Assembly: GCA_035512435.1 (NCBI GenBank)
Contig: DATKDX010000028.1
Coordinates: 13,871-77,870, forward strand
Direction of reading: 5' to 3'
Origin: Dehalococcoidia bacterium
Lineage (GTDB): Bacteria; Chloroflexota; Dehalococcoidia; SM23-28-2; RBG-16-64-32
Length of the DNA: 64,000 nt
Shown here: positions 1 to 64,000 of the stretch, piece after piece
Numbering within the stretch: position 1 is the first letter of the stretch
How the letters are laid out: each line of letters opens with the position of its first letter
Translations under genes and position numbers: made by a program
The notes under the pieces: generated by a model
Database searches by the model: none
What the model was told of the DNA's origin: nothing
The model's input: the letters and a program-made list of their open reading frames with translations, nothing else

Positions 1-1333
1 CCTGCGCTGGGAGGGGATCGTGATCGACCCGATCGGAGCGACGCTTGCGGTGTTGGTCTTCGAGGTGGTGGTTGTGGGCGATCTGGGTGAGGCGACGGAC
101 GACGTGGTAGAAAGCATTCTCCTGACGGTGGGGAGCGGCGTGCTTCTAGGCGGCGGGGCGGGCCTGTTGCTTTCGGTGCTGATCGGGCGATATTTGATCC
201 CGGACTCGCTGCAGAACCCGGTGACGCTGGCCTGTGTGGTGGGGGTGGCGGCGGCATCCAATGTGATCCAGGACGAGGCGGGGCTGCTGGCGGCGGTGGT
301 GATGGGCGTTGTGATGACGAACCAGCGGCTGGTGAATGTCCGGCACATCATCTACTTCAAGGAGAACATCCGGGTGTTGCTGCTGGCGCTGCTCTTCGTA
401 GTGCTGGCGGCGCGGCTGGAGTTCGACGACATCGAAGCGCTGGGCTTCGAGGGGCTTATCTTCATCGCGCTGGTGATCCTGGTGATACGGCCCATCGCCG
501 TGTTCGCATCAGCGGCGGGATCGGCGCTTACCTGGCAGGAGCGGGCGTTCCTGGCGGCGATGGCGCCGCGAGGTGTGGTGGCGGCTTCGGTGGCTTCGAT
601 CTTCGCTCTGAGGCTGGGCGAAGAGGGGATCGCGGACGGGGGACAGCTCGTGCCGCTGGTATTCGGCGTGGTGGTGGCGACGGTGGCGGTTTACGGGCTG
701 CTCTCGCCGCTGGCGGCGCGGCGGTTAGGGCTGGCTAAGCCGAACCCGCAGGGTGTCTTGATAGTTGGGGCACACGACTGGGCGCAGGAGATCGCACAGG
801 TGCTGCAGGGGCAGGGAGTACAGGTGCTGCTGGCGGACAGCAACCGCCCAAACGCTACGGCGGCGCGCCTTTCGGGTCTGACTGCCGTAAACATCAACGT
901 GCTGGCGGAGGACACGATGCACGAGCTGGACCTATCGGAGATGGGGCGGCTGCTGGCGCTGACCCCGAACGATGAGGTCAACGCGCTGGCGACGCAGCGC
1001 TTCGGGGAAGTCTTTGGACGGGCGGAGGTGTATCAGCTGGCGCCGAAGGGGGATGAGGCGCGAACGGAAGCGGTGGCGGCTGAGCAGCGAGGGCGCCTCC
1101 TTTTCCAAGGGGGACTGACATACCAGAAGCTGAGCGAGGCGTTCGAGGCCGGAGCAACGGTGAAGGCTACGTCGCTATCCGACAAGTTCACGCTGGAGGA
1201 CCTGGGGCGGGATGGAAAGACGATCCCGCTGTTCCTGGTCTCGCCGGGCGGCGTGCTGACGGTATTCGCGCCGGACAAGCTGCCGACGGCGCGACCCGGC
1301 ATGACGGTAATCAGCCTGACGCTACCCTCCTAG
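1..1333 (+). CDS. cation:proton antiporter (CPA1/NhaP-like) C-terminal portion with RCK/TrkA-N and TrkA-C regulatory domains; 5' end lies outside the window
   Basis: The ORF is open to the window edge. Hydrophobic TM segments are followed by a Rossmann-like GxGxxG-type stretch (VLIVGAHDWAQEIAQVLQGQGVQVLLADSN) and a C-terminal soluble domain. Confidence 0.6.
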   Translation, partial: LRWEGIVIDPIGATLAVLVFEVVVVGDLGEATDDVVESILLTVGSGVLLGGGAGLLLSVLIGRYLIPDSLQNPVTLACVVGVAAASNVIQDEAGLLAAVVMGVVMTNQRLVNVRHIIYFKENIRVLLLALLFVVLAARLEFDDIEALGFEGLIFIALVILVIRPIAVFASAAGSALTWQERAFLAAMAPRGVVAASVASIFALRLGEEGIADGGQLVPLVFGVVVATVAVYGLLSPLAARRLGLAKPNPQGVLIVGAHDWAQEIAQVLQGQGVQVLLADSNRPNATAARLSGLTAVNINVLAEDTMHELDLSEMGRLLALTPNDEVNALATQRFGEVFGRAEVYQLAPKGDEARTEAVAAEQRGRLLFQGGLTYQKLSEAFEAGATVKATSLSDKFTLEDLGRDGKTIPLFLVSPGGVLTVFAPDKLPTARPGMTVISLTLPS

Positions 1334-3756
1334 GACACGCGGACGGAAAGCAGGGCGCCTAGGTTGCGGAAGCGCTCCGTCCAATGCCGGGCCTCGGCGG
1401 CGCCGGCGCCGGCGCGTGCGCTCTGTTCCGGGTAAGTGGACTGGAGGACACGCCAATACATGTTCTGGATGGAAGAGAGGTCGACCGAGAACGGGAGGCG
1501 TTTGAGCACGGCTATGCGGCGCTCGAAGCGGACGAGGAGGTCGAAGTCCTGGGGCGCTTCGGCGAAGCTGCGGGCGACAGCTTCTACGGCGTGCTGAGCG
1601 GTGTAAGCGAGGCCGGCAGTATCGAGCTCTACGTTCCAGTCGCGGGCGTCCCTGATGATGTCGTCGAGGTCCGTTGCGACAGCGCCGCCGTCCTGCAGAG
1701 CGTCGCGGAGTCGGGAGTTGAGGACGAGCTGGGCGGCGGACTTGAACGAGGCGGGCATGGGGAATCCGACGTCCATAAGAAAGCGCATGAGGGGCGCGTG
1801 ATGCTCGAAGATCTGGCGGTAAGGGGCCTCCATTTCGGACATGGTGGAGGTGAGAACGGCTGAGAGGACTTTTCGCTGCTCGTCGCGGAAGAGAGAGCGC
1901 AGAGAGTAGCGCAGGTCGCCGAAGTGGTTATCGAGGAGGCGGAGGACTTCGGGCAGATCGGCGCGGTTGAAGGCTTCGCCCGTTTCCTGGTTGAGGATGG
2001 CGTAGGCGTCGTCGCCGCGAAAGGGACGGACGCCGGCGCTGAAGTTGTGGTCGCCGAAGTGGAGGACGCCGAAACTGTAGTCACCCGACTCGCGGGTGAT
2101 GACGGAGCGGACATCGGCGCGGCCAACGGCAAGCTGCGCGGCGCCCTCGGAGTCGTGGACGCGGTCCTGGACGGCGATTTCGTAGCAGTAGATGCGGTTC
2201 TGTTCTTCGTAGGCCTCGAAGAGGGAGCTGACGGCGTAGTGGGCGGCGACTTTTGGCAGGTCGACGATGGAGGGGCGGACGTAGCGATCATAGACGTCGC
2301 GGGCGGTGCCCTGCTCCGGGATGTTGCTAACGGCGGCGGCGAGAAGTTTAAGGAACTGCTCTTCGATGTGGTCGCCGAAGAGCTCTTGCGCCAGCTGGAT
2401 GACGCGTCCGGCGTAATGGATGACCTGACGGGGCTCGATGCCGGAGATGTCATCGAAGAACCAGCCGCAGCTGGTGTACATGAGCATGGCGTGGCGCTGG
2501 AGCTCCAGCAGTTTGAGGGCGCGTATCGTTTCCTCTTCGCCGAGCTGACGCCCGGAGACCTGCTGGAAAAAGGCGGCGAGGTTATCGTCGTCGCGGTTGA
2601 GGATGACGTCGATGTATTGGTTGCGCGCTGCCCAGCTATCGCTGAAGAGGGGGCGCCCCTCTTCTTCGTAGAGGGGCACCACGGTGTCGCGGAGCCAATC
2701 GAGGGCGTCACGGAGCGGGCGGCGCCAGGCCTGGTTCCAGCCGGGGTTACCGCCCGTGCTGCAGCTGCAATCACCACGCCAGCGCTCGACGCCGTGGGCG
2801 CAGCTCCAGGAGGTGCTTTCCCAGACTTCGCACTCCCATTCCGGCGGGTGCATCTCGAGGAACTGGCCGTAGTTGGTGAGCGTTGCGATGCCGTTCGATT
2901 CGATATGCTCCAGAGCGTAAGCGAGGGCCATGTCGCCGAAGTCATGATGGTGGCCGTAGCTTTCGCCGTCGGTGGCGATGTTGACGAGCTGCGGCCAATC
3001 GCGGGAATCGGAGAAGCCGCTGGCCAGGCGGCGTGCGAATTTTTTGCCGTCGTCGAGGAGGCCTTCGAAGGCAACGGCACGGGATATGGGCCCGTCGTAG
3101 AAGAAGATGTTCATCGTGCGGCCGGAGGGCAGGCGCGTGAAGTAGGCGCGGGTAGGATCGATCTGGCTGCCGGAGACGTCGCGCCAGGCGGTGCGCCGGC
3201 CGCCGCGAGCGCGCTTGGCCTGGCCCGGCTCAAGGATGACGAACTTGATGCCGTGCTTTGCCATTATGTCGAGTGATTCGATGTCAACGGCGGTTTCGGG
3301 GAGCCACATGCCTTCGGGTGGGCGTCCGAAGCGGTGCTGGAAATCGCGCACGCCCCAGATGACTTGCGTTTCCTTGTCGCGGCTGTTGGAGAGGGGCATG
3401 ATCAAGTGGCCATAGCACTGGGCGACGGCTGACCCGTGGCCGCCGAAGCGCGCTGCGCTCTGACGGTCGGCGGCGAGGATCTCGCGATAGACTTCGGGTT
3501 CGGCGGCTTCGAGCCAAGAGAGGAGAGTGGGGCCGATGTTGAAGCTGATGCGGCTGTAGTTATTGCTGATCTTTACGATCCGGCCCTCGCCATCGAGGAT
3601 GCGGGAGAAGGCATTGGGGCCGTAACACTCCGCGGCTATGCGCTCGTTCCAGTCGTGATAGGGGTAGGCGGAGTCCTGGGCTTCGATGGCTTCGAGCCAG
3701 GGGTTCTCCCGCGGGGGCTGGTAGAAGTGCCCGTGGATGCAGACGAATCGGTCCAA
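1330..3756 (-). CDS. glycoside hydrolase family 57 enzyme (alpha-amylase/branching-enzyme-like)
   Basis: N-terminal motif CIHGHFYQPPRENPW is diagnostic of GH57. It is 808 aa and its stop overlaps the antiporter stop (CTAG). Confidence 0.75.
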   Translation of the reverse strand: MDRFVCIHGHFYQPPRENPWLEAIEAQDSAYPYHDWNERIAAECYGPNAFSRILDGEGRIVKISNNYSRISFNIGPTLLSWLEAAEPEVYREILAADRQSAARFGGHGSAVAQCYGHLIMPLSNSRDKETQVIWGVRDFQHRFGRPPEGMWLPETAVDIESLDIMAKHGIKFVILEPGQAKRARGGRRTAWRDVSGSQIDPTRAYFTRLPSGRTMNIFFYDGPISRAVAFEGLLDDGKKFARRLASGFSDSRDWPQLVNIATDGESYGHHHDFGDMALAYALEHIESNGIATLTNYGQFLEMHPPEWECEVWESTSWSCAHGVERWRGDCSCSTGGNPGWNQAWRRPLRDALDWLRDTVVPLYEEEGRPLFSDSWAARNQYIDVILNRDDDNLAAFFQQVSGRQLGEEETIRALKLLELQRHAMLMYTSCGWFFDDISGIEPRQVIHYAGRVIQLAQELFGDHIEEQFLKLLAAAVSNIPEQGTARDVYDRYVRPSIVDLPKVAAHYAVSSLFEAYEEQNRIYCYEIAVQDRVHDSEGAAQLAVGRADVRSVITRESGDYSFGVLHFGDHNFSAGVRPFRGDDAYAILNQETGEAFNRADLPEVLRLLDNHFGDLRYSLRSLFRDEQRKVLSAVLTSTMSEMEAPYRQIFEHHAPLMRFLMDVGFPMPASFKSAAQLVLNSRLRDALQDGGAVATDLDDIIRDARDWNVELDTAGLAYTAQHAVEAVARSFAEAPQDFDLLVRFERRIAVLKRLPFSVDLSSIQNMYWRVLQSTYPEQSARAGAGAAEARHWTERFRNLGALLSVRVS

Positions 3757-3778
3757 GTCTCCCTCTGCTCTCCTGCCG

Positions 3779-5728
3779 TCAGTCTTCGGATTCTGGCTCG
3801 TGGCGCAGGAATACGGCGCCGAGCGGGGGGAGGGTTAGGTTGAGGGAGTGCGACCGGCCGTGCATAGGAACGGGCTTGCTTTCGACCGCGCCCATGTTGC
3901 CCTGCCCGCTGCCGCCATAGACCTCGGCGTCGCTGTTCAGGATCTCGCGCCAGGTGCCCTTCAGTGGCACGCCGACGCGGTAATTAAAGCGGGGGACGGG
4001 CGTGAAATTGCAGGCGACGATGATTGGTGTGCCGTCGCGGTCCTTGCGGATCCAGGCGAGGCAGCTATTTTCGTAGTCGTTTGCATCGATCCACTCGAAG
4101 CCGTCGCCTGTGAAGTCGATTTCATGGAGAGGGCGGTTGGTGCGGTAGGTGGCGTTGAGGTCGGCGGTAAGGCGCTGGATGCCGCGGTGAAAGCCGTGTT
4201 CGAGACCGTCCCACTGGAGGCTGGACTCGTGGTTCCACTCCTTCCACTGGCCGAACTCCTGGCCCATGAAGAGGAGCTTCTTGCCGGGCTGTCCGTACAT
4301 GTAAGCAAAAAGGAGGCGGACGTTGGCGGCCTTCTGCCAGTCGTCGCCGGGCATCCTGGAGATGAGAGAGCCCTTTCCGTGGACGACCTCATCGTGGGAG
4401 AGGGCGAGGACGAAGTTTTCCGTAAAGGCGTAGACCATGCGAAACGTGAGCTCGTTGTGGTGGAACTTGCGGTGGATCGGATCATGCTGAATGTATTGAA
4501 GGGTGTCGTGCATCCAGCCCATGTCCCACTTCATGCCGAAGCCCAGGCCGCCGAGGTAGGTGGGGCGGGAGACGCCCGGCCAGGCGGTGGACTCCTCGGC
4601 GATGGTGTGGATGCCGGGGTTGAGGCCGTACGCTTCCGTGTTGAAGCGGCGCAGGAACTCGACGGCGTCGAGGTTCTCGCGGCCGCCGTACTTGTTGGGG
4701 ATCCACTCGCCGGCCTTGCGAGAGTAGTCGAGGTAGAGCATTGAGGCGACGGCATCGACGCGGAGCGCGTCGACGTGGAACTTTTCGAGCCAGTAGTTGC
4801 CGCTGCTCATAAGAAATGACCGGACTTCGTTGCGGCCGTAGTTAAAGATGTAGCTTCCCCAGTCGGGGTGGTAGCCTTGACGCGGATCGGCGTGCTCGAA
4901 GAGGTGGGTGCCGTCGAAATAGGCGAGGCCATGCTCGTCGGAGGGGAAGTGAGAAGGGACCCAGTCTAGGATAACGCCGATGCCGGCCCTGTGGAGGTAG
5001 TCGACGAGGTAAGCGAACTGCTGCGGGGTGCCGTAGCGGCTGGTGGGGGCAAAGAAGCCGGTGCCCTGGTATCCCCATGAGCCATAGAAGGGGTGCTCCA
5101 TGACGGGGAGAAATTCGACATGCGTGAAGCCCATCTCATTGAGATAGTCTGCGAGCTGAGGGGCAAGCTCCTGGTAGGACAACCAGCGGTTGTTGTCCTC
5201 TGGCACGCGGCGCCAGGAGCCGATGTGCATTTCGTAGACGGAGATGGGGCGGTCGAGGTGGTTGGCCTGGGACCGGACCTGCATCCAGTCGGCGTCGTTC
5301 CATTCGTACTCGCGGTCCCAGATGATGGAGGCGGTCTGCGGCGGGTTTTCGGCGTGGATAGCGAAGGGGTCGGCCTTTTCGACCTTATAGGGGCCGGCAG
5401 CGGACTCGATCCAGTACTTGTACTTCGTGCCCTTGCCGATGCCTGGGACAAAGCCTTCCCAGATGCCAGAGTCGCCCTTGCTGCGGAGGGGGTGGGAGCC
5501 GCGGTCCCAGCTGTTGAAGTCGCCGATGACGGTGACGACCTTCGCGTTGGGCGCCCAGACGGCGAAGTGGGCACCGGCCATATCGCCCGCGGTGACGAGG
5601 TGGGAGCCTAGCTTCTCATAGAGATGGAGGTGGCTACCCTCGTTAAAGAGGTAGAGATCGTCATCGGTGAGCAGCGAGAAGTCGTACACGGCGTCGGGGC
5701 TGGTCTCGGTTTTCCTGGCTGACATCAC
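3779..5728 (-). CDS. glgB: 1,4-alpha-glucan branching enzyme (GH13)
   Basis: 649 aa with GlgB-typical motifs (VILDWVPSHF, GFDGFRVDAV-like ALRVDAVASM, EFGQ) and CBM48-like and alpha-amylase catalytic regions. Confidence 0.9.
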   Translation of the reverse strand: MMSARKTETSPDAVYDFSLLTDDDLYLFNEGSHLHLYEKLGSHLVTAGDMAGAHFAVWAPNAKVVTVIGDFNSWDRGSHPLRSKGDSGIWEGFVPGIGKGTKYKYWIESAAGPYKVEKADPFAIHAENPPQTASIIWDREYEWNDADWMQVRSQANHLDRPISVYEMHIGSWRRVPEDNNRWLSYQELAPQLADYLNEMGFTHVEFLPVMEHPFYGSWGYQGTGFFAPTSRYGTPQQFAYLVDYLHRAGIGVILDWVPSHFPSDEHGLAYFDGTHLFEHADPRQGYHPDWGSYIFNYGRNEVRSFLMSSGNYWLEKFHVDALRVDAVASMLYLDYSRKAGEWIPNKYGGRENLDAVEFLRRFNTEAYGLNPGIHTIAEESTAWPGVSRPTYLGGLGFGMKWDMGWMHDTLQYIQHDPIHRKFHHNELTFRMVYAFTENFVLALSHDEVVHGKGSLISRMPGDDWQKAANVRLLFAYMYGQPGKKLLFMGQEFGQWKEWNHESSLQWDGLEHGFHRGIQRLTADLNATYRTNRPLHEIDFTGDGFEWIDANDYENSCLAWIRKDRDGTPIIVACNFTPVPRFNYRVGVPLKGTWREILNSDAEVYGGSGQGNMGAVESKPVPMHGRSHSLNLTLPPLGAVFLRHEPESED

Positions 5729-7836
5729 TTCCTCCTCCTTTTGCGGGCCGCGTCGAGGGCGACAAGCGGCTCGAGCACCTCTTCCAATTGTCGCATCTCG
5801 TTGAGCGAGAGGCGGGCGCGATTTCGCCAGTTGACGCGCTCGGTGGTGGTTCCGGGCGTATTTTGCGGTTTCGGTGCGCCCCAGAGATCCTCGATGTTGG
5901 CGAGCACAAGGCGGGTCGGGCTGCTGCCCATGGCGACGAGCAGCGCGCGGAGGATGTTGACGTGGTCGTCTTCACAACGGCCGAGGAGGCCCTGCCTGCG
6001 CAGGAAGGTCAGAGTTGCTTTGCGCATGTGAGCACGTTTCTCGCGTTCGTTCTCAGCGTCTGTGGGGGTGGTGAGGCCCATATCGAGCCGGTCGTCGATA
6101 TCGTGACCCTGCCAAAACGCCGCGAAGGTGGGGGTATCGTGGGTGTTGATGGTGGCAACAGTAAGGGGGCGGGGCCGCGGGAGAACGACGGCGCGATTCG
6201 CGTTGAGATGGAACTGGGCCACGTAGGTGCTGTAAATACCGTGGCGCCTCATGGCCGGGGGAAGGTAGCGCGGTACGGTGCCTAGATCTTCGCCGACGAC
6301 GAGAGTCTTGTTGCGGTGGGATTCCAGGGAGAGGATCGCGTAGAACTCCTCCGGGTGGTAGCGGACGTAAACGCCGTGTCGGGCATCGTATCCGGCGGGG
6401 ATGCAATAGAGGTGGTGGAAGCCGATGACGTGGTCGACGCGGAGGACGCCGGAGGCCTTCATGAGGTGCCTGACGACGCTGATCCAGTACCGGTAGCCGT
6501 GCTTGCGGATGGCCTCCGGGTGAGCGGGCGGGAAGCCCCAGTTCTGGCCGTGGGAGAAGAGAGCGTCGGGCGGGGCGCCGCCGGAAAGCCGGACGGCGAA
6601 CGACTCGCGCTCCCGCCATACATCGTAGCTGGCGGGGCTGGCGCCGAGAGGCATATCGAGATAGAGAGCGACGCCGCGCCTGCGCGCGGTGCCGGAGACG
6701 GAGCGCATCTGCTCCCAGGTCAGCATCTGCACGTACAGGTGATAGCGCATGACGTCGGGATCGTAGTCATCGGGAGAGAGGTGGCCGCCGCGGAGCGGTT
6801 CAGGCCACTTTGCCCAGGGCTTGCGCTGCGCTTCCATGGCGGCGCGGAAGCGAGCGTAGTCCTCGGCTAGAGAATTGGCGGAGGTGAAGGCGCGGATATC
6901 ACCCTTACGGGAGCAGGAAACGGCGAGTTCTTCGAGTACCTCGCGACGGAGGGCCATGCCGGTCTTGTAGTGCACGGTTTCGTCGTTGCGGAGGGAGGTG
7001 AGGCGGCGGCGAAACGCGGGCCGTCCCATCGTCTCGCGGGCGGCCTCACTCTGCGCCAGTTCGGGGACAGCTTCGATATCGACGAAGAACTCATTCCAGA
7101 AGAGGCGGCTGGCTGGCGAGTAAGGGCTGGGCTCGAAAGGGCGGTCGAGAAAGGCGGCGAAGAGAGGCAGAGTGGCGACGGCATCACCGCCGAGTTCGGC
7201 GGTCCAGTCGATGAGGCGCTGGAGGTCCGAGTAATTGCCGGCACCCCAGCTGCGGCTGGTGTGGAGGGCGTAGAGCGGAAGGAAGACGCCCCACTGGTTC
7301 TTTTTGCCGCCGCTGTAGGCACGGGTGGGCGCACTGATAACGAGCGCCGAGGCGCTGGTGCGGGCGCCGCGCAGCCGCAGGCCGTGGTAGCCCGTGGGCA
7401 GGCGGCGGGGTACGGAGAACTGGCGCGTGATGAAGCGTCGCCCATCGAAGTCGTTTTCGGCGGTGCGGGGCAGGGAACCAACATCGAGGTGTTGGATGTG
7501 GTGGTCACCGCCTTCGAGGGTGATGGTGAGGTCGAGCCTGCCGGACACGTGAGACGGTAGTCGCAGGTCTGCGTTGCGAAGGCGTCCGTCCCAGGCGACG
7601 ATGACTGGTTCGACGACGCGGCGGGCGAGCTCCAGGCGGCGGGCGCGGAGCACATCGGTGATTTCGCTGGGTGATTCGACGGGAACATCGAGGCCGCGGA
7701 GGACGGCTATGACTCCTTCGGGGTTGGCGTACTGGGTCGCTCCGCGGACGTCATGGTAGGACGTCTCGACGCCGTAAAGCCTGGCCAACTGGCGGAGGCC
7801 GGTCGGGAATCTGGTCGCCTGCCCGGTGGCGTTCAA
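5725..7836 (-). CDS. malQ: 4-alpha-glucanotransferase (amylomaltase, GH77)
   Basis: 703 aa with the MalQ-like core (LYLDMPLGASP, HDTPT, DHVIGF). It overlaps glgB by 4 nt. Confidence 0.85.
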   Translation of the reverse strand: MNATGQATRFPTGLRQLARLYGVETSYHDVRGATQYANPEGVIAVLRGLDVPVESPSEITDVLRARRLELARRVVEPVIVAWDGRLRNADLRLPSHVSGRLDLTITLEGGDHHIQHLDVGSLPRTAENDFDGRRFITRQFSVPRRLPTGYHGLRLRGARTSASALVISAPTRAYSGGKKNQWGVFLPLYALHTSRSWGAGNYSDLQRLIDWTAELGGDAVATLPLFAAFLDRPFEPSPYSPASRLFWNEFFVDIEAVPELAQSEAARETMGRPAFRRRLTSLRNDETVHYKTGMALRREVLEELAVSCSRKGDIRAFTSANSLAEDYARFRAAMEAQRKPWAKWPEPLRGGHLSPDDYDPDVMRYHLYVQMLTWEQMRSVSGTARRRGVALYLDMPLGASPASYDVWRERESFAVRLSGGAPPDALFSHGQNWGFPPAHPEAIRKHGYRYWISVVRHLMKASGVLRVDHVIGFHHLYCIPAGYDARHGVYVRYHPEEFYAILSLESHRNKTLVVGEDLGTVPRYLPPAMRRHGIYSTYVAQFHLNANRAVVLPRPRPLTVATINTHDTPTFAAFWQGHDIDDRLDMGLTTPTDAENEREKRAHMRKATLTFLRRQGLLGRCEDDHVNILRALLVAMGSSPTRLVLANIEDLWGAPKPQNTPGTTTERVNWRNRARLSLNEMRQLEEVLEPLVALDAARKRRRK

Positions 7837-10800
7837 TCGCCTGCCTCGATCAGGCGAGTGATACCGGCGAGGGGGACGCGAAGCCAGTCCGGACGGTTGT
7901 TGAGTTCGTAGCCGACCTCATAGACGGCCTTCTCGAGGATGAATGCCTCGAGAAGAACGCCGAGTTGCTCGAGGTCCTCCGGCAAGAAGCCTGCAGGTGA
8001 GGCGGTCGCCAAGTAGCTGCGGAGGAAGGCCGCGCTGACCCAGCCATACCAGTAGATGGCGCGCGGCTCCAGCTCGGCGTACTGCTCGGAGCGGACTGCG
8101 CCGGTCTGGATCTGGTGGAGGAGGGATGAGTATGCGGCGTAGTGGAAGGAGCGAATCATGCCGGCGACATCACGAAGGGGGGAGCGCTTGAGGCGGCGCT
8201 CGCTGAGGGGGCGGGCAGGCTCGCCTTCGAAGTCGATGATGACGAAGTCTTTGCCGGTAAAGAGAACCTGTCCCAGGTGATAGTCGCCGTGAGTGCGGAT
8301 GCGCATGGAGTTGATGCGCTTATCGGTAACACGGTGCATCCGCTCCAGCACGCGGTCTTCCATGGAGAGGACGTGCTGGGCCATGCCGTAGACGTCGTCG
8401 GGCAGGCTGGTCAGTCCCCGCTTAAGAGCCGGGAAGACGGCGGTGACCTGGCTGCGAATTGACTGATAGACGGAGCGCTGGTAGAAGGGCGTGAAGGATT
8501 CCGGGGCGAAATCCAGCTCTTCAGAAGAGGCGAGGGCTACGTGCAGCGCCGCGGTGCGCTGGCCGAGGAGTTCGGCGGCGGGAAGGTAGGCGCCGATGAG
8601 GTCGGCGCCGGTTTCTTCCGGCGCGTCATCAATGGCATCGATGAGAGAAGGCGGTGACTTCAGGTCGAAATCGCCGCCGTCAAAGGTAACGGAAAGCAGC
8701 CGCTGCCAGTAGGCATCGAGGGAGTCGAGGGTATAGCTCCAGGCATCGCCTTCGTTGGGAACGAACGCGTGGAGGGCGGCCACAGTCATCGGCTCGTCCT
8801 TGCCGAGGCGGTATTCGAGGAAGGCGGCGACCGGCGGCGTGATGCTGTCCATCGATTTCTCGGTGAGGAAGCGCCCAATTTCGAGGTCCGGATTGATACC
8901 GGAATCGGGCCGACGAAAGAGCTTGAGGACGAAGGTGTCACCGTAACCGATGCTGGTGTTGCTCTGCTCCGCCCTGAGGACGGAGGGGTCAAGGTTAGGC
9001 TGCCCCCGAACGAGGCGGCGGTAGGGCGGGAGGGTGGTGCCGACGAGCTCGCCTCTGCGGCCCTTGAACTTCTTGCGGCCGCCAATCATCTCGAGCAGGA
9101 AGGAGAGAAACCTGGGATCGGCAGTGGCTTCGAAGGCGACGGCGGAGGTATCGGCGTCCGCGAGACTGACGCGGGCGAGGATGGAGTCCGGCCAGTCAGA
9201 GAGGACGCGTTCGGCGCGCTTGCCGCGGGCGAAGGCGATGGGCAGGACGTAGGTTTCCGGCTCGCCGTCGACGTAGGCGACGCGAACAAAAGCAAGACTG
9301 GCGTCGTAGCCACCAGGCGAACCGTTGAGTTCGATGGCGTCGACGATCTCCACGCCGGTGATCTGCCGGGCCTTGCCACCGAACCAGCGGCGCCCGTTGA
9401 GGTAGGCGGGCAGTGCACGCTCGAAGCGGGTGGCGACGGGGCGCTTTAGCAGCTCGTGCACGTCCTTGCGGACGGCGAAGGTGCGGCCTTCGGCCTGCGG
9501 GCCGACGCCGTCGACGCTGGGACGCTCGTGGTCGTAGTCGCGCAGCTCGAACCAGTGGAAGGCATGGGGGCCGAGCGTGATGAAGTAGGGTAGCTCACCG
9601 ATGCGGGGGAACTCGGTGTAGCCGAAGAGCTCGACGGGGCGAGCGCCGGCGTAGGCGGACATATCGAGCTCGGCGTACTGGGTGAAGCGCGAGAGGTTGG
9701 CAACGACGAGGATCGTCTCGTTTTCGTACTTACGGATGAACGCGAGGACCTTGCGATTTTCCGGGAGGAGGAACTCGATGCTGCCGCGCCCGAAGGCACG
9801 ATAGTTCTTGCGGAGGGCGATGACACGCTTCATCCACCAGAAAAGTGAGTGCGGGTTGTTCTGCTGAGCTTCGACGTTGACGGCCTCATAGTGGTATTCG
9901 GGATCGAGGATGACGGGCAGGAAGAGCTTCTGGGGGTTGGCGCGGGAAAAGCCTGCGTTGCGGTCGCCGGACCACTGCATTGGGGTGCGGACACCGTTGC
10001 GGTCGCCGAGGTAGATGTTGTCACCCATGCCGATCTCATCGCCGTAGTAGATGATGGGAGCGCCGGGGAGCGAGAAGAGGAGACCGTTCATGAGCTCGAT
10101 GCGGCGGCGGTTGTTTCCGAGGAGCGGGCCGAGGCGGCGGCGTATGCCGAGATTGATGCGGGCTTCCTTGTCCTGGGCGTAGACGCGATACATGTAGTCG
10201 CGGTCTTCATCGGTGACCATTTCGAGGGTCAGTTCGTCGTGGTTGCGCAGGAAAACCGCCCACTGTGCGTTTTCGGGGATGGCGGGCGCCTGGTCCAGGA
10301 TATCGATGATAGGGAAGCGGTCCTCCTGGTGGACGGCCATGAAAAGGCGCGGCATTAGTGGGAAGTGGAAGTTCATGTGGCATTCGTCGCCGTCGCCGAA
10401 GTACGCGGCGGCGTCTTCCGGCCACTGGTTCGCTTCCGCCAGGAGCATGCGGTTCTTGTAGTTGGCGTCGACGTGTGCGCGCACCTTCTTCAGGTATTCG
10501 TGCGTCTGAGGCAGGTTCTCGCAGCTGGTGCCTTCTTCTTCGTAGAGGTAGGGGACGGCGTCGAGACGAAAGCCATCGACGCCCATGCCGAGCCAGAAGT
10601 CTAGCACCTGCTGGAGCGCGCGATGGACCTCTGGATTCTCGAAGTTGAGATCGGGCTGGTGGGAGTAGAAGCGATGCCAGTAGTAGGCATCGGCGACCGG
10701 ATCCTTGGCCCAGTTGGAGGTCTCGAAGTCCTTGAAGATGATGCGGGCGGTGCTGTACTTGTCGGGCGAGTCGCTCCAGACGTAAAACTTGCGGGCGCGG

Positions 10801-11215
10801 CTGTTGGGCCGGGCGCGGCGGGCGCGCTGGAACCAGGGGTGCTGATCCGAGGTGTGGTTGAGAACGAGCTCGGTGACGACGCGGAGGCCGCGGCGGTGTG
10901 CCTCCCGCAGGAGGACCTGGAAGTCGCGGAGGCTGCCGTAGGAGGGGTTCACGTCCATGTAGTCGGCGATGTCGTAGCCATCATCGCGGAGAGGCGAGGG
11001 GTAAAAGGGCAGCAACCAGATGGCGGTGACGCCGAGGTCCTGGAGGTAGTCCAGCTTGTCGGTGAGGCCACGGAAGTCGCCGATGCCGTCGGCATCGCTA
11101 TCGGCGAAGGAGCGGACGTGGAGCTGGTAGATGATGGCGTCCTTGTACCAGAGGGCGTCGTCTTCGGCGTGGAGGTCGGGTCGCCGGCGGCTGCGAGGGC
11201 GGGTGCGGGTGGCCA

Positions 11216-11231
<16 letters not shown>
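7833..11231 (-). CDS. treS: trehalose synthase (maltose alpha-D-glucosyltransferase) fused to a C-terminal maltokinase (TreS-Mak/Pep2 fusion)
   Basis: 1132 aa. The N-terminal ~600 aa carries GH13 TreS motifs (WYKDAIIYQLHVRSF, DGFRLDAV, NHDELTLE). The C-terminal ~450 aa is a maltokinase-like aminoglycoside-phosphotransferase fold. Confidence 0.8.
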
Positions 11232-13294
<2,063 letters not shown>

Positions 13295-13336
13295 TAGTTA
13301 GCTGCTGCGTGGCTCCATGATACACGGGGCGAAAGC

Positions 13337-16336
13337 TCAAGCCTCTTCTTCTGGGGCAAAGCCCCGGCGAACTGTGTTTTCGGTGACGGCACGAGGTTCC
13401 ATGAACTGGCGGACGTAGTCCGGGCCGCCGGCTTTTTCGCCGATGCCGGAGAGGGCGGAGCCTCCGAAGGGGTGGCGCCCAGGGATGGCGCCGGTGATCT
13501 TGCGGTTGATGTAAAGGTTGCCGACGGCGAATCGGCGGCGGGCAAACGCAATGTGGCGCGGGTTACGGGAGTAGACGCCGCCGGTCAGCGCGTAGGGGGA
13601 GTTCATGGCGATCCCGAGTGCCTCATCGAAGGTGGCTGCGTGGAAAACGGCGAGGACCGGGCCGAAGATCTCCTCCTGGGCAAGCGGCGAGTCGACAGGC
13701 ACGCCTGTGAAGACGGTGGGACGGACGAAGTAGCCAGGGGAGTCCGGTGTAGATGCTTGCGCGGAGAGCGTAGCGTAGTCGCGGGCGGAATCAATGTAGG
13801 ACTGGATAGTGTCGCGGGCGGATGCGCTTATGACGGGCGAGACGTAGGTCGCAGGGTCGTGCGGGGGGCCGACGACGAGGCTTCCAACGGCGGCGTTGAG
13901 GCGGGTGAGCGCTTCATCGTAAGCGGAGCCGACGATGATCAGACGGCTGCAGGCGCTGCACTTCTGGCCGGCGTAGGCGAATGCCGAAGCAACGGCGCCG
14001 GCGACGGCCTGGTCGAGGTCAGCATCATCGTCGATGATGATGGCGTTCTTGCCACCCATCTCCGCTATGACTCGCTTGACGTTGCGGGCGTCATCGCCGG
14101 CCGTGAGCAGTTCGCGGGAGGACTTCGCAGCCGATTCGATGATGCCGAGGCCAACTTCGCTTGAGCCGGTGAAGGCGACGGTGTCGATGCCGGGATGCTC
14201 GATGAGGGCCTGGCCGACGACGCTACCGCGTCCAGGGAGGTACTGGATAGCGGCGGGCGGAACTCCAGCGTCGCGCAGGGCGCGGACGAGGTGGTAGGCG
14301 ATAATAGGCGATTCACCGGCAGGCTTGAGGATGGCCGGGTTGCCACCAGCCAGCGCGCCCGCGGTCATGCCGCCGATGAGGGCCATGGGGAAGTTCCAGG
14401 GGGCGATAACGGCGACGACACCGCGACCGCGGTGGAAGTAATCGCTGTGCTCGCCGGCGACGCCGCCCATGGTTCGTGGCGTTTCCAGCTCGATCGCCTG
14501 GTCAGCGTAGTAGCGGAGGAAATCGATGGTCTCGCGGACGTCGTCGTCCGCTTCGGCCCAGGGTTTGCCGGACTCGAACACCATGAGGGCGGCGAGATCG
14601 TAGCGGCGCTCCTCGAGAAGACCGGCGGCGTGGCGGAGGATATCGGCGCGTTCGGTCGCCGGGGTGTCACGCCAGCCGGGAAAGGCGTCGCGGCCTGCCG
14701 CCACTGCCTCGCCAACGTCAGCGAGCGTCGCCTGAGCAACGGTGCCGATGACCGTCTCGGGTTCGGCGGGATATGTAATCGCGGCGAATTCGCGGTCGGA
14801 AAGTTCGCGGTCGCCGCTAAGCAAGAGGTGGGAGTCGCCGAAGTTTTTGCGGGCGTCGGCGATGGCCTGCGACATGCGCTGGCGTACGTCGGGTACGAAG
14901 AAGGGGGCGGGCGGCGCGTTGACGAAGGCGCCCTCGCGAGGCGGAGGCGGTTCGAGTTCGTCGGGAAGCCCGAGGGCAGGGCCTCGGCCATCACCGGAGG
15001 AGGCGGCGTTGAACCACGCCTGGTTCGACGTGTTCTCCAGCAGTCGGCGGACGAGATAGGCCATGCCGGGGATGACCTGGCCTACCGGCACGTAGATGCG
15101 CGTTCGGTAACCCATTTCGCCGACGGCCGTGCGTAGGCCTTCAGCCATGCCGAAGAGCGTCTGGATCTCGATGGCGGCGGGGTCGTGGCCCGCGACTTCC
15201 CACTTAGCGATTGCCTGGGCCACGGAGTACGGGTTGTGGGAGCCGAACGCGGGCCGAAGGTGTGGATAGGCCGCTACCAGCGCGTCGGTGCAGCGGTCGT
15301 AGCAGGCGTCGGTATCGGCCTTGCGGCTCCACACCGGGACGGGCCAGTTGTTCTGATCGGCGACGATGTGCTCCTCGTCCCAGTAGGCGCCTTTGACGAG
15401 GCGGACGCTGAACGGCGCCCCTCGCCGTTCGGCGAGCGAGCGCAGGCGGGTGAGGTCCTCCTCGGCGTCGCGGGTGTATGCCTGGACGACGATGCCGGCG
15501 GCTTCGAAGTCCGCTAATTCGGGCTCGGTGAGGAGGTCGGCGAGAGTGCGATGGGCAAGGTCCTTGTAGCGGTATTGCTCGATGTCCAGGTTCATGAAGG
15601 CGCCGCGCTCCTTCGCCAGGCGGAAGAGCGGGCGGAGGCGCGAGCGAGCAGTCTCGCTGACGTAATCGGGTGCACCGGGCTCGAGGTGAGCGCAGAGGGC
15701 GCTTAGCTTGACGGAGATGTTGACGGGCGGGACGCTGGCCCAAACCTCGCCGTGGGGACTCAGTTCTGGACGGGCGGAGAGAGCTTCGATCAGCTCGCTG
15801 TAACGGGCGAGATAGGTATCGGCCTCGGCGTCGGAGAGGGTCTCTTCGCCGAGGAGGTCGACAGTGTAAGCGACGCCCTGGCGGGCGAGTTCACGGAGTG
15901 CGTTGGCGGCCTGGTCGGGCGTTTCCCCGGCGATGAAGCGGGCTGCCATGGCGAAGACGCCCTCGCGGACGACGCGGGAGAGGACGGGGCGAAAGACGGG
16001 CTGCGAAGCGAGTCCGGAAGCAGCGCCGATGATGCCGGGGCCGGCGCCGCGGAAGTATTGTCGCACGTGGTCGGCGACGGAGCGGGCGTTGCGCAGAGTG
16101 GGCAGGACGTCGACGAAGCGTAGGAGCTTGGTGCGGAAATCGGGGTCGTTGGTGGCCCAGTCGAGGAGACGGGCCTGCCACCAGGCGGGCGAAAGGGTGA
16201 GCGGAGGATGGGAATCGACGGCCCGGGCAAGGCGCTGCTCGAGCGAGCGGATCTCAGCATCGAGTGTGGTTGCGGCCATCGGTTCAATTGTACGACCGTG
16301 GAATGGGCGGGAATGTTGCGGAATTCGAACAAGCAA
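13337..16336 (-). CDS. putA: bifunctional proline dehydrogenase / L-glutamate gamma-semialdehyde (P5C) dehydrogenase PutA
   Basis: 999-aa ORF. A proline dehydrogenase region is followed by an aldehyde dehydrogenase region with a catalytic Cys motif (AGQKCSACSRL) and EMGGKNA. The start is ambiguous: TTG at 16336 or ATG at 16279. Confidence 0.85.
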   Translation of the reverse strand: MLVRIPQHSRPFHGRTIEPMAATTLDAEIRSLEQRLARAVDSHPPLTLSPAWWQARLLDWATNDPDFRTKLLRFVDVLPTLRNARSVADHVRQYFRGAGPGIIGAASGLASQPVFRPVLSRVVREGVFAMAARFIAGETPDQAANALRELARQGVAYTVDLLGEETLSDAEADTYLARYSELIEALSARPELSPHGEVWASVPPVNISVKLSALCAHLEPGAPDYVSETARSRLRPLFRLAKERGAFMNLDIEQYRYKDLAHRTLADLLTEPELADFEAAGIVVQAYTRDAEEDLTRLRSLAERRGAPFSVRLVKGAYWDEEHIVADQNNWPVPVWSRKADTDACYDRCTDALVAAYPHLRPAFGSHNPYSVAQAIAKWEVAGHDPAAIEIQTLFGMAEGLRTAVGEMGYRTRIYVPVGQVIPGMAYLVRRLLENTSNQAWFNAASSGDGRGPALGLPDELEPPPPREGAFVNAPPAPFFVPDVRQRMSQAIADARKNFGDSHLLLSGDRELSDREFAAITYPAEPETVIGTVAQATLADVGEAVAAGRDAFPGWRDTPATERADILRHAAGLLEERRYDLAALMVFESGKPWAEADDDVRETIDFLRYYADQAIELETPRTMGGVAGEHSDYFHRGRGVVAVIAPWNFPMALIGGMTAGALAGGNPAILKPAGESPIIAYHLVRALRDAGVPPAAIQYLPGRGSVVGQALIEHPGIDTVAFTGSSEVGLGIIESAAKSSRELLTAGDDARNVKRVIAEMGGKNAIIIDDDADLDQAVAGAVASAFAYAGQKCSACSRLIIVGSAYDEALTRLNAAVGSLVVGPPHDPATYVSPVISASARDTIQSYIDSARDYATLSAQASTPDSPGYFVRPTVFTGVPVDSPLAQEEIFGPVLAVFHAATFDEALGIAMNSPYALTGGVYSRNPRHIAFARRRFAVGNLYINRKITGAIPGRHPFGGSALSGIGEKAGGPDYVRQFMEPRAVTENTVRRGFAPEEEA

Positions 16337-16534
16337 GAGCGTGAAGGCGGTGACGGAGGCGGAGAGCCGAGGACCTGGGGCCTAGAACCAAGATCCAAAG
16401 CCGGCTTGTGAGCGTGGGGACTGATCGGGAAAAGCGGTCGTTACGAAGCGGCTTCCGAGCGCCAGGGGAGCAGGGAAGGAGACAAGCCCGGCAAAGAGGG
16501 GCGCCCTACATCCTGGAGCTCGGGAGCAGCTTCA

Positions 16535-17209
16535 TCAGCCGGCAAATCGATAGCCCTTACCGCGGACGGTGAGTATAAACGCGGGATGATTTACATCGTC
16601 TTCGATTTTCTCGCGAAGGCGCCCGACGTGGACGTCGACGGTGCGGGTCTGGCCAAATCCGTCGTAGCCCCAGACTTCCTGGAGGAGAGTGCCCCGATCG
16701 ATGACGCGGCCGCGGTGTTCCATCATGAAGACGAGCAGGTCGAACTCCTTGGGGCGCAGAGTCACCGTTTCGCCAGCCTTGAAGACCTCACGACGGACAA
16801 CGTCCGCCGCAACGTCGCCGCTGACGAGGACCTGCTCGGCAGGCGCCTCCGCCCAGCGGCGGAGACGGACGCGGACGCGGGCCATCAGTTCCTTCATAGA
16901 AAATGGTTTGGTTACGTAGTCGTCGGCGCCGATTTCGAGGCCAACGACGCGGTCAATCTCGTCTGTGCGCGCGGTGAGCATGATGATGGGCGCCCTCGAC
17001 TCCTTGCGCAGGGCGCGGCAGACTTCGAAGCCATGCATCTTTTCCAGCATGAGGTCGAGGATGACGAGGTCCGGCTTCTCGCCGCGGGCAAGGGATAGGG
17101 CTTCTTCGCCGTCGGACGCGGTCAGCACCTGATATCCATCACGCTCCAGACTGAAGCGCAGAGTGGCGACGAGTGTTGGTTCGTCATCGACGACGAGTAC
17201 AGTGGCCAA
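16535..17209 (-). CDS. OmpR/PhoB-family two-component response regulator (no adjacent histidine kinase)
   Basis: Receiver domain (VVDDEP...DLVILDLML...KP) plus a winged-helix trans_reg_C domain (LTVRGKGYRF). Confidence 0.9.
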   Translation of the reverse strand: MATVLVVDDEPTLVATLRFSLERDGYQVLTASDGEEALSLARGEKPDLVILDLMLEKMHGFEVCRALRKESRAPIIMLTARTDEIDRVVGLEIGADDYVTKPFSMKELMARVRVRLRRWAEAPAEQVLVSGDVAADVVRREVFKAGETVTLRPKEFDLLVFMMEHRGRVIDRGTLLQEVWGYDGFGQTRTVDVHVGRLREKIEDDVNHPAFILTVRGKGYRFAG

Positions 17210-17754
17210 TAGCTCTGTTTACCTCTGCGCCCAGCGTAGTGGAGCGTACGGGCCGGTTCTTTAACGCGAGGTTAAACGGCGTAAGGCTTTGGTTAAACGG
17301 TGGCGGCTAAGGATTCCAGGTGACGGTAACGACAGGCCGCCAAGTGGGGTCGTGTTCGCGGGAGCCGTAGCGCATGCCAGCGCCGGTAGCGTTCTCATTG
17401 GCGACATGGTCTGCCAACCGTTGTTGCCTGTGCCATCGACCCAGAGCCGGACGTCGTCATCAACCGCATAACCGACGCACGGTGTCCGTGGTGATGTACG
17501 CGCCGGCAGCGGCAAGCACGGCTGTGAGGAACGCGTAAGGCACGATGATCTTCCACCGGATGTGGCGGAAAGGGCCAGCGAAGCACGGTAGCAGACCCGT
17601 TGTCCGGGCAGCGGCAGAACGCTCATCAGTTAGACATGGCAGGGAAGTTCTTACTGCTACGCGGAAGGGGGCGTTCAGGATTGATACGTGCCCGAAAGAT
17701 GCAGGTAGGGCCTGTACACGCGGATTTCTTGGGGATTGGCCTACTGTCTGAGGG

Positions 17755-18135
17755 ATGGAATCTCAACAGACGAACCACTTGGGCCGACAGAACAGCTGGT
17801 CCCTCTTTTCCGCTCATGGCCGCGTCATCCTCTATATCGCTCTATGCCCCGACTGTACGGTCGACGGAATTGCGCAGGCTTTGAGCCTCTCTGAGCGCGG
17901 CGTGCGCCTGATCCTGCGCGACATCCGGGCGGCGGACATGGTGAAGATCAGCCGACGAAACCGCCGCCACCATTACCGCGTTAACCTGGACGCGCCACTG
18001 CTGCACCCGACGATAAAGGGGCTGACACTCCGTCCCCTGCTGGGACGGCTTGTCCATCAGGCGCAAAACGGTGACCGCGAGGAGTGCGTGCGCCTGGCCA
18101 GTAGCGGTAACCGCAAGGCAGTCGCGACCGGATGA
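17755..18135 (+). CDS. ArsR/SmtB-like winged-helix transcriptional regulator (paralog 1)
   Basis: 126 aa with an HTH and wing pattern (ILYIALCPDCTVDGIAQALSLSERGVRLILRDI...RRNRRHHYRVNL). A CxxC sits where the ArsR alpha3 metal site would be. Confidence 0.6.
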   Translation: MESQQTNHLGRQNSWSLFSAHGRVILYIALCPDCTVDGIAQALSLSERGVRLILRDIRAADMVKISRRNRRHHYRVNLDAPLLHPTIKGLTLRPLLGRLVHQAQNGDREECVRLASSGNRKAVATG

Positions 18136-18536
18136 CACAGGTCACCTCGCCCCAAAGAGAAGCGGCTGAGCGCGCGACACCAACGATCGACTGGTCGCTG
18201 CTTTCTCCCCAGGGGCGCGTGATCTTTTATGTGGCGCTATGCCCCGCCTGCACGGCGACGGAGATCGCGATGGCTCTGGGAATGACCGAACGTGGGGTGC
18301 GGTTTCTGCTGCGGGACTTGATCCGCAACGATTCGCTGCTCGTGGAGGAGCGCGGGCGGCGCCACCATTACAGGATCAACCTGGACGCGCCGCTGCTGCA
18401 CCCGACGATCCAGGGGCTGACGCTGGAGCCGGTACTGGGCAAACTGGTGGAAGAGGCGGAGCGCGAGGGCAACGCAATCTGTGATCCGGACCAGGCATCG
18501 GCAGAGCGCACTGACAGGCCCACAAACGGCGGCTGA
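18132..18536 (+). CDS. ArsR/SmtB-like winged-helix transcriptional regulator (paralog 2), translationally coupled to paralog 1
   Basis: 134 aa, about 60% identical to the upstream paralog across the HTH/wing (IFYVALCPACTATEIAMALGMTERGVRFLLRDL...RRHHYRINL). ATGA start/stop overlap at 18132-18135. Confidence 0.6.
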   Translation: MTQVTSPQREAAERATPTIDWSLLSPQGRVIFYVALCPACTATEIAMALGMTERGVRFLLRDLIRNDSLLVEERGRRHHYRINLDAPLLHPTIQGLTLEPVLGKLVEEAEREGNAICDPDQASAERTDRPTNGG

Positions 18537-18716
18537 CCAGAAGCGTCAGCCTGTTTACTTGCAACAGTCTTCCGCGCTAACCTTGTGCTGCAGGTGACGC
18601 ATATTTACTCGGCCTACAGGGCGAGCTTCGATTCATAAGTTACCCGATTCGTTGAACGATACCCGCCGGAAACCAGGCGCCGGCCAAGCCCTATTCCACC
18701 GGACCGGGAAAGTCAA

Positions 18717-20000
18717 TTGACGATCCCTCTCATACTGATCGTCCTGATCGCGGTCAATGCTCTGTATGTCGCCGCTGAGTTCTCGACGGTCAGCGCCAGG
18801 CGTAGCCGGATCCGCCAGCTGGCACAGGAGGGGAATCGCAGCGCGTCGTGGTTGCTGCCGGTGGTGGAGAACCCGCAACGGCTGGACCGCTACGTGGCAG
18901 CCTGCCAGATCGGTATCACCCTCTCTAGCCTCGTTCTCGGGGCGTACGGCCAGGCCGCGCTTCCGGGCGTCATCAGTCCGCTTCTCTCCGACTTAGGCGC
19001 AATTCGGGAGGGAGGAGCGCAGGCCGCCTCTGCAACCATCATCCTGATCGGGCTGACCTCGCTGCAGGTACTCTTCGGGGAGCTTCTGCCGAAATCGTTA
19101 GCGCTGCAGTTTACGACCCAGGTGGCGCTGCTTTGCTCCGTACCCATGGCGATATCCCTGCGCCTCTTCAGCTGGTTCATTGCGATTCTCAACGGAAGTG
19201 GCGTAGCCATTCTCCGCCTCCTGGGGACGGGCGACGCGACCCACCGTCACATCCATTCGCCGGAGGAGATTCAGTTGCTCCTGGTGGAAAGCCGAGACGG
19301 CGGGCTGCTGGAGCCAGATGAGCAACGGCGGCTGCTGAGCGCCCTATCGCTGGGCGAGCAGTCCGTCCGCGCGCTGATGGTCCCCCGCACGCGTGTCGTG
19401 TGCGTGGACGCAGACTTGCCGATGGAAGAGATCGAAGGGCAGATGCTGGACAATCCCTACACGCGCTTTCCTGTGTTCCGGGAAGCGCCGGACAACATCA
19501 TCGGCGTCCTGCACTCCAAGGACCTGGTGCGGCGCCGGCTGGAGGACGACTCCATGCCGACAATCGAAGAATTGGTCAAGGAGCCGGTGTTCGTGCCGGG
19601 GACGGTGCCTGCCGACCGCGCGATTGCCATGCTGCGCGAGCAGCACAGCCAGCAGGCCATCATCATCGACGAATATGGTGGCTTCGAGGGAATGGCAACA
19701 ATCGAGGACCTGTTGTCTGAGGTGCTGAACATCAAGACGATCCAGTCCCCGGCCGCGGAGAAGCTGGCCGACGGGCGGATCCGTGTTTCGGGGTCGATGC
19801 GACTGGACCAAGCCGCAATGTGGATTGGCTCCCAGGAAAGCGATGCCGAGACGGTCGCCGGCTTTGTGATCGAGCGGCTGGGGCACATCCCGGACCCCGA
19901 AGAGTTCATCGAAGTCAACGACATCCGCATCGAAGTGGAAAGCGTGGCCGAGCACGCGATCCGGTCCCTGCTGATTACGCCGGTGGCGGCTGGGGCCTAG
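18717..20000 (+). CDS. CNNM/CorC-HlyC family transporter (DUF21 transmembrane domain + CBS pair + CorC_HlyC domain)
   Basis: 427 aa with a DUF21 N-terminus (LIVLIAVNALYVAAEFSTVSARRSRI), a CBS pair and a C-terminal transporter-associated domain. TTG start. Confidence 0.8.
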   Translation: MTIPLILIVLIAVNALYVAAEFSTVSARRSRIRQLAQEGNRSASWLLPVVENPQRLDRYVAACQIGITLSSLVLGAYGQAALPGVISPLLSDLGAIREGGAQAASATIILIGLTSLQVLFGELLPKSLALQFTTQVALLCSVPMAISLRLFSWFIAILNGSGVAILRLLGTGDATHRHIHSPEEIQLLLVESRDGGLLEPDEQRRLLSALSLGEQSVRALMVPRTRVVCVDADLPMEEIEGQMLDNPYTRFPVFREAPDNIIGVLHSKDLVRRRLEDDSMPTIEELVKEPVFVPGTVPADRAIAMLREQHSQQAIIIDEYGGFEGMATIEDLLSEVLNIKTIQSPAAEKLADGRIRVSGSMRLDQAAMWIGSQESDAETVAGFVIERLGHIPDPEEFIEVNDIRIEVESVAEHAIRSLLITPVAAGA

Positions 20001-20002
20001 TC

Positions 20003-21337
20003 ATGGATACGGTGCTGATTCCTCTGCTGATCACGGTCGGGTTGATCGCGCTCAACGGGCTCTTTGTCGCCGCGGAGTTCGCGATCATCGGAACGTCGCG
20101 GCCGTCTGTCGAGCAAAGGGCTAAGAAGGGGGACCGGCTGGCGAGCCTGGTTTCCGGCGTTCTGCAGAACCCGCAAAACCAGGACAGGTACATCGCGACG
20201 GCGCAAATCGGTATTACGTTTGCGAGCCTGGGGCTTGGTATGTACGTGGAGCATCAGTTCGCGCACTGGATCGCGAGCGGCTTCGATTCCCTGGGCCAGG
20301 CACAGTGGATCCTATCTCACTCGCTGGCTACGGTACTGGCCATCCTCATCATCACGTACTTCCACATTGTTTTCGGCGAGATGATTCCGAAGTCGCTGGC
20401 TTTGCAACGCGCGGAAAGGACGGCGCTGCTTGTCAGCCCACCGATGCTGGCACTGAAGTACGCGTTCTATCCGCTGGTTGTAGGACTGAACGGAATCGGC
20501 AACACTGTGCTGAAACTTGTGGGCGTGGATCGCTCCAGCGGTGGGAACGAACAGTTCTATTCGCCGGAAGAGCTGCAACTGGTGGTGCGGGAGAGCCTGG
20601 AGGGGGGCCTGCTGCGCAGCGAGTCCGGGAACGTGATCCGTGAGCTTTTCGACTTCCCCGAGCTTACCGCCGGCGGAGTGATGGTGCCGCGAGTCCGCAT
20701 CAAGGGCATTCAACTGGGCGCGGAATCGGAAGCTCTGAAGGAACTGATGCGCGAATCGCCTCACACCCGCTACCCGGTCTACAAGGAGAACCTCGACCAC
20801 ATCGTAGGAATGCTTCACGCCAAGGACTTACTGCGGATCATCACATCGGGCGCGAGCGTGGAGGAGCGCACTCTCCGGGCGATCCGGTACGTCCCGGAGA
20901 CCACGCATCTGGACGTCACGCTGGCGGCGCTGAGGGAAAACGAAAGTCAGATGGTGATCGTGATGGACGAGCATGGTGGGACAGCGGGACTAATAACGAC
21001 GGAAGACCTGTACGAAGAGCTGATCGGCGAGGTGGAAGAGGAGCAAAGCTCGCCGCAGATGATGACCTGGGTGAGAGGCGGATTGTTGTCGGTGGACGGC
21101 GCGGTGCGGCTGGAGGACGTGGGCGAGGAGTTCGGCTTGGAACTGGTGCACGAAGAGGTGGACACCGTGAGCGGCCTGGTGTTGATGCTCCTGGACCGGC
21201 CGCCAAACGTGGGCGACCGCGTTACCTACGAAGGTCTATCTTTTCAGGTGACGAAGGTGGAGGGCCACGGAGTGGAGCGCTGCATGGTGAGCCGGCTGCC
21301 CGGTGCTGCACGCACAGACGACGCGGGTCCCGCCTAG
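20003..21337 (+). CDS. CNNM/CorC-HlyC family transporter, tandem paralog
   Basis: Same architecture (LIALNGLFVAAEFAIIGTSRPSVE...). The true ATG at 20003 lies 3 nt after the upstream stop; the track ORF 19820.. is a spurious 5' extension. Confidence 0.8.
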   Translation: MDTVLIPLLITVGLIALNGLFVAAEFAIIGTSRPSVEQRAKKGDRLASLVSGVLQNPQNQDRYIATAQIGITFASLGLGMYVEHQFAHWIASGFDSLGQAQWILSHSLATVLAILIITYFHIVFGEMIPKSLALQRAERTALLVSPPMLALKYAFYPLVVGLNGIGNTVLKLVGVDRSSGGNEQFYSPEELQLVVRESLEGGLLRSESGNVIRELFDFPELTAGGVMVPRVRIKGIQLGAESEALKELMRESPHTRYPVYKENLDHIVGMLHAKDLLRIITSGASVEERTLRAIRYVPETTHLDVTLAALRENESQMVIVMDEHGGTAGLITTEDLYEELIGEVEEEQSSPQMMTWVRGGLLSVDGAVRLEDVGEEFGLELVHEEVDTVSGLVLMLLDRPPNVGDRVTYEGLSFQVTKVEGHGVERCMVSRLPGAARTDDAGPA

Positions 21338-21368
21338 CCTCCTCTAACAAAGAGACCGGCCGCGGGGG

Positions 21369-22124
21369 TTGCCGCAAACCACATCAATGACGCCTTGGTA
21401 CAGTGATGCCGTGGTATTTCGGACGGTAGCCGCGATCTTGGCGCTGCTGCTCGCCGGTTGCGCTGGTGGTGACGCGACGGACCGGGCACCGACATCGACG
21501 GGCGAGCAGTTCGCCCTTCCCTGGACGCCCGGCGAGAGGTGGTTCCTCGTCGGTGGCCCGCATTGCGATAGCCCCTCGGAGGACTGCGGGGAGCAGCCGC
21601 GGTACGCGCTCGATTTCGCCCCGATAGCTCCGATCTACGGGGATGCCTGCCGCCCGGGAAGCCTTGAACCGTACTGGGTGACTGCGGCCGGCCCGGGCAT
21701 CGTCCGTGTCGCCGGCCAGTCGCTGGTGGAGATTGAGCATGAGGACGGCCGGCGAAGCGGGTACTACCACCTGCTCAGCTCGTCGATGCAGGTGACCGCA
21801 GGGGATGCGGTGGGGATGGGAGACCACCTGGGACACCCATCCTGCGAGCACCTGCGCGGAGGGGCCTCGCGGGGACTGCACGTCCACTTCTACTTCTGCG
21901 AGGCACCTGCAGGCGATGACGCATGCCTCGGGGATGCGAGCGCCGCGGCCGCGATTGAGGGGCTGACACTTTCCGGCTGGCGAGTCGTTGAAGCCGACAC
22001 GAACTACGAGGGCAGGCTGGAGCGAGAGGGGGAGCGACGGACGGCGGTGAACCTGCGTTGCGACGGCTCCGACGCTGCTTCAGCGGAGTGCGGCGAGCGG
22101 CGAAACGACATTGCCTCCGACTAG
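21369..22124 (+). CDS. lipoprotein, probable M23 (LytM-like) metallopeptidase
   Basis: Signal peptide with an LLAGC lipobox. HxxxD / HxH-like motifs (YALDFAP, HVHFYF). The start could be 21387. Confidence 0.5.
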   Translation: MPQTTSMTPWYSDAVVFRTVAAILALLLAGCAGGDATDRAPTSTGEQFALPWTPGERWFLVGGPHCDSPSEDCGEQPRYALDFAPIAPIYGDACRPGSLEPYWVTAAGPGIVRVAGQSLVEIEHEDGRRSGYYHLLSSSMQVTAGDAVGMGDHLGHPSCEHLRGGASRGLHVHFYFCEAPAGDDACLGDASAAAAIEGLTLSGWRVVEADTNYEGRLEREGERRTAVNLRCDGSDAASAECGERRNDIASD

Positions 22125-22231
22125 CGCGTGAACGTAGTGTAAACTTGTCGGCAGCCGTGACGGAGACACGTTCATGGTGCTGTGCATCCCCAGACCCAGC
22201 CAACGCTCAGTAGTGAGAAGGAGGGACCCGG

Positions 22232-23367
22232 ATGACTCTACGGCGCGCATTTTCTGCGCTTCCCCTGATGCTTATCGCACTCGCAGTCCTGGCGTTTGCC
22301 GCCTGCGGTGACGATGACGATAGCACGCCGACACCGACGAGCGGTGACGCCACGCCAGGCGATGAAACGCCTGGTGACACGGCCAGCCCCGGCGGCGGCA
22401 GCCACAGCCAGATCCTGCAGGCGGTGCTGGACCGCGGCGAACTCGTTTGCGGCGTGAACGACGCCGTCCCCGGGTTCGGCTTCCTGGAGCCGGATGGCAC
22501 GTTCTCCGGCTTTGATGTTGATTACTGCAAGGCAATTGCCGCAGCCGTGCTGGGCGATCCCGATGCCGTCGAGTACGTCCCGCTGACGGCGGAGGCGCGG
22601 CTAACGGCAGTGCAGACCGGACAAGTCGACGTGCTGATCCGCATACGACATGGACGAGCAGCCGCGACGCCAGCTCCGGCCTGAGCTTCGCGGCGACGAC
22701 GTTCTATGACGGCCAGGGCATGATGGTGCGCGCGGCGGACGGCTTCACGAGTGTTGACGACCTCGCAGACGCGACTGTCTGCACGCTGCAGGGCACAACG
22801 ACAGAGCTGAACCTGGCCGACCGTTTGCCCAACTCTGAAGCTCTGGGCTTCGAGGACAACGACACGCTGCAGCAGGCCTTCATCGAAGAGCGCTGCGACG
22901 GCTGGACGTCGGACAAGTCGCAGCTGGCGTCGCGGCGCTCCGCCTTCCCCGAGGACGCTGGTGGCCCGGAATCGCTGGTCATCCTCGAGGAGACGTTCTC
23001 CAAGGAGCCGCTTGGGCCCCTGACGATCGACAACGACTCGCAGTGGTTCGACGTGGTGAACTGGATCGTTATCGGCACGATTCTTGCCGAAGAGGCAGGC
23101 GTCACCAGCAGCAACGTCTCGGCGCAGGCTTCCGCGCCGGACAACATTGACATTGCGCGCCTTCTCGGTGTGCCGTTCGAGGGCGGTGAGGTCTTTGAGC
23201 CGGGGCTGGGCATTGATGCCGACTACATGCAGGATGTCCTTGCAGCCGTCGGCAACTACGGCGAGATCTACGACCGCAACATCACGCCGATCGGAATTGA
23301 ACGTGACGGCACCCTAAACGCCCTGTGGACAGACGGCGGCCTGATCTACGGCCCGCCGGCCCGGTAA
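22232..23367 (+). pseudogene. aapJ: general L-amino acid ABC transporter substrate-binding protein (AapJ-like), disrupted by a -1 frameshift near 22640
   Basis: The N-terminal part reads in frame 2 (lipobox AACG, ...QTGQVDVLIR) and continues in frame 1 (TTWTSSRDASSGLSFAATTFYDGQGMMV...). One base is missing in the codon after CTG-ATC-CGC. Confidence 0.7.
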
Positions 23368-23438
23368 ACGTCCTGAACCGAAGTAGCGGGGTAGCGGTCC
23401 GGCTAACATGCCGGGCCGCTACCCAATAGGCTGCAACC

Positions 23439-24689
23439 GTGACGGTTTCCGAGAACCGGCGGCGGATTCCCTCTGTCGGGGGCGCCTTCGCCCTCTGGCG
23501 GGATATCCGTTTCCAGCGCTTCGCATTCCAGGCGCTGTTCGCGGCGCTGATCTTCTTCGCTGCATACGTTCTCTTCACCAACACCGACAGGTCCCTGGAA
23601 TCGCTGAACCTGGAGCCGTTTCCGTTCATCGAAACCAAGAGCTCCTTCCCGTTCATCGATGTCCACAAAGACTTCCTGGGCCAGCGAGCCGGATTCGGCA
23701 TCGATGAGCGGGCGTTCGGCTTCGATTATTCGCCGAACCAGAATTACTTGCGCGCCCTGCAGGCGGGCCTTCTGAACACGATCCAGGTATCGTTCATCGG
23801 CATCTTGCTGGCGACGGTGCTGGGCGTGGTCGCCGGTATCGCGCGCCTCTCCACTAACTGGCTTGTCTCGCGCGTGGCGATGCTGTACGTGGAGACGTTC
23901 CGCAATATCCCGCTGCTGCTGCAGTTGATCTTCTGGTACCTGGCGGTGTTCCTGAAGGCGCCGCGGATCGCCGACAGCTTCGATCTATTTGGCGTAGCCT
24001 TCCTTTCCAACCGGGCGCTGGCGTTACCGTCGCTGGAGACGAAGGACGGGGCGGATCTCTGGGCGCTGGCGCTGCTGGGCGCCTTCGCCATCGCGGCCGT
24101 GGCTAAGGTAGTTCAAACGCGGCGGCAGGACGAAAGGGGTAAGCCGACCTACCCCTGGTGGACGGCGAGCGGCGTCTTTGTGGCAATCGCTGCGGTGGCG
24201 TTCCTGGCCACGGGCCTGCCGCTGAGCATCGATCTCCCGGAGGCGGGTCGGACATCGTTTAGTGGCGGCATGACGATATCACCGGAGTTCGCCGCGCTTC
24301 TGACCGGGCTCTCGGTATATACGGGCTCCTTCATCGCTGAGATCGTGCGTGGCAGCATCCAGGCGATTCCGAAGGGCCAGACAGAAGCGGCGGCAGCGCT
24401 GGGCCTGACCACGGCGGAGCGCATGCGCTTCGTGATCCTGCCGCAGGCGATGGCGATCATTATTCCGCCACTGACGAACCAGTACCTGAACTTGATGAAG
24501 AACTCCAGCCTGGCGGTGGCGGTCGCCTTCAAGGATCTGTTCGACGTCACAAGAATCACTGCCAACCAGAGCGGGCAGTTCGTGCCGCTGGTGACGCTGG
24601 TGATGCTCACCTACCTGACGATGAGCCTGACGATTTCGGCGGTGATGAACGGCCTCTACAGCCGACTGCAGTGGAGGAAGGCCAGATGA
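23439..24689 (+). CDS. amino acid ABC transporter permease (AapQ-like)
   Basis: 416 aa with multiple TM segments and a His/Glu/Gln/Arg/opine-family permease EAA-like loop (ERMRFVILPQA). Confidence 0.8.
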   Translation: MTVSENRRRIPSVGGAFALWRDIRFQRFAFQALFAALIFFAAYVLFTNTDRSLESLNLEPFPFIETKSSFPFIDVHKDFLGQRAGFGIDERAFGFDYSPNQNYLRALQAGLLNTIQVSFIGILLATVLGVVAGIARLSTNWLVSRVAMLYVETFRNIPLLLQLIFWYLAVFLKAPRIADSFDLFGVAFLSNRALALPSLETKDGADLWALALLGAFAIAAVAKVVQTRRQDERGKPTYPWWTASGVFVAIAAVAFLATGLPLSIDLPEAGRTSFSGGMTISPEFAALLTGLSVYTGSFIAEIVRGSIQAIPKGQTEAAAALGLTTAERMRFVILPQAMAIIIPPLTNQYLNLMKNSSLAVAVAFKDLFDVTRITANQSGQFVPLVTLVMLTYLTMSLTISAVMNGLYSRLQWRKAR

Positions 24690-25894
24690 CCACTAAGCGC
24701 CCGCTGGGCCCCCACATTCCGGTGGCAACCGTCGTTTGGCGCTGGTCACGCGCGAACCTCTTCAGCAGCCCGGCCAACACGGTGCTGACGATAGTGATGG
24801 TGACGCTGCTTGGCTTCGGAGCCTATCAGTTGGGCCGGTTTGCGTTAATCAGCGGCGAATGGGACGTGGTGGACGCTAACCGCGGGCTCTTCATGCTTGG
24901 CCGCTTCCCCCGGGACGAGGTGTGGCGCATCTGGGTGATCCTGCACGTCGCCTCGCTGCTTGGCGGACTCAGCTGGGGAGCCTGGGGAAGAGTCGGGCCG
25001 CGCCTGGTTGCTCTCGCAGCCGCTGGGCTGGTGCCGCTGTACATTTTCCTCCTTGAGGGTGAGACGCTAATCCTGACGACGACCTGCCTGATGCTGTTCG
25101 CCAGTGGCTACGCCGCCGCATATACCTCGCCGCCGGCGATCAACCCCCGGTTCCGTTCGGCGATGACGTTTGCCTGGCCGCTCGGTTTTGCGTTCTCGAT
25201 GTACATGCTGAGCGCGGTGCCGGACCGTCTATGGGGCGGGCTGCTACTGACGATGTCGCTCGCAGTTGTAGGCATCGTCGCATCATTCCCGCTTGGCGTG
25301 GCCCTGGCGGTCGGGAGGGCGAGCAGCTTCCCGGTGATCCGCATCTTCTGCGTGGCCTACATCGAGTTGATGCGCGGTGTGCCGCTAATCACGGTCTTGT
25401 TCATGTCGGGTTTCCTCCTGCCATATGCGATCGGGACAGACCGCGACGTCGTGGGTATCCCGGTGACAGGGTACCTGCCGTCGGAGGTAGGCCTGGCCAT
25501 GGTGGGCCTGACGGCGTTCACGGCGGCATACGTGGCGGAGATCGTGCGCGGCGGCCTGCAAGCGGTGCCACGCGGACAGGTGGAGGCGGGGCAAGCGCTG
25601 GGCCTTGGGGGGGTGCGCCTGTTGATCTTGATCGTGCTGCCGCAGGCACTGCGGGCGGTCATTCCGGCGCTGGTCTCGCAGTTCATCAGCCTGTTCAAGG
25701 ACACATCGCTCGTCTTCATCCTGGCGCTGACGGACCTGCTGCGGGCGGCGCGGGCGGCGACTGCCCAGCCCGACTTCATCGGGCAGCAGGCCGAAGTCCT
25801 GATCTTCGCCGGGCTAATATACTGGGTCGTGGCCTTCTCAATGTCGCAGGCGAGTCAGCAACTGGAGCGAAACCTCGGAGTGGGGGAACGATAG
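24686..25894 (+). CDS. amino acid ABC transporter permease (AapM-like)
   Basis: Permease with EAA loop. ATGA overlap with the upstream permease at 24686; the track start 24671 is an alternative. Confidence 0.8.
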   Translation: MTTKRPLGPHIPVATVVWRWSRANLFSSPANTVLTIVMVTLLGFGAYQLGRFALISGEWDVVDANRGLFMLGRFPRDEVWRIWVILHVASLLGGLSWGAWGRVGPRLVALAAAGLVPLYIFLLEGETLILTTTCLMLFASGYAAAYTSPPAINPRFRSAMTFAWPLGFAFSMYMLSAVPDRLWGGLLLTMSLAVVGIVASFPLGVALAVGRASSFPVIRIFCVAYIELMRGVPLITVLFMSGFLLPYAIGTDRDVVGIPVTGYLPSEVGLAMVGLTAFTAAYVAEIVRGGLQAVPRGQVEAGQALGLGGVRLLILIVLPQALRAVIPALVSQFISLFKDTSLVFILALTDLLRAARAATAQPDFIGQQAEVLIFAGLIYWVVAFSMSQASQQLERNLGVGER

Positions 25895-26671
25895 GTGAGT
25901 GACGAAAAACCGCCGCAGGGCGGAAACGGAGCGACGAGCGAGCGCGAGATCATCGTCTGTGAAGACGTGACGAAGTGGTTCGGCGACTTTCAGGCTCTGC
26001 GCGGCATCACGACGAATGTCAATGAGGGAGAAGTGGTCGTGATCATCGGCCCCTCGGGATCGGGGAAGTCAACGTTCCTGCGCACGCTGAACCGGCTGGA
26101 GCCGCACGATGGGGGCCGTATCGTGATCGACGGCGTGGAGCTGAACAACGACCTGCGCAACGTCGAAAAGATCCGCTCGGAGGTCGGCATTGTCTTCCAG
26201 CAGTTCAACCTCTTTCCTCACCTGACTGTGCGCCGCAACATGACGCTGGCCCTGACTCACGTCCGCCACATGAAGAAAGCCGACGCCGAAGCGCTGGCGC
26301 TCAGCCTGCTGGAGCGGGTCGGCATCCCGGAACAGATCGACAAGTACCCGGCCCAGCTCTCCGGCGGGCAGCAGCAGCGCGTGGCGATTGCGCGCGCTCT
26401 GGCCATGCAGCCAAAGATCATGCTCTTTGACGAACCGACCTCAGCTTTGGACCCGGAGATGATCAAGGAAGTGCTGGACGTCATGAAGGAACTGGCCCAG
26501 TCCGGCATGACGATGCTCTGCGTAAGCCACGAGATGGGGTTCGCGCGCGAGGTGGCGGACCGGATCATGTTCATGGACTCGGGGCTGGTTGTCGAGGAGG
26601 GCACACCGGAGGAGTTCTTCACGGCGCCGAAAGAGGACCGGACGAAGCTCTTCCTTTCGCAGATACTCTAA
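25895..26671 (+). CDS. amino acid ABC transporter ATP-binding protein (AapP/GlnQ-like)
   Basis: Walker [10 protein letters not shown], signature [15 protein letters not shown], Walker [14 protein letters not shown] start. Confidence 0.9.
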
Positions 26672-26703
26672 GCTCTCGGCCCGGTAAAGCGTAACTGACT
26701 AAT

Positions 26704-27036
26704 TCACCCTCTAGCGCCGGGCGAGCGATACTGGACTTGCTCAGCCTTGCGCAGCGCATCCATCGTCTCTTCGACGGTCAGAAGGACTGTCGTTTCGAAC
26801 GAGCTAAGCGCACCGCCGCCACCAATCGCCAGTGCTACCGCGGCCATGGAAACGTTGTCCGGGGCTTCCCACAGGTTGTAGCCATCGTGTTGGCCGAAAG
26901 CGTACCAGAACCCGTGCAGCTTTCCGCCGACCGACTCGATGTACGACTGCGCGGCTTCTCGACGGTCCTCCGGGTTGCCGATGAGCCTGGCCCAGGTCTC
27001 CGGGGTGTAGCTGAACCTCGTCAGATAGAGCGGCAT
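26704..27036 (-). CDS. GYD domain protein
   Basis: 110 aa with a GYD-family pattern (HDGYNLWEAPD). Confidence 0.65.
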   Translation of the reverse strand: MPLYLTRFSYTPETWARLIGNPEDRREAAQSYIESVGGKLHGFWYAFGQHDGYNLWEAPDNVSMAAVALAIGGGGALSSFETTVLLTVEETMDALRKAEQVQYRSPGARG

Positions 27037-27133
27037 CGTCTCCTCCTTAGCATTACCACCGTAGCATTATCACCGTCTCAGATGTGCGCTGGCAGATCAT
27101 ATGACGACGCCCGCCCCTGGCGGGGCATCCAGA

Positions 27134-28264
27134 TCACCATTGGACGAACATCGGCATGACGACGTGGACGTAGTTGTCGTCGCCGATGGGGCGGAGGACG
27201 CCGGGGCTGGACGGGCTGGTGGTCTCCAGGGCGACGCTTTCGGCGTCGAGGACCTGGAGGACGTCCTGCAGATAGCGGCTGTTAAAAGCGATCTTTGACG
27301 CTTCGCCCTCCATCTTGACGTCCATCTCACCGCGATGCTCGCCGATTTCCTCAGCGCGAGCGGAGATGGTGAGCTTGCCGGGGCCGCCCTCCGTGGGGTC
27401 GATCTGGACGCGGACGATGCCGGCGCCGTCACGGGCGAAGATCGCTGCGATGCGCGTCTCCTGGAGGAACTGCTTCATGTCGATCTGCGCCTTGGTGTTG
27501 AACGACGAAGGGATCAGCTGGCTGTAGTTAGGAAAGGTGCCCTGGATGAGGTTGGCGACAACCTCGACTGTCTTCAGCTTGAAGAGCGCCTGTGAGCGGC
27601 CGGCGTTGATCGAGAGCTCGACGGTGTCGGCCTCTTCGCCAAGGAGGCGCTCCACCTCCCGCAGCGCGCGGGCGGGGATGATGACCTCAACCTTTTCGGC
27701 GACTTCCTGGGAGAGCGGCAAGGTGTGGACGGCGAGGCGGAAGCCGTCAGCGGCGGCGAGCGTCAGCGTCTGATCTTCGGCAAGGGTGTGGATGCCGGTG
27801 AGGACGGGGCGCGTGTCGTCGGTGGCGGCGGCGAACTGTGTCTGGGCGATAGCCTTGTTCAGCTCGGCCGCTGGGAGATCGATGGAGAGACCGTCGCTGA
27901 CGGCGGGTACGGGCGGGAAGTCGGCGGCGTCCATGCCGGCCATCGTCGCCTCGTTGCGGGCGCAGACTATGTGCAGCTGGTGGCCGCGCGCGCCGACTTC
28001 GAGATCAATCTTCTCGTTCGGGAGTGACTGAACAAAGTCGGTGAGCAGACGGGCTGGAACGGTGATCGAGCCCTCTTCCTCGACCTGGGCGCCGATCCAG
28101 CAAGTGACGGCGATGGTGAGATCGGTCGCAACCAGCTTTAGGCGCCCTTGCTCGGTCTGGAGCAAGACGTGGGAAGCCTGCGGAAGCGTACTGCGAACGG
28201 GAACGGCGCGGCCGACAATGGACAGCCCTTTGGCTAGGTTGTCCTGGAGACAAGAGACTTTCAT
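27134..28264 (-). CDS. dnaN: DNA polymerase III beta sliding clamp
   Basis: 376 aa from ATG 28264 (MKVSCLQDNLAKGLSIVGRAV...), with three repeated clamp-domain patterns. The track's 512-aa ORF carries a spurious 5' extension. Confidence 0.85.
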   Translation of the reverse strand: MKVSCLQDNLAKGLSIVGRAVPVRSTLPQASHVLLQTEQGRLKLVATDLTIAVTCWIGAQVEEEGSITVPARLLTDFVQSLPNEKIDLEVGARGHQLHIVCARNEATMAGMDAADFPPVPAVSDGLSIDLPAAELNKAIAQTQFAAATDDTRPVLTGIHTLAEDQTLTLAAADGFRLAVHTLPLSQEVAEKVEVIIPARALREVERLLGEEADTVELSINAGRSQALFKLKTVEVVANLIQGTFPNYSQLIPSSFNTKAQIDMKQFLQETRIAAIFARDGAGIVRVQIDPTEGGPGKLTISARAEEIGEHRGEMDVKMEGEASKIAFNSRYLQDVLQVLDAESVALETTSPSSPGVLRPIGDDNYVHVVMPMFVQW

Positions 28265-28361
28265 TTGCTTACCTGCTTTATCAATTGGGGCGTATAGCGC
28301 AGCGTAGTATAGCGCCGCGTCTGGCGGTCGGCAAGGAGGTGACGGCGCGCGTTTCTTGAGA

Positions 28362-29657
28362 CTACCGGAGGTCTTGCAACGACGCCTCGGCCGCTTCACC
28401 GGTGGCGACGATATCGTCGTCTGTATGCGCAGTGGAGACGAACATCGCCTCGAACTGCGACGGGGCGAGAAAGGCGCCGCGGCCGAGCATGCCGCGGAAG
28501 TAGGCGGCGTAGCGTTCGCGGTCGGCGCGGAGGGCGGAATCGTAGTCGGTGACGTCATCGTTCGTGAAGAACATGGTGAGCAGGGAGCCGACACGGTTGA
28601 GGCGGACGGGAACCTCGGCGGCCTCGGCGGCACGGCGGAGTGTGTCTTCCAGGTAGAGGGAGGAGATCTCAAGACGCTGGTAGGTGACCTCGGACCGCAG
28701 CGCCTCCAGTGTGACGATGCCGGTGGCCATGGCCAGCGGGTTGCCGGAAAGTGTGCCGGCCTGGTAGACGGGGCCGAGCGGAGCGATCATCTCCATGATG
28801 TCGCGGCGGCCGCCGTACGCGGCGACGGGCATGCCGCCACCGATGATCTTGCCCAGGCACGTGAGGTCGGGGATGACGTTGAGCAGCGTCTGGGCGCCGC
28901 CGTAGTGCAGGCGGAAGCCGGTGATGACCTCGTCGAAGACAAGCAGCGCGCCGTGGGCGGTGGTCAGCTCGCGCAGGCCCTCCAGGAAGCCGGCGGACGG
29001 CGCCACGACGCCCATGTTGGCTGCGATCGGCTCGAGGATCACGGCAGCAATGCGCTCGCCCTGCGTGGCGAAGAGCGCCTTAACGGCATCGAGGTCGTTG
29101 TAGGGGGCGAGAAGGGTCTCGGCGGCGAAAGAGGCTGGGACGCCGGACGAGTCGGGCAGGCTGAGCGTTGCCTGGCCGGAGCCGGCGCGGACGAGGAGGC
29201 CGTCGGAGTGGCCGTGGTAGCCGCCCTCGAACTTGACGACGGCGTCTCGGCCGGTGAAGGCACGCGCGAGGCGAAGCGCCGACATCGTGGCCTCCGTGCC
29301 AGAGCTGACGAAGCGCACGAGATCGATGGAGGGGATCGCCTCGGTGATGAGGCGGGCCAGTTCGATCTCGAGCTCGCTGGTCGCGCCGTAGGCCGTGCCC
29401 CGGTGGGCGGCGGCTGCGATAACTTCGGCGACGCGTGGAGGCGCATGACCCAGGATGAGCGGCCCGTAGGCGCCGACATAGTCGATGTAGCGGTTGCCGT
29501 CGACATCGAAGATGTACTGGCCGTGTCCGTAGGAGATAACGACCGGCTCGCCGCCGACTGCCTTGAACGCACGCACGGGGCTGGAGACGCCGCCCGGCAT
29601 CAGCTGCTGCGCGCGCTCGAATAGCTCACGGGAGCGCGGGCCTGGGACGTCAGCCAA
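28362..29657 (-). CDS. hemL: glutamate-1-semialdehyde 2,1-aminomutase
   Basis: LMPGGVSSPVRAF, YGPLILGHAPP, and PLP-lysine region. Probable TTG start at 29657, just after the GNAT stop. Confidence 0.85.
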   Translation of the reverse strand: MADVPGPRSRELFERAQQLMPGGVSSPVRAFKAVGGEPVVISYGHGQYIFDVDGNRYIDYVGAYGPLILGHAPPRVAEVIAAAAHRGTAYGATSELEIELARLITEAIPSIDLVRFVSSGTEATMSALRLARAFTGRDAVVKFEGGYHGHSDGLLVRAGSGQATLSLPDSSGVPASFAAETLLAPYNDLDAVKALFATQGERIAAVILEPIAANMGVVAPSAGFLEGLRELTTAHGALLVFDEVITGFRLHYGGAQTLLNVIPDLTCLGKIIGGGMPVAAYGGRRDIMEMIAPLGPVYQAGTLSGNPLAMATGIVTLEALRSEVTYQRLEISSLYLEDTLRRAAEAAEVPVRLNRVGSLLTMFFTNDDVTDYDSALRADRERYAAYFRGMLGRGAFLAPSQFEAMFVSTAHTDDDIVATGEAAEASLQDLR

Positions 29658-30198
29658 GGCGGACCTCGTAGCGTTCCTGTGGTGCGGGCGCGCGCGGTAG
29701 CCGCATGACGATGACGTCGTCGTCCATGCCACCGACGAGGTTCTTCAGCCGCTCCAGGTCGTCATCCGGCAGCATCGCCTCCGCGAAGCCCAGACTGCGA
29801 TACATCGCCTGGGCGCGCTCGTTGACCCGCATGACGTCAAGGATGGCGGAGTCTGCGCCAAGGCGCGGCATCGCATCGGTAAGGTAGGCGGCGAGGACAG
29901 AGCGGCCGACGCCGCGCGACTTGTCAATGACAGCGAGGCGTTGAAGCCAGATGCCGAAGGCGTCGGCGGTCAGGTCGTAGGTGATGAGATAGCCGCCAAT
30001 GGCGCTGCCGGCCTCGACGACGGAGTGCTCCGCGCCCTCGCGCCGCAGGGTCAGCTCATGCTGCTCTCGCGGCCACTGGCCGATGAACGGTGCGTTTTCC
30101 GGGTGACGCTCGATGGCGAGGACGGAATCGAGGTCTGCCTCGCGGGTCGGGCGGAGGACGAGGGTGGGCGGGGCGGTGGAAGGCGTGGCGTCACTCAA
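29650..30198 (-). CDS. GNAT family N-acetyltransferase
   Basis: 182 aa with the acetyl-CoA binding motif region (RGVGRSVLAAY...MYRSLGF). Confidence 0.7.
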   Translation of the reverse strand: MSDATPSTAPPTLVLRPTREADLDSVLAIERHPENAPFIGQWPREQHELTLRREGAEHSVVEAGSAIGGYLITYDLTADAFGIWLQRLAVIDKSRGVGRSVLAAYLTDAMPRLGADSAILDVMRVNERAQAMYRSLGFAEAMLPDDDLERLKNLVGGMDDDVIVMRLPRAPAPQERYEVRLG

Positions 30199-30922
30199 CT
30201 TCTGGCACCAGGATCTTGACGAGCTCGGACAGGGAAGTGACGCGGACGTCGGGATACGGGATATTGCGAGGCTTGCGCAGGCCAGAGCGGTTGACCCAGG
30301 CGGTACGCATACCGGCGTTGGCGGGGCCCAGGACGTCGGGGATGGGGTTATCGCCGGCGTAGAGGATATACGCGGGATCTACGCGCAGGCGTCTGGCCAT
30401 CATCTCGAAGATGGCGACGTTGGGCTTGATCGCCCGCGCCTCCTCCGAGGAGAGGACGTGCTTGAAGCGGAGGTTATTGCGGTTCAGGCACTGCGTGAGG
30501 AAGTCGTCGTCGGCGTTGGAGAGCAGGCCGATCTTGTAGTGGCGGCCGATGGCCTCGATCGCGGGCGCGGCGTCGTCGAAAGCGGGTGCGTCGGCGAGGC
30601 GGGCCTTGAAGTAGAGGGCGGCGCGCCAGTGGTCCACTGGCAGCTTGAGGGCGGCGAACACGTGCTCGAACTGGTCGGCCCAGGCCTGGTCGTAGCGCTT
30701 GTAGACGGGGTCGTGGTGGTGCTCCGAGCGCATGAGGTAAGAGGCACGCAGGAAGCGCTTCCAGAGGTCGGCAGCGTCGGCGTCGATGCCCTGGTCGGCG
30801 CAGATCTCGGCCATGGTGGCGATGAAGTCGGGCTCTGTGAAGTTGATGACAGTGCCATAGGCGTCGAAGACGACGGCGCGGATGTCGCTGGGGTTGAGGC
30901 GGGTGGTGGGGGAGCGAGGCAT
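30191..30922 (-). CDS. HAD-superfamily hydrolase (haloacid dehalogenase-like)
   Basis: Motif I VVFDAYGTV, motif III K, motif IV GDNPIPDV. Confidence 0.75.
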   Translation of the reverse strand: MPRSPTTRLNPSDIRAVVFDAYGTVINFTEPDFIATMAEICADQGIDADAADLWKRFLRASYLMRSEHHHDPVYKRYDQAWADQFEHVFAALKLPVDHWRAALYFKARLADAPAFDDAAPAIEAIGRHYKIGLLSNADDDFLTQCLNRNNLRFKHVLSSEEARAIKPNVAIFEMMARRLRVDPAYILYAGDNPIPDVLGPANAGMRTAWVNRSGLRKPRNIPYPDVRVTSLSELVKILVPEVE

Positions 30923-31292
30923 GAGGTGATGTTATCAAGTGCGAAAGACATGAGACATGAGACAAGAGAGGGGGGGTTTAGATACGGAAGTTTGTTTGGA
31001 AAAAATGTGGGGTGTCCGTGATTAGGTGCTATGGTTAGGCCAAAGCAGAGGCTCCGCGTCTCCGGGTAGACGACCAGGCTGGGGTGCTTGTCCTTGTGGA
31101 AGGAGCAGAGGCCGACGAGGTGCGCCCCCGTCTCCTTTCCTTCGATGTCATGCGGGCATCAAAATACCCAGTTGCGGCGAAGTCCTTAAGAGCCATTTGG
31201 CCTTGGTTTGCAGAGCCACTCGGCAGGCGTGCAATGATGAGGTACACGGCTAATCTATGGCGGAATCTGAATTCAATCGGAGGTAACATAGA

Positions 31293-31850
31293 ATGAGCGT
31301 AGTCTCAGCCCTTGGTGCATCAGTATTGGTGGCAGCCGGCCTGCTATTGTCGGTAGCGTCAGCCGGCGCTAATTCCGCCTCTATTACGGTGACACCGGCG
31401 CAGGGTAAAGCGGGCGACGTGATCGAGGTTTCCGGCCAGGGGTTCATCGCGAATGACAGCATCACGATAGAGGTATACAGGCCCGGCCTCGACGCGGGTG
31501 GAGACGTACTGGCGACAGTTGCGGCAGACTCCGCAGGAATCTTTTCCGTTCAGATCGAGTTGCCCACCACGATCGGCGTGCCAGGAGCACGAGTCATTAT
31601 TGCCTTCCCGGCGAGCCTCGGGGAGCACAGTGGTGGCACGCTGGCACAGGCTCCACGAGTTGACTTCCAAGTGCTCCAGCCGCAGCAACTTCCAATTACC
31701 GGCGGCATCCCGTCGCACCAGTTCAATGCCGGGCCAGCTGCCAGTACTCTAGCGATTGCCGTAGGACTTATCCTGACCGGTTTGGCTGGAATTGCGCTAG
31801 GGCTGACGCGGCGCACTGGTCACATCTTGATTCGGCGTGTGCTAGACTAG
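31293..31850 (+). CDS. secreted protein with C-terminal LPXTG-like sorting signal
   Basis: N-terminal signal peptide. C-terminal LPITGG, then a hydrophobic stretch (TLAIAVGLILTGLAGIALGL), then a basic tail (TRRTGH). RBS GGAGG upstream. Confidence 0.5.
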   Translation: MSVVSALGASVLVAAGLLLSVASAGANSASITVTPAQGKAGDVIEVSGQGFIANDSITIEVYRPGLDAGGDVLATVAADSAGIFSVQIELPTTIGVPGARVIIAFPASLGEHSGGTLAQAPRVDFQVLQPQQLPITGGIPSHQFNAGPAASTLAIAVGLILTGLAGIALGLTRRTGHILIRRVLD

Positions 31851-32238
31851 CGCCCCGCTGTAGATCGAATGTGATTCGCCCAAGGAGGCACGTCGCACAG
31901 TGCGGGAAAGCCGTACTGGTCGATAGGTCCGCACGCCCTTCAGCCGCGCAGGCACGCGCGGCGTCTTCCGCGACATCTCGCATGTCGAGCTGACCGTATC
32001 GCTGATGCGCGATACCCGGATCGCACCAACACCTCCGGCGAAGAAGTCGATGAGGTGCTCTGGGGGCTCCGTAAGCATTGCGGGTCTCCGCACGCGTTCT
32101 CGGCATTACGTCTTGGAAGCGGGGCCGCCGTACTCCATCTCGGCCACTGACATTAGAAAGCAATGCGAATCCTCGCTGCGGAAGAGCAGTGATGGCCGCA
32201 TCCGAGACTCGACAATTGGCGTCGTCAGTCTAAGCAGG

Positions 32239-32826
32239 CTAAGTGGCCCCCCGCAGAGCCACTCCAGCAAACTCCGCAGGGTCCGTCGTCGCCAGCGCGT
32301 GCTCCATGGGGCTGGCCTCGACGCGGAGGGCGATGTGGTTGCCGCGGGCGAAGAAGAGCGCCTCACCCTTCTGGCAGGCGAGGAGGAACTCGCGCTCGCC
32401 GGAGCTGAGGCGGAAGGTCTGCGAGACCACGTCGATCGTCGAGCTGTCCTGGCGCATGAGGATCTGAACCGATCTGTTGGCCAGGACCGTGTGGCCCTCC
32501 GGCGTCGCCAGGAAGTCCTCGACGTCCTGCGTCACGGTGGTCAGGCCGAGGTAGTACTTGCGGGCGCGACGGGCCATCGACGAGAGGAACCGCGCGCCCT
32601 CTTCGTGCTGCATCAGCGCCCACGCCTCGTCGATCAGGAGCATCCGCGGCCGTCGGTTGCGGCGCACCTGGCTCCAGATGTAGTCGGCGATCAGGTAGAT
32701 GCCGATCGGCCGCAGGTCGGGATCGAGGTCTCGGACATTGAACACGACGAACGGCCTGTCGAGGTCGACGCTGGTCTGCGACGTGTACTCGGAGTGCCGT
32801 TTGGGTATTGGAGATCGCGATGGGGG
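32239..32826 (-). pseudogene. VirB4/TrbE-family conjugative type IV secretion ATPase, C-terminal fragment (5'-truncated)
   Basis: Walker B-like LLIDEAW, TVTQD, LSSGEREFLL and ALFFARGNHIALRVE match the VirB4 C-terminal ~190 aa. The frame is closed by a stop at ~32829 with no N-terminal 500+ aa present. Confidence 0.6.
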
Positions 32827-32891
32827 AGGCGTAACCTAGCGGTACTTTCGGCTGCGCGGTGGGCGCGGGCGGGCAGGGAGGGGAGGTAGTG

Positions 32892-33539
32892 ATGGCGAGG
32901 CCACGGAGGGTGTCGAGGCGGGGGCGGGGAGGGGGACCGCAGACGCGGGAGGGGAAGGCGGTGGTGCGGCTGAACCCGGTGCGGCATGGGGTGTTGAGTC
33001 AGACGCCGGTGTTGCCGCTGGTGGAGCGGCAGGAGGACTGGGACCGTTTGCGGCGGGAGTTGCAGGAGTACTGGGAGCCGAACGGGTTCGAGGAGCAGCG
33101 CCTGGTGGATGAGCTGGCGGTGACGTACTGGCGGAAGGGGCGGAGCCTGCGGTTCGAGACGGAGTCGATCATGGTGAACCTGCGGGATGTGCCGCGTGAC
33201 TGGTGGCTGGGACGGGCGCTACAGGGGTTGCCGGCGCCGGAGGAGCTGACGGCGGAGGCGGTGGCGGCGATGGACCGGATGCTGGCGCTGCGTCTGATGC
33301 CGGGGGAGGAGACGCTGGGGAAACTGATCCGCTATGAGACGATGCTGGGCCGGCAGGCGGCGAACATCCGGCAGCAGTTGATCGCGCTGAAGGCGTTGCG
33401 GGACCCGGAGGGCGGTTGGCGGCTGTCGGCCCAGACGGGCGGCCTGCGGCCTACCCGGCAGCAGCCGCGGAGTTATGTGACGGGGCGGTTCATGGCGAAC
33501 GAGGAGGAGGTTGTTGGTGGCGGGAAGGGGACGCAGTAG
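32892..33539 (+). CDS. hypothetical protein (Arg-rich N-terminus)
   Basis: ORF with RBS GGGAGGGGAGG before ATG 32892. No recognisable domain. Its 3' end is partly duplicated downstream. Confidence 0.35.
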   Translation: MARPRRVSRRGRGGGPQTREGKAVVRLNPVRHGVLSQTPVLPLVERQEDWDRLRRELQEYWEPNGFEEQRLVDELAVTYWRKGRSLRFETESIMVNLRDVPRDWWLGRALQGLPAPEELTAEAVAAMDRMLALRLMPGEETLGKLIRYETMLGRQAANIRQQLIALKALRDPEGGWRLSAQTGGLRPTRQQPRSYVTGRFMANEEEVVGGGKGTQ

Positions 33540-33620
33540 GGAGGACAGTTTCTATCACGAGGCGTTGAGGCGGGCCCAGACGGGCGGCCTACGGCCTGCC
33601 CAGACGGGCAGCCTGCCCGC
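33428..33620. repeat. imperfect direct repeats (GCCCAGACGGGCGGCCTRCGGCCT, three copies) spanning the 3' end of the hypothetical gene and the downstream spacer
   Basis: Copies at 33428-33451, 33577-33598 and 33599-33620. An upstream GAGGCGTTG segment is also duplicated (33400s and 33550s). Confidence 0.5.
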
Positions 33621-33965
33621 CTGGCGGAGAGGCGCCGGACGACCTGGAGTCGGCCGTGCGGTGGCGGACGGCGGAGTCGGTGAGCAGGAAGGGTGATGAC
33701 ATGCGGATCTGGCTGCAGTTCATGGGGCTGTTGACGCGGGCGAGTGGGAAGGCGAAGGTTTCGCCGGAGGAGATGGCGCAGCGGATGGCGGCGGTGTTGC
33801 AGTCGATTGGGGAGCAGATACTGCCCCCGGAGCCGGGGTAGGTGCCAGGTGTTCTGTGTTAGGGCGGGCGGTGCGGCGATCGATTGTGGCTTGCCTTAGC
33901 GGGCGCTATACTAAGCGAGAAGGCCCCGCGGGGTCTTCTCCTTATCTCTACGGAGGTCCGCAAAC

Positions 33966-34304
33966 GTGCCTGTATATGAGTACCGCTGTGGCAAGGGCCA
34001 CACTTACGAGAAGACCGAGGGTTTCAGCGCGCCCTCCACGCAGAAATGCCAGGTCTGCGGGGCGCGGGCGAAGCGCCAGATCAGCATGCCGGCCGTCATC
34101 TTCAAGGGCAGCGGCTTCTACAGCACCGATAACCGCGGCTCCGGTGCGAGCAGCGGCAGCACGGCCACTTCATCTGACGACAGCGCCTCGACGCCGGCTG
34201 CGCCGGCTGCCAGCACGGACAACGGCCACTCCCACGGCGGCGGTGGCCATTCCCATGGCGCCGACTCCAAGACCGACAAAAAGATCGAAACGTCGGTCGA
34301 CTGA
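33966..34304 (+). CDS. FmdB-family zinc-ribbon protein
   Basis: MPVYEYRCGKGHTYE...CQVCG zinc ribbon followed by a Ser/Gly/His-rich tail. GTG start with GGAGG RBS. Confidence 0.7.
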   Translation: MPVYEYRCGKGHTYEKTEGFSAPSTQKCQVCGARAKRQISMPAVIFKGSGFYSTDNRGSGASSGSTATSSDDSASTPAAPAASTDNGHSHGGGGHSHGADSKTDKKIETSVD

Positions 34305-34316
34305 GACGGTGCGCTG

Positions 34317-34781
34317 ATGCGCGTCGTCCTACAGCGCGCCGCTCGCGCCTCCGTTTCTGTTGACGGCGAGACCATCGCCTCCATCGGCCCGGGACTGCTT
34401 ATGCTGGTCGGCGTGTCGGAGGGCGATAACGCCGGCGAGGCCGCCCGCATCGCCGGCAAGTGCGCGGAGATGCGCATCTTTAGCGACGACGAAGGGCGCT
34501 TCAACCTCTCGCTGCTGGATACCGGCGGCGAGGCGCTGGTCGTGTCGCAGTTCACGCTGCTGGCGGACGTGCGCCGCGGGCGGCGTCCCAGCTTCGACGG
34601 CGCGGCCCGGCCGAAGATCGCGGAGCCGATCGTCGAGGCGTTTGTGGCGGAGTTGAGGCGGCTGGGGGTGGGCACGCAAACGGGTCGCTTCGGTGCGAAG
34701 ATGGCGGTGGAGCTGGTAAACGAGGGGCCGGTGACGATCGTCGTGGACAGCGCGGAGTTAGACCGGCCGCGGCGAGCGTGA
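34317..34781 (+). CDS. dtd: D-aminoacyl-tRNA deacylase
   Basis: MRVVLQRA...SQFTL...NEGPVT motifs; 154 aa. Confidence 0.85.
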
Positions 34782-34811
34782 CGAAGCGCACATCCGGCAA
34801 CCTTGACGCGC

Positions 34812-34842
34812 ACGTTAAGGTGTGCGCATAATCAGGCTGCGC
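34812..34842 (+). promoter_or_regulatory. candidate sigma70-type promoter for ribBA (TTGACG-18 nt-CATAAT) with embedded GCGCAC/GTGCGC inverted repeat
   Basis: Hexamer match by eye, about 40 nt upstream of ribBA ATG 34881. Confidence 0.3.
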
Positions 34843-34880
34843 GTATCCAGCGAGAACGCGACAGTCTAAGGAGGGAAGCG

Positions 34881-36146
34881 ATGGCAAAGGCCAGGAAAAC
34901 CCCCGCGCAATCAACGCCCGTAGACGCTGAGCTGGAGAAGCCCGGCTTCTCAACGGTCGACGAGGCGATCGATGACTTCCGCCAGGGCAAGTTCGTGATC
35001 GTCGTCGACGACGACGAGCGCGAGAACGAGGGCGACCTAATCATCGCCGCTCAGCATGTGGACGAGGAAAAGATCGCGTTCATGCTGCGACACACCACCG
35101 GTATTATCTGTGTCCCCATGCCCGGAGACCTACTGGACGAGCTACGCATTCCGCTGATGGTAGGTAACAACCAGGCGCAGTACGGCACGGCTTTCACCGT
35201 CTCCGTCGATGCGCGAAAGGGGGTGACGACGGGCGTCTCGGCGGCTGACAGGGCGCGCACGATCCAGGTGCTGGCCGACCCGGACGCGGAGCCTGTGGAC
35301 CTGGTGATGCCGGGTCACATCTATCCCCTGCGCGCCCGTGACGGCGGAGTGCTGGTGCGAGCTGGCCACACCGAGGCCACGGTGGACCTCTGCCACCTGG
35401 CAGACTTTGAGCCGGTGGGCGTCCTCTGCGAGTTGATGGACCAGGACGGCAAGATGATGCGCGGCGCGGCGCTGGTGGACTTCGCGAAAGGGCATGACCT
35501 GAAGATCATCGGCATCAACCAGCTGATCCGCCACCGCGTAATGCGGGAGCGGCTTGTGGAGAAGGTGGCGGTGACCACGCTCCCGACGAACTGGGGCGAG
35601 TTCACGCTCCATGCCTATCGCTCCGACATCGACACTGATGAGCACGCGGCGCTGGTTATGGGCGACATCACCACCGACGAGCCGGTCCTCATCCGCGTCC
35701 ACTCGCAGTGCGTGACAGGCGACGTTTTCGGCTCCATGCGCTGTGACTGCGGCGAGCAGATCGATCTGGCGCTGAGCCACATCGCCCAGGAAGGCCGTGG
35801 CGTCCTCGTATACATGAGGCAGGAGGGCCGCGGCATCGGCTTCCACAACAAGATCCGGGCCTACTCGCTGCAGGAGACAGAAGGCCTCGACACCGTGCAG
35901 GCCAACGAAGCGCTGGGTTTCGCCGCCGACCGCCGCGACTACGGCATCGGCATGCAGATCCTGCTGGACCTGGGCCTGACCAGAGTGCGCCTGCTGACGA
36001 ACAACCCGCAGAAGCGCGCCGGTATCGAGGGCTACGGTATCGACGTCGTGGAGCGCGTCCCCATCCAGGCGGTGCCCAACCCGCACAACTGGAAGTACCT
36101 GGAGACGAAACGGGACAAGCTGGGCCACTTCATCGACATGCCCTAG
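34881..36146 (+). CDS. ribBA: bifunctional 3,4-dihydroxy-2-butanone-4-phosphate synthase / GTP cyclohydrolase II
   Basis: RibB region (RENEGDL, TVDLC) plus RibA region (CDCGEQ zinc site, GRGIG). ATG 34881 follows an AAGGAGGG RBS; the track ORF 34803 is a 5' extension. Confidence 0.9.
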   Translation: MAKARKTPAQSTPVDAELEKPGFSTVDEAIDDFRQGKFVIVVDDDERENEGDLIIAAQHVDEEKIAFMLRHTTGIICVPMPGDLLDELRIPLMVGNNQAQYGTAFTVSVDARKGVTTGVSAADRARTIQVLADPDAEPVDLVMPGHIYPLRARDGGVLVRAGHTEATVDLCHLADFEPVGVLCELMDQDGKMMRGAALVDFAKGHDLKIIGINQLIRHRVMRERLVEKVAVTTLPTNWGEFTLHAYRSDIDTDEHAALVMGDITTDEPVLIRVHSQCVTGDVFGSMRCDCGEQIDLALSHIAQEGRGVLVYMRQEGRGIGFHNKIRAYSLQETEGLDTVQANEALGFAADRRDYGIGMQILLDLGLTRVRLLTNNPQKRAGIEGYGIDVVERVPIQAVPNPHNWKYLETKRDKLGHFIDMP

Positions 36147-37102
36147 CGCTTGTCTGCCTCTGGATCGCGGAGGACGAGGCTGCGCGCGGTGCGCAGCACC
36201 TTGACGTGCAGCGGCACCTTCATTCCTTCCATCGCCGGCTGCTTGACGACCGTCTTCGGCACCTCGGCGAACGAGCGTGAGGCGGCCGCTCCGATGAGCA
36301 GTATCTGGGCGCTGATGAAGATCCAGAAGAGGAATGCGGCTACGGCGCCAAGCGAGCCGAAGACGACATCGAAGTTGCCGAAGTTCTGCACGTAGAAGCC
36401 GAAGAGGTTCTTTACCGCTTCGAAGGCGACGGCGGCGATCACCGCGCCGGGGACAGCGCCCATTAGCGATCCGCCGCGAGCCGGCACGATCCAGTATAGG
36501 AAGGTGAAGGCGACGAAGGAGAAGACGAAGGGAATCGCGATGATGCCCAGCGTCCAGACCCAGCCCAAGTCCTCCGAAAGTTGGCCGATACCCTCCAGGT
36601 CTTCGCTGCGCGCCTGCGCCACGCGCAGGACGGCCGTGACGGCGATTGAGGCGCCGAAGAAGAGTCCTGCACCGAGGACTAGCGAGAGGTCGATCGCCTT
36701 GGCCTGGACGAATGGGCGCCCCAGATCCTGCGCGTCGTAGATGATGTTGAGCGAGCGGCGGATGGCACCGAACATGCCGCTGGCCGACCACATCATACCG
36801 ATGAGACCGATGATACCCAGGGCCGGTCCGGTGTTGCCGGAGACGGCGTCGACGGCCTCTTCCACGTTGGCGCGTCCTTCGCCCTGGTCCAGTGGCACGA
36901 CGTCCATTACTTCATTGACGAGGTCCTGCTGGGCGGCCTCGTGGAGGAAGATGCCGACGGCGGCGACGAGGAAGATAAGCAGCGGGAAGATGGAGAAGAG
37001 GACGTAGTAAGCGATGCCGGCCGCGAGCTGGCCGCAGTTGTTGGCGGTGTAGCGTTTGACGGTCGCCACAGCCCACTCCTTGAGGAAACGAAAGGACAAC
37101 AT
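36143..37102 (-). CDS. YihY/BrkB family membrane protein
   Basis: 319 aa with about six TM segments and a YihY-like N-terminus (GQLAAGIAYYVLFSIFPLL). Confidence 0.75.
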   Translation of the reverse strand: MLSFRFLKEWAVATVKRYTANNCGQLAAGIAYYVLFSIFPLLIFLVAAVGIFLHEAAQQDLVNEVMDVVPLDQGEGRANVEEAVDAVSGNTGPALGIIGLIGMMWSASGMFGAIRRSLNIIYDAQDLGRPFVQAKAIDLSLVLGAGLFFGASIAVTAVLRVAQARSEDLEGIGQLSEDLGWVWTLGIIAIPFVFSFVAFTFLYWIVPARGGSLMGAVPGAVIAAVAFEAVKNLFGFYVQNFGNFDVVFGSLGAVAAFLFWIFISAQILLIGAAASRSFAEVPKTVVKQPAMEGMKVPLHVKVLRTARSLVLRDPEADKR

Positions 37103-37200
37103 CTGCCCTCTACTCTAACCGGGTCATGTTAAATTCTCCGCCGAATCTACCGCGGCGGGTTGCAAAAACTTGGCAATCAACACCAATGCTCACGCCAAGC

Positions 37201-37231
37201 TTGACGCTAACTGCCGGCCTTTGCTTATACT
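37201..37231 (+). promoter_or_regulatory. candidate promoter (TTGACG ... TATACT) upstream of HTH-PASTA gene
   Basis: Hexamers by eye. The 19-nt spacer is slightly long. Confidence 0.25.
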
Positions 37232-37259
37232 GCAATCCGTGCATTCACAGGAGGTCGAT

Positions 37260-37916
37260 ATGTCCTCGTCGCCCCTTGGGGAGACGTTAAGGAAAGCCCG
37301 CCTCGAGAGAAGTATCACCTTTGAAGATGCCGAGAGAGTAACCCGCATCCCGCGTAAGTACCTCGAAGCACTCGAACTCGAGAATTTCGGAATCCTACCA
37401 GCCCCGGTCTACGCCAGGGGTTTCTTGCGCTCGTACGCTAGTTACCTCGGCCTCGACCCGGGGTCGCTGATGCCTTTCTTTCCGGTCGGTCACGTGGACG
37501 AGCCAGCGCTGGAGCAACTCCCGGAGATGTCGGAGCCACGCACCTGGAACCCCAGCAGCCTCATCGCTGTCAGCGTCATCGGAGTGCTCATCATGCTCGT
37601 CGTCGCGCTCTACGCGCTGGGCAGCGAGAGCAGCGCTAACTTCAGCGAAGACACCTCCGGCGGCACGGAGAACAACGGGGCTGTTCCAGCCGCTGACGCA
37701 CCCGCGGAGGGCGGCGGCAACGCCCAGACGCTGCCCGATCTTACCGGTCTGACGCTCGCCGAGGCGGTAGCCATCGTTGAGGAAAATGGCGCCACCTGGC
37801 TGGCCGTGCCGACGACAGAAGGGGACGTGCCGGCGGGACAAGTCATCTCCTTCTCGCCGGGTGAAGGCACCGTCGTCGGCCCCGGCGACGTCGTTTCGAT
37901 TACCGTAAGCCAGTAG
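37260..37916 (+). CDS. RodZ-like XRE-family HTH membrane protein with C-terminal PASTA domain
   Basis: An N-terminal HTH (LGETLRKARLERSITFEDAERVTRIP), one TM segment, and a C-terminus matching the PASTA consensus (LPDLTGLTLAEAVAIVEENG...GQVISFSPGEGTVVGPGDVVSITVS). ATG 37260 follows a GGAGG RBS. Confidence 0.65.
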   Translation: MSSSPLGETLRKARLERSITFEDAERVTRIPRKYLEALELENFGILPAPVYARGFLRSYASYLGLDPGSLMPFFPVGHVDEPALEQLPEMSEPRTWNPSSLIAVSVIGVLIMLVVALYALGSESSANFSEDTSGGTENNGAVPAADAPAEGGGNAQTLPDLTGLTLAEAVAIVEENGATWLAVPTTEGDVPAGQVISFSPGEGTVVGPGDVVSITVSQ

Positions 37917-37919
37917 CGG

Positions 37920-38216
37920 TCAGGCGCCCGCGTCGATTATCTCGGTCTCGTAGTCAAGTATCTCCGCGTCCAGCCGCTCCCGCCGCACAAACTCCATCAC
38001 AGAGGAGAGCACCTCGCTGGCGTGCCGCTCGTCGTTAGAGACACAGGCGACGCCGATCGTGGCGAGCTGCCAGGAGTCGAGGTCACCCACCTCGGCGGCG
38101 GAAAGATGGAAGCGGTTCTGCAGCCGCGCCACGAGCGACTTCACGACCTGCCGCTTCGCCTTTAGCGATTGGCTTTCCGGCACGCGCAGGCGGACTCGCA
38201 GGACTCCTACAAGCAT
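37920..38216 (-). CDS. DUF503 (YlxP-like) family protein
   Basis: 98 aa from ATG 38216 (MLVGVLRVRLRVPESQSLKAKRQVV...), matching the YlxP pattern. The track's longer ORF overlaps scpB. Confidence 0.6.
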   Translation of the reverse strand: MLVGVLRVRLRVPESQSLKAKRQVVKSLVARLQNRFHLSAAEVGDLDSWQLATIGVACVSNDERHASEVLSSVMEFVRRERLDAEILDYETEIIDAGA

Positions 38217-38220
38217 GGAG

Positions 38221-38835
38221 TTACTCTTCGCCGGGCGCTTCATCCTCGGCATCCGCACCCTCGCGCTCGGCGACGATCGCCGCAGCTTCGGCGGCCACCG
38301 CCGCCCGGACCGCAGACTCCAGTTCCGGCAGGGAAGGGAGGTCCTCGGGCTTCTCCAGCCCGAAGTGCTCCAGGAACTTGAAGGTGGTGCCATAGAGGTA
38401 TGGCCGCCCGGCGCTGTTCGCGCGCCCCACCTCCGTGATCAGGCCACGCAGCTTTAGTGTCTGCACGCCGTAGTCGGCGTTCTTGTTGAGGATGCGCTCG
38501 ATTTCGCCCCTGGTGATCGGCTGTCGGTAGGCTATGACCGTCAGCGTAGCGAGCACGGCTGGCGAAAGGCGCGCATTCTCGTCGATGCCCAGGAAGCGCT
38601 GGATATAGGTGGTGTTCTCGGGCGCGCTGACCATCTGCGCCGCCTCGCCGGAGCGCTGGATGCGCACGCCGCGGCGGGCACTCTCCTCCGTGAGCAGGTC
38701 GATCGCCGCAAGGACGTCGGCTTCGCTGGCCTCGGTCAGGCGGGCCAGCGTCTTGAGGTCGATGGCCCCCTCCGCCACGAAAAGGATGCTTTCGATGGCG
38801 CGCTTAAGGGCGTCCGCGGTGAGGCCTTCGGGCAC
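38221..38835 (-). CDS. scpB: segregation and condensation protein B
   Basis: Tandem winged-helix ScpB pattern (LKRAIESILFVAEGAIDLKTLA...; RQPITRGEIERI). Confidence 0.85.
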   Translation of the reverse strand: MPEGLTADALKRAIESILFVAEGAIDLKTLARLTEASEADVLAAIDLLTEESARRGVRIQRSGEAAQMVSAPENTTYIQRFLGIDENARLSPAVLATLTVIAYRQPITRGEIERILNKNADYGVQTLKLRGLITEVGRANSAGRPYLYGTTFKFLEHFGLEKPEDLPSLPELESAVRAAVAAEAAAIVAEREGADAEDEAPGEE

Positions 38836-38838
38836 GAG

Positions 38839-39570
38839 CTACTGCTGCTGTTGCTGCTCGTCGGCAGGATGAGGGTCATCCGGGGTGGCGTCGTAGACCA
38901 GCGGCCCCGGGGAGGAGTCGGCGTGGCCTTCTGCGCCTGCATCGCTGAGCGGTGGCGCAACGACAGACGCGGGTTCCGGCTCCGGGCGCTGATACGTCGG
39001 TGGGGGAGATGCCGGAGTTTCATCTGTGGCGCGTGAGCCGCCGAATGCCACCTTGATCTCTGGCGTGCCGGAGACCGGCAGGCCGAGGTCGTCGTGCATG
39101 GTGTCGACGATCGTGCGGACCGCGGCCTGGGTGACCTCGCCGACATTTGCGGCCTGAGTTACAGCCAGCTCCATGGAGACCGCCACACCCTTGTCGCGCG
39201 GGCGGACGCGGGAACGGGCGCTGGTGACGCCCGGCAGCTCCAGCAGCGCCTCCTCGAGGCGCAGGCGCAGGGCGTCAGCGGGGATGATGGTGGTTGCGCC
39301 GGCCTGTTCGACGCGCAGCTCTCTGACCTCGTCCTCCGGCGCCAGCTCGATAACGATCCAGAGCAGCGCGAGGACGGCGGTAGCCAGGGCGCCCAGCGTG
39401 ACGACAAGCTGCCCGGCTGTGGTGTTGTTGTCCTCGAAAAACTCAGCGATGTCACCGATGCGCGCGACTGCGTCGTCGGGAGCGGCCCAGGTGACGAAGA
39501 TGACCACCGTCATGAGGACAATCCAGAGGGCGGCGAAGAAAACGATAAGGTAGCGGTTAGTTTCGTTCAT
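38839..39570 (-). CDS. hypothetical membrane protein, Asp23/alkaline-shock-like core with Pro/Glu/Gln-rich tail
   Basis: Two N-terminal TM segments, an Asp23-like middle (VAVSMELAV...NVGEVTQAAVRTIVDTM), and a low-complexity C-terminus ending QQQQ. Confidence 0.4.
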   Translation of the reverse strand: MNETNRYLIVFFAALWIVLMTVVIFVTWAAPDDAVARIGDIAEFFEDNNTTAGQLVVTLGALATAVLALLWIVIELAPEDEVRELRVEQAGATTIIPADALRLRLEEALLELPGVTSARSRVRPRDKGVAVSMELAVTQAANVGEVTQAAVRTIVDTMHDDLGLPVSGTPEIKVAFGGSRATDETPASPPPTYQRPEPEPASVVAPPLSDAGAEGHADSSPGPLVYDATPDDPHPADEQQQQQ

Positions 39571-40871
39571 GACAGTACGGGGGCTCCGTGAACCCCTTCG
39601 CCGTCCAGCGTCTCGAGGCGGGTGGCGGTCAGGCGATTGGCCAGGTCGGCTTCGTCCCGAGCGTAAACGCGCAGGTAGTTAGCGGTCAATCCCTGCCAGC
39701 GGCCATCGCTCCTTTCCTCCCAGAGCACATCCATTACGCGGCCCAGGTGCCGCGTCCGCCAGGCGTGCGACGATGCACTCTGCACCGCCAACAGCCTCTC
39801 GAGACGCTCGCGGCGGGCGGGTGGCGGCAGGTGACCCTCCATCTTGTCAGCGCCGGTGTGCGGGCGGCGAGAGTAGGGGAAACAGTGCATGTCGGCGAAT
39901 CCTGAATCCTCACACAGGGAGAGCGTTTCCTCGAAGTCGGCGTCTGTCTCGCCTGGGAAGCCGGCAATGACATCGGTCGTTACGGCGACATCCGCCACGT
40001 GCTCGCGGATCATGGCCAGCGCGGCGCTGAACTCCTCAGCGGTGTAGCGGCGGCGCATGGGGCCGAGGACGGCGTCGGCGCCGCTCTGCAGCGGCAGGTG
40101 GAAGTGAGGGCAGAGGCGAGAATCTCGCCAGAGCGCGAGCAGGTCGGGGTGGATATCCTGTGCTTGAAGCGAGGACATCCGGATGCGGGGGATCGAGGTA
40201 TTGGCCAGCAGTTCGGTCAGCAAGCGGCGTGGTCCCTGCTCTGACCGTTCCCAGCCGAGATCGCGGCCGTAATTGCCTAACTGGGTACCGGTCAGCACGA
40301 CTTCGACGACGCCGTCGGCCTCGCGGGCCTGCACCTGGCGCACGACGTCGGCGATGGGAACGGACCGCTCGCGCCCGCGTGTGTAGGGGACGATGCAGAA
40401 GGCGCAGAGCTCGTCGCAGCCTTCCTGGATCTTGATGAACGCACGCGTGCGCAGTGGGTTCCTGATGGGCGTTGGGCAACCGGCGATAGGGTCGCCGCGC
40501 GATGCCAAGCGCTCAAGCAGGCGGTCCGGGATCGAGAACTTGTCGGCGTTGGTCAGCACCTCGTCAGCGCCAATGACCTGGCCGATGTCGGCCGGGGCGG
40601 TCTCAGCGTAGCAACCGGTGAGCACGACCTGCGCGCCGGGCGAGAGGCGCCGCGCCAGGCGCACGAGGTGGCGCGCCTTGCGGTCGGCGACGTGGGTGAC
40701 GGAGCAAGTGTTGATAACGAATGCTTCCGCCCCTTTCACCGGCCGGTCGACGACGCGCACGCCCTCGCCGGCGAGACGCCGAGCGATCGCCTCGGAATCG
40801 GACTGGTTCAATTTGCAGCCAAGCGTCAGCACGGACACGGTGGGCCGCGAGTCAGAGGTCTTCTGGGTCAC
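39567..40871 (-). CDS. radical-SAM tRNA methylthiotransferase (MiaB/MtaB family) with TRAM domain
   Basis: N-terminal MTTase Cys residues (TLGCKLNQSDSE...NTCSV), radical SAM CxxxCxxC (CDELCAFCIVPY), and a C-terminal TRAM domain. Confidence 0.8.
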   Translation of the reverse strand: MTQKTSDSRPTVSVLTLGCKLNQSDSEAIARRLAGEGVRVVDRPVKGAEAFVINTCSVTHVADRKARHLVRLARRLSPGAQVVLTGCYAETAPADIGQVIGADEVLTNADKFSIPDRLLERLASRGDPIAGCPTPIRNPLRTRAFIKIQEGCDELCAFCIVPYTRGRERSVPIADVVRQVQAREADGVVEVVLTGTQLGNYGRDLGWERSEQGPRRLLTELLANTSIPRIRMSSLQAQDIHPDLLALWRDSRLCPHFHLPLQSGADAVLGPMRRRYTAEEFSAALAMIREHVADVAVTTDVIAGFPGETDADFEETLSLCEDSGFADMHCFPYSRRPHTGADKMEGHLPPPARRERLERLLAVQSASSHAWRTRHLGRVMDVLWEERSDGRWQGLTANYLRVYARDEADLANRLTATRLETLDGEGVHGAPVLS

Positions 40872-40919
40872 CCGATCATGATATGCGGGTGCAAAGGAGC
40901 GCGTCCAACGTAGGCTGTG

Positions 40920-41081
40920 CTAGGCGCCGCAGCGGGAGAAGCCACAGATAGGGCACGTCTGGCAGCCCTCGCCGAAGACGAGTGGGCCGGCGCAGTCCGG
41001 GCAGCGCGGCTGGGAGAACATCTTGAGGCGCAGCTGGGTGGCTGCGTTGCTGGGCGTCCGGGTCGCGGTTGCTGTTGCCAT
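40920..41081 (-). CDS. small zinc-ribbon protein (53 aa), below the ORF-track size cutoff
   Basis: MATATATRTPSNAATQLRLKMFSQPRCPDCAGPLVFGEGCQTCPICGF with CxxC...CxxC. A GGAGG RBS sits 6 nt upstream. Confidence 0.35.
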   Translation of the reverse strand: MATATATRTPSNAATQLRLKMFSQPRCPDCAGPLVFGEGCQTCPICGFSRCGA

Positions 41082-41092
41082 TTGATTCCTCC

Positions 41093-41131
41093 TAGAACGT
41101 CTGTGCTAATAGTAGCAGCACAGGCGTTCTA
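41093..41131. promoter_or_regulatory. 39-bp near-perfect palindrome (TAGAACGTCTGTGCT-N8-AGCACAGGCGTTCTA) between the AKR stop and the small zinc-ribbon gene RBS
   Basis: 14 of 15 arm positions pair. It lies directly 5' of the RBS of the 40920..41081 gene and 3' of the AKR stop at 41160. Confidence 0.35.
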
Positions 41132-41159
41132 TTCGCAACGCTGATGGCACTTTTCGGGA

Positions 41160-42140
41160 TTATTTTTCGCGCTCTACCCAGATACGCTTCGCTTCTCGCA
41201 AGTCTTCCTCAGGGAGCGGGGCCATTTCGGATGCCGCGACGGTCTCCTCAATCTGAGCGATCGTCTTTGCGCCGCTGATGACGGTCGACACCGCCGGTTC
41301 GGAGAGCACGAAGGCGATCGCCGTCTGCGCCATGCTGCCCTGCGGGCCTCTCGGGCGGCCTTCACGGGAAAGGAAGCGCAACGCCTGCACACGCTCGACG
41401 CTTTCCCGCACTCGCTTCGGCGACCACATAGAACGCCAGTCGGATGGCGGGAAGTAGTGGTCCGGAGCATACTTTCCGGCAAGTAGGCCGGAGGCGAGCG
41501 GAACACGCGCGATGACGCCCCAGTCCTGCCGAAACGCCTCCACGAAGACGCCTTTGTCGGCGGCTTCCTGGTCGATCATGTTGTAGGCGACCTGTAGAGT
41601 GTCGCCGAAGCGGCCCTTTTCCCCGCTTTCGCGCTCGAAGCGCAGGTAGGCCAGGGCATCATTCGCGGTCTTTGCGCTGATACCGTAAAAGCGGATCTTC
41701 TTCCGGGCGCGCAGGTCGGCCAGCGTCTCCCAGAGGGCGTCGTTCTTCGTCAGCTTCTGGGGCGGGTTGTGCAGCTGGTAGAGGTCGATGTACGTCGTGC
41801 GCAGGCGCTCGAGGCTGCGCTCGACGGCCTCGAGGATGTATGCCGGGTCGTAGCTATGGCGCGCGGGTTCGCCTTTCGTGAAGTCGACGCCGACCTTGGT
41901 GGCGATTAGCACGCGGTCGCGGAACTCCCCGAGGGCTTGGCCGAGCAGCTCCTCGCTGTGGCCGTGCCCGTAAACGTCGGCGGTGTCGAAGAAGTTGACT
42001 CCCAGCTCGTAGGCGCCCTGCACGGCGGCCAGGGAATCTTCGTCGCGGACGTCGCCCCAGCCCTCGCCGCCGATGGCCCAGCCGCCGAAGCCAGCCTCGG
42101 AGATCATCATCTCGGTGCGGCCCAACCGTCTGTAAATCAT
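41160..42140 (-). CDS. aldo/keto reductase
   Basis: 326 aa from ATG 42140 (MIYRRLGRTEMMISEAGFGGW...), with the AKR catalytic tetrad region (DTADVYG...) and ISGAKT. The upstream 230 aa of the track ORF is low-complexity extension. Confidence 0.8.
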   Translation of the reverse strand: MIYRRLGRTEMMISEAGFGGWAIGGEGWGDVRDEDSLAAVQGAYELGVNFFDTADVYGHGHSEELLGQALGEFRDRVLIATKVGVDFTKGEPARHSYDPAYILEAVERSLERLRTTYIDLYQLHNPPQKLTKNDALWETLADLRARKKIRFYGISAKTANDALAYLRFERESGEKGRFGDTLQVAYNMIDQEAADKGVFVEAFRQDWGVIARVPLASGLLAGKYAPDHYFPPSDWRSMWSPKRVRESVERVQALRFLSREGRPRGPQGSMAQTAIAFVLSEPAVSTVISGAKTIAQIEETVAASEMAPLPEEDLREAKRIWVEREK

Positions 42141-42249
42141 CGAGACAGACGATACCACCCGGCCGCTCATGGTGAGGCTCTCGGCCAACGGCCGCCCGCC
42201 TGGGCGAATCCATGAGCGGCTACGCGCGCGGAGGCGATATAGTCTCGCC

Positions 42250-43374
42250 ATGCGCATCGTCGTCGCGCCGCAGGAGTACAAGGGCACGCTCACCGCCGAG
42301 GAGGCTGCGGTTGCCATTGCGACGGGGGCGCGGCGCGCGCTGCCTGACGCGGAAGTTGAGGCAATCGCCATGCCGGACGGCGGCCCGGGCACTGTGCAAG
42401 CGATCGCATCGACGACGGAGGCGGATCTGCAGCGGGAGCGCGTGACCGGCCCCCTGGGAGAGCCCGTCGACGCCATCTGGGCGTTGTTGCCCGGCAATGC
42501 CGCCATCATCGAGATGGCAGCGGCTGCGGGGCTGACGCTCGTGCGGGAAAACCATCGCGACCCACGGCTCACTACGACATTCGGCGTCGGCGAGCTGGTA
42601 GGTGCGGCGCTGGACGCCGGCTGCGAGCGGCTGATCATCGGCCTCGGGGGCAGCGCGACCAACGACGGGGGCGCAGGCATGGCGCAGGCGCTGGGCGCGA
42701 GACTGCTGGACGCAAACGGCGACGACCTGCCGCACGGCGGCGCGGCGCTGGCGCGGCTAGCCAGCATCGACATCAGTGCGCTGGACGCCCGAATCGCGGG
42801 AGCAGGGGTGACCGGCGCGACCGACGTCCACAATCCGCTTTGCGGGCCGGAGGGGGCTTCGTTCGTCTACGGGCCGCAAAAGGGGGCGACGGATGAGACA
42901 GCGGCAGAGCTCGACACTGCGCTCGGCAATTATGCGCGAGTCATCAAGCGTGATCTCGGCGTGGCGGTGGTCGACGTGCCGGGAGCCGGCGCCGCCGGTG
43001 GATTGGGCGCGGGGCTCATCGCCTTCCTGGGCGCGAGGCTGCGGCCCGGTTTCGACGTCGTCGCGGAGGTGGTCGAACTACGCGATCGTATGCGTGGGGC
43101 GGACCTTGTGATCACGGGCGAAGGGCGGCTAGATGGCCAGACGCGCTACGGCAAGACGGTGGCAGGCGTCATCAGCCTGGCGGCGGAGGCTGGCGCCGCC
43201 GTCATCGTGGTGCCGGGCTCGCTGGGCGAAGGCTGGGAATGGGCGCTGACGCAGGTAGCCGCCGTGGAACCGGTCAACGCCGCGCACGCGGCGCCGCTGA
43301 CGACCAGGACGGACGCAGCCGAGCGTCTGGCAGCGACGACGGAACGTGCGGTGCGGGCCTGGCGCCGCCGCTAG
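42250..43374 (+). CDS. glycerate kinase
   Basis: MRIVVAPQEYKGTLTA..., with a glycerate kinase family pattern (GLGGSATNDGGAGMAQALG; VITGEGRLDGQT). Confidence 0.8.
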   Translation: MRIVVAPQEYKGTLTAEEAAVAIATGARRALPDAEVEAIAMPDGGPGTVQAIASTTEADLQRERVTGPLGEPVDAIWALLPGNAAIIEMAAAAGLTLVRENHRDPRLTTTFGVGELVGAALDAGCERLIIGLGGSATNDGGAGMAQALGARLLDANGDDLPHGGAALARLASIDISALDARIAGAGVTGATDVHNPLCGPEGASFVYGPQKGATDETAAELDTALGNYARVIKRDLGVAVVDVPGAGAAGGLGAGLIAFLGARLRPGFDVVAEVVELRDRMRGADLVITGEGRLDGQTRYGKTVAGVISLAAEAGAAVIVVPGSLGEGWEWALTQVAAVEPVNAAHAAPLTTRTDAAERLAATTERAVRAWRRR

Positions 43375-43856
43375 CTCTCCGAGGTCTTGGGGGCCTCGCG
43401 CTCCTGGAACATGTGCAGGAAGCAGGCCGCCCCCAGCACAGCCGAGCCGATCATGGGCACCGCCACGCTCTCGAACGAAAAGTCGGACGTGCCGAGCCAG
43501 TGGTATAGCTGCGAGAAGAAGAGCGCGGCCATGTGTATCAGCGCGAGGACGAAGACGGCGTTGTAGCGGTCCGGGTTGCGGAAGCAGTAGATGTAGAGCG
43601 CCGCGAGCGGGATGCCCTCCCAGCCCAGCGCGAAGCCACCCAGCGCCCCATCCAGCTCAAGCTCGAGGTTCTCGCCGTCGATCTTGTGGTGGTTCTCGAG
43701 GAAGATGCCGCTGCTGGTAAACGTCTCGGCCAGCACGCCGAGGATCGACCACGCGGCCAGCAGCAACAGCAAGATGCGCGGAGTCTGCGATAGCGCCAGC
43801 AAGGCGTTCCGCCGCCCTTCCTCCGCTCGCGGTTCCGGGGCTGGCTGGTCAGACAT
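43371..43856 (-). CDS. hypothetical membrane protein
   Basis: 161 aa with 3-4 predicted TM segments and no recognisable motif. Confidence 0.4.
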   Translation of the reverse strand: MSDQPAPEPRAEEGRRNALLALSQTPRILLLLLAAWSILGVLAETFTSSGIFLENHHKIDGENLELELDGALGGFALGWEGIPLAALYIYCFRNPDRYNAVFVLALIHMAALFFSQLYHWLGTSDFSFESVAVPMIGSAVLGAACFLHMFQEREAPKTSES

Positions 43857-43865
43857 AGTTGCCTC

Positions 43866-44240
43866 CTATCCCATGCCTAGCTCGTGCAGGCGGTCTTCAT
43901 CGATGCCCATGTAATGGCCGATCTCGTGCAGCAGTGTCTTTCGAGCCTGTTTTACCATATCGTCCCACGACCCAGCGACGCGCTCATGGCTGCGCTGATA
44001 AATGACGATGATATCCGGTGGGACGAGCGAATAGCCGCCGCCGCGTTTGGTGAGGGGGACGCCGGTGTAGACGCCGAATAGGTCGTGGCCGGGTCGCAGC
44101 TTGTTCTGGCGTCGCTCGAACGGTGTCGGCGCCCAGCGCACCTGGATGTCGAGGTTGTGGAGCACCCGCTGGAACTCAGGTGGCAGCTCCTCCAGCGCCT
44201 CCTGGACGACCTGCTGGAACTCCCGGCGCGTCATTCGCAC
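43866..44240 (-). CDS. zincin-like metallopeptidase family protein (DUF1025/COG3824-like)
   Basis: HEIGHYMG (HExxH) near the C-terminus; 124 aa. Confidence 0.6.
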   Translation of the reverse strand: MRMTRREFQQVVQEALEELPPEFQRVLHNLDIQVRWAPTPFERRQNKLRPGHDLFGVYTGVPLTKRGGGYSLVPPDIIVIYQRSHERVAGSWDDMVKQARKTLLHEIGHYMGIDEDRLHELGMG

Positions 44241-44281
44241 GCGTTTATTCTAGCTAATGCGCGCCTACCGTCGATTCTGCG

Positions 44282-46504
44282 CTACTCGACAACGCCGCTG
44301 AGCGGCGGCAGACCCACGTGCGTCTCCAGGATGTTGCGCAGCATCGGGGCCACCTGCGAGGAGCCCGATTCACCCTCTTCCAGCACGCCCAGCGCCACCA
44401 GGCTCGGCGCGCTGCGGTTGGCGTAGGCCGCGAAGAACACGTGGTCGGAGCCTTCGGCCAGGTCTTCGGCCGTGCCCGACTTGCCGGCGACATCGAGGGG
44501 TGTGCCCACCCACGCCTGGTACGACGTGCCACCTGTGCTCTGCGTCACCAGGTAGAGGCCGTGGCGGATCGAGTCCAGCGTCTCCTGCGAGACGGGCAGC
44601 GGGCGGATCTCCTCCGCCTGGTACTCCTGCACGGCGACGCCACCGCCCGCCGAAGGCTCGCCGACGCGCCAGATGAGCAATGGCTTCTTGAGCACCCCAC
44701 TGCTCGCGATCGCCGAGTAAGCGTTGGTGATCTGGATGGGCGTGGCCAGCACATATCCCTGGCCGATGCCCATGTTGACCGCGTCGCCGCGGAACCACGC
44801 CTCGCCGACGTTCTCTTCCTTCCACGCCGGATCTGGCACCACGCCCGCCGCCTCTTCCATCCCGATGCCGGTGGGTTCCCCGTAGCCGAACTGGCGGATG
44901 AAGTCGGGGAATATCTGCTCGTCGATCTCGTCCATGCGCTTGGCCAGGTCGAAGAAGACCGGGTTGCAGGAGGCCATGAGCCCCTCGGCCGGCGTCAGGA
45001 AGCCGCGGTCGACCGTCTGCCAGTTCTTCTGCGGGAAGTCTTCGCCCAGGCCCGTCCAGACAGGCACGCAGTGGAAGGTGGAGCCTGTCGTGTAGTCCGT
45101 GGTCTCGACGCCGCCCGCCATCGTAACGACCTTGAACGTCGAGCCCGGCGGGTACTCTGCCAGCAGGGCGCGGTTGAGGAACGGCAAGTTCGGGTTGTTG
45201 AAGAGGTTCGTCGCCTCCTCGTCCGTCAGGCCGCGGATGAAGGAGTTCGGGTTGAAGCGGGGGTACGACGCCATGGCCACGACGGAGTTGTCCCGCGGGT
45301 CCATGACGACGACGGCGCCAACCTTGTCGCCAAGCTGTGCTTCCGCCTGCTTTTGCACGTTGAGGTCGATCGTCAGCCAGACGTCCTTGCCGGGCGTGGA
45401 CGGCGCCTCGGCGATGGTGGCGGTGATAACACCCTCGGGGCTGACGGCGGCGAGGAGGCCGCCGCGCGTGCCCGCCAGGGTGTCCTGGTACTGGCTCTCC
45501 AGGCCGGCCGAGCCGATAAGGTCGCCCGGCTGGTAACCCTCGTACGTCGGGTCCTGCAAGTCATCCTCGGTGACCTCCGACATGTAGCCGATAACGTGCG
45601 CCGCCGAGTCCTCGTGCGGGTAGAAACGCTGCGTGTCCTCCCGCACGATGATGCCGAGGTCCACCATGTCGCGGAACTTCTGAACGTCTTCGTCGGTCGT
45701 AGTGTAGGGCAGTGCGCGCACCGGCGTGAAGTAGTAGGACGGCTGGGTGTCGGCCAGGTCGAAGATCGGCCGGATCTCGCCGTCCGACGCGCCCAAGCCC
45801 GCGGCCAGCGCGGCGATGGCCGCTTCGCGGTCCGTCAGGTAGTCGACGACGAAGCCGATGACAGGCAGGTCGGCGTCCAGCGCCAGCGGCTCGCCGTTGC
45901 GATCGTAAATGGTGCCGCGGCGGGGCGAGCGCGGGAAGAAGTTGACGAGCGACTCATCGTCCAGCTGGCTGAAGTACAGCGATGGCGTCCAGACCACCCG
46001 CCACTCATCGCGCTGGACGGGCTCGCCGCCTTCCTCCGTCGCGGGCAACGTGACGGTCTCGCGGACCAGCGGTAACGCGTTCTCTTCCGGGACGTCACCA
46101 AAGAACTCGGTCTTGAAAGTGACCTTAAAGGGCACCTCGATGACGCCCTCCGGCAAGTCCTCGCCGCCCAGGATCTCCGTCTCGGCGGGAGAGCCGGTGC
46201 CGGTAAGCAGGAAGTCGAACCCGGTGATCGTCGCCGTCTCCTTGATCGCCTCGTAGCGGCTGACGAACGTCTCTTCGTCAACCGCCGCGCGCGATTCGGT
46301 GGCGACCAGTTCATACATCGCCTCGAACTGGTCCTGGCCCCAAAGCTCCAGCCAGCGGGTCGCGGCGTCGTCGGGCGTGCGGGGGCGCTCGGTCGGGCCG
46401 TTGTCGCCGTTATCACTGCCATCACACGCCGCCGCGAGGACGGCGAGCGCCAGGAGCAGCGGTACTAACAGGGTGCGTTGTGGTATCACGTTCCTGAAGA
46501 CCAT
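44282..46504 (-). CDS. class B penicillin-binding protein (transpeptidase) with lipoprotein signal and N-terminal NTF2-like domain
   Basis: AACDG lipobox. STFK active-site serine motif (GSTFKVVT), SxN, and KSGTA (KTG) motifs. Confidence 0.85.
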   Translation of the reverse strand: MVFRNVIPQRTLLVPLLLALAVLAAACDGSDNGDNGPTERPRTPDDAATRWLELWGQDQFEAMYELVATESRAAVDEETFVSRYEAIKETATITGFDFLLTGTGSPAETEILGGEDLPEGVIEVPFKVTFKTEFFGDVPEENALPLVRETVTLPATEEGGEPVQRDEWRVVWTPSLYFSQLDDESLVNFFPRSPRRGTIYDRNGEPLALDADLPVIGFVVDYLTDREAAIAALAAGLGASDGEIRPIFDLADTQPSYYFTPVRALPYTTTDEDVQKFRDMVDLGIIVREDTQRFYPHEDSAAHVIGYMSEVTEDDLQDPTYEGYQPGDLIGSAGLESQYQDTLAGTRGGLLAAVSPEGVITATIAEAPSTPGKDVWLTIDLNVQKQAEAQLGDKVGAVVVMDPRDNSVVAMASYPRFNPNSFIRGLTDEEATNLFNNPNLPFLNRALLAEYPPGSTFKVVTMAGGVETTDYTTGSTFHCVPVWTGLGEDFPQKNWQTVDRGFLTPAEGLMASCNPVFFDLAKRMDEIDEQIFPDFIRQFGYGEPTGIGMEEAAGVVPDPAWKEENVGEAWFRGDAVNMGIGQGYVLATPIQITNAYSAIASSGVLKKPLLIWRVGEPSAGGGVAVQEYQAEEIRPLPVSQETLDSIRHGLYLVTQSTGGTSYQAWVGTPLDVAGKSGTAEDLAEGSDHVFFAAYANRSAPSLVALGVLEEGESGSSQVAPMLRNILETHVGLPPLSGVVE

Positions 46505-46615
46505 TCTATGGGGGCCGTCTACACCTTCTTCACCAGATAAACGGTTGCAGTGCTCTATCGGTTCGCCCCGGCGCGCGTTTTAATTGGTAAGGCCGTTGTA
46601 CCATTCGATCAGGCG

Positions 46616-47968
46616 ATGACCACTTACGATTACGATATCCGTGACGACGTCGCTCTGCTGAAGAACGACAAGTTCCGCCGCCTCCTGCAGTCACGCCTCG
46701 CGGGTCAGACCGCCCAGAACGCGATGATCTACGCGCTCCTCATCCTTCTCGTGGAGCAGAGCGGCTCGTCGGTGCACAGCACGCTGCTCATCGTAGCCCT
46801 GACCATCCCCTCGATTTTGCTGGGCATCCCTGGCGGCGCGGTCGCCGACCTCTTGCCTCGCCGCTTCACGCTGACGCTTGGCTACCTGGGGCGCGCGGGC
46901 GTGGCGGCGGCACTCTTCTACTACAGCGGCGACCTGGTCTACCTCTATCTTGTCGTCCTCGCGCATTCCGCGATTGGCCAGTTCTTCGGGCCGGCGGAAT
47001 CGGCCACGGTGCCGGCCATCGTGCGCAAGGACCAGCTTTCGACGGCGAACTCCCTAATGATGCTGTCGCTGATGTTCGCACAGATCGCCGGCCTCGTTGT
47101 GTTAGCGCCGATCCTGATCAAGCTCATTAGCCCGGAGTCCGTGTTCATCGTCGCCGCCTGCCTGTACCTCGTGGCGACCTACATTGTCGGCTGGCTGGCG
47201 AGCGACTTCACCCGCTCCCAGGATGAGAAGCCACCTAGCATCGGCTTCGTCGACGCGATGACGCAGGGTTTCCGTATCCTGCGCACGAACCGGCACGCTT
47301 ACCTCGCGATTGTCTACCTGACGACGGGGCTCGCGCTTTCCAAGGTGTTGATCATCCTGATGCCGAAGTACACGAGGGACGTGCTGGACATCGCACCGGA
47401 GGACACGGTGTTCGTGGCGGCGCCGGCGGCGATCGGGGCTGGGGTGGGCCTGCTGATCGTCCCGCTGGCAATCAAGCTGTTCGGCGCCTGGCGGGTGGCG
47501 GCGGGGGCGTTCTTCATCTTCGTGCTGGGCCTGGTAGGGCTCGGCCTCGTCGTCTACGTACGAACGTTCATCACCAACAACTTCGACATCGGATTCTCGT
47601 TCGTGGAGGACAACTTTAGCCTCGCCACCGTCGTCACGGTGACGATGTTGCTGGCAATCCCGCTGGGCCTCTCGTTCACGGTCCTGAACGTGGCCACCCG
47701 CGTGGTGATGAACGAGCAGGCGCCGCAGGAGGCGCAGGGGCGCATCTTCGCCATGCAGATGGCGCTGGGCGACACGCTCTCGCTCTTGCCGCTGCTGCTG
47801 GTCGGCATCGTCGCGGACGTGGTCGGGGTACGGGCGACGTTGTTGGCGTCGGCGATCGCCGCGTTAGCAGCTGCCGGCTACCTCACGTTCTCCAAACGCT
47901 TCGGACCGATCGAAGAAGAGGAGGCGCCGTCACAACCGGCGGCGCCGGTGACAGAACCCGGTCTTTAG
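46616..47968 (+). CDS. MFS transporter
   Basis: 450 aa from ATG 46616, with about 12 TM segments and MFS motif A-like loops. Confidence 0.75.
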   Translation: MTTYDYDIRDDVALLKNDKFRRLLQSRLAGQTAQNAMIYALLILLVEQSGSSVHSTLLIVALTIPSILLGIPGGAVADLLPRRFTLTLGYLGRAGVAAALFYYSGDLVYLYLVVLAHSAIGQFFGPAESATVPAIVRKDQLSTANSLMMLSLMFAQIAGLVVLAPILIKLISPESVFIVAACLYLVATYIVGWLASDFTRSQDEKPPSIGFVDAMTQGFRILRTNRHAYLAIVYLTTGLALSKVLIILMPKYTRDVLDIAPEDTVFVAAPAAIGAGVGLLIVPLAIKLFGAWRVAAGAFFIFVLGLVGLGLVVYVRTFITNNFDIGFSFVEDNFSLATVVTVTMLLAIPLGLSFTVLNVATRVVMNEQAPQEAQGRIFAMQMALGDTLSLLPLLLVGIVADVVGVRATLLASAIAALAAAGYLTFSKRFGPIEEEEAPSQPAAPVTEPGL

Positions 47969-48123
47969 GCAGCCAGGCGCGTGGGCACGCGCTCCTGATC
48001 GCCGGAGTTGTCGCCGTCAGCGGCGAAGCGGGGCATGAAGCTGATAGGCAGGGGGTTCACCTTCAGCAGCAGATATGTGTTAAGTGCTGCGTATCCAAGC
48101 AGCAACGCACCAACAATTCTCAC
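47965..48123 (-). CDS. small membrane protein candidate (52 aa), below track cutoff
   Basis: GTG start preceded by a GGAGG RBS (MRIVGALLLGYAALNTYLLLKVNPLPISF...). Its stop overlaps the MFS stop. Confidence 0.3.
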   Translation of the reverse strand: MRIVGALLLGYAALNTYLLLKVNPLPISFMPRFAADGDNSGDQERVPTRLAA

Positions 48124-48538
48124 GTTAGACCTCCGTTGCTCTCACCCGTATCCACATCCCGTCGGGGCGATTGCGCCTTATTTCACAACTAGAGTACATA
48201 CCCGACCTTAAGTGCAATCGCGATCGCCGTCAAGTGTTCGCGGTGCTCTTCCGGGCGAATTGCTTTCGGTGTGCCCAGGCGCACGGTCGGCAATCTGTAC
48301 ATCTCGTAAAGAGACGTGCTACCTGACGCTTTGTTACATAGGGCCCTCGAGGGAGAGGGGTACCCCCTCTCCCCGCGAGCCCAAAGGGAGGTGTGCTTGG
48401 AGAACGGAGGCCGGCCCAGCGACGCCCAGACTTTATCGACCTGGCCGGCTCACCATTCATCCAGGCTTCAGTGTGCCAGCGTGTCTTTACGCCGGTGCTA
48501 TCGGCGGGTCACGCGCGCGTTAACACGACGTTTCGCGC

Positions 48539-48946
48539 TCACAGCAGAGATTCCGTGCGGAGCGTCGAGTAGCTCGCTATCAACTCGAAGTCGGAGTCTC
48601 GGTGAACAAGGGTAGCATCGTGACTCATAGCATTCGCCGCGATGACGAGGTCAGGTATTGAAGCGACGATGCCGGCAGCGCGGAGCCTGGACCCGAGGTC
48701 GGCAGCAATCGACCACGTTGCATCGTCGAGGGGGAGGGGCTCGAGCCCTGAGAGCGCTTGTTCCGTAGTCACGCGTTCATCATCTCGACGCACGCCCAAC
48801 AGAACCTCGAGTTTGATAATGTCGTTCATGCTGGAGACGCCGGAAGCGATCAACACGGCAAATCGCGCCGTGAACGACTCTGGCGGATTGCGGCGGAACG
48901 CGACGATCCAGACCGACGTGTCGAGAAGATAGGCGTGCGAAGCCAT
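48539..48946 (-). CDS. vapC: type II toxin VapC (PIN domain)
   Basis: LLDTSVWI N-terminal Asp and C-terminal PIN acidic residues. It overlaps the antitoxin by 1 nt. Confidence 0.75.
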   Translation of the reverse strand: MASHAYLLDTSVWIVAFRRNPPESFTARFAVLIASGVSSMNDIIKLEVLLGVRRDDERVTTEQALSGLEPLPLDDATWSIAADLGSRLRAAGIVASIPDLVIAANAMSHDATLVHRDSDFELIASYSTLRTESLL

Positions 48947-49158
48947 CAGGTGCGCGGCTTACCGCGCATCTCTTCCAGTTCTACCTGCGTCATATCCATA
49001 ATCCCGCTGCCGATCAGTGACAAAATCTTCTGTCGGCGTCGGATATTGATGTACTCCTTTAGAGCCTCCTCAATCACGGCTTTTTTCGTATGGACCTCCG
49101 CCAAATCGAGGGCGGACTCGATCAGCTTCTCGTCCAGATCCAGTGTTGTGCGTGCCAT
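48946..49158 (-). CDS. vapB: type II antitoxin VapB family
   Basis: 70 aa (MARTTLDLDEKLIESALDL...KKAVIEEALKEYI), the typical VapB (DUF2191-like) pattern. Confidence 0.65.
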   Translation of the reverse strand: MARTTLDLDEKLIESALDLAEVHTKKAVIEEALKEYINIRRRQKILSLIGSGIMDMTQVELEEMRGKPRT

Positions 49159-49208
49159 ATATGCCTCCGTTCTATGTATTCAGAGTATGCATTGATACGC
49201 CATAGCCG

Positions 49209-49475
49209 TCAAGACCGCAGCGAATGCGGCACCCCGTGCGCAGCCAGCCGACGCCCCCACGACGCCGCGGTGTCCTCCGCGAACATCTCGGCGATCACCG
49301 CCGCCAGCGGCCCGTCGGCCGGGGCGTCCTTCGCCGCCGTCCACGCGCCTTCGTAGGCCACTTCCGGCCGCCCGAGGCAAACGGCCAGCGCGTGCCAGTG
49401 CTCAGCGTTCTCGATCACGATCGTGATCTCGCCTTCAGCACAGGCGTAGGTGCGCCTGGCCGCCGACTCCGCCAT
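49209..49475 (-). pseudogene. internal fragment of a family III (CaiB/BaiF) CoA-transferase
   Basis: 88 aa (TIVIENAEHWHALAVCLGRPE...TAASWGRRLAAHGVP) matches only the middle of an ~400-aa CoA-transferase. No flanking N- or C-terminal parts are present. Confidence 0.35.
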
Positions 49476-49494
49476 GCCTCTTGTCTCGTACCAC

Positions 49495-50307
49495 TTACGA
49501 CATCACCCGCCCGCCATCGATGTTGATGGCCTGGCCGGTGATATAGGCGCCGCCGGGACCCGCAAGGAAGGCGCAAAGCTCACCGACCTCCTCCGGATAG
49601 CCTTCGCGCTTGAGAGGCGTTGTCGACATCACCATGTCGCGGATGGGGCCGGGCGCCGTCACGTCGTCCATGCGCGATGTGCCGATGAGTCCCGGGCAGA
49701 CCGTGTTGACGTTGATGTTGTGCGGCGCCATCTCCAGCGCCAGCACCTGCGTAAGCAGCATGACGCCCGCCTTGCTCGCGCTGTACGCAGAAGACGTCGG
49801 CATCCCCTGCCGGCCGAGGATCGAGCTGATGTTGATTATCCTCCCGCCCTCGCCATGGGCGACCATGCGGGCCCCGATCCCCTTCGTCACGAGGAACGTG
49901 CCCGTCAGGTTAAGCTCGATGACGCGGCGCCACTCATCCTCCGCGAGGTTGATGACAGGGACGCGGTCGTTGCCACGCCCGGACGCCGCGTTGTTGACCA
50001 GGATGTCGACGCGGCCGAACTCACGCATCGTCTCCTCGGCCAGGCGCTGGCAGTCCTCGCCCTTCGTCATGTCGGTTACCAGCGGCAGCGCGCGGCGGCC
50101 CATCTCCCGGATCTCATCAGCGACGGAATCGATGTCGCGCCAGCCTATCTCTTTCTCGGCGTCGGGGAAAGTGAACGGATCCCGACCGGAGCCGGTGATG
50201 ACGACGTCCGCGCCCGCCTTCGCCAGCGCCAGCGCGATATACCGCCCGATCCCCTTATGGCGCCCCGCGCCGGTCACGACTGCTACTTTGCCGTTAAGTT
50301 CGCTCAC
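49495..50307 (-). CDS. SDR family oxidoreductase
   Basis: TGAGRHKGIGRYIA cofactor-binding motif, NNAA, and YSASK catalytic motif. Confidence 0.85.
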   Translation of the reverse strand: MSELNGKVAVVTGAGRHKGIGRYIALALAKAGADVVITGSGRDPFTFPDAEKEIGWRDIDSVADEIREMGRRALPLVTDMTKGEDCQRLAEETMREFGRVDILVNNAASGRGNDRVPVINLAEDEWRRVIELNLTGTFLVTKGIGARMVAHGEGGRIINISSILGRQGMPTSSAYSASKAGVMLLTQVLALEMAPHNINVNTVCPGLIGTSRMDDVTAPGPIRDMVMSTTPLKREGYPEEVGELCAFLAGPGGAYITGQAINIDGGRVMS

Positions 50308-50407
50308 GTCGAAGTCCTCCCTCTAGTGCGCCGCAGTATACGAAACACCCCTCGCCTTTGCTATGATTGCGCGCGCAACCAACCGAATCGCCAGCAAGGG
50401 ACGCCCC

Positions 50408-50767
50408 ATGTCCGTGCAGAAGACCGTCGAAGACTACATCGCCGCCTGGAACGAAGAGGACGAGGCGAAGCGTGCCGATCTCATCGCCGGCTGCTGGGCA
50501 GAGTCCGGCACCTACACCGACCCCATGGCCGACGTTGCCGGCCGCGACGGGCTATCGCAGCTGATCGCCGGTTTCCACCAGCAGATGCCTGGCGCCCGCA
50601 TCAAAGTAACGACCGGCATCGACCAGCACCACGACCAGATCCGCTTCGGATGGGCGCTGCAAGGCGGTCAGGCGATCGAGGGCATCGACGTCGGCAGGCT
50701 CGATGGTGGCGGTAAGCTGCTCAGCATCGTCGGCTTCTGGGGCGCCAATCCGCCCGCCGCTTCGTGA
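50408..50767 (+). CDS. NTF2-like (SnoaL-like) family protein
   Basis: 119 aa from ATG 50408 (MSVQKTVEDYIAAWNEEDEAKRADLIAGCWAE...). Confidence 0.55.
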   Translation: MSVQKTVEDYIAAWNEEDEAKRADLIAGCWAESGTYTDPMADVAGRDGLSQLIAGFHQQMPGARIKVTTGIDQHHDQIRFGWALQGGQAIEGIDVGRLDGGGKLLSIVGFWGANPPAAS

Positions 50768-50840
50768 TCGGTCATCATCCTGAGGAATCGAAGGACGTAT
50801 CAGCCGCCAGCGGAAGCTGAGGAATCGAAGCTGTAGCGCT

Positions 50841-51221
50841 ATGCCGGCAGACCCACCTTGCACGTTCTGCGACTTCTCGACCGGCGCGTCGCCTGTGCCC
50901 AAAGCCTACGAAGACGACCTCGTCTTCGCGGTCGACATTCCGGAAGGGCATCCGGTCAACCGCGGCCCCGTGCACTTCATGGTCATCCCTCACCGCCACA
51001 TCCCCAACGCGCTGGGCCTGACGCCCGACGACGGCGAACTGGCGGCGCGTCTCTTCACCGTCGCGGCGGACCTGGCCCGTCAGAAAGGCGTCGCCGAGTC
51101 AGGCTTCCGCCTCCTGACCAATACCGGGCCTGACGCCAACCAGAACGTCATGCACTTCCATCTGCACTGCATCGGCGGCCGCTACCTAGGCTCAGAAGCA
51201 GCGTATCAGAGCGAGCCCTAG
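50841..51221 (+). CDS. HIT family protein
   Basis: CTFC zinc motif plus histidine triad HFHLHCIGG. Confidence 0.8.
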   Translation: MPADPPCTFCDFSTGASPVPKAYEDDLVFAVDIPEGHPVNRGPVHFMVIPHRHIPNALGLTPDDGELAARLFTVAADLARQKGVAESGFRLLTNTGPDANQNVMHFHLHCIGGRYLGSEAAYQSEP

Positions 51222-52435
51222 CCCCGCCGAGCCGCGCGCCCCGGCAGCGTCGGCGACGCCTCAACCGGCGTCAACGAGATCAGCGCATCGTCTTCGGCCG
51301 CCGGCTCCGCGCCTAGAGCGGCGAGGTCGATAGTCTCGCCGTAGCGCTCTTCGATGACCTTTGCACCTTCCTGCAGCAACGCTGTCATGAACTGGTCCTC
51401 GGAGACCGTGCGCACCACCTCGCCCTTGCGGAAGATGGCGCCGCGTCCTTTGCCGGCAGCCAGGCCGATATCGGCGTCGCGGGATTCGCCCGGGCCGTTG
51501 ACCACACAGCCCATCACCGCCACTGTGATCGGCTTGCCGATCGTCTTGAACGTCTCTTCCACCTTGTTGGCCAGCGGGATGAGGTCCACCTCGATGCGGC
51601 CGCAAGTCGGGCAGGCGACGATCGTTGGCCCGCGAAAGCGGATGTTCAGCGACTTCAGGATGTCCCAGCAGACGGGCAGCTCCTCGGCCGGGTCAGCCGC
51701 AAGCGAAACGCGGATCGTGTCGCCGATGCCTTCCGACAGCAGGATGCCGATGCCAATGGCGGAGCGCACGGTGCCAGCGCCCGGCGTGCCTGCCTCCGTC
51801 ACACCGAGGTGCAGCGGGTAGGGCACGCGCGTCGCCATCTCGCGATAAGCGGCCAACATCGTCGGCACGTCGAACGCCTTGAGCGAGATCTTGATGTCCT
51901 CAAAGCCCATGTCTTCCAGCACGCCGATCTCCCAGAGCCCGGCGTCCACCATGCGACGCTCCTTGCTGGGCGGGAGTTCGCCGTCCTTGAGCGCCGGGAT
52001 CGGCGGTAGCGAACCCTCGTTCACGCCGATGCGGATCGAGATGCCGCGCGCCTTGGCGGCCGTCACCACTTCGCGCACCTTACCTTCGTCACGGATGTTG
52101 CCCGGGTTCAGGCGCAGGCCGTGGATACCGCCCGCGATGGCGGCAAGCGCCAGGCGGTGGTCGTAGTGGATGTCTGCGATCAGCGGAACCGGCGTGGCCT
52201 TCACGATGTCCGGCACCGCTTCCGCTGCCCGCTTGTCTGGTACCGCAATGCGTACGATTTCGGCGCCGTCGTCTGCCAGTCTCGCAATCTGCTCGATCGT
52301 AGCCTTCGCGTCCGCCGTGTCCGTATTCGTCATCGTCTGCACGACAACAGGCGCGTCGCCGCCGACCTGCACGTCGCCGACGTGCACGGGGCGCGAAACG
52401 CGGCGCGGGCTCAGGGGTTTCGGTTCATCCGTCAC
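51218..52435 (-). CDS. ispG: 4-hydroxy-3-methylbut-2-en-1-yl diphosphate synthase (flavodoxin)
   Basis: GcpE pattern (VQVGGDAPVVVQTMTNTDT) and C-terminal Cys cluster (CPTCGR...GCVVNGPGE). Confidence 0.9.
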   Translation of the reverse strand: MTDEPKPLSPRRVSRPVHVGDVQVGGDAPVVVQTMTNTDTADAKATIEQIARLADDGAEIVRIAVPDKRAAEAVPDIVKATPVPLIADIHYDHRLALAAIAGGIHGLRLNPGNIRDEGKVREVVTAAKARGISIRIGVNEGSLPPIPALKDGELPPSKERRMVDAGLWEIGVLEDMGFEDIKISLKAFDVPTMLAAYREMATRVPYPLHLGVTEAGTPGAGTVRSAIGIGILLSEGIGDTIRVSLAADPAEELPVCWDILKSLNIRFRGPTIVACPTCGRIEVDLIPLANKVEETFKTIGKPITVAVMGCVVNGPGESRDADIGLAAGKGRGAIFRKGEVVRTVSEDQFMTALLQEGAKVIEERYGETIDLAALGAEPAAEDDALISLTPVEASPTLPGRAARRG

Positions 52436-52508
52436 GATTCAAGTATGGCGGATCGTCGGGGTTGGTGGCTAGATGATTTTGCCGACGTGATTATGCTAGT
52501 ATGCTAGT

Positions 52509-52748
52509 ATGAAGCGCACAACACTGAGCCTACCTGAAGAACTCATCGCCTTCCTGAAACGCGAGGCCCGCCGTCGCGATACCTCCGTGTCGCAGATTGC
52601 GAGAGAGGCAATCGAAGAGCGATTCACAAGGAAGCGCGGTGCGCGCAGATTGGGATTCATTGCGTTGGGTCGTAGCGGTTTCAAGACAACTGCGGCAGAC
52701 ATGGAAGAACTCATGATGCGGGAGTGGACACCTGATCGCGATCGTTGA
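52509..52748 (+). CDS. ribbon-helix-helix (CopG-like) antitoxin
   Basis: 79 aa (MKRTTLSLPEELIAFLKREARRRDTSVSQIAREAIEE), an RHH pattern. Confidence 0.65.
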   Translation: MKRTTLSLPEELIAFLKREARRRDTSVSQIAREAIEERFTRKRGARRLGFIALGRSGFKTTAADMEELMMREWTPDRDR

Positions 52749-53142
52749 TGCGGGTCCAATATTTGCCGCTGCTGACGTTGAAGACAAGGACCACCGCAGG
52801 TGCGCAGCCGTTTTCGACGACTTCAATCTTCAATTCGTTTTCCCGGCGCTAATCGTCGCCAAAGCTGCTTACTTCATCGCCACGCGACTTGGTGCCGCTG
52901 CCGAAGCCGCACTTCTGCGGACACTGAGCGATCAAGACGTTGAGCTTCCTGCCCCCGAGGATTGGGAGAAGATTGCACGCCTTGTCGAAAAGTACGCCGA
53001 TTTCCCACTCGGCGCGGCAGATGCATCCATAGTTGTACTCGCGGAGCGCCTCGGGACAGACCTTATCGTGACGCTGGACCGCCGCCACTTCGGCGCTTTA
53101 CGCACGGTCAGCGGCGGCACATTCCGGATCCTGCCCGACTAG
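52732..53142 (+). CDS. PIN-domain toxin (VapC-like), with no ATG/GTG/TTG anywhere in frame
   Basis: The frame is open from 52717 to TAG 53140-53142 and encodes LIAIVDAGPIFAAAD...DASIVVLAERLGTDLIVTLDRRHF (PIN acidic residues). The only plausible initiators are CTG 52732 or ATC 52735/52741. It is absent from the ORF track. Confidence 0.45.
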   Translation: MIAIVDAGPIFAAADVEDKDHRRCAAVFDDFNLQFVFPALIVAKAAYFIATRLGAAAEAALLRTLSDQDVELPAPEDWEKIARLVEKYADFPLGAADASIVVLAERLGTDLIVTLDRRHFGALRTVSGGTFRILPD

Positions 53143-54500
53143 AACAGGCTGTCGCCGGCGATCAGCCGCGCCACGTCGAAGTACGTGATTACCACCGCCA
53201 TCGTCAGGATCAGCACCAGTCCCACGAGGTGCACGATCGCCTCTTTCTCGGGAGCGATGCGTTTCCCTCGCCGCGCGATCTCGATTAGCACGAAGGTGAT
53301 GCGCCCACCGTCCAGCATCGGGAGCGGCAGCAGGTTGATGATGCCCAGGTTCAACGAGAGCAGCGCCGCCAGCTCCAGCAGCGGTTTCCACCCCGATTCC
53401 TTGACCACCTCACCCGTCGTCTGTGCGATGCCGACCGGGCCCGCGAAGTCCGGCCCGCCCCCGCCGTGGAACATCGCTTCGATCTGCTTCTGGAAGAGGA
53501 TCAGCGTGTCCCACGTCGCCTCCCAGCCCTTCGGGAACGACTCGAAGAAGCCGTGCTTCTCCGTCTCCGTGAAGCCGTACTGGTTACCGATGCCGATGCC
53601 GATCGGCCCCTGTTCGATGCTCAGGTTGGTGCCCGGCTCCAGGTAGTCCGGGTCGGGCAGGCCCGCCGCGTCGCGCACGGCGTCTCGCGAAACGTCCAGC
53701 CGGTTGGCGACAACCTCGACGCTATCGCCCCGGCGTACACGGTATTCGACAACGCCCTCGTCTGTCTCGATCAGGAGGACGTCGTCAACTTCAAGCGCGG
53801 TGTCGATCTCCGCCACTGCGCGTACTGTCCCCTCGGACACGGCCAGCAATTCGGCGACCGAGCGTACGTCGTCACCCTCCTGCACGGTGTATTCGATGGG
53901 CGGCGGGTTCCAGCGCGACTGCGCCTGTAGCGTTATCGTCTCGACTTCGCCGTCGTCGTTGGTGCGCCTAATCGTCAAGTTGACGCGCTCACCCTGGTTC
54001 AGACGGCTTTCGCGGATGGCCTCCAGGCTGTTCTTCACCTCGTAGCCGTTGATTGCTACGATTATGTCGCCTGGCTCAAGACCCGCCTGTTCCGCCGGCG
54101 ATTCCGGCGCCACGCCGGTAATCATCGCCGGGCCCGTCGGGACCTCCCGCGGCAGCATAAAGACCGCCGCGAATAGCAGGATCGGCAGCATCAGGTTGAG
54201 CACAGCGCCGGATCCCAGCACGATCAGCCGCTTCCAGGCAGCCGCTGCCGCCAGGCTTTGCGGGTCAGATGGGTCTTCTTCGCCCAGCAGGCGTACGAAG
54301 CCGCCCAGCGGGATCCAGTTCAGCGAATAAATCGTGCCGCGCCAGGTGAATCCCCACGCCCGCGGCGGATAGCCGATGCCCGCCTCCAGGACCTTGATAC
54401 CAAACATCTTGGCGGTCGCATAGTGGCCCGCCTCGTGGATGACAATAAGCGCCACCAACATCCCGACAAAAGGGAGAACGTAGTTAATCAGGATGTCCAA
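53139..54500 (-). CDS. rseP: RIP metalloprotease RseP (site-2 protease, M50) with PDZ domain and LysM-like insertions
   Basis: HEAGHY zinc motif, a PDZ domain (GLEPGDIIVAINGYEV), two LysM-like segments (YTVQEGDDVRSVAELLAVS...; YRVRRGDSVEVVANRLDVSRDAVRDAAGL...TNLSI), and C-terminal LDGG. Probable TTG start 54500 after a GGGAGAGGGG RBS. Confidence 0.85.
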   Translation of the reverse strand: MDILINYVLPFVGMLVALIVIHEAGHYATAKMFGIKVLEAGIGYPPRAWGFTWRGTIYSLNWIPLGGFVRLLGEEDPSDPQSLAAAAAWKRLIVLGSGAVLNLMLPILLFAAVFMLPREVPTGPAMITGVAPESPAEQAGLEPGDIIVAINGYEVKNSLEAIRESRLNQGERVNLTIRRTNDDGEVETITLQAQSRWNPPPIEYTVQEGDDVRSVAELLAVSEGTVRAVAEIDTALEVDDVLLIETDEGVVEYRVRRGDSVEVVANRLDVSRDAVRDAAGLPDPDYLEPGTNLSIEQGPIGIGIGNQYGFTETEKHGFFESFPKGWEATWDTLILFQKQIEAMFHGGGGPDFAGPVGIAQTTGEVVKESGWKPLLELAALLSLNLGIINLLPLPMLDGGRITFVLIEIARRGKRIAPEKEAIVHLVGLVLILTMAVVITYFDVARLIAGDSLF

Positions 54501-54659
54501 TGTGGCCCCTCTCCCGCGCCGTGCGCATGGGGGCATGGGAGCATGAGAACATCATCGATCGCGACGCTCTCAAGCTCTCTTGCTCTCATGCTGATTCCTT
54601 TCATTGTCTGTTCAACGCCTCATTAAGTACTACGTTTCGCTGACCGCCATAAGTCTCGT

Positions 54660-55811
54660 TTACGCCTTCGCCGCCACCCAGTCCTCCGCGAATGCGCGCG
54701 CCCGCTGGTCCGCCTCGATGACTTCTTCCAGCGACGGGTTCGCGATGTGGCTGTCCGCGCCGAGAGCGTCCTCGATCACGCGCGCGATGTCCTGGAACGC
54801 GATGCGGCCCGCCAAAAAGTGCTCGACGGCGACTTCATCAGCGGCGGCCAGCACTGCCGGCGCGGTTCCGCCTTTGCGGCCCGCTTCCAGCGTCAGCGCC
54901 AGGCACGGGTATCGTTTACGGGTCGGGATGCCGAATGTCAGGTTGCCTATCATCTTTAAGTCCAGGCGGGGCACGTCCCCGCGCACGCGCTCCGGGTAGG
55001 TGAGCGCGCACTGTATGGGTAGACGCATGTCGGGCACGCCCAGTTGCGCCTTCACGGAGCCATCCGTGAACTCCACCAGCGAATGCACAATGCTTTCGCG
55101 GTGCAAAACGACCTCTATCTGCTCGTAAGGCACCCCAAAAAGCCAGTGCGCCTCAATGCACTCGAGGCCCTTGTTTAGCAACGTCGCGCTATCGACCGTG
55201 ATCTTCTTGCCCATCTGCCAGTTCGGGTGGCGCAGCGCCTGGGCGGCGGTCACCCGCTCCAGCTCGTCATCATCCAGGTCGCGTAGCGCCCCGCCCGACG
55301 CCGTGATAATCAGCCGGTCGATCGACGCTTTCTTCTCGCCCCAGAGGCACTGCCAGATCGCGGAGTGCTCGGAGTCAACGGGCCTCAGCTCGGCGCCGTA
55401 GCGTTTGGCTTCGGCGGTCATGATGTGGCCTGCCATCACCAGCACTTCCTTGTTGGCGATGGCGATTGCCTTGCCGGCCCGCGCCGCCGCCAGCGATGGC
55501 CCCAGCCCCGCCGCGCCCACCGTCGCCACTACGACGACGTCGACGTCGGGGTGCGAGGCCATGTCTTCCATAGTCGCCCAACGCCCCTTCACGTCGCCGC
55601 CATTCAGACTGCTCTGCAGGTAATCTTCTTCCTGGCCGGTGCTGACCAGCCGAGGGCGGAACTCTCGCACCTGCGCCTCCAGCGCCGTCACATTGCGGCC
55701 CGCCGCCAGCGCAATCACGTTAAAGCGCTCCGGCAGGGAGCGGATCACCTCCAGCGTTTGCTGGCCAATGGAGCCCGTGGAGCCGAGTACGGCGATACCG
55801 ATGCGTTTCAT
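54660..55811 (-). CDS. dxr: 1-deoxy-D-xylulose 5-phosphate reductoisomerase
   Basis: MKRIGIAVLGSTGSIG NADPH motif and Dxr core motifs. ATG at 55811. Confidence 0.9.
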   Translation of the reverse strand: MKRIGIAVLGSTGSIGQQTLEVIRSLPERFNVIALAAGRNVTALEAQVREFRPRLVSTGQEEDYLQSSLNGGDVKGRWATMEDMASHPDVDVVVVATVGAAGLGPSLAAARAGKAIAIANKEVLVMAGHIMTAEAKRYGAELRPVDSEHSAIWQCLWGEKKASIDRLIITASGGALRDLDDDELERVTAAQALRHPNWQMGKKITVDSATLLNKGLECIEAHWLFGVPYEQIEVVLHRESIVHSLVEFTDGSVKAQLGVPDMRLPIQCALTYPERVRGDVPRLDLKMIGNLTFGIPTRKRYPCLALTLEAGRKGGTAPAVLAAADEVAVEHFLAGRIAFQDIARVIEDALGADSHIANPSLEEVIEADQRARAFAEDWVAAKA

Positions 55812-55857
55812 CTCAAGAAGGGGGCTGGGCGCGGCGGAGCGGGTGAAAGAGGGCCGG

Positions 55858-56673
55858 TCAAGCGACAACCCATACCGCAAAGTAGTATACCAGCGGCACC
55901 GTGAACAGAAGGGAGTCCAGGCGGTCCAGGATGCCGCCGTGGCCCGGCACCAGCTCGCTCGTGTCCTTCACGCCGGCACCGCGCTTGATGTGCGACTCCG
56001 CCAGGTCGCCGAGCACTGCCGCCGCCGGTAGCATCGCCCCGAGAAGCACCGCTTCCCCCAGCGACATCGGCAGGCCCAGCACTTCAGCGATCACCACCAC
56101 GCTCAGCAAGCCCCCGATCAACCCCGCGACCGTCCCCTCCACCGTTTTGCCGGGACTGATGCGCGGCGCGATCTTCGTCTTGCCGATCAGCCGGCCGACT
56201 GCGTAGGCGAACGTGTCCGTGGCCCACGTCGCCAGGATTGGCAAGAAGACCCACTTGCCGTCGTCGTCCAGGTCGCGCAAGACGACCAGGTGCGCGCCAA
56301 GGAAGCCAACGTAGGCAATCGCCGCCGCGACGCTCAGTTGTGCCGGTGAAAACCGCACCGGGACACGCAACGCCATCACTGCCACGAGCGCCGCCGCCAC
56401 GACGATCGCCAGCGGCCCTGTCGCCGAGTCGTGCGCCTCCGGAAGCAGGACGACGAGCGCAATGGCGCCTACCGGTGCGAGGAGTTGCCAGGGGAACGGC
56501 CGCCACGGCGGCCGCGGCTCGCCGCCCTCCGCCGCCACCATCGCGCAGAACTCCAACGAAGCGATAATGAGAATCAGCGCGACGACGGCATCATAGACGG
56601 GACCGCCCAGCAGGATCAGCCCGATGATGATGGGGATGCCGATGGCGGCAGTGGCGAGACGCTGCGCCAGCAC
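55858..56673 (-). CDS. cdsA: phosphatidate cytidylyltransferase
   Basis: C-terminal CTP-transferase signature (TWATDTFAYAVGRLIGKTK...SPGKTVEG...SHIKR...KDTS..PGHGG). Confidence 0.8.
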   Translation of the reverse strand: MLAQRLATAAIGIPIIIGLILLGGPVYDAVVALILIIASLEFCAMVAAEGGEPRPPWRPFPWQLLAPVGAIALVVLLPEAHDSATGPLAIVVAAALVAVMALRVPVRFSPAQLSVAAAIAYVGFLGAHLVVLRDLDDDGKWVFLPILATWATDTFAYAVGRLIGKTKIAPRISPGKTVEGTVAGLIGGLLSVVVIAEVLGLPMSLGEAVLLGAMLPAAAVLGDLAESHIKRGAGVKDTSELVPGHGGILDRLDSLLFTVPLVYYFAVWVVA

Positions 56674-56723
56674 GCGCTATGTCCCTTTGGGCCGGGATGT
56701 GGCGATATGTGGACCCGTCGCCA

Positions 56724-57281
56724 CTAGATCGTCAGGACCTCTTGTTCCTTCTCCTCGCCCAGCCTGTCGACCTCCGCGACGTGGCGGTCAGTCACCTTCT
56801 GCAGTTCCCCTTCCGAACGGTGCAGTTCGTCCTGCGAGATCTCGTGGTCATGCTCGATTTTGCGCAGGTGGTCGTGAACGTCACGGCGGACGTTGCGGAT
56901 TGCCACTCGGGCCTCCTCCGTCCTGGCCTTCACCTGCTTCGCCAAGTCCTTGCGCCGCTCCTCCGTCAACGGTGGAATGGCCAGCCGGATGACGTTGCCA
57001 TCGTTGGAGGGGTTGAGCCCGATGTCCGACTTCTGGATCGCCTTCTCAATCTCGCCCAGCGCCGCCTTATCGAACGGCTGGATCATGATCATCTTGGGGT
57101 CAGGTGTGCTGATCGTGGCCAGCTGGTTGAGCGGCGTCGGCGCGCCGTAGTAGCTCACTTTCAAATGCTCAACCAGGCCCGTGCTGGCGCGTCCTGTGCG
57201 GATCGTCGCCAGCTCGTGGCGCAGCGCATCCACCGCGCCGTTCATGCGTGCGTCCGCGCTGCTGATCTGTTCCTGCACCAT
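56724..57281 (-). CDS. frr: ribosome recycling factor
   Basis: 185 aa, RRF pattern throughout. Confidence 0.9.
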   Translation of the reverse strand: MVQEQISSADARMNGAVDALRHELATIRTGRASTGLVEHLKVSYYGAPTPLNQLATISTPDPKMIMIQPFDKAALGEIEKAIQKSDIGLNPSNDGNVIRLAIPPLTEERRKDLAKQVKARTEEARVAIRNVRRDVHDHLRKIEHDHEISQDELHRSEGELQKVTDRHVAEVDRLGEEKEQEVLTI

Positions 57282-57305
57282 CTGCCTGTCTCCTCCGCTA
57301 CGGTC

Positions 57306-58067
57306 TTATCTGCTGGTCGCCGGCGCTTCCGCCAACGTTGACTTGGCGTCACCGACCTTGGTGCCGATGCCGTCCCGCGCCGCTGCCCGCGAAATGCTGT
57401 CGGCGTCCGTCAGATTGAATACGACGATCGGCAACGAGTTTTCCATGCACAGCGTCAGCGCCGTGGCGTCCATCACCTGCAGACGAAGGTTCAGCGCATC
57501 CAGGTAAGAGATGGTCTCGAAGCGTCTGGCTTGCGGGTTCACTGCCGGATCGGCCTCGTAAACGCCATCGACGTTCTTCTTCGCCATCAGCAGCACGTCG
57601 GCGTCGATCTCCACCGCGCGCAGGGCGGCGGCCGTGTCCGTTGTCATGTAGGGGTTGCCGGTGCCCGCCGCGAAGACGACAACTCGGCCCTTCTCCAGGT
57701 GTCGCATCGCGCGCCGCCGGATGTACGGCTCTGCGACCGCCATAACGCTGATCGCCGACTGCGTGCGGACATCGATGCCGTTGCGCTCCAGCGCGTCCTG
57801 CAGGGCCAGCCCGTTGATGATCGTCGCCAGCATTCCGGCGTAATCGCCGGTGGCGCGGTCCATGCCCGCCGCCTCTGCGGTCGAGCCCCGGAAGAAGTTG
57901 CCTCCGCCCACGACAATAGCGATCTCCGAGCCTTGATCGATGATCTTCCGCACCTGCCCGGCGATGGTGTCCAGCATGAGCGTGTCGATGCCATAGGGAA
58001 GGTCGCCCTGCAGCGCCTCGCCGCTCAGCTTTAGGAGGATGCGTCTATAGGGAGGATCCTTCGTCAT
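57306..58067 (-). CDS. pyrH: UMP kinase
   Basis: [10 protein letters not shown]...VVGGGN motifs. ATG at 58067. Confidence 0.9.
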
Positions 58068-58233
58068 ACGGCAGAATTCCGTTCGCAGGCAGGAAATTGT
58101 GTCATTTCGCAGTCTACCCGCAGACCACCTCAGTCGCAACGTAAACGCGCCGACACACCTGGGTTCCCGGCGCTAACGGATAGCGGAAGTCCGTTTATCC
58201 GTTCCCAGCATCCGTTGACAGCAGGCGCAGGCC

Positions 58234-58740
58234 CTACTGCGAGCCCAGTTCGAAGCGGGCGAAGCGCTTGATGCGGATGTTCTCGCCCGTTTTGGCGATG
58301 GTCTCCTTGATCAGCTCTTCGATCGTCTTCGACTCGTCGCGCAGGAACGGCTGCAGCATCAGCACCGTCGCCTTCGGGTCGTCTTCGGTGTCAGCTGGCA
58401 TGTCGTCCTTGTTCAGGTACTTCGGCGTCGTGCCCGCCACCTGCAGAGCGACAGCGGCGACGAGGTCCTTGAAGTCGTCCGTGCGGGCCACGAAGTCGCT
58501 TTCACAGTTGACTTCGACGAGCGCGCCGACGCGGCCGTTGTGGTGAATGTACGACAGCACGAGGCCCTCGGCAGTCTCGCGGTCGGCTCGCTTGGTGGCG
58601 GCCGCGAAGCCGCGCTCGTTGAGGACTTCCTTGGCGCGCTTGAAGTCGCCTTTCGCTTCTTCCAGCGCCTTCTTGGTCTCCAGCATGCCGGCGCCGGTCT
58701 CTTCGCGCAGTTTCTTAACGTCGTCCAGGGAAATGGCCAT
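58234..58740 (-). CDS. tsf: translation elongation factor Ts (short form)
   Basis: N-terminal UBA-like (LREETGAGMLETKKAL), 168 aa. Confidence 0.8.
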   Translation of the reverse strand: MAISLDDVKKLREETGAGMLETKKALEEAKGDFKRAKEVLNERGFAAATKRADRETAEGLVLSYIHHNGRVGALVEVNCESDFVARTDDFKDLVAAVALQVAGTTPKYLNKDDMPADTEDDPKATVLMLQPFLRDESKTIEELIKETIAKTGENIRIKRFARFELGSQ

Positions 58741-58784
58741 GTTCGTATCGCTCCCGGTGTCTGATCTCTTGGTCGATGGGGCTT

Positions 58785-59915
<1,131 letters not shown>

Positions 59916-60006
59916 TAGATACTCCTGTTTTAACGTCCGGACGAATAGTATAACGGCGCGTCAGCCGCAGGCACAAGGCAACGGGGACCCACCCCAGCCC
60001 CGTACC

Positions 60007-63108
<3,102 letters not shown>

Positions 63109-63400
63109 CGCTCGTACCTCGCTCGTGGCCCGCGAAGGCCATCAAAAAACCCGTCCCACTGCTGGGACGGGCCTGTTGGCTCGCGGTACCACCCTGCTTC
63201 TCCGATGAATCGGAGCGCTTCGTTGCCAGCGCACGGCCGCCGTACGGCGGGTCATGTGCCTGCCTCTGCTAACGGGGGCTTCCGGCCTGGCTTACTGGGG
63301 CGATTCGCCCGTTCCGCCGGCGGCTCGGGAGGGATTTTCCGGCGACCGTTCCGCACCCCGCTTTCACCGTCCGGGGCTCGCTAGGCCGGGGTGGCTGCCG
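63109..63400 (-). promoter_or_regulatory. T-box riboswitch leader upstream of ileS
   Basis: On the minus strand, the conserved T-box sequence AGGGUGGUACCGCG (plus-strand rc at 63182-63194) lies about 20 nt upstream of an intrinsic terminator. The leader's 5' boundary is not determined. Confidence 0.65.
63131..63162 (-). terminator. intrinsic terminator of the T-box expression platform (CCCGUCCCA-GCAG-UGGGACGGG + UUUUUU)
   Basis: A 9-bp GC-rich stem followed by a U6 tract on the minus strand, immediately 5' of the ileS start. Confidence 0.6.
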
Positions 63401-63471
63401 TACTCGTCTCCGTCGTAGCCTTTACTGTCGTTTCGGTTGTGGACGTAGTGTACGTTCGCTTCGGAATCGCG

Positions 63472-63885
63472 TCAATCGATCCGCATAAAGCAGACGACAC
63501 GGCGGTCGTCCACCTTCTCCCAGCTGTCCTGCGTCGGCCCCAGCGTGTAGACGGTCTCAACCGGGCAGCCCTCGCCGATCATCCCCTGGATAGCGTCGTC
63601 GCCGGGATACTCATCGCCCTCAAGCTGCAAGCGCGCCACGACCTCAAGCGCCCCCGGCCCGCATTCGACATCGTCAACTGAATCCACCTCCGCCACGTCA
63701 AAGCCCGGCGATTCGATGCAGTCGCCCACTTCCAGCCCAGTGAGGCTATCGTCGAGGCTGACCCCGCAGCCAGCGAGTACGACGAGGACGAAGGCAGCGA
63801 GGGGCGAGGCGACTAGGCGCGACGCCGGTCGCGAAGGACCTCCGCGGCGTCTTCCGGCTCCTGCGCCCGTATCTGGGAGAAACAC
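63472..63885 (-). CDS. hypothetical lipoprotein
   Basis: Signal peptide with LAGCG lipobox and no recognisable domain. Its 5' region overlaps the small ORF below in another frame, so the start is uncertain. Confidence 0.4.
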   Translation of the reverse strand: MFLPDTGAGAGRRRGGPSRPASRLVASPLAAFVLVVLAGCGVSLDDSLTGLEVGDCIESPGFDVAEVDSVDDVECGPGALEVVARLQLEGDEYPGDDAIQGMIGEGCPVETVYTLGPTQDSWEKVDDRRVVCFMRID

Positions 63886-63971
63886 TCCGAACAGTATACG
63901 GGACGGTCACCCCGCGGCACGAAGGGCACCTCCGTTACCTCGCCGCAGCGGTCGCACGTGGCCGGGTGCAT
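63813..63971 (-). CDS. small CxxC...CxxC zinc-ribbon ORF (52 aa from ATG; frame stays open to the window edge)
   Basis: MHPATCDRCGEVTEVPFVPRGDRPVYCSECF... There is no in-frame stop between 63972 and 64000, so it may be the 3' end of a longer gene. Confidence 0.3.
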   Translation of the reverse strand: MHPATCDRCGEVTEVPFVPRGDRPVYCSECFSQIRAQEPEDAAEVLRDRRRA

Positions 63972-64000
63972 CTGGCGCGGGTTGCGCCCCCCGAAGCTGG

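Follow-up and report, generated by a model that had tools for sequence, protein, structure and literature searches.

A tandem winged-helix gene pair and a CNNM transporter pair are probably independent neighbours in a Dehalococcoidia genome

Introduction

Do two small paralogous regulator genes that directly precede two paralogous CNNM transporter genes in a Dehalococcoidia genome form a dedicated metal-response system? An original prediction proposed that they do, describing a doubled ArsR-like sensor beside a doubled Mg/Co-type efflux protein. Such a module, if true, would have been a new regulatory unit. We analysed the four genes within a 64,000-nucleotide stretch of contig DATKDX010000028.1 (hereafter, the window) and compared them with about 100 related loci overall. 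The comparative evidence indicates that the adjacency is local, and we conclude that it is an ordinary juxtaposition: the regulator pair and the transporter pair are probably two independent units that are adjacent only in this lineage.

Results

Organization of the locus

The ORF list returned the four genes, all on the same strand and at the predicted positions:

17755-18135, plus strand: sA, an ORF for a 126-aa winged-helix protein, first copy of a putative lineage-specific tandem duplicate
18132-18536, plus strand: sB, a 134-aa paralogue of sA
18717-20000, plus strand: CNNM1, 427 aa, TTG start, with DUF21/CNNM, a CBS pair and CorC_HlyC (Pfam)
20003-21337, plus strand: CNNM2, 444 aa, ATG start, with the same architecture (Pfam)

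The paralogy of sA and sB was evident, at 62% identity over 90 aa (E = 8e-44, far above chance), and the sB start overlaps the sA stop by 4 nt, ATGA (GGATGACAC), as had been predicted. The CxxC motifs (CPDC at sA 31-34, CPAC in sB) and a common RRHHYR[VI]NLDAPLLHPTI[KQ]GLTL segment were likewise found. The NCBI annotation of sA spans 84 aa only (P0246); since the NCBI start would leave out the conserved N-terminal motif WSL[FL]S, the 126-aa ORF is the better call and the public annotation is truncated. Two details of the predicted layout required correction: CNNM1 and CNNM2 are separated by 2 nt (TAG TC ATG) rather than 3 nt, and between the regulator pair and the transporters there is no fusion but a 180-nt spacer with a terminator-like hairpin at its start.

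sA and sB belong to a large winged-helix family

An AF2 model of sA showed a winged helix-turn-helix with helices at residues 20-30, 36-42 and 47-59, strands at 63-68 and 71-76, and a core pLDDT of 86-93; residues 77-91 and 108-122 were of low confidence and the tail fell below a pLDDT of 50. On this model, sA and sB are predicted winged-helix DNA-binding proteins. The ArsR-like assignment stood only in part: SmtB and CzrA were nominally the top matches both in structure comparison and by sequence profile, but MarR, ROK and IclR domains scored within 0.1-1 Z unit of them, so the fold does not tell these families apart. Moreover, neither protein matched Pfam HTH_5 or HTH_20 at E <= 1, and the NCBIfam metalloregulator model NF033788 (HTH_metalloreg) gave 15.5 and 15.0 bits, far below its cut-off of 55. 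Pfam MarR and MarR_2 did not match sA or sB either. Among 73 members of the wider family, MarR_2 and HTH_24 matched 62 and 56, against 4 for HTH_5 and 3 for HTH_20, the MarR-type matches being weak (best E = 2e-9).

The topology of the model, with helices, a beta-hairpin wing and a C-terminal alpha5, does not set ArsR/SmtB proteins (SmtB 1r1t/1r22, CzrA 1r1u) apart from these other families. sA and sB differ from ArsR/SmtB proteins in that the alpha3 CXC and alpha5 metal ligands are not conserved, and in carrying, beyond the wing, an additional NLDAPLLHPTIxGLTLRP segment that is strongly conserved. Compared with MarR proteins (MepR, ZitR/AdcR, OhrR), they are shorter (126-134 aa against about 140-150 aa), and the sA model does not show the long helices that MarR proteins typically have at both termini for dimerisation.

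The two proteins fall in a Chloroflexota clade within a winged-helix family of roughly 100-130 aa that is very large and uncharacterised: it has 2,823 cluster representatives at E <= 1e-3, of which 769 reach E <= 1e-10, and its members carry generic source names only. Orthologues were identified for sA (P0244, 78%; P0245, 81%) and for sB (P0002, 83%; P0003, 71%). The dN/dS values of 0.16 (sA against its counterpart at locus L109) and 0.12 (sB against that at L028) point to purifying selection on both copies.

A conserved cysteine pair

The residues conserved in the clade are, in sA numbering, Cys31, His72, His84 and Cys111. C31 was found in 55 of 56 clade members and C111 in all 56, whereas C34, the second cysteine of the CxxC, was present in 28/56. 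At position 31 the wider family has mostly Asn or His, and one sA orthologue, P0245, has Ser. The CxxC had been placed at the alpha3 metal position; the profile alignment to SmtB puts it near that position and not at it, C34 falling one residue and C31 four residues before SmtB Cys61. No alpha5 ligand set of the DxH...H..E type was conserved in the family alignments. A reading of the two proteins as true ArsR/SmtB metalloregulators, sensing a metal or metalloid through the CPxC at alpha3, is thus very unlikely: the low profile scores, the equally good MarR, ROK and IclR structural matches, the preference of the wider family for MarR-type models and the poor conservation of the proposed ligands all argue against it. 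Nor was any metal-handling gene found among the conserved neighbours of the sA/sB family loci.

The two outer cysteines occur together. In 127 representatives at 50% identity, aligned with hmmalign, a tail cysteine was present in 12 of the 14 with Cys31 and in 16 of the 113 without it (Fisher p = 1e-7, a value that ignores shared ancestry). A C2H2 metal site formed by C31, H72, H84 and C111 was considered and downgraded, as the cysteine pair recurs in representatives from which both His72 and His84 are absent. These patterns suggest that a thiol switch, and not an alpha3 metal site, may be formed by Cys31 and the C-terminal Cys111.

Thiol-based switches are known in two comparable systems, SqrR, with its Cys41/Cys107 tetrasulfide switch (PMC5595413), and RexT, in which alpha3 Cys41 contacts the wing residues His75 and Asn77 (PMC8960804). 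Like SqrR/BigR, in which Cys41 and Cys107 are joined by a tetrasulfide or a disulfide, sA and sB have one conserved, co-occurring cysteine just before the HTH and another in the C-terminal helix; as in RexT, the AF2 model would place Cys31 near the wing, beside a short strand paired to the one that bears His72. However, no sequence-level homology to either system was shown beyond the HTH, the cysteine spacing is 80 residues against 66 in SqrR/BigR, and the conserved neighbours of the family loci include no sulfide-oxidation gene. The long, DUF2188-fused paralogues of the family sit instead with CsbD and truncated globins.

The CNNM genes form an old pair with an unusual ion cavity

Pfam searches upheld the assignment of both downstream genes to the CNNM family, with E-values for CNNM1 and CNNM2 of 5e-43 and 1e-49 (CNNM), 5.5e-15 and 2.5e-10 (CBS), and 7e-15 and 3e-17 (CorC_HlyC); the PDB matches of CNNM1 were the MtCorB structures 7m1u/7m1t. 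The two proteins share 33% identity and appear from their sequences to be ancient paralogues, not products of a recent duplication. Wherever a locus left room downstream (68/68), the CNNM1-type gene was followed by one of CNNM2 type.

In domain architecture and in the G-E-x-x-P-K pi-helix motif, CNNM1 and CNNM2 resemble the CNNM/CorB/CorC proteins (MtCorB, TpCorC, E. coli CorC 4hg0). The TM3 motif reads GELLPK in CNNM1 and GEMIPK in CNNM2; over 80 loci, its Gly was present in 78-79 and its Glu, Pro and Lys were invariant. The Ile described as invariant in this motif (PMC8242095) is replaced by Leu in CNNM1 and Met in CNNM2. Of the MtCorB side-chain Mg2+ ligands Ser21, Ser25 and Ser71 (the last being Asn in bacteria; PMC8242095), the equivalents in both proteins are Asn, Val and Ile, with Val and Ile almost invariant in the paired subfamily. 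Two of three side-chain ligands are thus missing, and the predicted ion cavity is unlike the one in CorB/CorC proteins that export Mg2+ in the canonical way, at odds with the proposed Mg/Co-type transport. The always fixed order of two roughly 33%-identical paralogues is a further difference from these proteins. The top NCBIfam model was the polyamine exporter PaeA (NF052568), an identity that we rejected at 176.5 and 180.4 bits against an equivalog cut-off of 500.

The regulator pair and the transporter pair meet only in this lineage

Upstream of sA, on the other strand, lies a block of genes whose synteny is conserved:

13337-16336, minus strand: PutA (proline dehydrogenase / P5C dehydrogenase), downstream of the response regulator (Pfam)
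16535-17209, minus strand: OmpR-type response regulator, a conserved divergent neighbour of the short-type winged-helix gene (Pfam)
17261-17626, minus strand: remnant of a dCache/HAMP-type membrane sensor (tblastn and DNA-level conservation)

The response regulator is syntenic at L001/L019 (80% identity), L003/L021 (65%), L004 (66%) and L027, and PutA is part of the same block, at 74% identity in L001/L019 and 67% in L004. In relatives the sensor gene stands between the response regulator and the winged-helix gene, and L109 retains an intact homologue (dCache_3-HAMP-HD). In the window, the 634-aa sensor protein of L019 used as tblastn query matched only at 17411-17479, and comparison of the DNA showed a conserved block of N-terminal coding sequence.

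By contrast, the downstream side is local. Neither a tandem pair nor a CNNM gene was found in 16 clear family loci of reference genomes, with flanks up to 8 kb (a 17th, L017, is a marginal family match only), nor in further contigs, and no CNNM gene lay near family members in about 21 loci read as DNA and three contigs read as gene tables. Genes downstream of the orthologues vary (MOSC, USP-like, ABC permease, beta-lactamase, CNNM). One relative, with genes 78% and 83% identical, seems to retain both of them with their 4-nt overlap, judging from gene tables of two short contigs of one sample; there, the downstream gene is of the beta-lactamase family and on the other strand. Conversely, 0/80 CNNM-pair loci had an sA/sB homologue within 5 kb, and the genes upstream of CNNM pairs were variable, with 30 singletons among 57.

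These comparisons also bear on the idea that sA and sB work as an obligate heterodimer only, sub-functionalised after duplication. The 4-nt overlap, which implies translational coupling and is seemingly kept in the relative just mentioned, the selection on both copies, and the separation of sA-type and sB-type sequences into distinct neighbour-joining clades would all fit such a heterodimer. Yet L109 has an sA-type gene only and L028 an sB-type gene only, in both cases next to the sensor gene and so in the ancestral position, and all other family members are single genes. Both proteins keep every family-conserved residue, so each should be able to homodimerise. We consider an obligate heterodimer rather unlikely.

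Upstream regions, hairpin and spacer

Non-coding features at the two upstream regions were as follows; the sA blocks come from an alignment of the window with L109, L028 and L001:

17680-17754, plus strand: sA upstream region, with blocks conserved among orthologous loci
17680-17687, plus strand: conserved block ATTGATAC
17691-17698, plus strand: conserved block CCCGAAAG
17714-17724, plus strand: conserved block GTACACGCGGA
17739-17747, plus strand: conserved block GCCTACTGT, which holds a -10-like TACTGT
18531-18551, plus strand: terminator-like hairpin, GGCTGAC-CAGAAGC-GTCAGCC followed by TGTTTACTTG, overlapping the sB stop codon
18537-18716, plus strand: sB-CNNM1 spacer, 180 nt, beginning at the hairpin

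The TACTGT block is a candidate promoter element, and because TACTGT ends 7 nt before the ATG the sA mRNA may be leaderless. A search for palindromic operators had been suggested for both upstream regions; run on 17600-17754 and 18537-18716 (half-sites of >= 6 nt, spacer <= 12 nt), it found none. The hairpin has a predicted energy of -12.9 kcal/mol (RNAfold), but chance alone would give 1.1 sites of this kind over the region scanned, which makes it weak terminator evidence, and read-through from sB into CNNM1 is possible. No Rfam family was found in 16000-22500 at permissive E-values, nor in the whole window and four loci at gathering thresholds, so the spacer is not accounted for by any known riboswitch or leader.

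Could sA and sB nevertheless be dedicated regulators of the CNNM pair, in a cation or metalloid response module recently gained by gene rearrangement? Local regulators are often located upstream of transporters, the four genes share one strand with a gap of 180 nt, and the spacer gave no σ70-type promoter in a scan that, however, found none anywhere in 17100-18800 and is uninformative for Chloroflexota, to which it may not apply. Set against this are the hairpin at the sB stop and the comparison of the two upstream regions: those of sA and CNNM1 share no motif, k-mers and local alignment being at chance level (local score 16, shuffle mean 16.4). Elsewhere, CNNM pairs are preceded by variable regions of their own, and the window's CNNM1 leader showed no similarity to 73 other CNNM1 leaders. 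The adjacency is missing at every other family locus and at 80/80 CNNM-pair loci, and the closest relative that seemingly keeps the regulator pair has a different downstream gene. The dedicated module is thus unlikely.

Discussion

Two pairs that are probably independent, and neighbours only here, are unlikely to make a dedicated metal-response module. We propose that the first unit, sA-sB, arose by tandem duplication, specific to this lineage, of a winged-helix transcription-factor gene that otherwise stands alone, and whose ancestral position was probably divergent from the dCache-HAMP membrane sensor, the OmpR-type response regulator and PutA. sA and sB would bind DNA as dimers through the recognition helix (residues 47-59) and the wing, and would autoregulate and/or control the divergent signalling genes. 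The clade-specific Cys31/Cys111 pair would switch them, by a disulfide, a polysulfide or another thiol modification, much as in SqrR/BigR and in the alpha3-to-wing contact of RexT, and unlike a metal site at alpha3 or alpha5. The two proteins are probably made in equal amounts via translational coupling, so that mixed sA/sB dimers would be possible, yet not required. The second unit, CNNM1-CNNM2, would be an old bicistronic transporter unit of fixed order that plausibly forms a heterodimer and is preceded by a variable region of its own. Literature searches on Rv1841c/Rv1842c, DUF2188 and heterodimeric ArsR proteins returned nothing usable.

A bolder picture can be drawn, to which we give little credence: the Cys31/Cys111 Chloroflexota clade would be a new thiol-switch branch of winged-helix regulators responding to redox state, NO or persulfide; the paralogues fused to DUF2188 would act in stress cassettes with truncated globins and CsbD; sA and sB would form a mixed dimer in this lineage; and CNNM1-CNNM2, having lost two Mg2+ ligands, would work as an obligate heterodimer and export something other than Mg2+.

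Independently of that picture, the sA/sB family comprises thousands of 50%-identity clusters and is without a dedicated model or a characterised member. Within it, one Chloroflexota clade has a coupled pair of cysteines and shows links to two-component genes, truncated globins and CsbD. As for the transporters, a paired CNNM subfamily that is hydrophobic at two Mg2+-ligand positions calls for caution on the automatic annotation 'Mg/Co efflux', and the constant, ordered pairing of CNNM1 with CNNM2 suggests that heteromeric CNNM transporters may exist.

A real four-gene layout made of two separable pairs

Two tandem small winged-helix genes, sA and sB, are followed in the window, part of a Dehalococcoidia MAG, by two transporter genes, CNNM1 and CNNM2, and the ORF list shows that this four-gene layout is real:

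17755-18135, sA, 126 aa
18132-18536, sB, 134 aa
18717-20000, CNNM1, 427 aa, TTG start
20003-21337, CNNM2, 444 aa, ATG start at 20003

As originally predicted, the small genes are coupled by an ATGA shared between the sA stop and the sB start, and their products are paralogues (62% identity over 90 aa, E = 8e-44). Pfam also confirmed CNNM/DUF21, CBS and CorC_HlyC domains in both transporters, which are only 33% identical and whose genes meet at a TAG, TC, ATG junction. Describing the two pairs as fused overstates the case, since a spacer of 180 nt lies between sB and CNNM1. The sB product is 100% identical to an NCBI MAG entry, "hypothetical protein VMR52_06370". The public annotation of sA, VMR52_06365 (P0246), covers 84 aa only: its start falls within the HTH, leaving out the conserved WSLFS...CPDC region.

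Local co-regulation of sA/sB and the CNNM pair in this one genome is possible but improbable. We found no palindromic operator in either intergenic region (upstream of sA and between sB and CNNM1), and the regions upstream of sA and CNNM1 showed no similarity above chance (local score of 16 for a shuffle mean of 16.4). Several blocks are common to the upstream regions of sA-type orthologues; none of them recurs before CNNM1. A -10-like TA(C/T)(T/G)GT block ends 6-7 nt before the ATG in 3 of 4 aligned loci, which suggests that sA-type genes may produce a leaderless mRNA. Rfam gave zero family matches at the locus. A 7-bp GC-rich hairpin followed by TGTTTACTTG lies across the sB stop (18531-18551, -12.9 kcal/mol), and is weak evidence, as chance alone predicts about one such site in the region scanned.

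The winged-helix genes have other neighbours in relatives

The original prediction saw in the four genes a dedicated metal-response module, a proposal that conflicts with gene neighbourhoods on both sides: CNNM is absent from the other sA/sB-family loci compared, and no sA/sB homologue lies within 5 kb at 80 CNNM1-type loci. A scan of 185,579 species genomes yielded 17 loci carrying relatives of sA/sB (16 clear matches and one marginal, L017), 16 of them in Chloroflexota or Dehalococcoidia MAGs and one on a 3-kb contig binned as Terriglobales. At these 17 loci there was neither a tandem second copy nor a CNNM gene within up to 8 kb; several genomes contained two or three paralogues.

The conserved context of the short, sA/sB-like type lies upstream and is divergent, consisting of an OmpR-type response regulator and then PutA. 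The response regulator is 80% identical to that of the window in L001/L019, 65% in L003/L021 and 66% in L004, and is also found in L027. A dCache/HAMP membrane sensor gene stands directly opposite the winged-helix gene in L001/L019, L028 and L109; the window retains only a remnant (17261-17626, minus strand). This remnant is a 121-aa ORF with only two recognisable parts, the N-terminal transmembrane-coding block and a C-terminal stretch of 23 aa; the intact form in relatives is ~600-634 aa and is encoded between the response regulator and winged-helix genes. The sensor homologue at L019:5822-7726 shares 70% identity over its first 320 aa with the dCache_3-HAMP-HD protein of L109; its HD domain has been lost and replaced by a long linker rich in Thr and Pro, with a C-terminal domain of unrelated type.

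Two sequence elements were observed near these genes. In the window, the response regulator gene (start at 17209, minus strand) is preceded at 61-91 nt by a perfect direct repeat, GGTTAAACGG (17270-17279 and 17291-17300, 21-nt spacing). TGTTAT(G/C)C repeats occur at related loci, with the 21-nt spacing also in L004, and these repeats may be response-regulator boxes. Separately, four loci (L002:4174-4234, L003:7797-7860, L004:3271-3327 and L027:5864-5929) share a conserved ~60-nt element, GCTCCCG...CGTCGCCGCACCCCCGTCGATG...GGGAGCC with a T-run, 80-140 nt before the short-type gene; the window lacks it. The element resembles a terminator or a small RNA, has no Rfam match and, with four sequences only, no covariation.

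Downstream of the short-type genes, a different gene is found each time:

L019, MOSC
L021 and L027, ABC permease, opposite strand
L109, USP-like gene
Contig of P0002 (an sB orthologue), beta-lactamase-family gene, opposite strand
Only the window and a read assembly from its own organism (100% identical), CNNM

One relative seems to have the tandem pair without the transporters, because on two short contigs of one metagenome an sA orthologue (78%) is followed, and an sB orthologue (83%) preceded, by a 4-nt-overlapping gene.

The long paralogues fused to DUF2188 have another context, which also recurs (L005-L016, L022-L026). CsbD is upstream at most of these loci and a truncated globin (Bac_globin) immediately before or after at about half; in L007 (fusion at L007:2185-3279) and in the relative P0064 the globin is fused in frame to the regulator C-terminus. 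This CsbD/truncated-globin context points to a cassette for O2, NO or redox stress.

The CNNM pair is a self-contained unit with changed Mg2+-ligand positions

A metagenome scan with CNNM1 retrieved the 80 loci (L029-L108, 37-59% identity), none with an sA/sB homologue within 5 kb. Wherever the locus extended at least 400 nt further downstream (68 loci), a second CNNM gene came next, and it always scored higher against CNNM2 than against CNNM1. The gene upstream of the pair is highly variable (30 singletons among 57), on either strand and usually 170-800 nt away. The CNNM pair is thus an ancient, self-contained two-gene unit of fixed order.

Alignment to MtCorB (7m1t/7m1u) shows the G-E-x-x-P-K pi-helix motif intact in the two window proteins, which have Asn, Val and Ile at the positions of the Mg2+ ligands Ser21, Ser25 and Ser71 (Asn in bacteria). 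Over the 80 loci, this Val and Ile hardly vary in either member of the pair. The top NCBIfam model for CNNM1 and CNNM2 is the polyamine exporter PaeA, well under its cut-off. The label of Mg/Co-type efflux is unsafe because of these ligand replacements and of PaeA as the best model. The gene order and ligand changes (window 18717-21337; L029-L108) hint at a heteromeric transporter with a different substrate.

Two further features of the window were recorded. An SBP_bac_3 solute-binding gene (22232-23367) is interrupted near 22640-22650 by an apparent deletion of 1 nt that leaves two ORFs (cgc-ata-cg is read where cgc-aat-acg would yield ...VLIRNTTWT...); the gene is either a pseudogene or was misassembled at a homopolymer. 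GC skew stays positive over the first ~46 kb and then turns negative, with a cumulative peak at 44-46 kb; the change at ~44000-48000 may mark a strand switch linked to replication or a shift in gene orientation.

sA and sB are predicted winged-helix proteins between ArsR and MarR

Pfam searches of sA and sB gave zero matches above threshold. An AF2 model of sA, built from a 42-sequence alignment, has a confident core (residues ~20-78, pLDDT 86-93) with winged-helix topology (helices 20-30, 36-42 and 47-59; strands 63-68 and 71-76); confidence is low in the highly conserved NLDAPLLHPTIxGLTL segment and the C-terminal tail. SmtB and CzrA were the top Foldseek matches in the PDB, yet only at E 2.6e-3 and TM 0.44-0.58, and the family profile matched SmtB (E 7e-4) and a MarR protein (E 1.3e-3) among PDB sequences. 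NCBIfam HTH_metalloreg scored 15 bits for the small proteins (cut-off 55). On these structure and profile results, ArsR and MarR cannot be told apart.

With sB as query, a word-indexed search turned up 85 relatives; every one came from a metagenome or a Chloroflexota MAG, and roughly half had an N-terminal DUF2188 domain. An exhaustive profile search returned 2,823 50%-identity cluster representatives at E <= 1e-3 (769 at E <= 1e-10), with the consensus W.L.S.HG.VLFYIA..P..T.REIA..L.LTER.V..I..DL..AGML.V.R.GRR..Y.VN.DA...HP. The only names they carry in their sources are "helix-turn-helix domain-containing", "winged helix", "MarR" or "IclR", and weak Pfam matches among 73 members were to MarR_2 (62/73), HTH_24 (56/73) and HTH_5 (4/73). 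The proposed ArsR-like regulators are predicted winged-helix DNA binders lying between ArsR and MarR; ArsR/SmtB membership is not demonstrable.

A conserved cysteine pair is the likely sensor element

The CxxC had been proposed as an alpha3 metal site. On alignment to SmtB, Cys34 and Cys31 (sA numbering) fall 1 and 4 residues before Cys61. Within the Chloroflexota clade, Cys111 is conserved in 56/56 members and Cys31, His72 and His84 in 55/56 each; Cys34, the second cysteine of the motif, occurs in only 28/56. Across the wider family, Asn, His or Cys occupies position 31 and Asn or His position 72, and Cys111 is missing. A cysteine ~25 residues past the HP motif is present in 12/14 representatives with Cys31 vs 16/113 without (n=127; Fisher p = 1e-7, uncorrected for phylogeny), and the pair still co-occurs in representatives that have neither His residue. 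Given this clade conservation and co-occurrence, the meaningful feature is the Cys31/Cys111 pair, not the alpha3 CxxC.

SqrR/BigR link a cysteine ahead of the HTH to another in alpha5 through a tetrasulfide or disulfide (PMC5595413), and in RexT the alpha3 cysteine touches wing His and Asn residues (PMC8960804). We infer that these thiol-switch ArsR-type sensors are the nearest mechanistic precedents; by analogy, the sensor element of sA/sB is likely the Cys31/Cys111 thiol pair.

Each copy is maintained and can stand alone

In a neighbour-joining tree (no bootstrap support), sA grouped with P0244 and P0245 and sB with P0002 and P0003, while P0004, P0005 and P0006 were about equally distant from both. 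The dN/dS values against the orthologue (0.16 for sA and 0.12 for sB, with dS near saturation) indicate purifying selection on each copy. Next to the sensor gene, at the equivalent position, L109 has an sA-type gene only and L028 an sB-type gene only, so each copy can exist without the other. Mixed sA/sB dimers, as originally envisaged, are plausible here and probably not obligatory.

All together, the original observation was correct and its domain guesses broadly right; a module of doubled sensor and doubled Mg/Co exporter is unsupported. The best reading is that two units lie side by side by chance or recent juxtaposition. The first is an uncharacterised winged-helix regulator with a lineage-specific tandem duplication, whose conserved partners are signalling and stress genes; the second is the old CNNM1-CNNM2 pair, whose ion site departs from the canonical one.

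Follow-up and report, generated by a model that had tools for sequence, protein, structure and literature searches.

Gene content and boundaries of the patch

The sequence analysed here (hereafter, the window) is a 64-kb stretch of a Dehalococcoidia MAG chromosome, in which a non-syntenic patch of ~2.9 kb (~30942-33882) lies between the genes for a HAD hydrolase and an FmdB-type zinc-ribbon protein. From left to right, the patch comprises AT-rich junction DNA, a minus-strand remnant of a DnaG-type primase gene, an intact plus-strand gene for a secreted protein with an LPITG motif, a 5'-truncated minus-strand gene for a VirB4/TraC ATPase, and two plus-strand open reading frames (ORFs), the first of which encodes an Arg-rich protein. 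The right syntenic boundary (33883..33965, plus strand) holds a conserved promoter-like region of the FmdB-type gene with its 5'-UTR hairpin (33917-33940) and is outside the patch. An Rfam scan of 30500-34400 gave no match, and a promoter scan returned no sigma-70-like site.

We compared this region with orthologous loci, the closest of which reached no more than ~75-82% protein identity. The relatives share an order in which rpsB diverges from FmdB-Dtd-RibBA-HAD-hemL-dnaN. In 8 relatives (HAD identity 74-82%), RibBA is located directly beside HAD with a gap of 60-390 bp and the patch is missing, so that the patch represents inserted DNA at a break in synteny. None of these loci carried an intact full-length gene at this position, the finding that would have pointed to a local artefact. 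Alignment of the HAD upstream regions placed the left limit of synteny at ~30941. The gene order of the window was unlike that of all relatives and separated from it by at least two rearrangements. A history with one inversion whose breakpoint lay inside an integrative conjugative element (ICE) was considered and rejected, because no single inversion fits C'-patch-B-X-A versus A-B-C and because the window lacks the reciprocal ICE half that such an event would leave; the other breakpoints in the 64 kb showed no further ICE fragment. Within this MAG, the patch flags a place where local synteny breaks down.

The left part of the patch stands out in composition. The predicted AT-rich spacer of ~370 bp was borne out, given that GC was 0.530 at 30923-31292, below all 370-bp stretches sampled across the window (mean 0.645, sd 0.031, minimum 0.538). 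Within it, the left junction DNA (30942..31043) has a GC of 0.46 and holds a 7-nt array, AGACATG, of 3.4 copies (30946-30969, detected by TRF); the sequence GACATGAGACATGAGACA was found at 30947-30964, is unique in the window, and would not be expected there by chance.

Remnants of virB4 and of a primase gene

Membership in the VirB4/TraC family was examined with NCBIfam NF045971 (conju_CD1110) and Pfam PF19044/PF12846. The translation of the minus-strand frame open from 32826 to 32239 (195 codons) showed significant similarity to P-loop_TraG (PF19044; E=4.7e-11, profile positions 225-349 of 413) and to NF045971, the best-scoring model (E=5.4e-31, profile positions 578-732 of 752), confirming the original prediction of a genuine C-terminal VirB4/TrbE-type fragment with DEAW, TQ and EREFLL motifs. 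The score against NF045971, 107.6, was far under the full-length cut-off of 325 because the C-terminal part alone is present. Homology covers ~183 codons (32239..32787) and corresponds to residues ~423-605 of the 617-aa protein of L007, an intact relative, whereas 32788-32826 is open but without homology. Since homology begins at ~32787 and full-length relatives have ~600-660 aa (~600-800 aa being taken as full length), ~420 N-terminal residues are missing, fewer than the 500 or more first proposed; only ~30% of virB4 survives. The fragment keeps Walker B (LLIDEAW) and the C-terminal motifs, seen as MLLIDEAW, TVTQD and GEREFLL. Walker A is missing; the intact L007 protein has its P-loop (KSGAGKS) at ~262-268, which the retained region does not reach. 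The junction between the truncation point and the Arg-rich ORF (32788..32891) holds the G-rich RBS region of the latter.

A scan for VirB4 relatives gave 258, and the 80 best loci were retained. Among them, the top match was to an intact ICE copy, with 96% aa identity over residues 14-187. No stop or frameshift was found in the 183 codons, and the window-specific changes were 14 synonymous and 4 nonsynonymous, compared with 23 and 0 in the intact L007. The undisturbed frame and the mostly synonymous changes suggest that decay was recent. The same features, together with short C-terminal VirB4 ORFs on long contigs elsewhere, would also fit a domesticated, functional short protein, either a 168-aa ORF from GTG 32745 or the longer frame. 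We consider such domestication most improbable, since Walker A is missing, no partner T4SS genes were found in the window, truncation points vary among genomes (open frames of 153, 290, 314, 367 and 393 aa, and others), one truncation elsewhere is due to an IS insertion, and the nonsynonymous share is above that of intact copies (4/18 versus 0/23 and 0/5). A dead remnant remains the preferred reading of the fragment.

A 92-nt primase relic (31044..31135, minus strand) was detected by blastn to L001-L004, L007, L010 and other loci, by translation, and by alignment with intact primases. The L007 primase matches Pfam Zn_ribbon_DnaG and Toprim. In the relic, only a stretch of the DnaG-type CHC2 zinc finger (PF01807) is left, ~30 codons with C..H...C (...GAHLVGLCSFHKDKHPSLVVYPETRSLCFG); both ends are truncated, 3 nt are deleted, and nothing is left of the fourth ligand or of Toprim. 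Because a primase requires a CHC2 finger plus Toprim, 31044-31135 reads as a gene fragment. It lies inside what the original prediction took for spacer, where it was overlooked, on the VirB4 relic's other side from the Arg-rich ORF.

The parent of these remnants is a Chloroflexota ICE with the order NlpC/P60-SLT, VirB4, primase, coupling protein (T4CP), Replic_Relax relaxase, tyrosine integrase and tRNA; in L007, the integrase adjoins tRNA-Pro. ICE backbone homology in the 64-kb window was limited to the VirB4 C-terminus and the primase zinc finger. The T4CP, relaxase, integrase, NlpC/P60-SLT protein, p173 and p255 of L007 had no homology there, and no tRNA was found. Note that a tblastx comparison of the ICE loci with the window, when left unfiltered, yielded hundreds of low-score matches with misleading summed E-values, and that only VirB4 and the primase exceeded ~40 bits. 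The coupling protein, relaxase, integrase and tRNA-adjacent attachment site of a functional ICE are thus all lacking within the window; without them and without Walker A, the stump can neither conjugate nor excise, and it cannot hydrolyse ATP. The predicted relic of an integrated conjugative element is upheld by the VirB4 profile matches and the primase remnant.

Given that the ICE is multi-copy in related genomes (7 of the kept loci, the best 80 of 258, are on one chromosome, OZ253555.1), we asked whether the left half (HAD to the VirB4 3' end) and the right half (the VirB4 fragment to FmdB) had been joined by misassembly inside virB4. Logan contigs of SRR8556377 match 30674-32364 and 32366-34126 of the window at 100%, and the patch junctions are reproduced by this independent assembly. 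Both contigs stop either side of 32365, inside the VirB4 fragment, which, like the unusual gene order, would be compatible with a chimera of two halves that are not truly adjacent. Contig ends at 32364/32366 are nevertheless, as we understand de Bruijn graphs, what a bubble from a single-base polymorphism leaves and not what diverging repeat paths would give; both truncation junctions (primase remnant with the HAD side, VirB4 remnant with the Arg-rich ORF side) are inside single independent contigs, and the two halves share one set of matching relatives, with similar identity on either side. A chimera is therefore very unlikely, and we treat the patch as contiguous.

The parent family resembles monoderm (MPF-FATA-type) ICEs with a CD1110/TraC-like VirB4, for which CTn2 of Clostridioides difficile is the prototype (PMC12102498): the fragment scores best against NF045971, and intact Chloroflexota relatives have an NlpC/P60+SLT hydrolase, VirB4, T4CP, relaxase, and integrase by a tRNA. 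The Chloroflexota elements differ in their Dehalococcoidia/Chloroflexota host, the Replic_Relax (PF13814) relaxase, and the DnaG-like primase directly after virB4. Patescibacteria chromosomal T4SS are also of monoderm type, with VirB4 ~50-55% identical to the fragment (L072-L085). On the other hand, most Patescibacteria T4SS clusters are without a relaxase and are found near dnaA/dnaN as chromosomal systems (PMC12102498), whereas the Chloroflexota elements encode a relaxase and an integrase and end beside a tRNA. Some ICE copies are 1-9 kb from dnaN. We discarded dnaN proximity as an indication of the ICE target site: the closest relatives use tRNA genes for integration and, in the window, the relic is across the HAD-hemL-dnaN operon, so that a link could not be demonstrated. 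No earlier description of this Chloroflexota family was found in the searched literature, which is a weak negative; the patch documents a widespread and apparently undescribed family of Dehalococcoidia/Chloroflexota conjugative elements, often multi-copy and often decayed.

The LPITG gene and the virB4-primase slot

The LPITG gene (31293..31850, plus strand) is intact and is preceded by an AT-rich region (31136..31292; GC 0.50) in which GGAGG stands 9 nt ahead of the ATG. It encodes a 185-aa secreted Ig-like (TIG/MG2-like) protein, and an exact-protein look-up of the ORF matched HUF53393.1 (VMR52_06440). The protein has an N-terminal hydrophobic signal-like segment, and its C-terminus runs ...QQLPITG, 15 aa, the hydrophobic segment AASTLAIAVGLILTGLAGIALGL and the basic tail TRRTGHILIRRVLD, which is the sortase-substrate layout of LPXTG motif, hydrophobic segment and basic tail that had been predicted. 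Distant homologues of ~175-200 aa carry LPNTG, LPDTG, LPSTG, LPRTG or MPATG at the same position; the closest representative is 38% identical. An NCBIfam scan at E<=0.1 gave weak Ig-like and chromoprotein matches and no LPXTG-anchor model, and a crude T[LIVM]xTC motif check of the 64-kb window gave no sortase candidate. Gram-positive sortase-anchored LPXTG proteins, including pCF10-type conjugation adhesins, are alike in having a signal-like segment, an Ig-like beta-sandwich, LPXTG, a hydrophobic segment and a basic tail. The LPITG protein differs from them in being a single small domain, in its 15-residue gap between motif and hydrophobic segment, which is longer than in classical sorting signals, and in matching no LPXTG-anchor model.

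The stretch that separates the LPITG and VirB4 stop codons (31851..32238) contains neither a conserved ORF nor an Rfam match, and it shares no homology with the cargo of other ICE copies. Two candidates for this interval were ruled out, namely a second primase fragment (no CHC2 motif, no homology) and a remnant of a C5-methyltransferase suggested by 'LIDFFAGGVG' (no FxGxGG motif, no homology).

In most Chloroflexota loci the primase gene is ~10-60 nt after virB4, a gap of 1.9-2.8 kb being confined to the closest sublineage. The window, L007, L008, L010 and L001 all lose homology to one another at one point, '...TTDPAE'. Beyond this point, the contents of the slot differ among the relatives and include APH kinases, an NTase plus Cap15 pair (CBASS-like), secreted proteins, and an M23 peptidase with a lipoprotein. 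The LPITG gene sits in this variable slot and, from its position, is best read as accessory cargo. Of the proposed Gram-positive-style surface adhesin, the sortase-type layout stands; a function in mating is not indicated because the slot carries unrelated cargo in sister elements.

The LPITG gene is compositionally foreign, with a GC3 of 0.62 compared with 0.82-0.92, the VirB4 fragment being at 0.92. Together with the GC of 0.46-0.50 in the flanks, this raises the alternative that the low-GC segment (~30942-32238), which the primase relic splits, entered independently of the ICE, in or beside an already decayed stump. The ~60-nt boundary conserved before the primase gene in intact elements is missing in the window, so that the LPITG gene could have arrived after decay, and no LPITG homologue was found in the 86 VirB4-anchored loci (L001-L086). 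We regard independent insertion as unlikely, since divergence from the intact ICEs starts at the exact nucleotide where the cargo of L007, L008, L010 and L001 begins, cargo in the slot of L010 and L001 is equally low in GC3 (0.56-0.67), and a second relic (L001-L004) shares the architecture of VirB4 fragment, cargo and primase fragment. Acquisition as ICE cargo is the reading we follow below.

The left breakpoint is shared by four elements and the window, which carry five unrelated cargos (APH kinases, the CBASS-like pair, secreted proteins, M23 peptidase plus lipoprotein, and the LPXTG protein), and two independent chromosomal relics are centred on the virB4-primase slot. We tentatively raise the idea, which we think is rather doubtful, that the extreme 3' end of virB4 in this sublineage may be a discrete, recurrent cargo-exchange site resembling a cassette hot spot. 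If so, hosts would repeatedly domesticate the cargo and discard the element. The variable slot is flagged here also for the CBASS-like defence pair in one relative.

The Arg-rich ORF and the probable composite origin of the patch

The Arg-rich gene (32892..33539, plus strand) encodes an intact, basic protein (HUF53395.1, VMR52_06450) of a conserved Chloroflexota hypothetical family. The start is most likely ATG 32892, giving 215 aa and matching the NCBI record. Exact-protein look-ups of the HAD ORF and of a 226-aa version of the Arg-rich protein found nothing, probably because gene callers picked other starts; the 215-aa version matched. The family has 33 homologues, and a 31-sequence alignment showed 20 invariant columns and the signature GGPKTxxGKAVVRLNPxRHGVLSQTPVIPLVE..., with the window protein 40-67% identical to the members. 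The protein is predicted to be all-alpha. It had no useful match in Pfam (including with the whole alignment), NCBIfam, PHROGs, PADLOC, a PDB sequence-profile search or Foldseek against the PDB; all that came up were generic coiled-coil hits with E>0.4. The original description of this ORF as unassignable holds for known folds and families and fails in that it is a real ORF of a conserved family.

This ORF and the duplication at its 3' end had been assigned to the ICE. No Arg-rich homologue was found in the 86 VirB4-anchored loci, whereas the same pair of one big and one small ORF occurs near lepA in three other Chloroflexota contigs (L087-L089). By these comparisons, the Arg-rich ORF and the duplicated stretch lie outside the ICE and belong to a separate two-gene module, which is conserved, Chloroflexota-only, and left 'hypothetical' by annotation pipelines.

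Most likely, the patch is a composite of two unrelated pieces, a decayed ICE stump with cargo and the separate two-gene module. The first (31044-32787) is the stump of an ICE with a monoderm-type, CD1110/TraC-like VirB4, abundant in Chloroflexota, from which deletions or rearrangements removed all but the final ~183 codons of virB4, a 92-nt piece of the primase zinc-finger region, and the accessory DNA between them. This accessory DNA, in the cargo slot, holds one intact and horizontally acquired gene, that of the LPITG protein, which has probably been kept by selection and whose product is presumably displayed at the cell surface by sortase. The second piece (32892-33841) is the Chloroflexota module with its 215-aa protein intact and its small partner frameshifted. 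Decayed ICE and genomic-island remnants with cargo are alike in that transfer and integration genes are lost and a foreign accessory gene is intact between backbone fragments, and there is no difference in principle from them. Nothing points to the 'undescribed remnant system' of the original prediction: the patch is a textbook case of ordinary ICE decay with cargo retention and no new system. It is mostly of little importance and its value is modest.

The small partner ORF (33511..33841, plus strand) is split over two frames, with its N-terminus ('EDSFYHEALRRAQ') in the frame of 33511 and its C-terminus in that of 33656, because of a local duplication of ~46 nt. The extra nucleotides at the frame switch are repeats (33569-33614) that copy 33424-33456 of the Arg-rich ORF 3' end. 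Specifically, a 29-nt stretch (33428-33456) recurs at 33573-33601 with 93% identity and is followed by a 22-nt tandem copy (33593-33614), so that the partial duplication noted in the original prediction is present and small.

Extent and neighborhood of the foreign interval

The patch between the HAD and FmdB-type genes is an ordinary ICE relic with cargo, and adds one more case to ICE decay with cargo retention, which is well known. The window has a GC content of 64.5%, and its source is a Dehalococcoidia MAG. To the left of the patch lie dnaN (−), hemL (−), a gene for a RimI-like GNAT acetyltransferase (29650-30198, −) and, directly adjoining, the HAD hydrolase gene (30191-30922, −), and to the right the FmdB-type zinc-ribbon gene (from 33966, +), dtd (+), ribBA (+) and a BrkB/YihY gene (−). 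Scanning metagenomes with the HAD protein yielded 72 loci, and the eight closest (L092-L097, L136 and L145; 74-82% identity) were compared with the window. Their gene order is pyrH-tsf-rpsB<-|->FmdB-Dtd-RibBA-HAD-hemL-dnaN, with RibBA and HAD co-oriented and separated by 60-390 bp, and neither the GNAT gene nor the patch was found at this RibBA-HAD locus. Conservation upstream of HAD stops ~20 nt before the ATG (~30941), and conservation upstream of FmdB, which covers a promoter-like box as well as a 5'-UTR hairpin, starts at ~33883, so that the foreign interval is ~30942-33882. In the window, HAD is met head-to-head by the FmdB-Dtd-RibBA block, which is 22 kb away from the pyrH-tsf-rpsB block. 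Relative to the eight loci, rearranged synteny spans 27134-36146 and 57886-59927, for which at least two rearrangements are needed. No mobile-element relics were seen at the other breakpoints (36146 and ~59930).

Two contigs of the SRR8556377 Logan assemblies were 100% identical to 30674-32364 and 32366-34126, and each truncation junction lies inside a single contig. We read the unbridged base, 32365, as matching a one-base polymorphism bubble; this fit argues against a repeat-induced chimera at that position, although it is a weaker check than read mapping.

The GNAT gene overlaps the two genes that it separates, HAD and hemL. Since the eight relatives lack it and their HAD and hemL genes overlap directly (~4 nt), it is another lineage-specific insertion, the second in this operon. 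In 33883-33965, the box TTG...GCTATA[A/C]T and a GC-rich hairpin (33917-33940, GAGAAGGCCCCGCGGGGTCTTCTC) are kept in sequence and position in six relatives, and no Rfam match was obtained for this segment. In addition, the ORF adjoining tsf in the pyrH-tsf block (58785-59915, −), presumed to be rpsB, is unusually long (376 aa), and staggered self-like tblastx matches are numerous in its N-terminal half, indicating a low-complexity repeat extension.

The VirB4 fragment and its parent element

As the original prediction held, a 5'-truncated VirB4 gene is present: the minus-strand frame 32826->32239 matched NF045971 (conju_CD1110; E=5.4e-31, profile 578-732/752) and also PF19044 (E=4.7e-11), and groups with monoderm-type conjugation ATPases of the CD1110/TraC type. 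A scan with one genome per species yielded 258 relatives, and the best 80 loci, which were kept, are mostly from Dehalococcoidia/Chloroflexota MAGs, the more distant ones being from Patescibacteria. Their homology to the window begins consistently at residue 14 of the window frame (~32787); in full-length relatives the open frame measures ~600-660 aa. The closest intact copy among the kept loci, L007, shows 96% amino acid identity and has its Walker A motif at ~262-268; because only the equivalent of L007 residues 423-~605 was kept, the fragment has Walker B (LLIDEAW) without Walker A.

The 183 codons contain no stops and no frameshifts. Window-specific changes were 14 synonymous and 4 nonsynonymous, two of the latter being at the truncation edge; the corresponding numbers were 23/0 in the intact L007, 5/0 in L008 and 5/3 in the frameshifted L010. 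This pattern fits a recent truncation with slightly relaxed constraint; it fits neither a long-dead pseudogene nor a clearly selected short protein.

The L007 backbone starts with an NlpC/P60+SLT hydrolase, two small proteins, SRAP and VirB4, followed by a primase (CHC2 finger plus Toprim), T4CP, a Replic_Relax relaxase, a tyrosine integrase and tRNA-Pro. This type of backbone recurs among the loci, ending in several of them at tRNA-Pro, tRNA-Gly or tRNA-Asn. Apart from the VirB4 fragment and the primase relic described below, no ICE backbone part was found throughout the 64-kb window, nor was any tRNA gene. Truncated VirB4 copies are common (L001-L006, L009, L029, L038, L042, L056, L071 and L076; open frames of 153-487 aa), and one of them owes its truncation to an IS with an rve transposase. 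Full-text literature searches turned up no paper describing such ICEs in Chloroflexi/Chloroflexota, which is a weak negative.

Note that the ICE occurs in multiple copies in single genomes: one 3.67-Mb Dehalococcoidia chromosome (OZ253555.1) has six kept loci (L045, L050, L051, L053, L055 and L064), and two copies, L007 and L010, share one contig of another MAG (CAVTYE010000002.1); in L010, virB4 is frameshifted and the 5' end of the primase gene is duplicated. Four Chloroflexota ICE loci without tRNA (L019, L040, L043 and L048) have dnaN 1-9 kb downstream of virB4 in convergent orientation, and in many Patescibacteria loci among L072-L085 it directly adjoins virB4. Related Patescibacteria T4SS were reported near dnaA/dnaN, close to the replication origin (PMC12102498).

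The primase relic and the cargo slot

The spacer left of the LPITG gene (30923-31292) is as AT-rich as had been proposed: its GC content is 0.530, and all 370-bp stretches sampled across the window were higher (mean 0.645, sd 0.031). The 18-mer pointed out there is unique in the window, corresponding to a 7-nt array of 3.4 copies (30946-30969). Blastn of the window against the VirB4-anchored loci revealed a second ICE-shared block in the spacer, 31044-31135, whose minus-strand translation is ...GAHLVGLCSFHKDKHPSLVVYPETRSLCFG. This translation, together with an alignment to intact primases, identifies the block as the CHC2 zinc-finger part of the element's primase gene, with a 3-nt deletion and with homology stopping at both ends.

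The primase match starts within ~10-60 nt of the VirB4 match end in most of the Chloroflexota loci that had data, and only the sublineage nearest to the window (L001-L004, L007, L008 and L010; VirB4 90-96% identical to the fragment) has a gap of 1.9-2.8 kb there. Nucleotide homology between the window and L007, L008, L010 and L001 ends at the same point, just after the TTDPAE codons and ~30 nt before the window VirB4 stop codon. Beyond it, the slot contents are mutually unrelated: two APH-type kinases in L007, a CBASS-like pair of a nucleotidyltransferase and a Cap15-domain effector (cyclic-dinucleotide receptor) in L008 (1528-3051), two secreted proteins in L010, and an M23 peptidase and a lipoprotein in L001. 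The CBASS-like anti-phage pair of L008 is carried on a Chloroflexota ICE. GC3 of slot cargo tends to be below that of the backbone (0.56-0.67 in L010 and L001 vs roughly 0.75-0.85), and GC3 of the LPITG gene (31293-31850, +) is 0.62 vs 0.82-0.92 for all neighbors, including 0.92 for the VirB4 fragment. Because of the breakpoint shared with a slot of variable content and this low-GC3 contrast, the LPITG gene is read as putative accessory cargo of the VirB4-primase slot. As a caveat, the conserved ~60-nt boundary before the primase in intact elements is missing in the window, as it might be if the gene had been inserted later and independently of the ICE. For the slot-cargo reading, a second chromosomal relic, in L001-L004, has the same layout of truncated VirB4 (153 codons), cargo and truncated primase in a different genomic context; two such relics would be expected if cargo is selected while the backbone erodes from both sides.

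The C-terminus of the LPITG protein (HUF53393.1, VMR52_06440) indeed has the predicted sortase-substrate layout, namely LPITG followed, after 15 residues, by a hydrophobic stretch and then a basic tail. The motif is preceded by a signal-like N-terminal segment and one Ig-like beta-sandwich domain. This domain matches enediyne chromoprotein, neocarzinostatin and Big_6 models weakly, and resembles repeats in large multi-domain proteins matching TIG, MG2 and Big_6. A word-based search found no homologue besides the protein itself, and its closest representative is only 38% identical. The whole architecture is shared with a handful of distant homologues (175-208 aa), in which LPNTG, LPDTG, LPSTG, LPRTG, MPATG or degenerate variants precede the hydrophobic segment and basic tail. 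Sortase anchoring is plausible but unproven, because the NCBIfam scan listed no LPXTG-anchor model for the protein and a motif check gave no sortase candidate in the window.

The Arg-rich ORF and its small partner

The original prediction of an ICE relic with cargo stands for the VirB4 and LPITG part, but the Arg-rich module (Arg-rich ORF 32892-33539, +) is unrelated to it: no homologue lies in the 86 VirB4-anchored loci. The patch contains no new system of the undescribed-remnant kind that had been suggested. The 33 homologues of the Arg-rich protein (HUF53395.1, VMR52_06450; on the same 143,971-bp contig as the LPITG protein) are all hypothetical proteins and apparently come from Chloroflexota; the alignment contains 20 invariant columns. 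On three long contigs (L087-L089), the Arg-rich gene is one or two genes from lepA and overlaps the small ORF (95-113 aa) that comes after it. The C-terminal half of this small ORF matches window 33656-33832 (E=8e-6), and its N-terminal part ('EDSFYHEALRRAQ') is in a different frame in the window. The duplicated gene end noticed earlier was also found: 29 nt (33428-33456) recur at 33573-33601, and a 22-nt tandem copy comes next (33593-33614). Since these repeats, copying the 3' end of the Arg-rich ORF, coincide with ~46 extra nt between the two parts of the small ORF, the duplicated end is a local duplication, and the partner gene owes its frameshift to it.

An AlphaFold model of the 215-aa Arg-rich protein (pLDDT 76) shows four long helices; its basic N-terminal region (the first ~40 residues) is poorly ordered, and the C-terminal tail is disordered. 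No PDB fold matched significantly, none of the libraries searched gave a family match, and a nucleic-acid-binding or regulatory role, based on the basic tail, is only a guess. In L087, the full gene is followed ~4 kb downstream, still on that contig, by a second, partial copy of the Arg-rich N-terminal region (12212-12337; 74% over 42 aa), which hints that the module duplicates or moves.

Follow-up and report, generated by a model that had tools for sequence, protein, structure and literature searches.

The window, i.e., the whole stretch of 64,000 nucleotides that was analyzed, carries on its minus strand the housekeeping RseP orthologue of a Dehalococcoidia bacterium, a group I site-2 intramembrane zinc protease. 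The gene order is rpsB-tsf-pyrH-frr-cdsA-dxr-rseP-(TA pair)-ispG, in which the upstream cluster of cdsA and dxr spans 54660..56673 (minus strand), and the cdsA-dxr-rseP neighborhood expected of an RseP gene is present. The order tsf-pyrH-cdsA-dxr-rseP-ispG is kept in 80 related loci, as far as their flanks reach. The features of the protein and of the surrounding genes are collected in Table 1. Rfam and tRNA scans of the window, aimed at the low-GC3 open reading frames that lack a Pfam match, found nothing.

Table 1. Positions of the rseP gene, its domains and motifs, and neighboring or wall-related genes in the window
Feature	Positions	Strand	Residues or sequence	Basis and remarks
rseP orthologue (group I site-2 protease, Peptidase M50)	53139..54500	minus	453 aa	TTG start at 54500; stop codon 53139-53141
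HExxH zinc-binding motif, TM1	54423..54437	minus	HEAGH (H22-E23-A-G-H26)	read from sequence
Single PDZ	53916..54137	minus	~122-195	PDZ_6, 51.9-55.6 bits; PDZ-N equivalent
LysM module 1	53763..53900	minus	~201-246	AF2 fold and family profile; GDD not GDT
LysM module 2	53613..53756	minus	~249-296	
[quoted passage not shown]
NxxPxxxLDG motif, TM3, third zinc ligand	53304..53336	minus	NLLPLPMLDGG (N389...D397-G398-G399)	read from sequence
cdsA	55858-56673	minus		Pfam; upstream gene of cluster
dxr	54660-55880	minus		Pfam; upstream gene of cluster
ispG (GcpE)	51218..52435	minus		Pfam GcpE, 457 bits; conserved downstream neighbor
Class B penicillin-binding protein (MecA_N + PBP_dimer + Transpeptidase)	44282..46504	minus		Pfam Transpeptidase 182.8 bits, PBP_dimer 104.7 bits
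RodZ-like HTH_25 protein with C-terminal PASTA	37170..37916	plus		Pfam HTH_25 82.1 bits, PASTA 45.5 bits

Identity of the gene and its conventional core

The longest reading from the first ATG (53139..54536, minus strand) encodes 465 amino acids, and residue numbers in this frame are those of the 453-aa product plus 12. The TTG at 54500 was chosen as the start on the basis of homologue N-termini (consensus MDxxLxxxLPF) and the DNA; an earlier, sequence-only reading had called RseP at coordinates that agree exactly with this product. The database protein "RIP metalloprotease RseP [Dehalococcoidia bacterium]" is 100% identical to it. The curated equivalog model TIGR00054 scores 194.6 bits (cutoff, 147.55), Pfam Peptidase_M50 scores 174 bits on the 465-aa frame, and Foldseek with the whole model retrieves the solved RseP structures 9j83, 7w6x, and 7w6y with E values of 1e-23 to 1e-26 (8e-26 for 9j83). 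The enterobacterial model NF008046 is not reached (113 versus 477), as expected at phylum distance.

The four-TM catalytic core, the membrane-reentrant β-loop, the first PDZ, and the PCT region are all conventional. Across 56 homologues, H22, E23, and H26 of the HExxH motif, N389, P392, D397, and G398 of the NxxPxxxLDG motif, and Q297, G298, G301, and I302 of the QGxxGI motif are invariant. Between TM2 and TM3 lies a PDZ domain with the PCT region after it, as in other members of the family (at least one extracytoplasmic PDZ); Pfam PDZ_6 scores 51.9 bits at amino acids 139-191 in the 465-aa numbering, and this PDZ aligns to PDZ-N of 9j82, 7w6y, and 7w6x (Aquifex, Kangiella, and Escherichia coli RseP). 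Please note that the region had been called periplasmic in the sequence-only reading; the host belongs to the monoderm Chloroflexota, and "extracytoplasmic" is therefore the more accurate term.

With the PDZ-tandem enzymes, i.e., those of E. coli (7W6X), Kangiella koreensis (7W6Y), and Aquifex aeolicus (9J82/9J83), the protein shares the four-TM M50 core, both zinc-binding motifs, the reentrant β-loop, PDZ-N, the PCT region, and the cdsA/dxr gene context (E values of 1e-30 to 1e-55 by sequence and 1e-23 to 1e-26 by structure). It does not have their PDZ-N/PDZ-C pair: there is one PDZ here, PDZ-C is missing, and two LysM modules (~96 aa) stand between PDZ-N and the PCT region instead. Since single-PDZ RseP homologues exist, the lack of PDZ-C marks a variant and does not bar membership in the RseP family. 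One PDZ plus core is also the organization of the monoderm RseP of Bacillus subtilis (RasP, integrative model 9A6W) and of insert-less Dehalococcoidia forms, which lie at the same locus and are at most 75% identical outside the insert; in these single-PDZ forms "RWxPP" is joined directly to "QGPTGI", whereas in the 453-aa protein the LysM tandem is intercalated precisely at that junction.

The LysM tandem at the PDZ-C position

Both segments are real LysM modules, as the sequence-only reading had proposed from their motifs. The HMM scan returns Peptidase_M50, a single PDZ, and Pfam LysM (PF01476) above its gathering threshold of 20.9 bits; over the whole protein the LysM hit covers two stretches with 32.7 bits (E, 7.4e-8). 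Module 2 alone is significant (28.5 bits; E, 1.4e-6); taken alone, module 1 of this protein scores 13.7 bits (E, 0.06), short of the threshold. At the family level, the profile of the insert finds solved tandem-LysM proteins at an E value of 1e-11 and spans both LysM domains of 4uz2, 4s3j, and 8i2e. The AlphaFold model (pLDDT ~92) contains two β-α-α-β units with both modules above 90, in agreement with the LysM fold of ~45 residues; in module 1 the elements are E202-205, H212-219, H223-229, and E241-246. Global Foldseek TM-scores of the tandem are low (~0.29).

The proposed pattern Y-x-V-x-x-G-D-[ST]-[LV]-x-x-[IV]-A is matched exactly by module 2 (YRVRRGDSVEVVA) and with one mismatch by module 1 (YTVQEGDDVRSVA). 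The GDT(L/V) motif that sits at the β1-α1 junction of LysM is recognizable in the tandem. In module 2 it reads GDSV, and relatives keep GD[TS] there (G in 39 of 48, D in 45 of 48, T or S in 43 of 48); in module 1 it reads GDDV at a place where relatives mostly have G[DE]T (T in 27 of 48), and this module departs from its family consensus, which has GDT, at several further positions as well. The LysM consensus carries a conserved Asn in the α2-β2 region (...LxxxNxL...). Its position is occupied by an invariant Ala in both modules (A230 and A279), and the "N-L" that had been noted in module 2 (GTNLSI) does not represent this Asn. The insert has a family signature of its own, AAG[LI], and this signature with its invariant Ala marks a divergent LysM subfamily in which the fold is kept. 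The α2-β2 loop, "AAGLPDPxxLxPG", hardly varies and is similar to its counterpart in the cortex-binding LysM of YaaH. Among the LysM-bearing forms the two modules are conserved to the same degree as the PDZ (43.6% and 49.8% versus 47.6%). LysM contacts peptidoglycan chiefly with its backbone and, in addition, with the Thr of GDT (PMC4083421), so the loss of the Asn is not disqualifying for glycan binding.

In the alignment to 9j82 and 7w6y, query residues 10-191 and 311-449 flank the PDZ-C position, and residues 303/311-449 (PCT region and TM3-4) match what lies past PDZ-C in these structures. The LysM tandem, with its ~96 aa about the size of PDZ-C, takes the place of PDZ-C between PDZ-N and the PCT region. 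The description of the segments as insertions into RseP thus needs amendment: the LysM segments are there, but they substitute for PDZ-C and are not an addition to an otherwise complete RseP. The closest known tandems are those of peptidoglycan hydrolases (Thermus thermophilus NlpC/P60, 4UZ2/4XCM; Bacillus SleL/YaaH, 4S3J/4S3K; Enterococcus faecalis AtlA, 2MKX; MltD), in which LysM is fused to a wall hydrolase, whereas the tandem described here lies inside an intramembrane protease. It differs from them further in the invariant Ala at the Asn position, a very short linker between the modules, and a relative orientation unlike that of 4UZ2, as seen in the low global TM-scores.

Variation of the insert among Dehalococcoidia

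The LysM tandem is widespread in Dehalococcoidia, neither rare nor confined to one genome. It was found in 100 of the 120 nearest protein clusters as well as in 28 of 80 fetched species loci, and the survey of related Chloroflexota that had been proposed as a check thus came out in favor of the insertion. The rseP family as such is carried by 568 GTDB species genomes of Dehalococcoidia. Orthologues at the same locus carry, in place of the tandem, a second PDZ, a Cys-rich module, a short insert of ~40 aa, or nothing, and Pfam LysM is absent from the orthologue insert types B, C, D, E, and F. The ~40-aa insert of SAR202-like forms, aligned to LysM with hhalign, reaches a probability of 16% over just 19 columns. 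Close orthologues without the tandem are 66-75% identical outside the insert, in agreement with a clean loss, and other close orthologues have the unrelated Cys-rich module at the insert position. The insert-less Dehalococcoidia proteins (360-377 aa) run directly from "RWxPP" into "QGPTGI", the tandem's insertion point. The idea that the insert-less 373-aa proteins are paralogues was rejected, as they occupy the same dxr-rseP-ispG locus. One insert-less and one LysM locus have flanks in common.

Bootstrapped neighbor-joining trees indicate a single gain of the tandem and, after it, at least three losses or replacements; the shared flanks just mentioned agree with this history. Most likely the common ancestor of a large Dehalococcoidia clade acquired the tandem at a structurally permissive position, and its descendants later deleted it or swapped it for unrelated modules on several occasions.

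The architecture had been put forward as undescribed. None of the literature searched describes LysM in a site-2 protease, and to this extent the claim stands; PF01476 is, however, already tagged in public databases for ~80 of the 120 nearest clusters (~80 of the 100 insert-carrying close homologues have the precomputed hit). What is new is the missing description of the LysM-RseP architecture, not its detection.

Possible roles of the tandem and rival explanations

Dehalococcoidia were until 2023 long held to lack peptidoglycan, the synthesis of which is ancestral in the class and kept in basal orders (PMC10284905). The class B penicillin-binding protein gene in the window indicates that the organism builds peptidoglycan, which is presumed to be the LysM ligand, and together with the RodZ-PASTA gene this gene makes the presence of a wall ligand plausible. 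Among cultured members of the class, Tepidiforma species have proven peptidoglycan. No wall genes were seen in the wider flanks of one insert-less (type F) locus and one type A locus, and tblastn of the window penicillin-binding protein against all related loci gave no match; this gene is not syntenic with rseP elsewhere, so that the missing match speaks neither for nor against a wall. Two loci bear the label SAR202, the name of a lineage for which loss of peptidoglycan has been reported; both are without the LysM tandem, a correlation between tandem and wall that stands on one window and these two loci.

Judging from the family, the core would work like RseP: the predicted activity is cleavage, inside the membrane, within the TM segment of type II proteins (anti-sigma factors and signal-peptide remnants) whose outer domain has been trimmed by a site-1 protease. 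Solved RseP structures place the two PDZ domains as a clam-shell lid over the substrate entry hole, excluding bulky untrimmed substrates, and this PDZ tandem moves relative to the TM domain (PMC11864173). By analogy, the PDZ and the LysM tandem most likely form the lid over the PCT region and the substrate entry. With somewhat less certainty, the conserved motifs of the tandem suggest putative binding of a GlcNAc-containing glycan, i.e., the lineage's own peptidoglycan, which would tether or position the lid, and with it the protease, where wall and membrane meet or where wall is being made; contact with the wall might in addition modulate substrate access. On balance we lean toward this combined reading, an RseP orthologue with an RseP-like core and a PDZ-LysM lid, in which the tandem that replaced PDZ-C serves wall binding or tethering. 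Two sequence features speak against wall binding, i.e., the invariant Ala in place of the canonical Asn and the degenerate module 1 of this protein (13.7 bits).

The clean loss of the tandem, or its exchange for a Cys-rich module, in close orthologues means that core RseP function does not require the module, which is possibly merely structural. It is conceivable, if somewhat doubtful, that the tandem is a compact and rigid filler for the PDZ-C half of the lid, without glycan binding and with regulation as in a two-PDZ RseP. Its exact PDZ-C position and similar size, the Ala in place of the Asn, the repeated loss, and the range of contents that same-locus orthologues tolerate there (a 40-aa insert, a Cys-rich module, a second PDZ, or no insert at all) would all fit a filler. 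A spacer, however, would not be expected to keep GD[TS] and the α2-β2 loop, which contact the ligand in characterized LysM, among the best-conserved positions of the insert; the backbone-mediated mode of glycan binding takes weight from the missing Asn, and genes for wall synthesis are present in the host. An early proposal for PDZ domains was that they bind substrate stubs or partner proteins. The divergent tandem, with its own AAG[LI] signature and standing in for a peptide-binding PDZ, could by that token bind a substrate stub, an adaptor, or a site-1 protease instead of glycan, which we regard as very improbable: its closest relatives in sequence and structure are all glycan-binding LysM of wall hydrolases, and no conserved partner gene was found near rseP in the neighborhoods of the related loci. 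That the segments are linker or degenerate PDZ with chance motifs deserves hardly any credence. The sub-threshold score of module 1 alone and the low global TM-scores could be cited for it, but the Pfam score of module 2, the match of the family profile to tandem-LysM structures, and the fold of the model effectively refute it.

A stronger form of wall coupling would make the tandem a built-in wall sensor, in which binding and release of peptidoglycan, nascent strands, or muropeptides moves the PDZ-LysM lid and so gates proteolysis, the PDZ-C position being a plug-in socket; cleavage of an anti-sigma factor could then respond to wall damage without, or alongside, the site-1 protease. A tie between such cleavage and wall status had been suggested in the sequence-only reading. 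[quoted passage not shown] We nevertheless consider it unlikely, as no anti-sigma/ECF sigma pair adjoins rseP in the Pfam annotation of the window, and close relatives with otherwise identical loci have lost the module, which argues against its being an indispensable trigger; this weakens the coupling idea somewhat. If the sensor reading were true, a single protein would connect wall status with the release of sigma factors in Dehalococcoidia, in place of or in addition to the site-1 protease, and the module swaps (LysM, Cys-rich, second PDZ, none) would define a socket for input domains of site-2 proteases.

Should the tandem bind peptidoglycan, as in the tethering reading that we prefer, it would be the first wall-coupled intramembrane protease within the literature searched and a new marker of wall-bearing Dehalococcoidia; should it not bind glycan, it would still show plainly that a LysM fold has been co-opted to build part of the lid. 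A parallel is the sporulation system SpoIVFB-SpoIVFA-BofA of B. subtilis, where the activity of a site-2 protease is tied to a wall-related extracytoplasmic domain. SpoIVFB, a CBS-domain-type enzyme, is inhibited by BofA and SpoIVFA, and the wall-related domain (LytM/M23-like) sits on the separate inhibitory partner SpoIVFA. In the protein described here, by contrast, the putative wall-binding module is part of the protease polypeptide of a PDZ-type RseP, and homology between the two systems is not implied.

The role of the PDZ domains in RseP-type site-2 proteases has long been debated, i.e., ligand sensor versus passive size filter. Within one class and at one conserved locus, orthologues differ at the PDZ-C position, which is empty in some and in others holds a LysM tandem, a second PDZ, a short insert, or a Cys-rich module, and these natural domain swaps are ready chimeras for testing the part that this position plays in substrate gating.

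RseP core with one PDZ and two LysM folds

The product of window 53139-54500 is RseP, because it exceeds the cutoff of the NCBIfam RseP equivalog TIGR00054 (194.6 bits; cutoff 147.55), matches Pfam Peptidase_M50 (174 bits), carries the HExxH and NxxPxxxLDG motifs, lies in the classical cluster rpsB-tsf-pyrH-frr-cdsA-dxr-rseP...ispG, and yields an AlphaFold2 model (56 sequences; mean pLDDT 86, pTM 0.75) that matches solved RseP of Aquifex, E. coli, and Kangiella (Foldseek E 1e-23 to 1e-26). A database protein, "RIP metalloprotease RseP [Dehalococcoidia bacterium]", is 100% identical to it. A real product of 453 aa, exactly the span assigned by the sequence-only reading, follows from the TTG at 54500 and from the N-termini of 55 homologues, whose consensus is MDxxLxxxLPF.

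Features discussed in the text. Positions are window nucleotides, or residues of the 453-aa RseP; Pfam coordinates on the 465-aa ORF run 12 higher
Feature	Position	Strand	Details
rseP ORF	54536 to 53139	minus	465 codons
HExxH	residues 22-26		invariant across homologues
LysM module 1	residues ~201-246		beta-alpha-alpha-beta unit in full-length and insert-only models
LysM module 2	residues ~249-296		beta-alpha-alpha-beta unit in full-length and insert-only models
NxxPxxxLDG	residues 389-399		invariant across homologues
alpha-glucan cluster	1330-13294	minus	contiguous, GlgE pathway type
PutA	13337-16336		next after alpha-glucan cluster
dnaN	27134-28672	minus	
low-GC3 ORF	35142-36791		549 aa
RodZ-like protein, C-terminal PASTA	37170-37916	plus	HTH_25 82 bits, PASTA 45.5 bits
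class B PBP	44282-46504		Transpeptidase 182.8 bits
low-GC3 ORF	49450-50715		421 aa
RHH antitoxin ORF	52509-52748	plus	79 aa, Pfam RHH_1 28.4 bits
PIN-domain ORF	52717-53142	plus	~141 aa, Pfam PIN 36.8 bits
frr	56727-57281	minus	

The same reading had proposed two LysM-like segments behind a single PDZ, and the HMM scan and AlphaFold model it named both bear this out. Beside Peptidase_M50, Pfam LysM matches the protein in two stretches with 32.7 bits (E 7.4e-8; threshold 20.9). Scanned alone, module 2 scores 28.5 bits (E 1.4e-6) and module 1 only 13.7 bits (E 0.06; threshold 20.9); module 1 in the window genome has GDD in place of GDT and deviates at several further positions from the consensus of the family. 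A profile built on the ~105-residue insert of 36 homologues, compared with solved structures, matched LysM proteins only: YaaH (4s3k) best at 1.1e-11, Thermus NlpC/P60 (4uz2) at 6.6e-9 with both of its LysM domains covered, and further SleL, Ecp6, CEBiP, LytE, and MltD. At family level, both modules are clearly LysM. The insert-only model (pLDDT 91.9) has only tandem-LysM proteins as top Foldseek matches, with a marginal E (6e-4) and a low global TM (0.29) that we attribute to a different inter-module orientation. The significant LysM match and the modeled LysM fold effectively rule out additional PDZ or linker.

By sequence alignment with solved two-PDZ RseP, residues 10-191 correspond to the stretch spanning TM1 to PDZ-N, and residues 303/311-449 to that spanning the PDZ-C-terminal region (PCT) to TM4; the only counterpart of PDZ-C (Aquifex 208-271, Kangiella 225-278) is the single PDZ, as a secondary match. 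Since PDZ-C lacks a counterpart of its own and the flanks align on both sides, the LysM tandem (~96 aa) takes the place that PDZ-C holds in these two proteins. The RseP core is thus joined to a single PDZ, and a pair of LysM folds stands where PDZ-C would be. The sequence-only reading did not recognize this arrangement as described, and full-text literature searches likewise found no description of a LysM-bearing site-2 protease. Source annotations of the LysM-bearing proteins read only "RseP", "site-2 protease", or "regulator of sigma E protease"; automatic Pfam annotation has already picked up the LysM, i.e., PF01476 is in the precomputed annotation of ~80 of the 120 nearest clusters.

Distribution, variant types, and history of the site

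A survey of relatives, also suggested by that reading, found the same insertion in 100 of the 120 nearest 90%-identity clusters; the other 20 miss exactly the tandem stretch, with "RWxPP" directly joined to "QGPTGI". A one-genome-per-GTDB-species scan gave 568 genomes with relatives, of which the best 80, a sample biased toward the query, were fetched, all being Dehalococcoidia or Chloroflexota MAGs. Among these 80 the region after PDZ-N was sorted into six types: tandem LysM (A, 28 loci), a ~100-aa four-Cys module after QGPTGI that has no Pfam match (B, 18), another insert not assigned to a family (C, 2), a ~40-aa insert (D, 24, two of them SAR202-labelled), a second PDZ (E, 5), and nothing (F, 3). 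The order tsf-pyrH-cdsA-dxr-rseP-ispG is constant at all 80 loci as far as the flanks extend; the types are therefore orthologues, and paralogy is ruled out. When 1.84 billion representatives were searched exhaustively with a profile, 11,322 RseP-like proteins came up at E<=1e-30, and only 7 of the best 150 bear LysM modules, the traceable ones being Dehalococcoidia.

In a single-gene neighbor-joining distance tree (322 core columns, variable region left out, 200 bootstraps), A+B+C+F form one clade (98.5%), with D and E outside. Type A has 0% support as monophyletic: type F nests with the window's own subclade (98%), type C nests in the other A subclade (85%), and type B, itself monophyletic (100%), groups with that subclade plus C (93.5%). 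One type F locus has the same genes on its flanks as the closest type A locus, consistent with a recent clean deletion of the tandem. The simplest history on this tree is a two-PDZ ancestor, one gain of the LysM tandem, and at least three losses or replacements.

Type B modules (L025, L026, L028, L029, L032-L039, and L041-L046; rseP at ~6001-7400 in full-length loci) stand in place of LysM and conserve cysteines in the pattern "DECGV...C..G..FGF..L[ST]AAxC...C" in 18 genes; this may be an undescribed extracytoplasmic domain. SAR202-like orthologues (L047, L049-L055, L057-L062, L064, L065, L067-L069, L072-L075, and L078) have 385-402 aa, or 428 aa in L072, and share the ~40-aa insert "VVExVxDPxxxxSLxEARxxNxxLxVGDxx" at the same site, with a weak likeness to the C-terminal LysM half that might reflect a LysM remnant (hhalign 16% probability over 19 columns) and a sub-threshold Pfam NusA_N match. 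Type F orthologues (372-377 aa; e.g., proteins P0036, P0037, and P0068, and locus L079, rseP 6001-7122) carry AGSAVCQGEGRPDQC, a small loop with two Cys that comes shortly past QGPTGIRIHNLV, by a few residues, and that the LysM forms do not have. Four longer homologues (P0127, P0128, P0270, and P0273; 564-582 aa; those of known source are Dehalococcoidia) combine the PDZ and tandem LysM ectodomain with a ~115-aa, PDZ-containing insertion between the membrane-reentrant beta-loop ("GGFVxLTGEE") and TM2, and have no additional hydrophobic segment; RseP topology would place this extra PDZ, unusually, in the cytoplasm.

Possible wall binding or passive replacement of PDZ-C

By analogy with the family, the window RseP would cut trimmed type II membrane proteins within the membrane, with PDZ and LysM tandem forming a lid. 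We infer with moderate confidence that the tandem binds wall glycan and thereby tethers or positions the protease; that wall contact gates proteolysis is speculative. The main rival has the tandem replace PDZ-C as a passive structural element; in its favor, the tandem is dispensable in close relatives and the site freely takes other modules. Mean pairwise identity among the 48 LysM-bearing sequences comes to 43.6% for LysM-1 and 49.8% for LysM-2 versus 47.6% for the PDZ (PCT 53.6%, TM core ~71%), so the constraint on the modules matches that on the part of the ectodomain whose function is accepted. They retain the GD[TS] motif; in the AtlA LysM, the Thr of this motif touches the MurNAc lactyl group and other binding is mainly via the backbone (PMC4083421). 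The near-invariant alpha2-beta2 loop of module 2, AAGLPDPxxLxPG, is similar to that of YaaH. Where canonical LysM has Asn, both RseP modules have an invariant Ala, marking a distinct LysM subfamily.

The window organism very probably makes peptidoglycan, because genes for a class B PBP and for a RodZ-like HTH_25+PASTA protein lie in the window; the RodZ-like protein is a second membrane protein there fused to a wall-binding module. Peptidoglycan has been shown in cultured Tepidiforma (Palmer et al. 2023, PMC10284905), and its synthesis is inferred to be ancestral in Dehalococcoidia, persisting in orders 1-9 and disappearing a single time, in the ancestor of orders 10-25, i.e., Dehalococcoidales, SAR202, and the marine radiation (PMC10284905). 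Both SAR202-labelled loci are without the tandem, which agrees with this loss as a two-point correlation only. The main value of these proteins lies in a natural series of domain swaps at the site of PDZ-C and in a possible link between protease and wall, in a class whose peptidoglycan was demonstrated only recently.

Other observations in and near the cluster

A VapBC-like toxin-antitoxin pair (52509-53142), on the strand opposite to rseP, lies in the ~700 bp that separate the rseP stop from ispG. Its PIN ORF has no ATG/GTG/TTG near the N-terminus, and its stop codon overlaps that of rseP convergently. As rseP and ispG abut or overlap in most related loci, the pair is a local insertion into the conserved cluster. 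Upstream of the cluster in the closest relatives, L082 and L083 (191-3700), a duplicated DUF433 + PIN_10 pair around an IS1595-family transposase is another such toxin-antitoxin/IS insertion. In close relatives L081-L083 the order is tsf-pyrH-frr-uppS-cdsA-dxr-rseP; the window has cdsA immediately after frr (compared region 56674-57305), with no uppS homologue detectable within the 64 kb. Several long ORFs at ~29000-36800 and 48200-50715 have third-position GC of 0.57-0.67 versus ~0.8 elsewhere and gave no Pfam, Rfam, or tRNA match; they may be foreign or non-coding DNA. No recognizable dnaA adjoins dnaN. The alpha-glucan cluster comprises GH57/DUF3536, a GlgB-like branching enzyme, MalQ, a TreS-maltokinase fusion (1132 aa), and GlgE.
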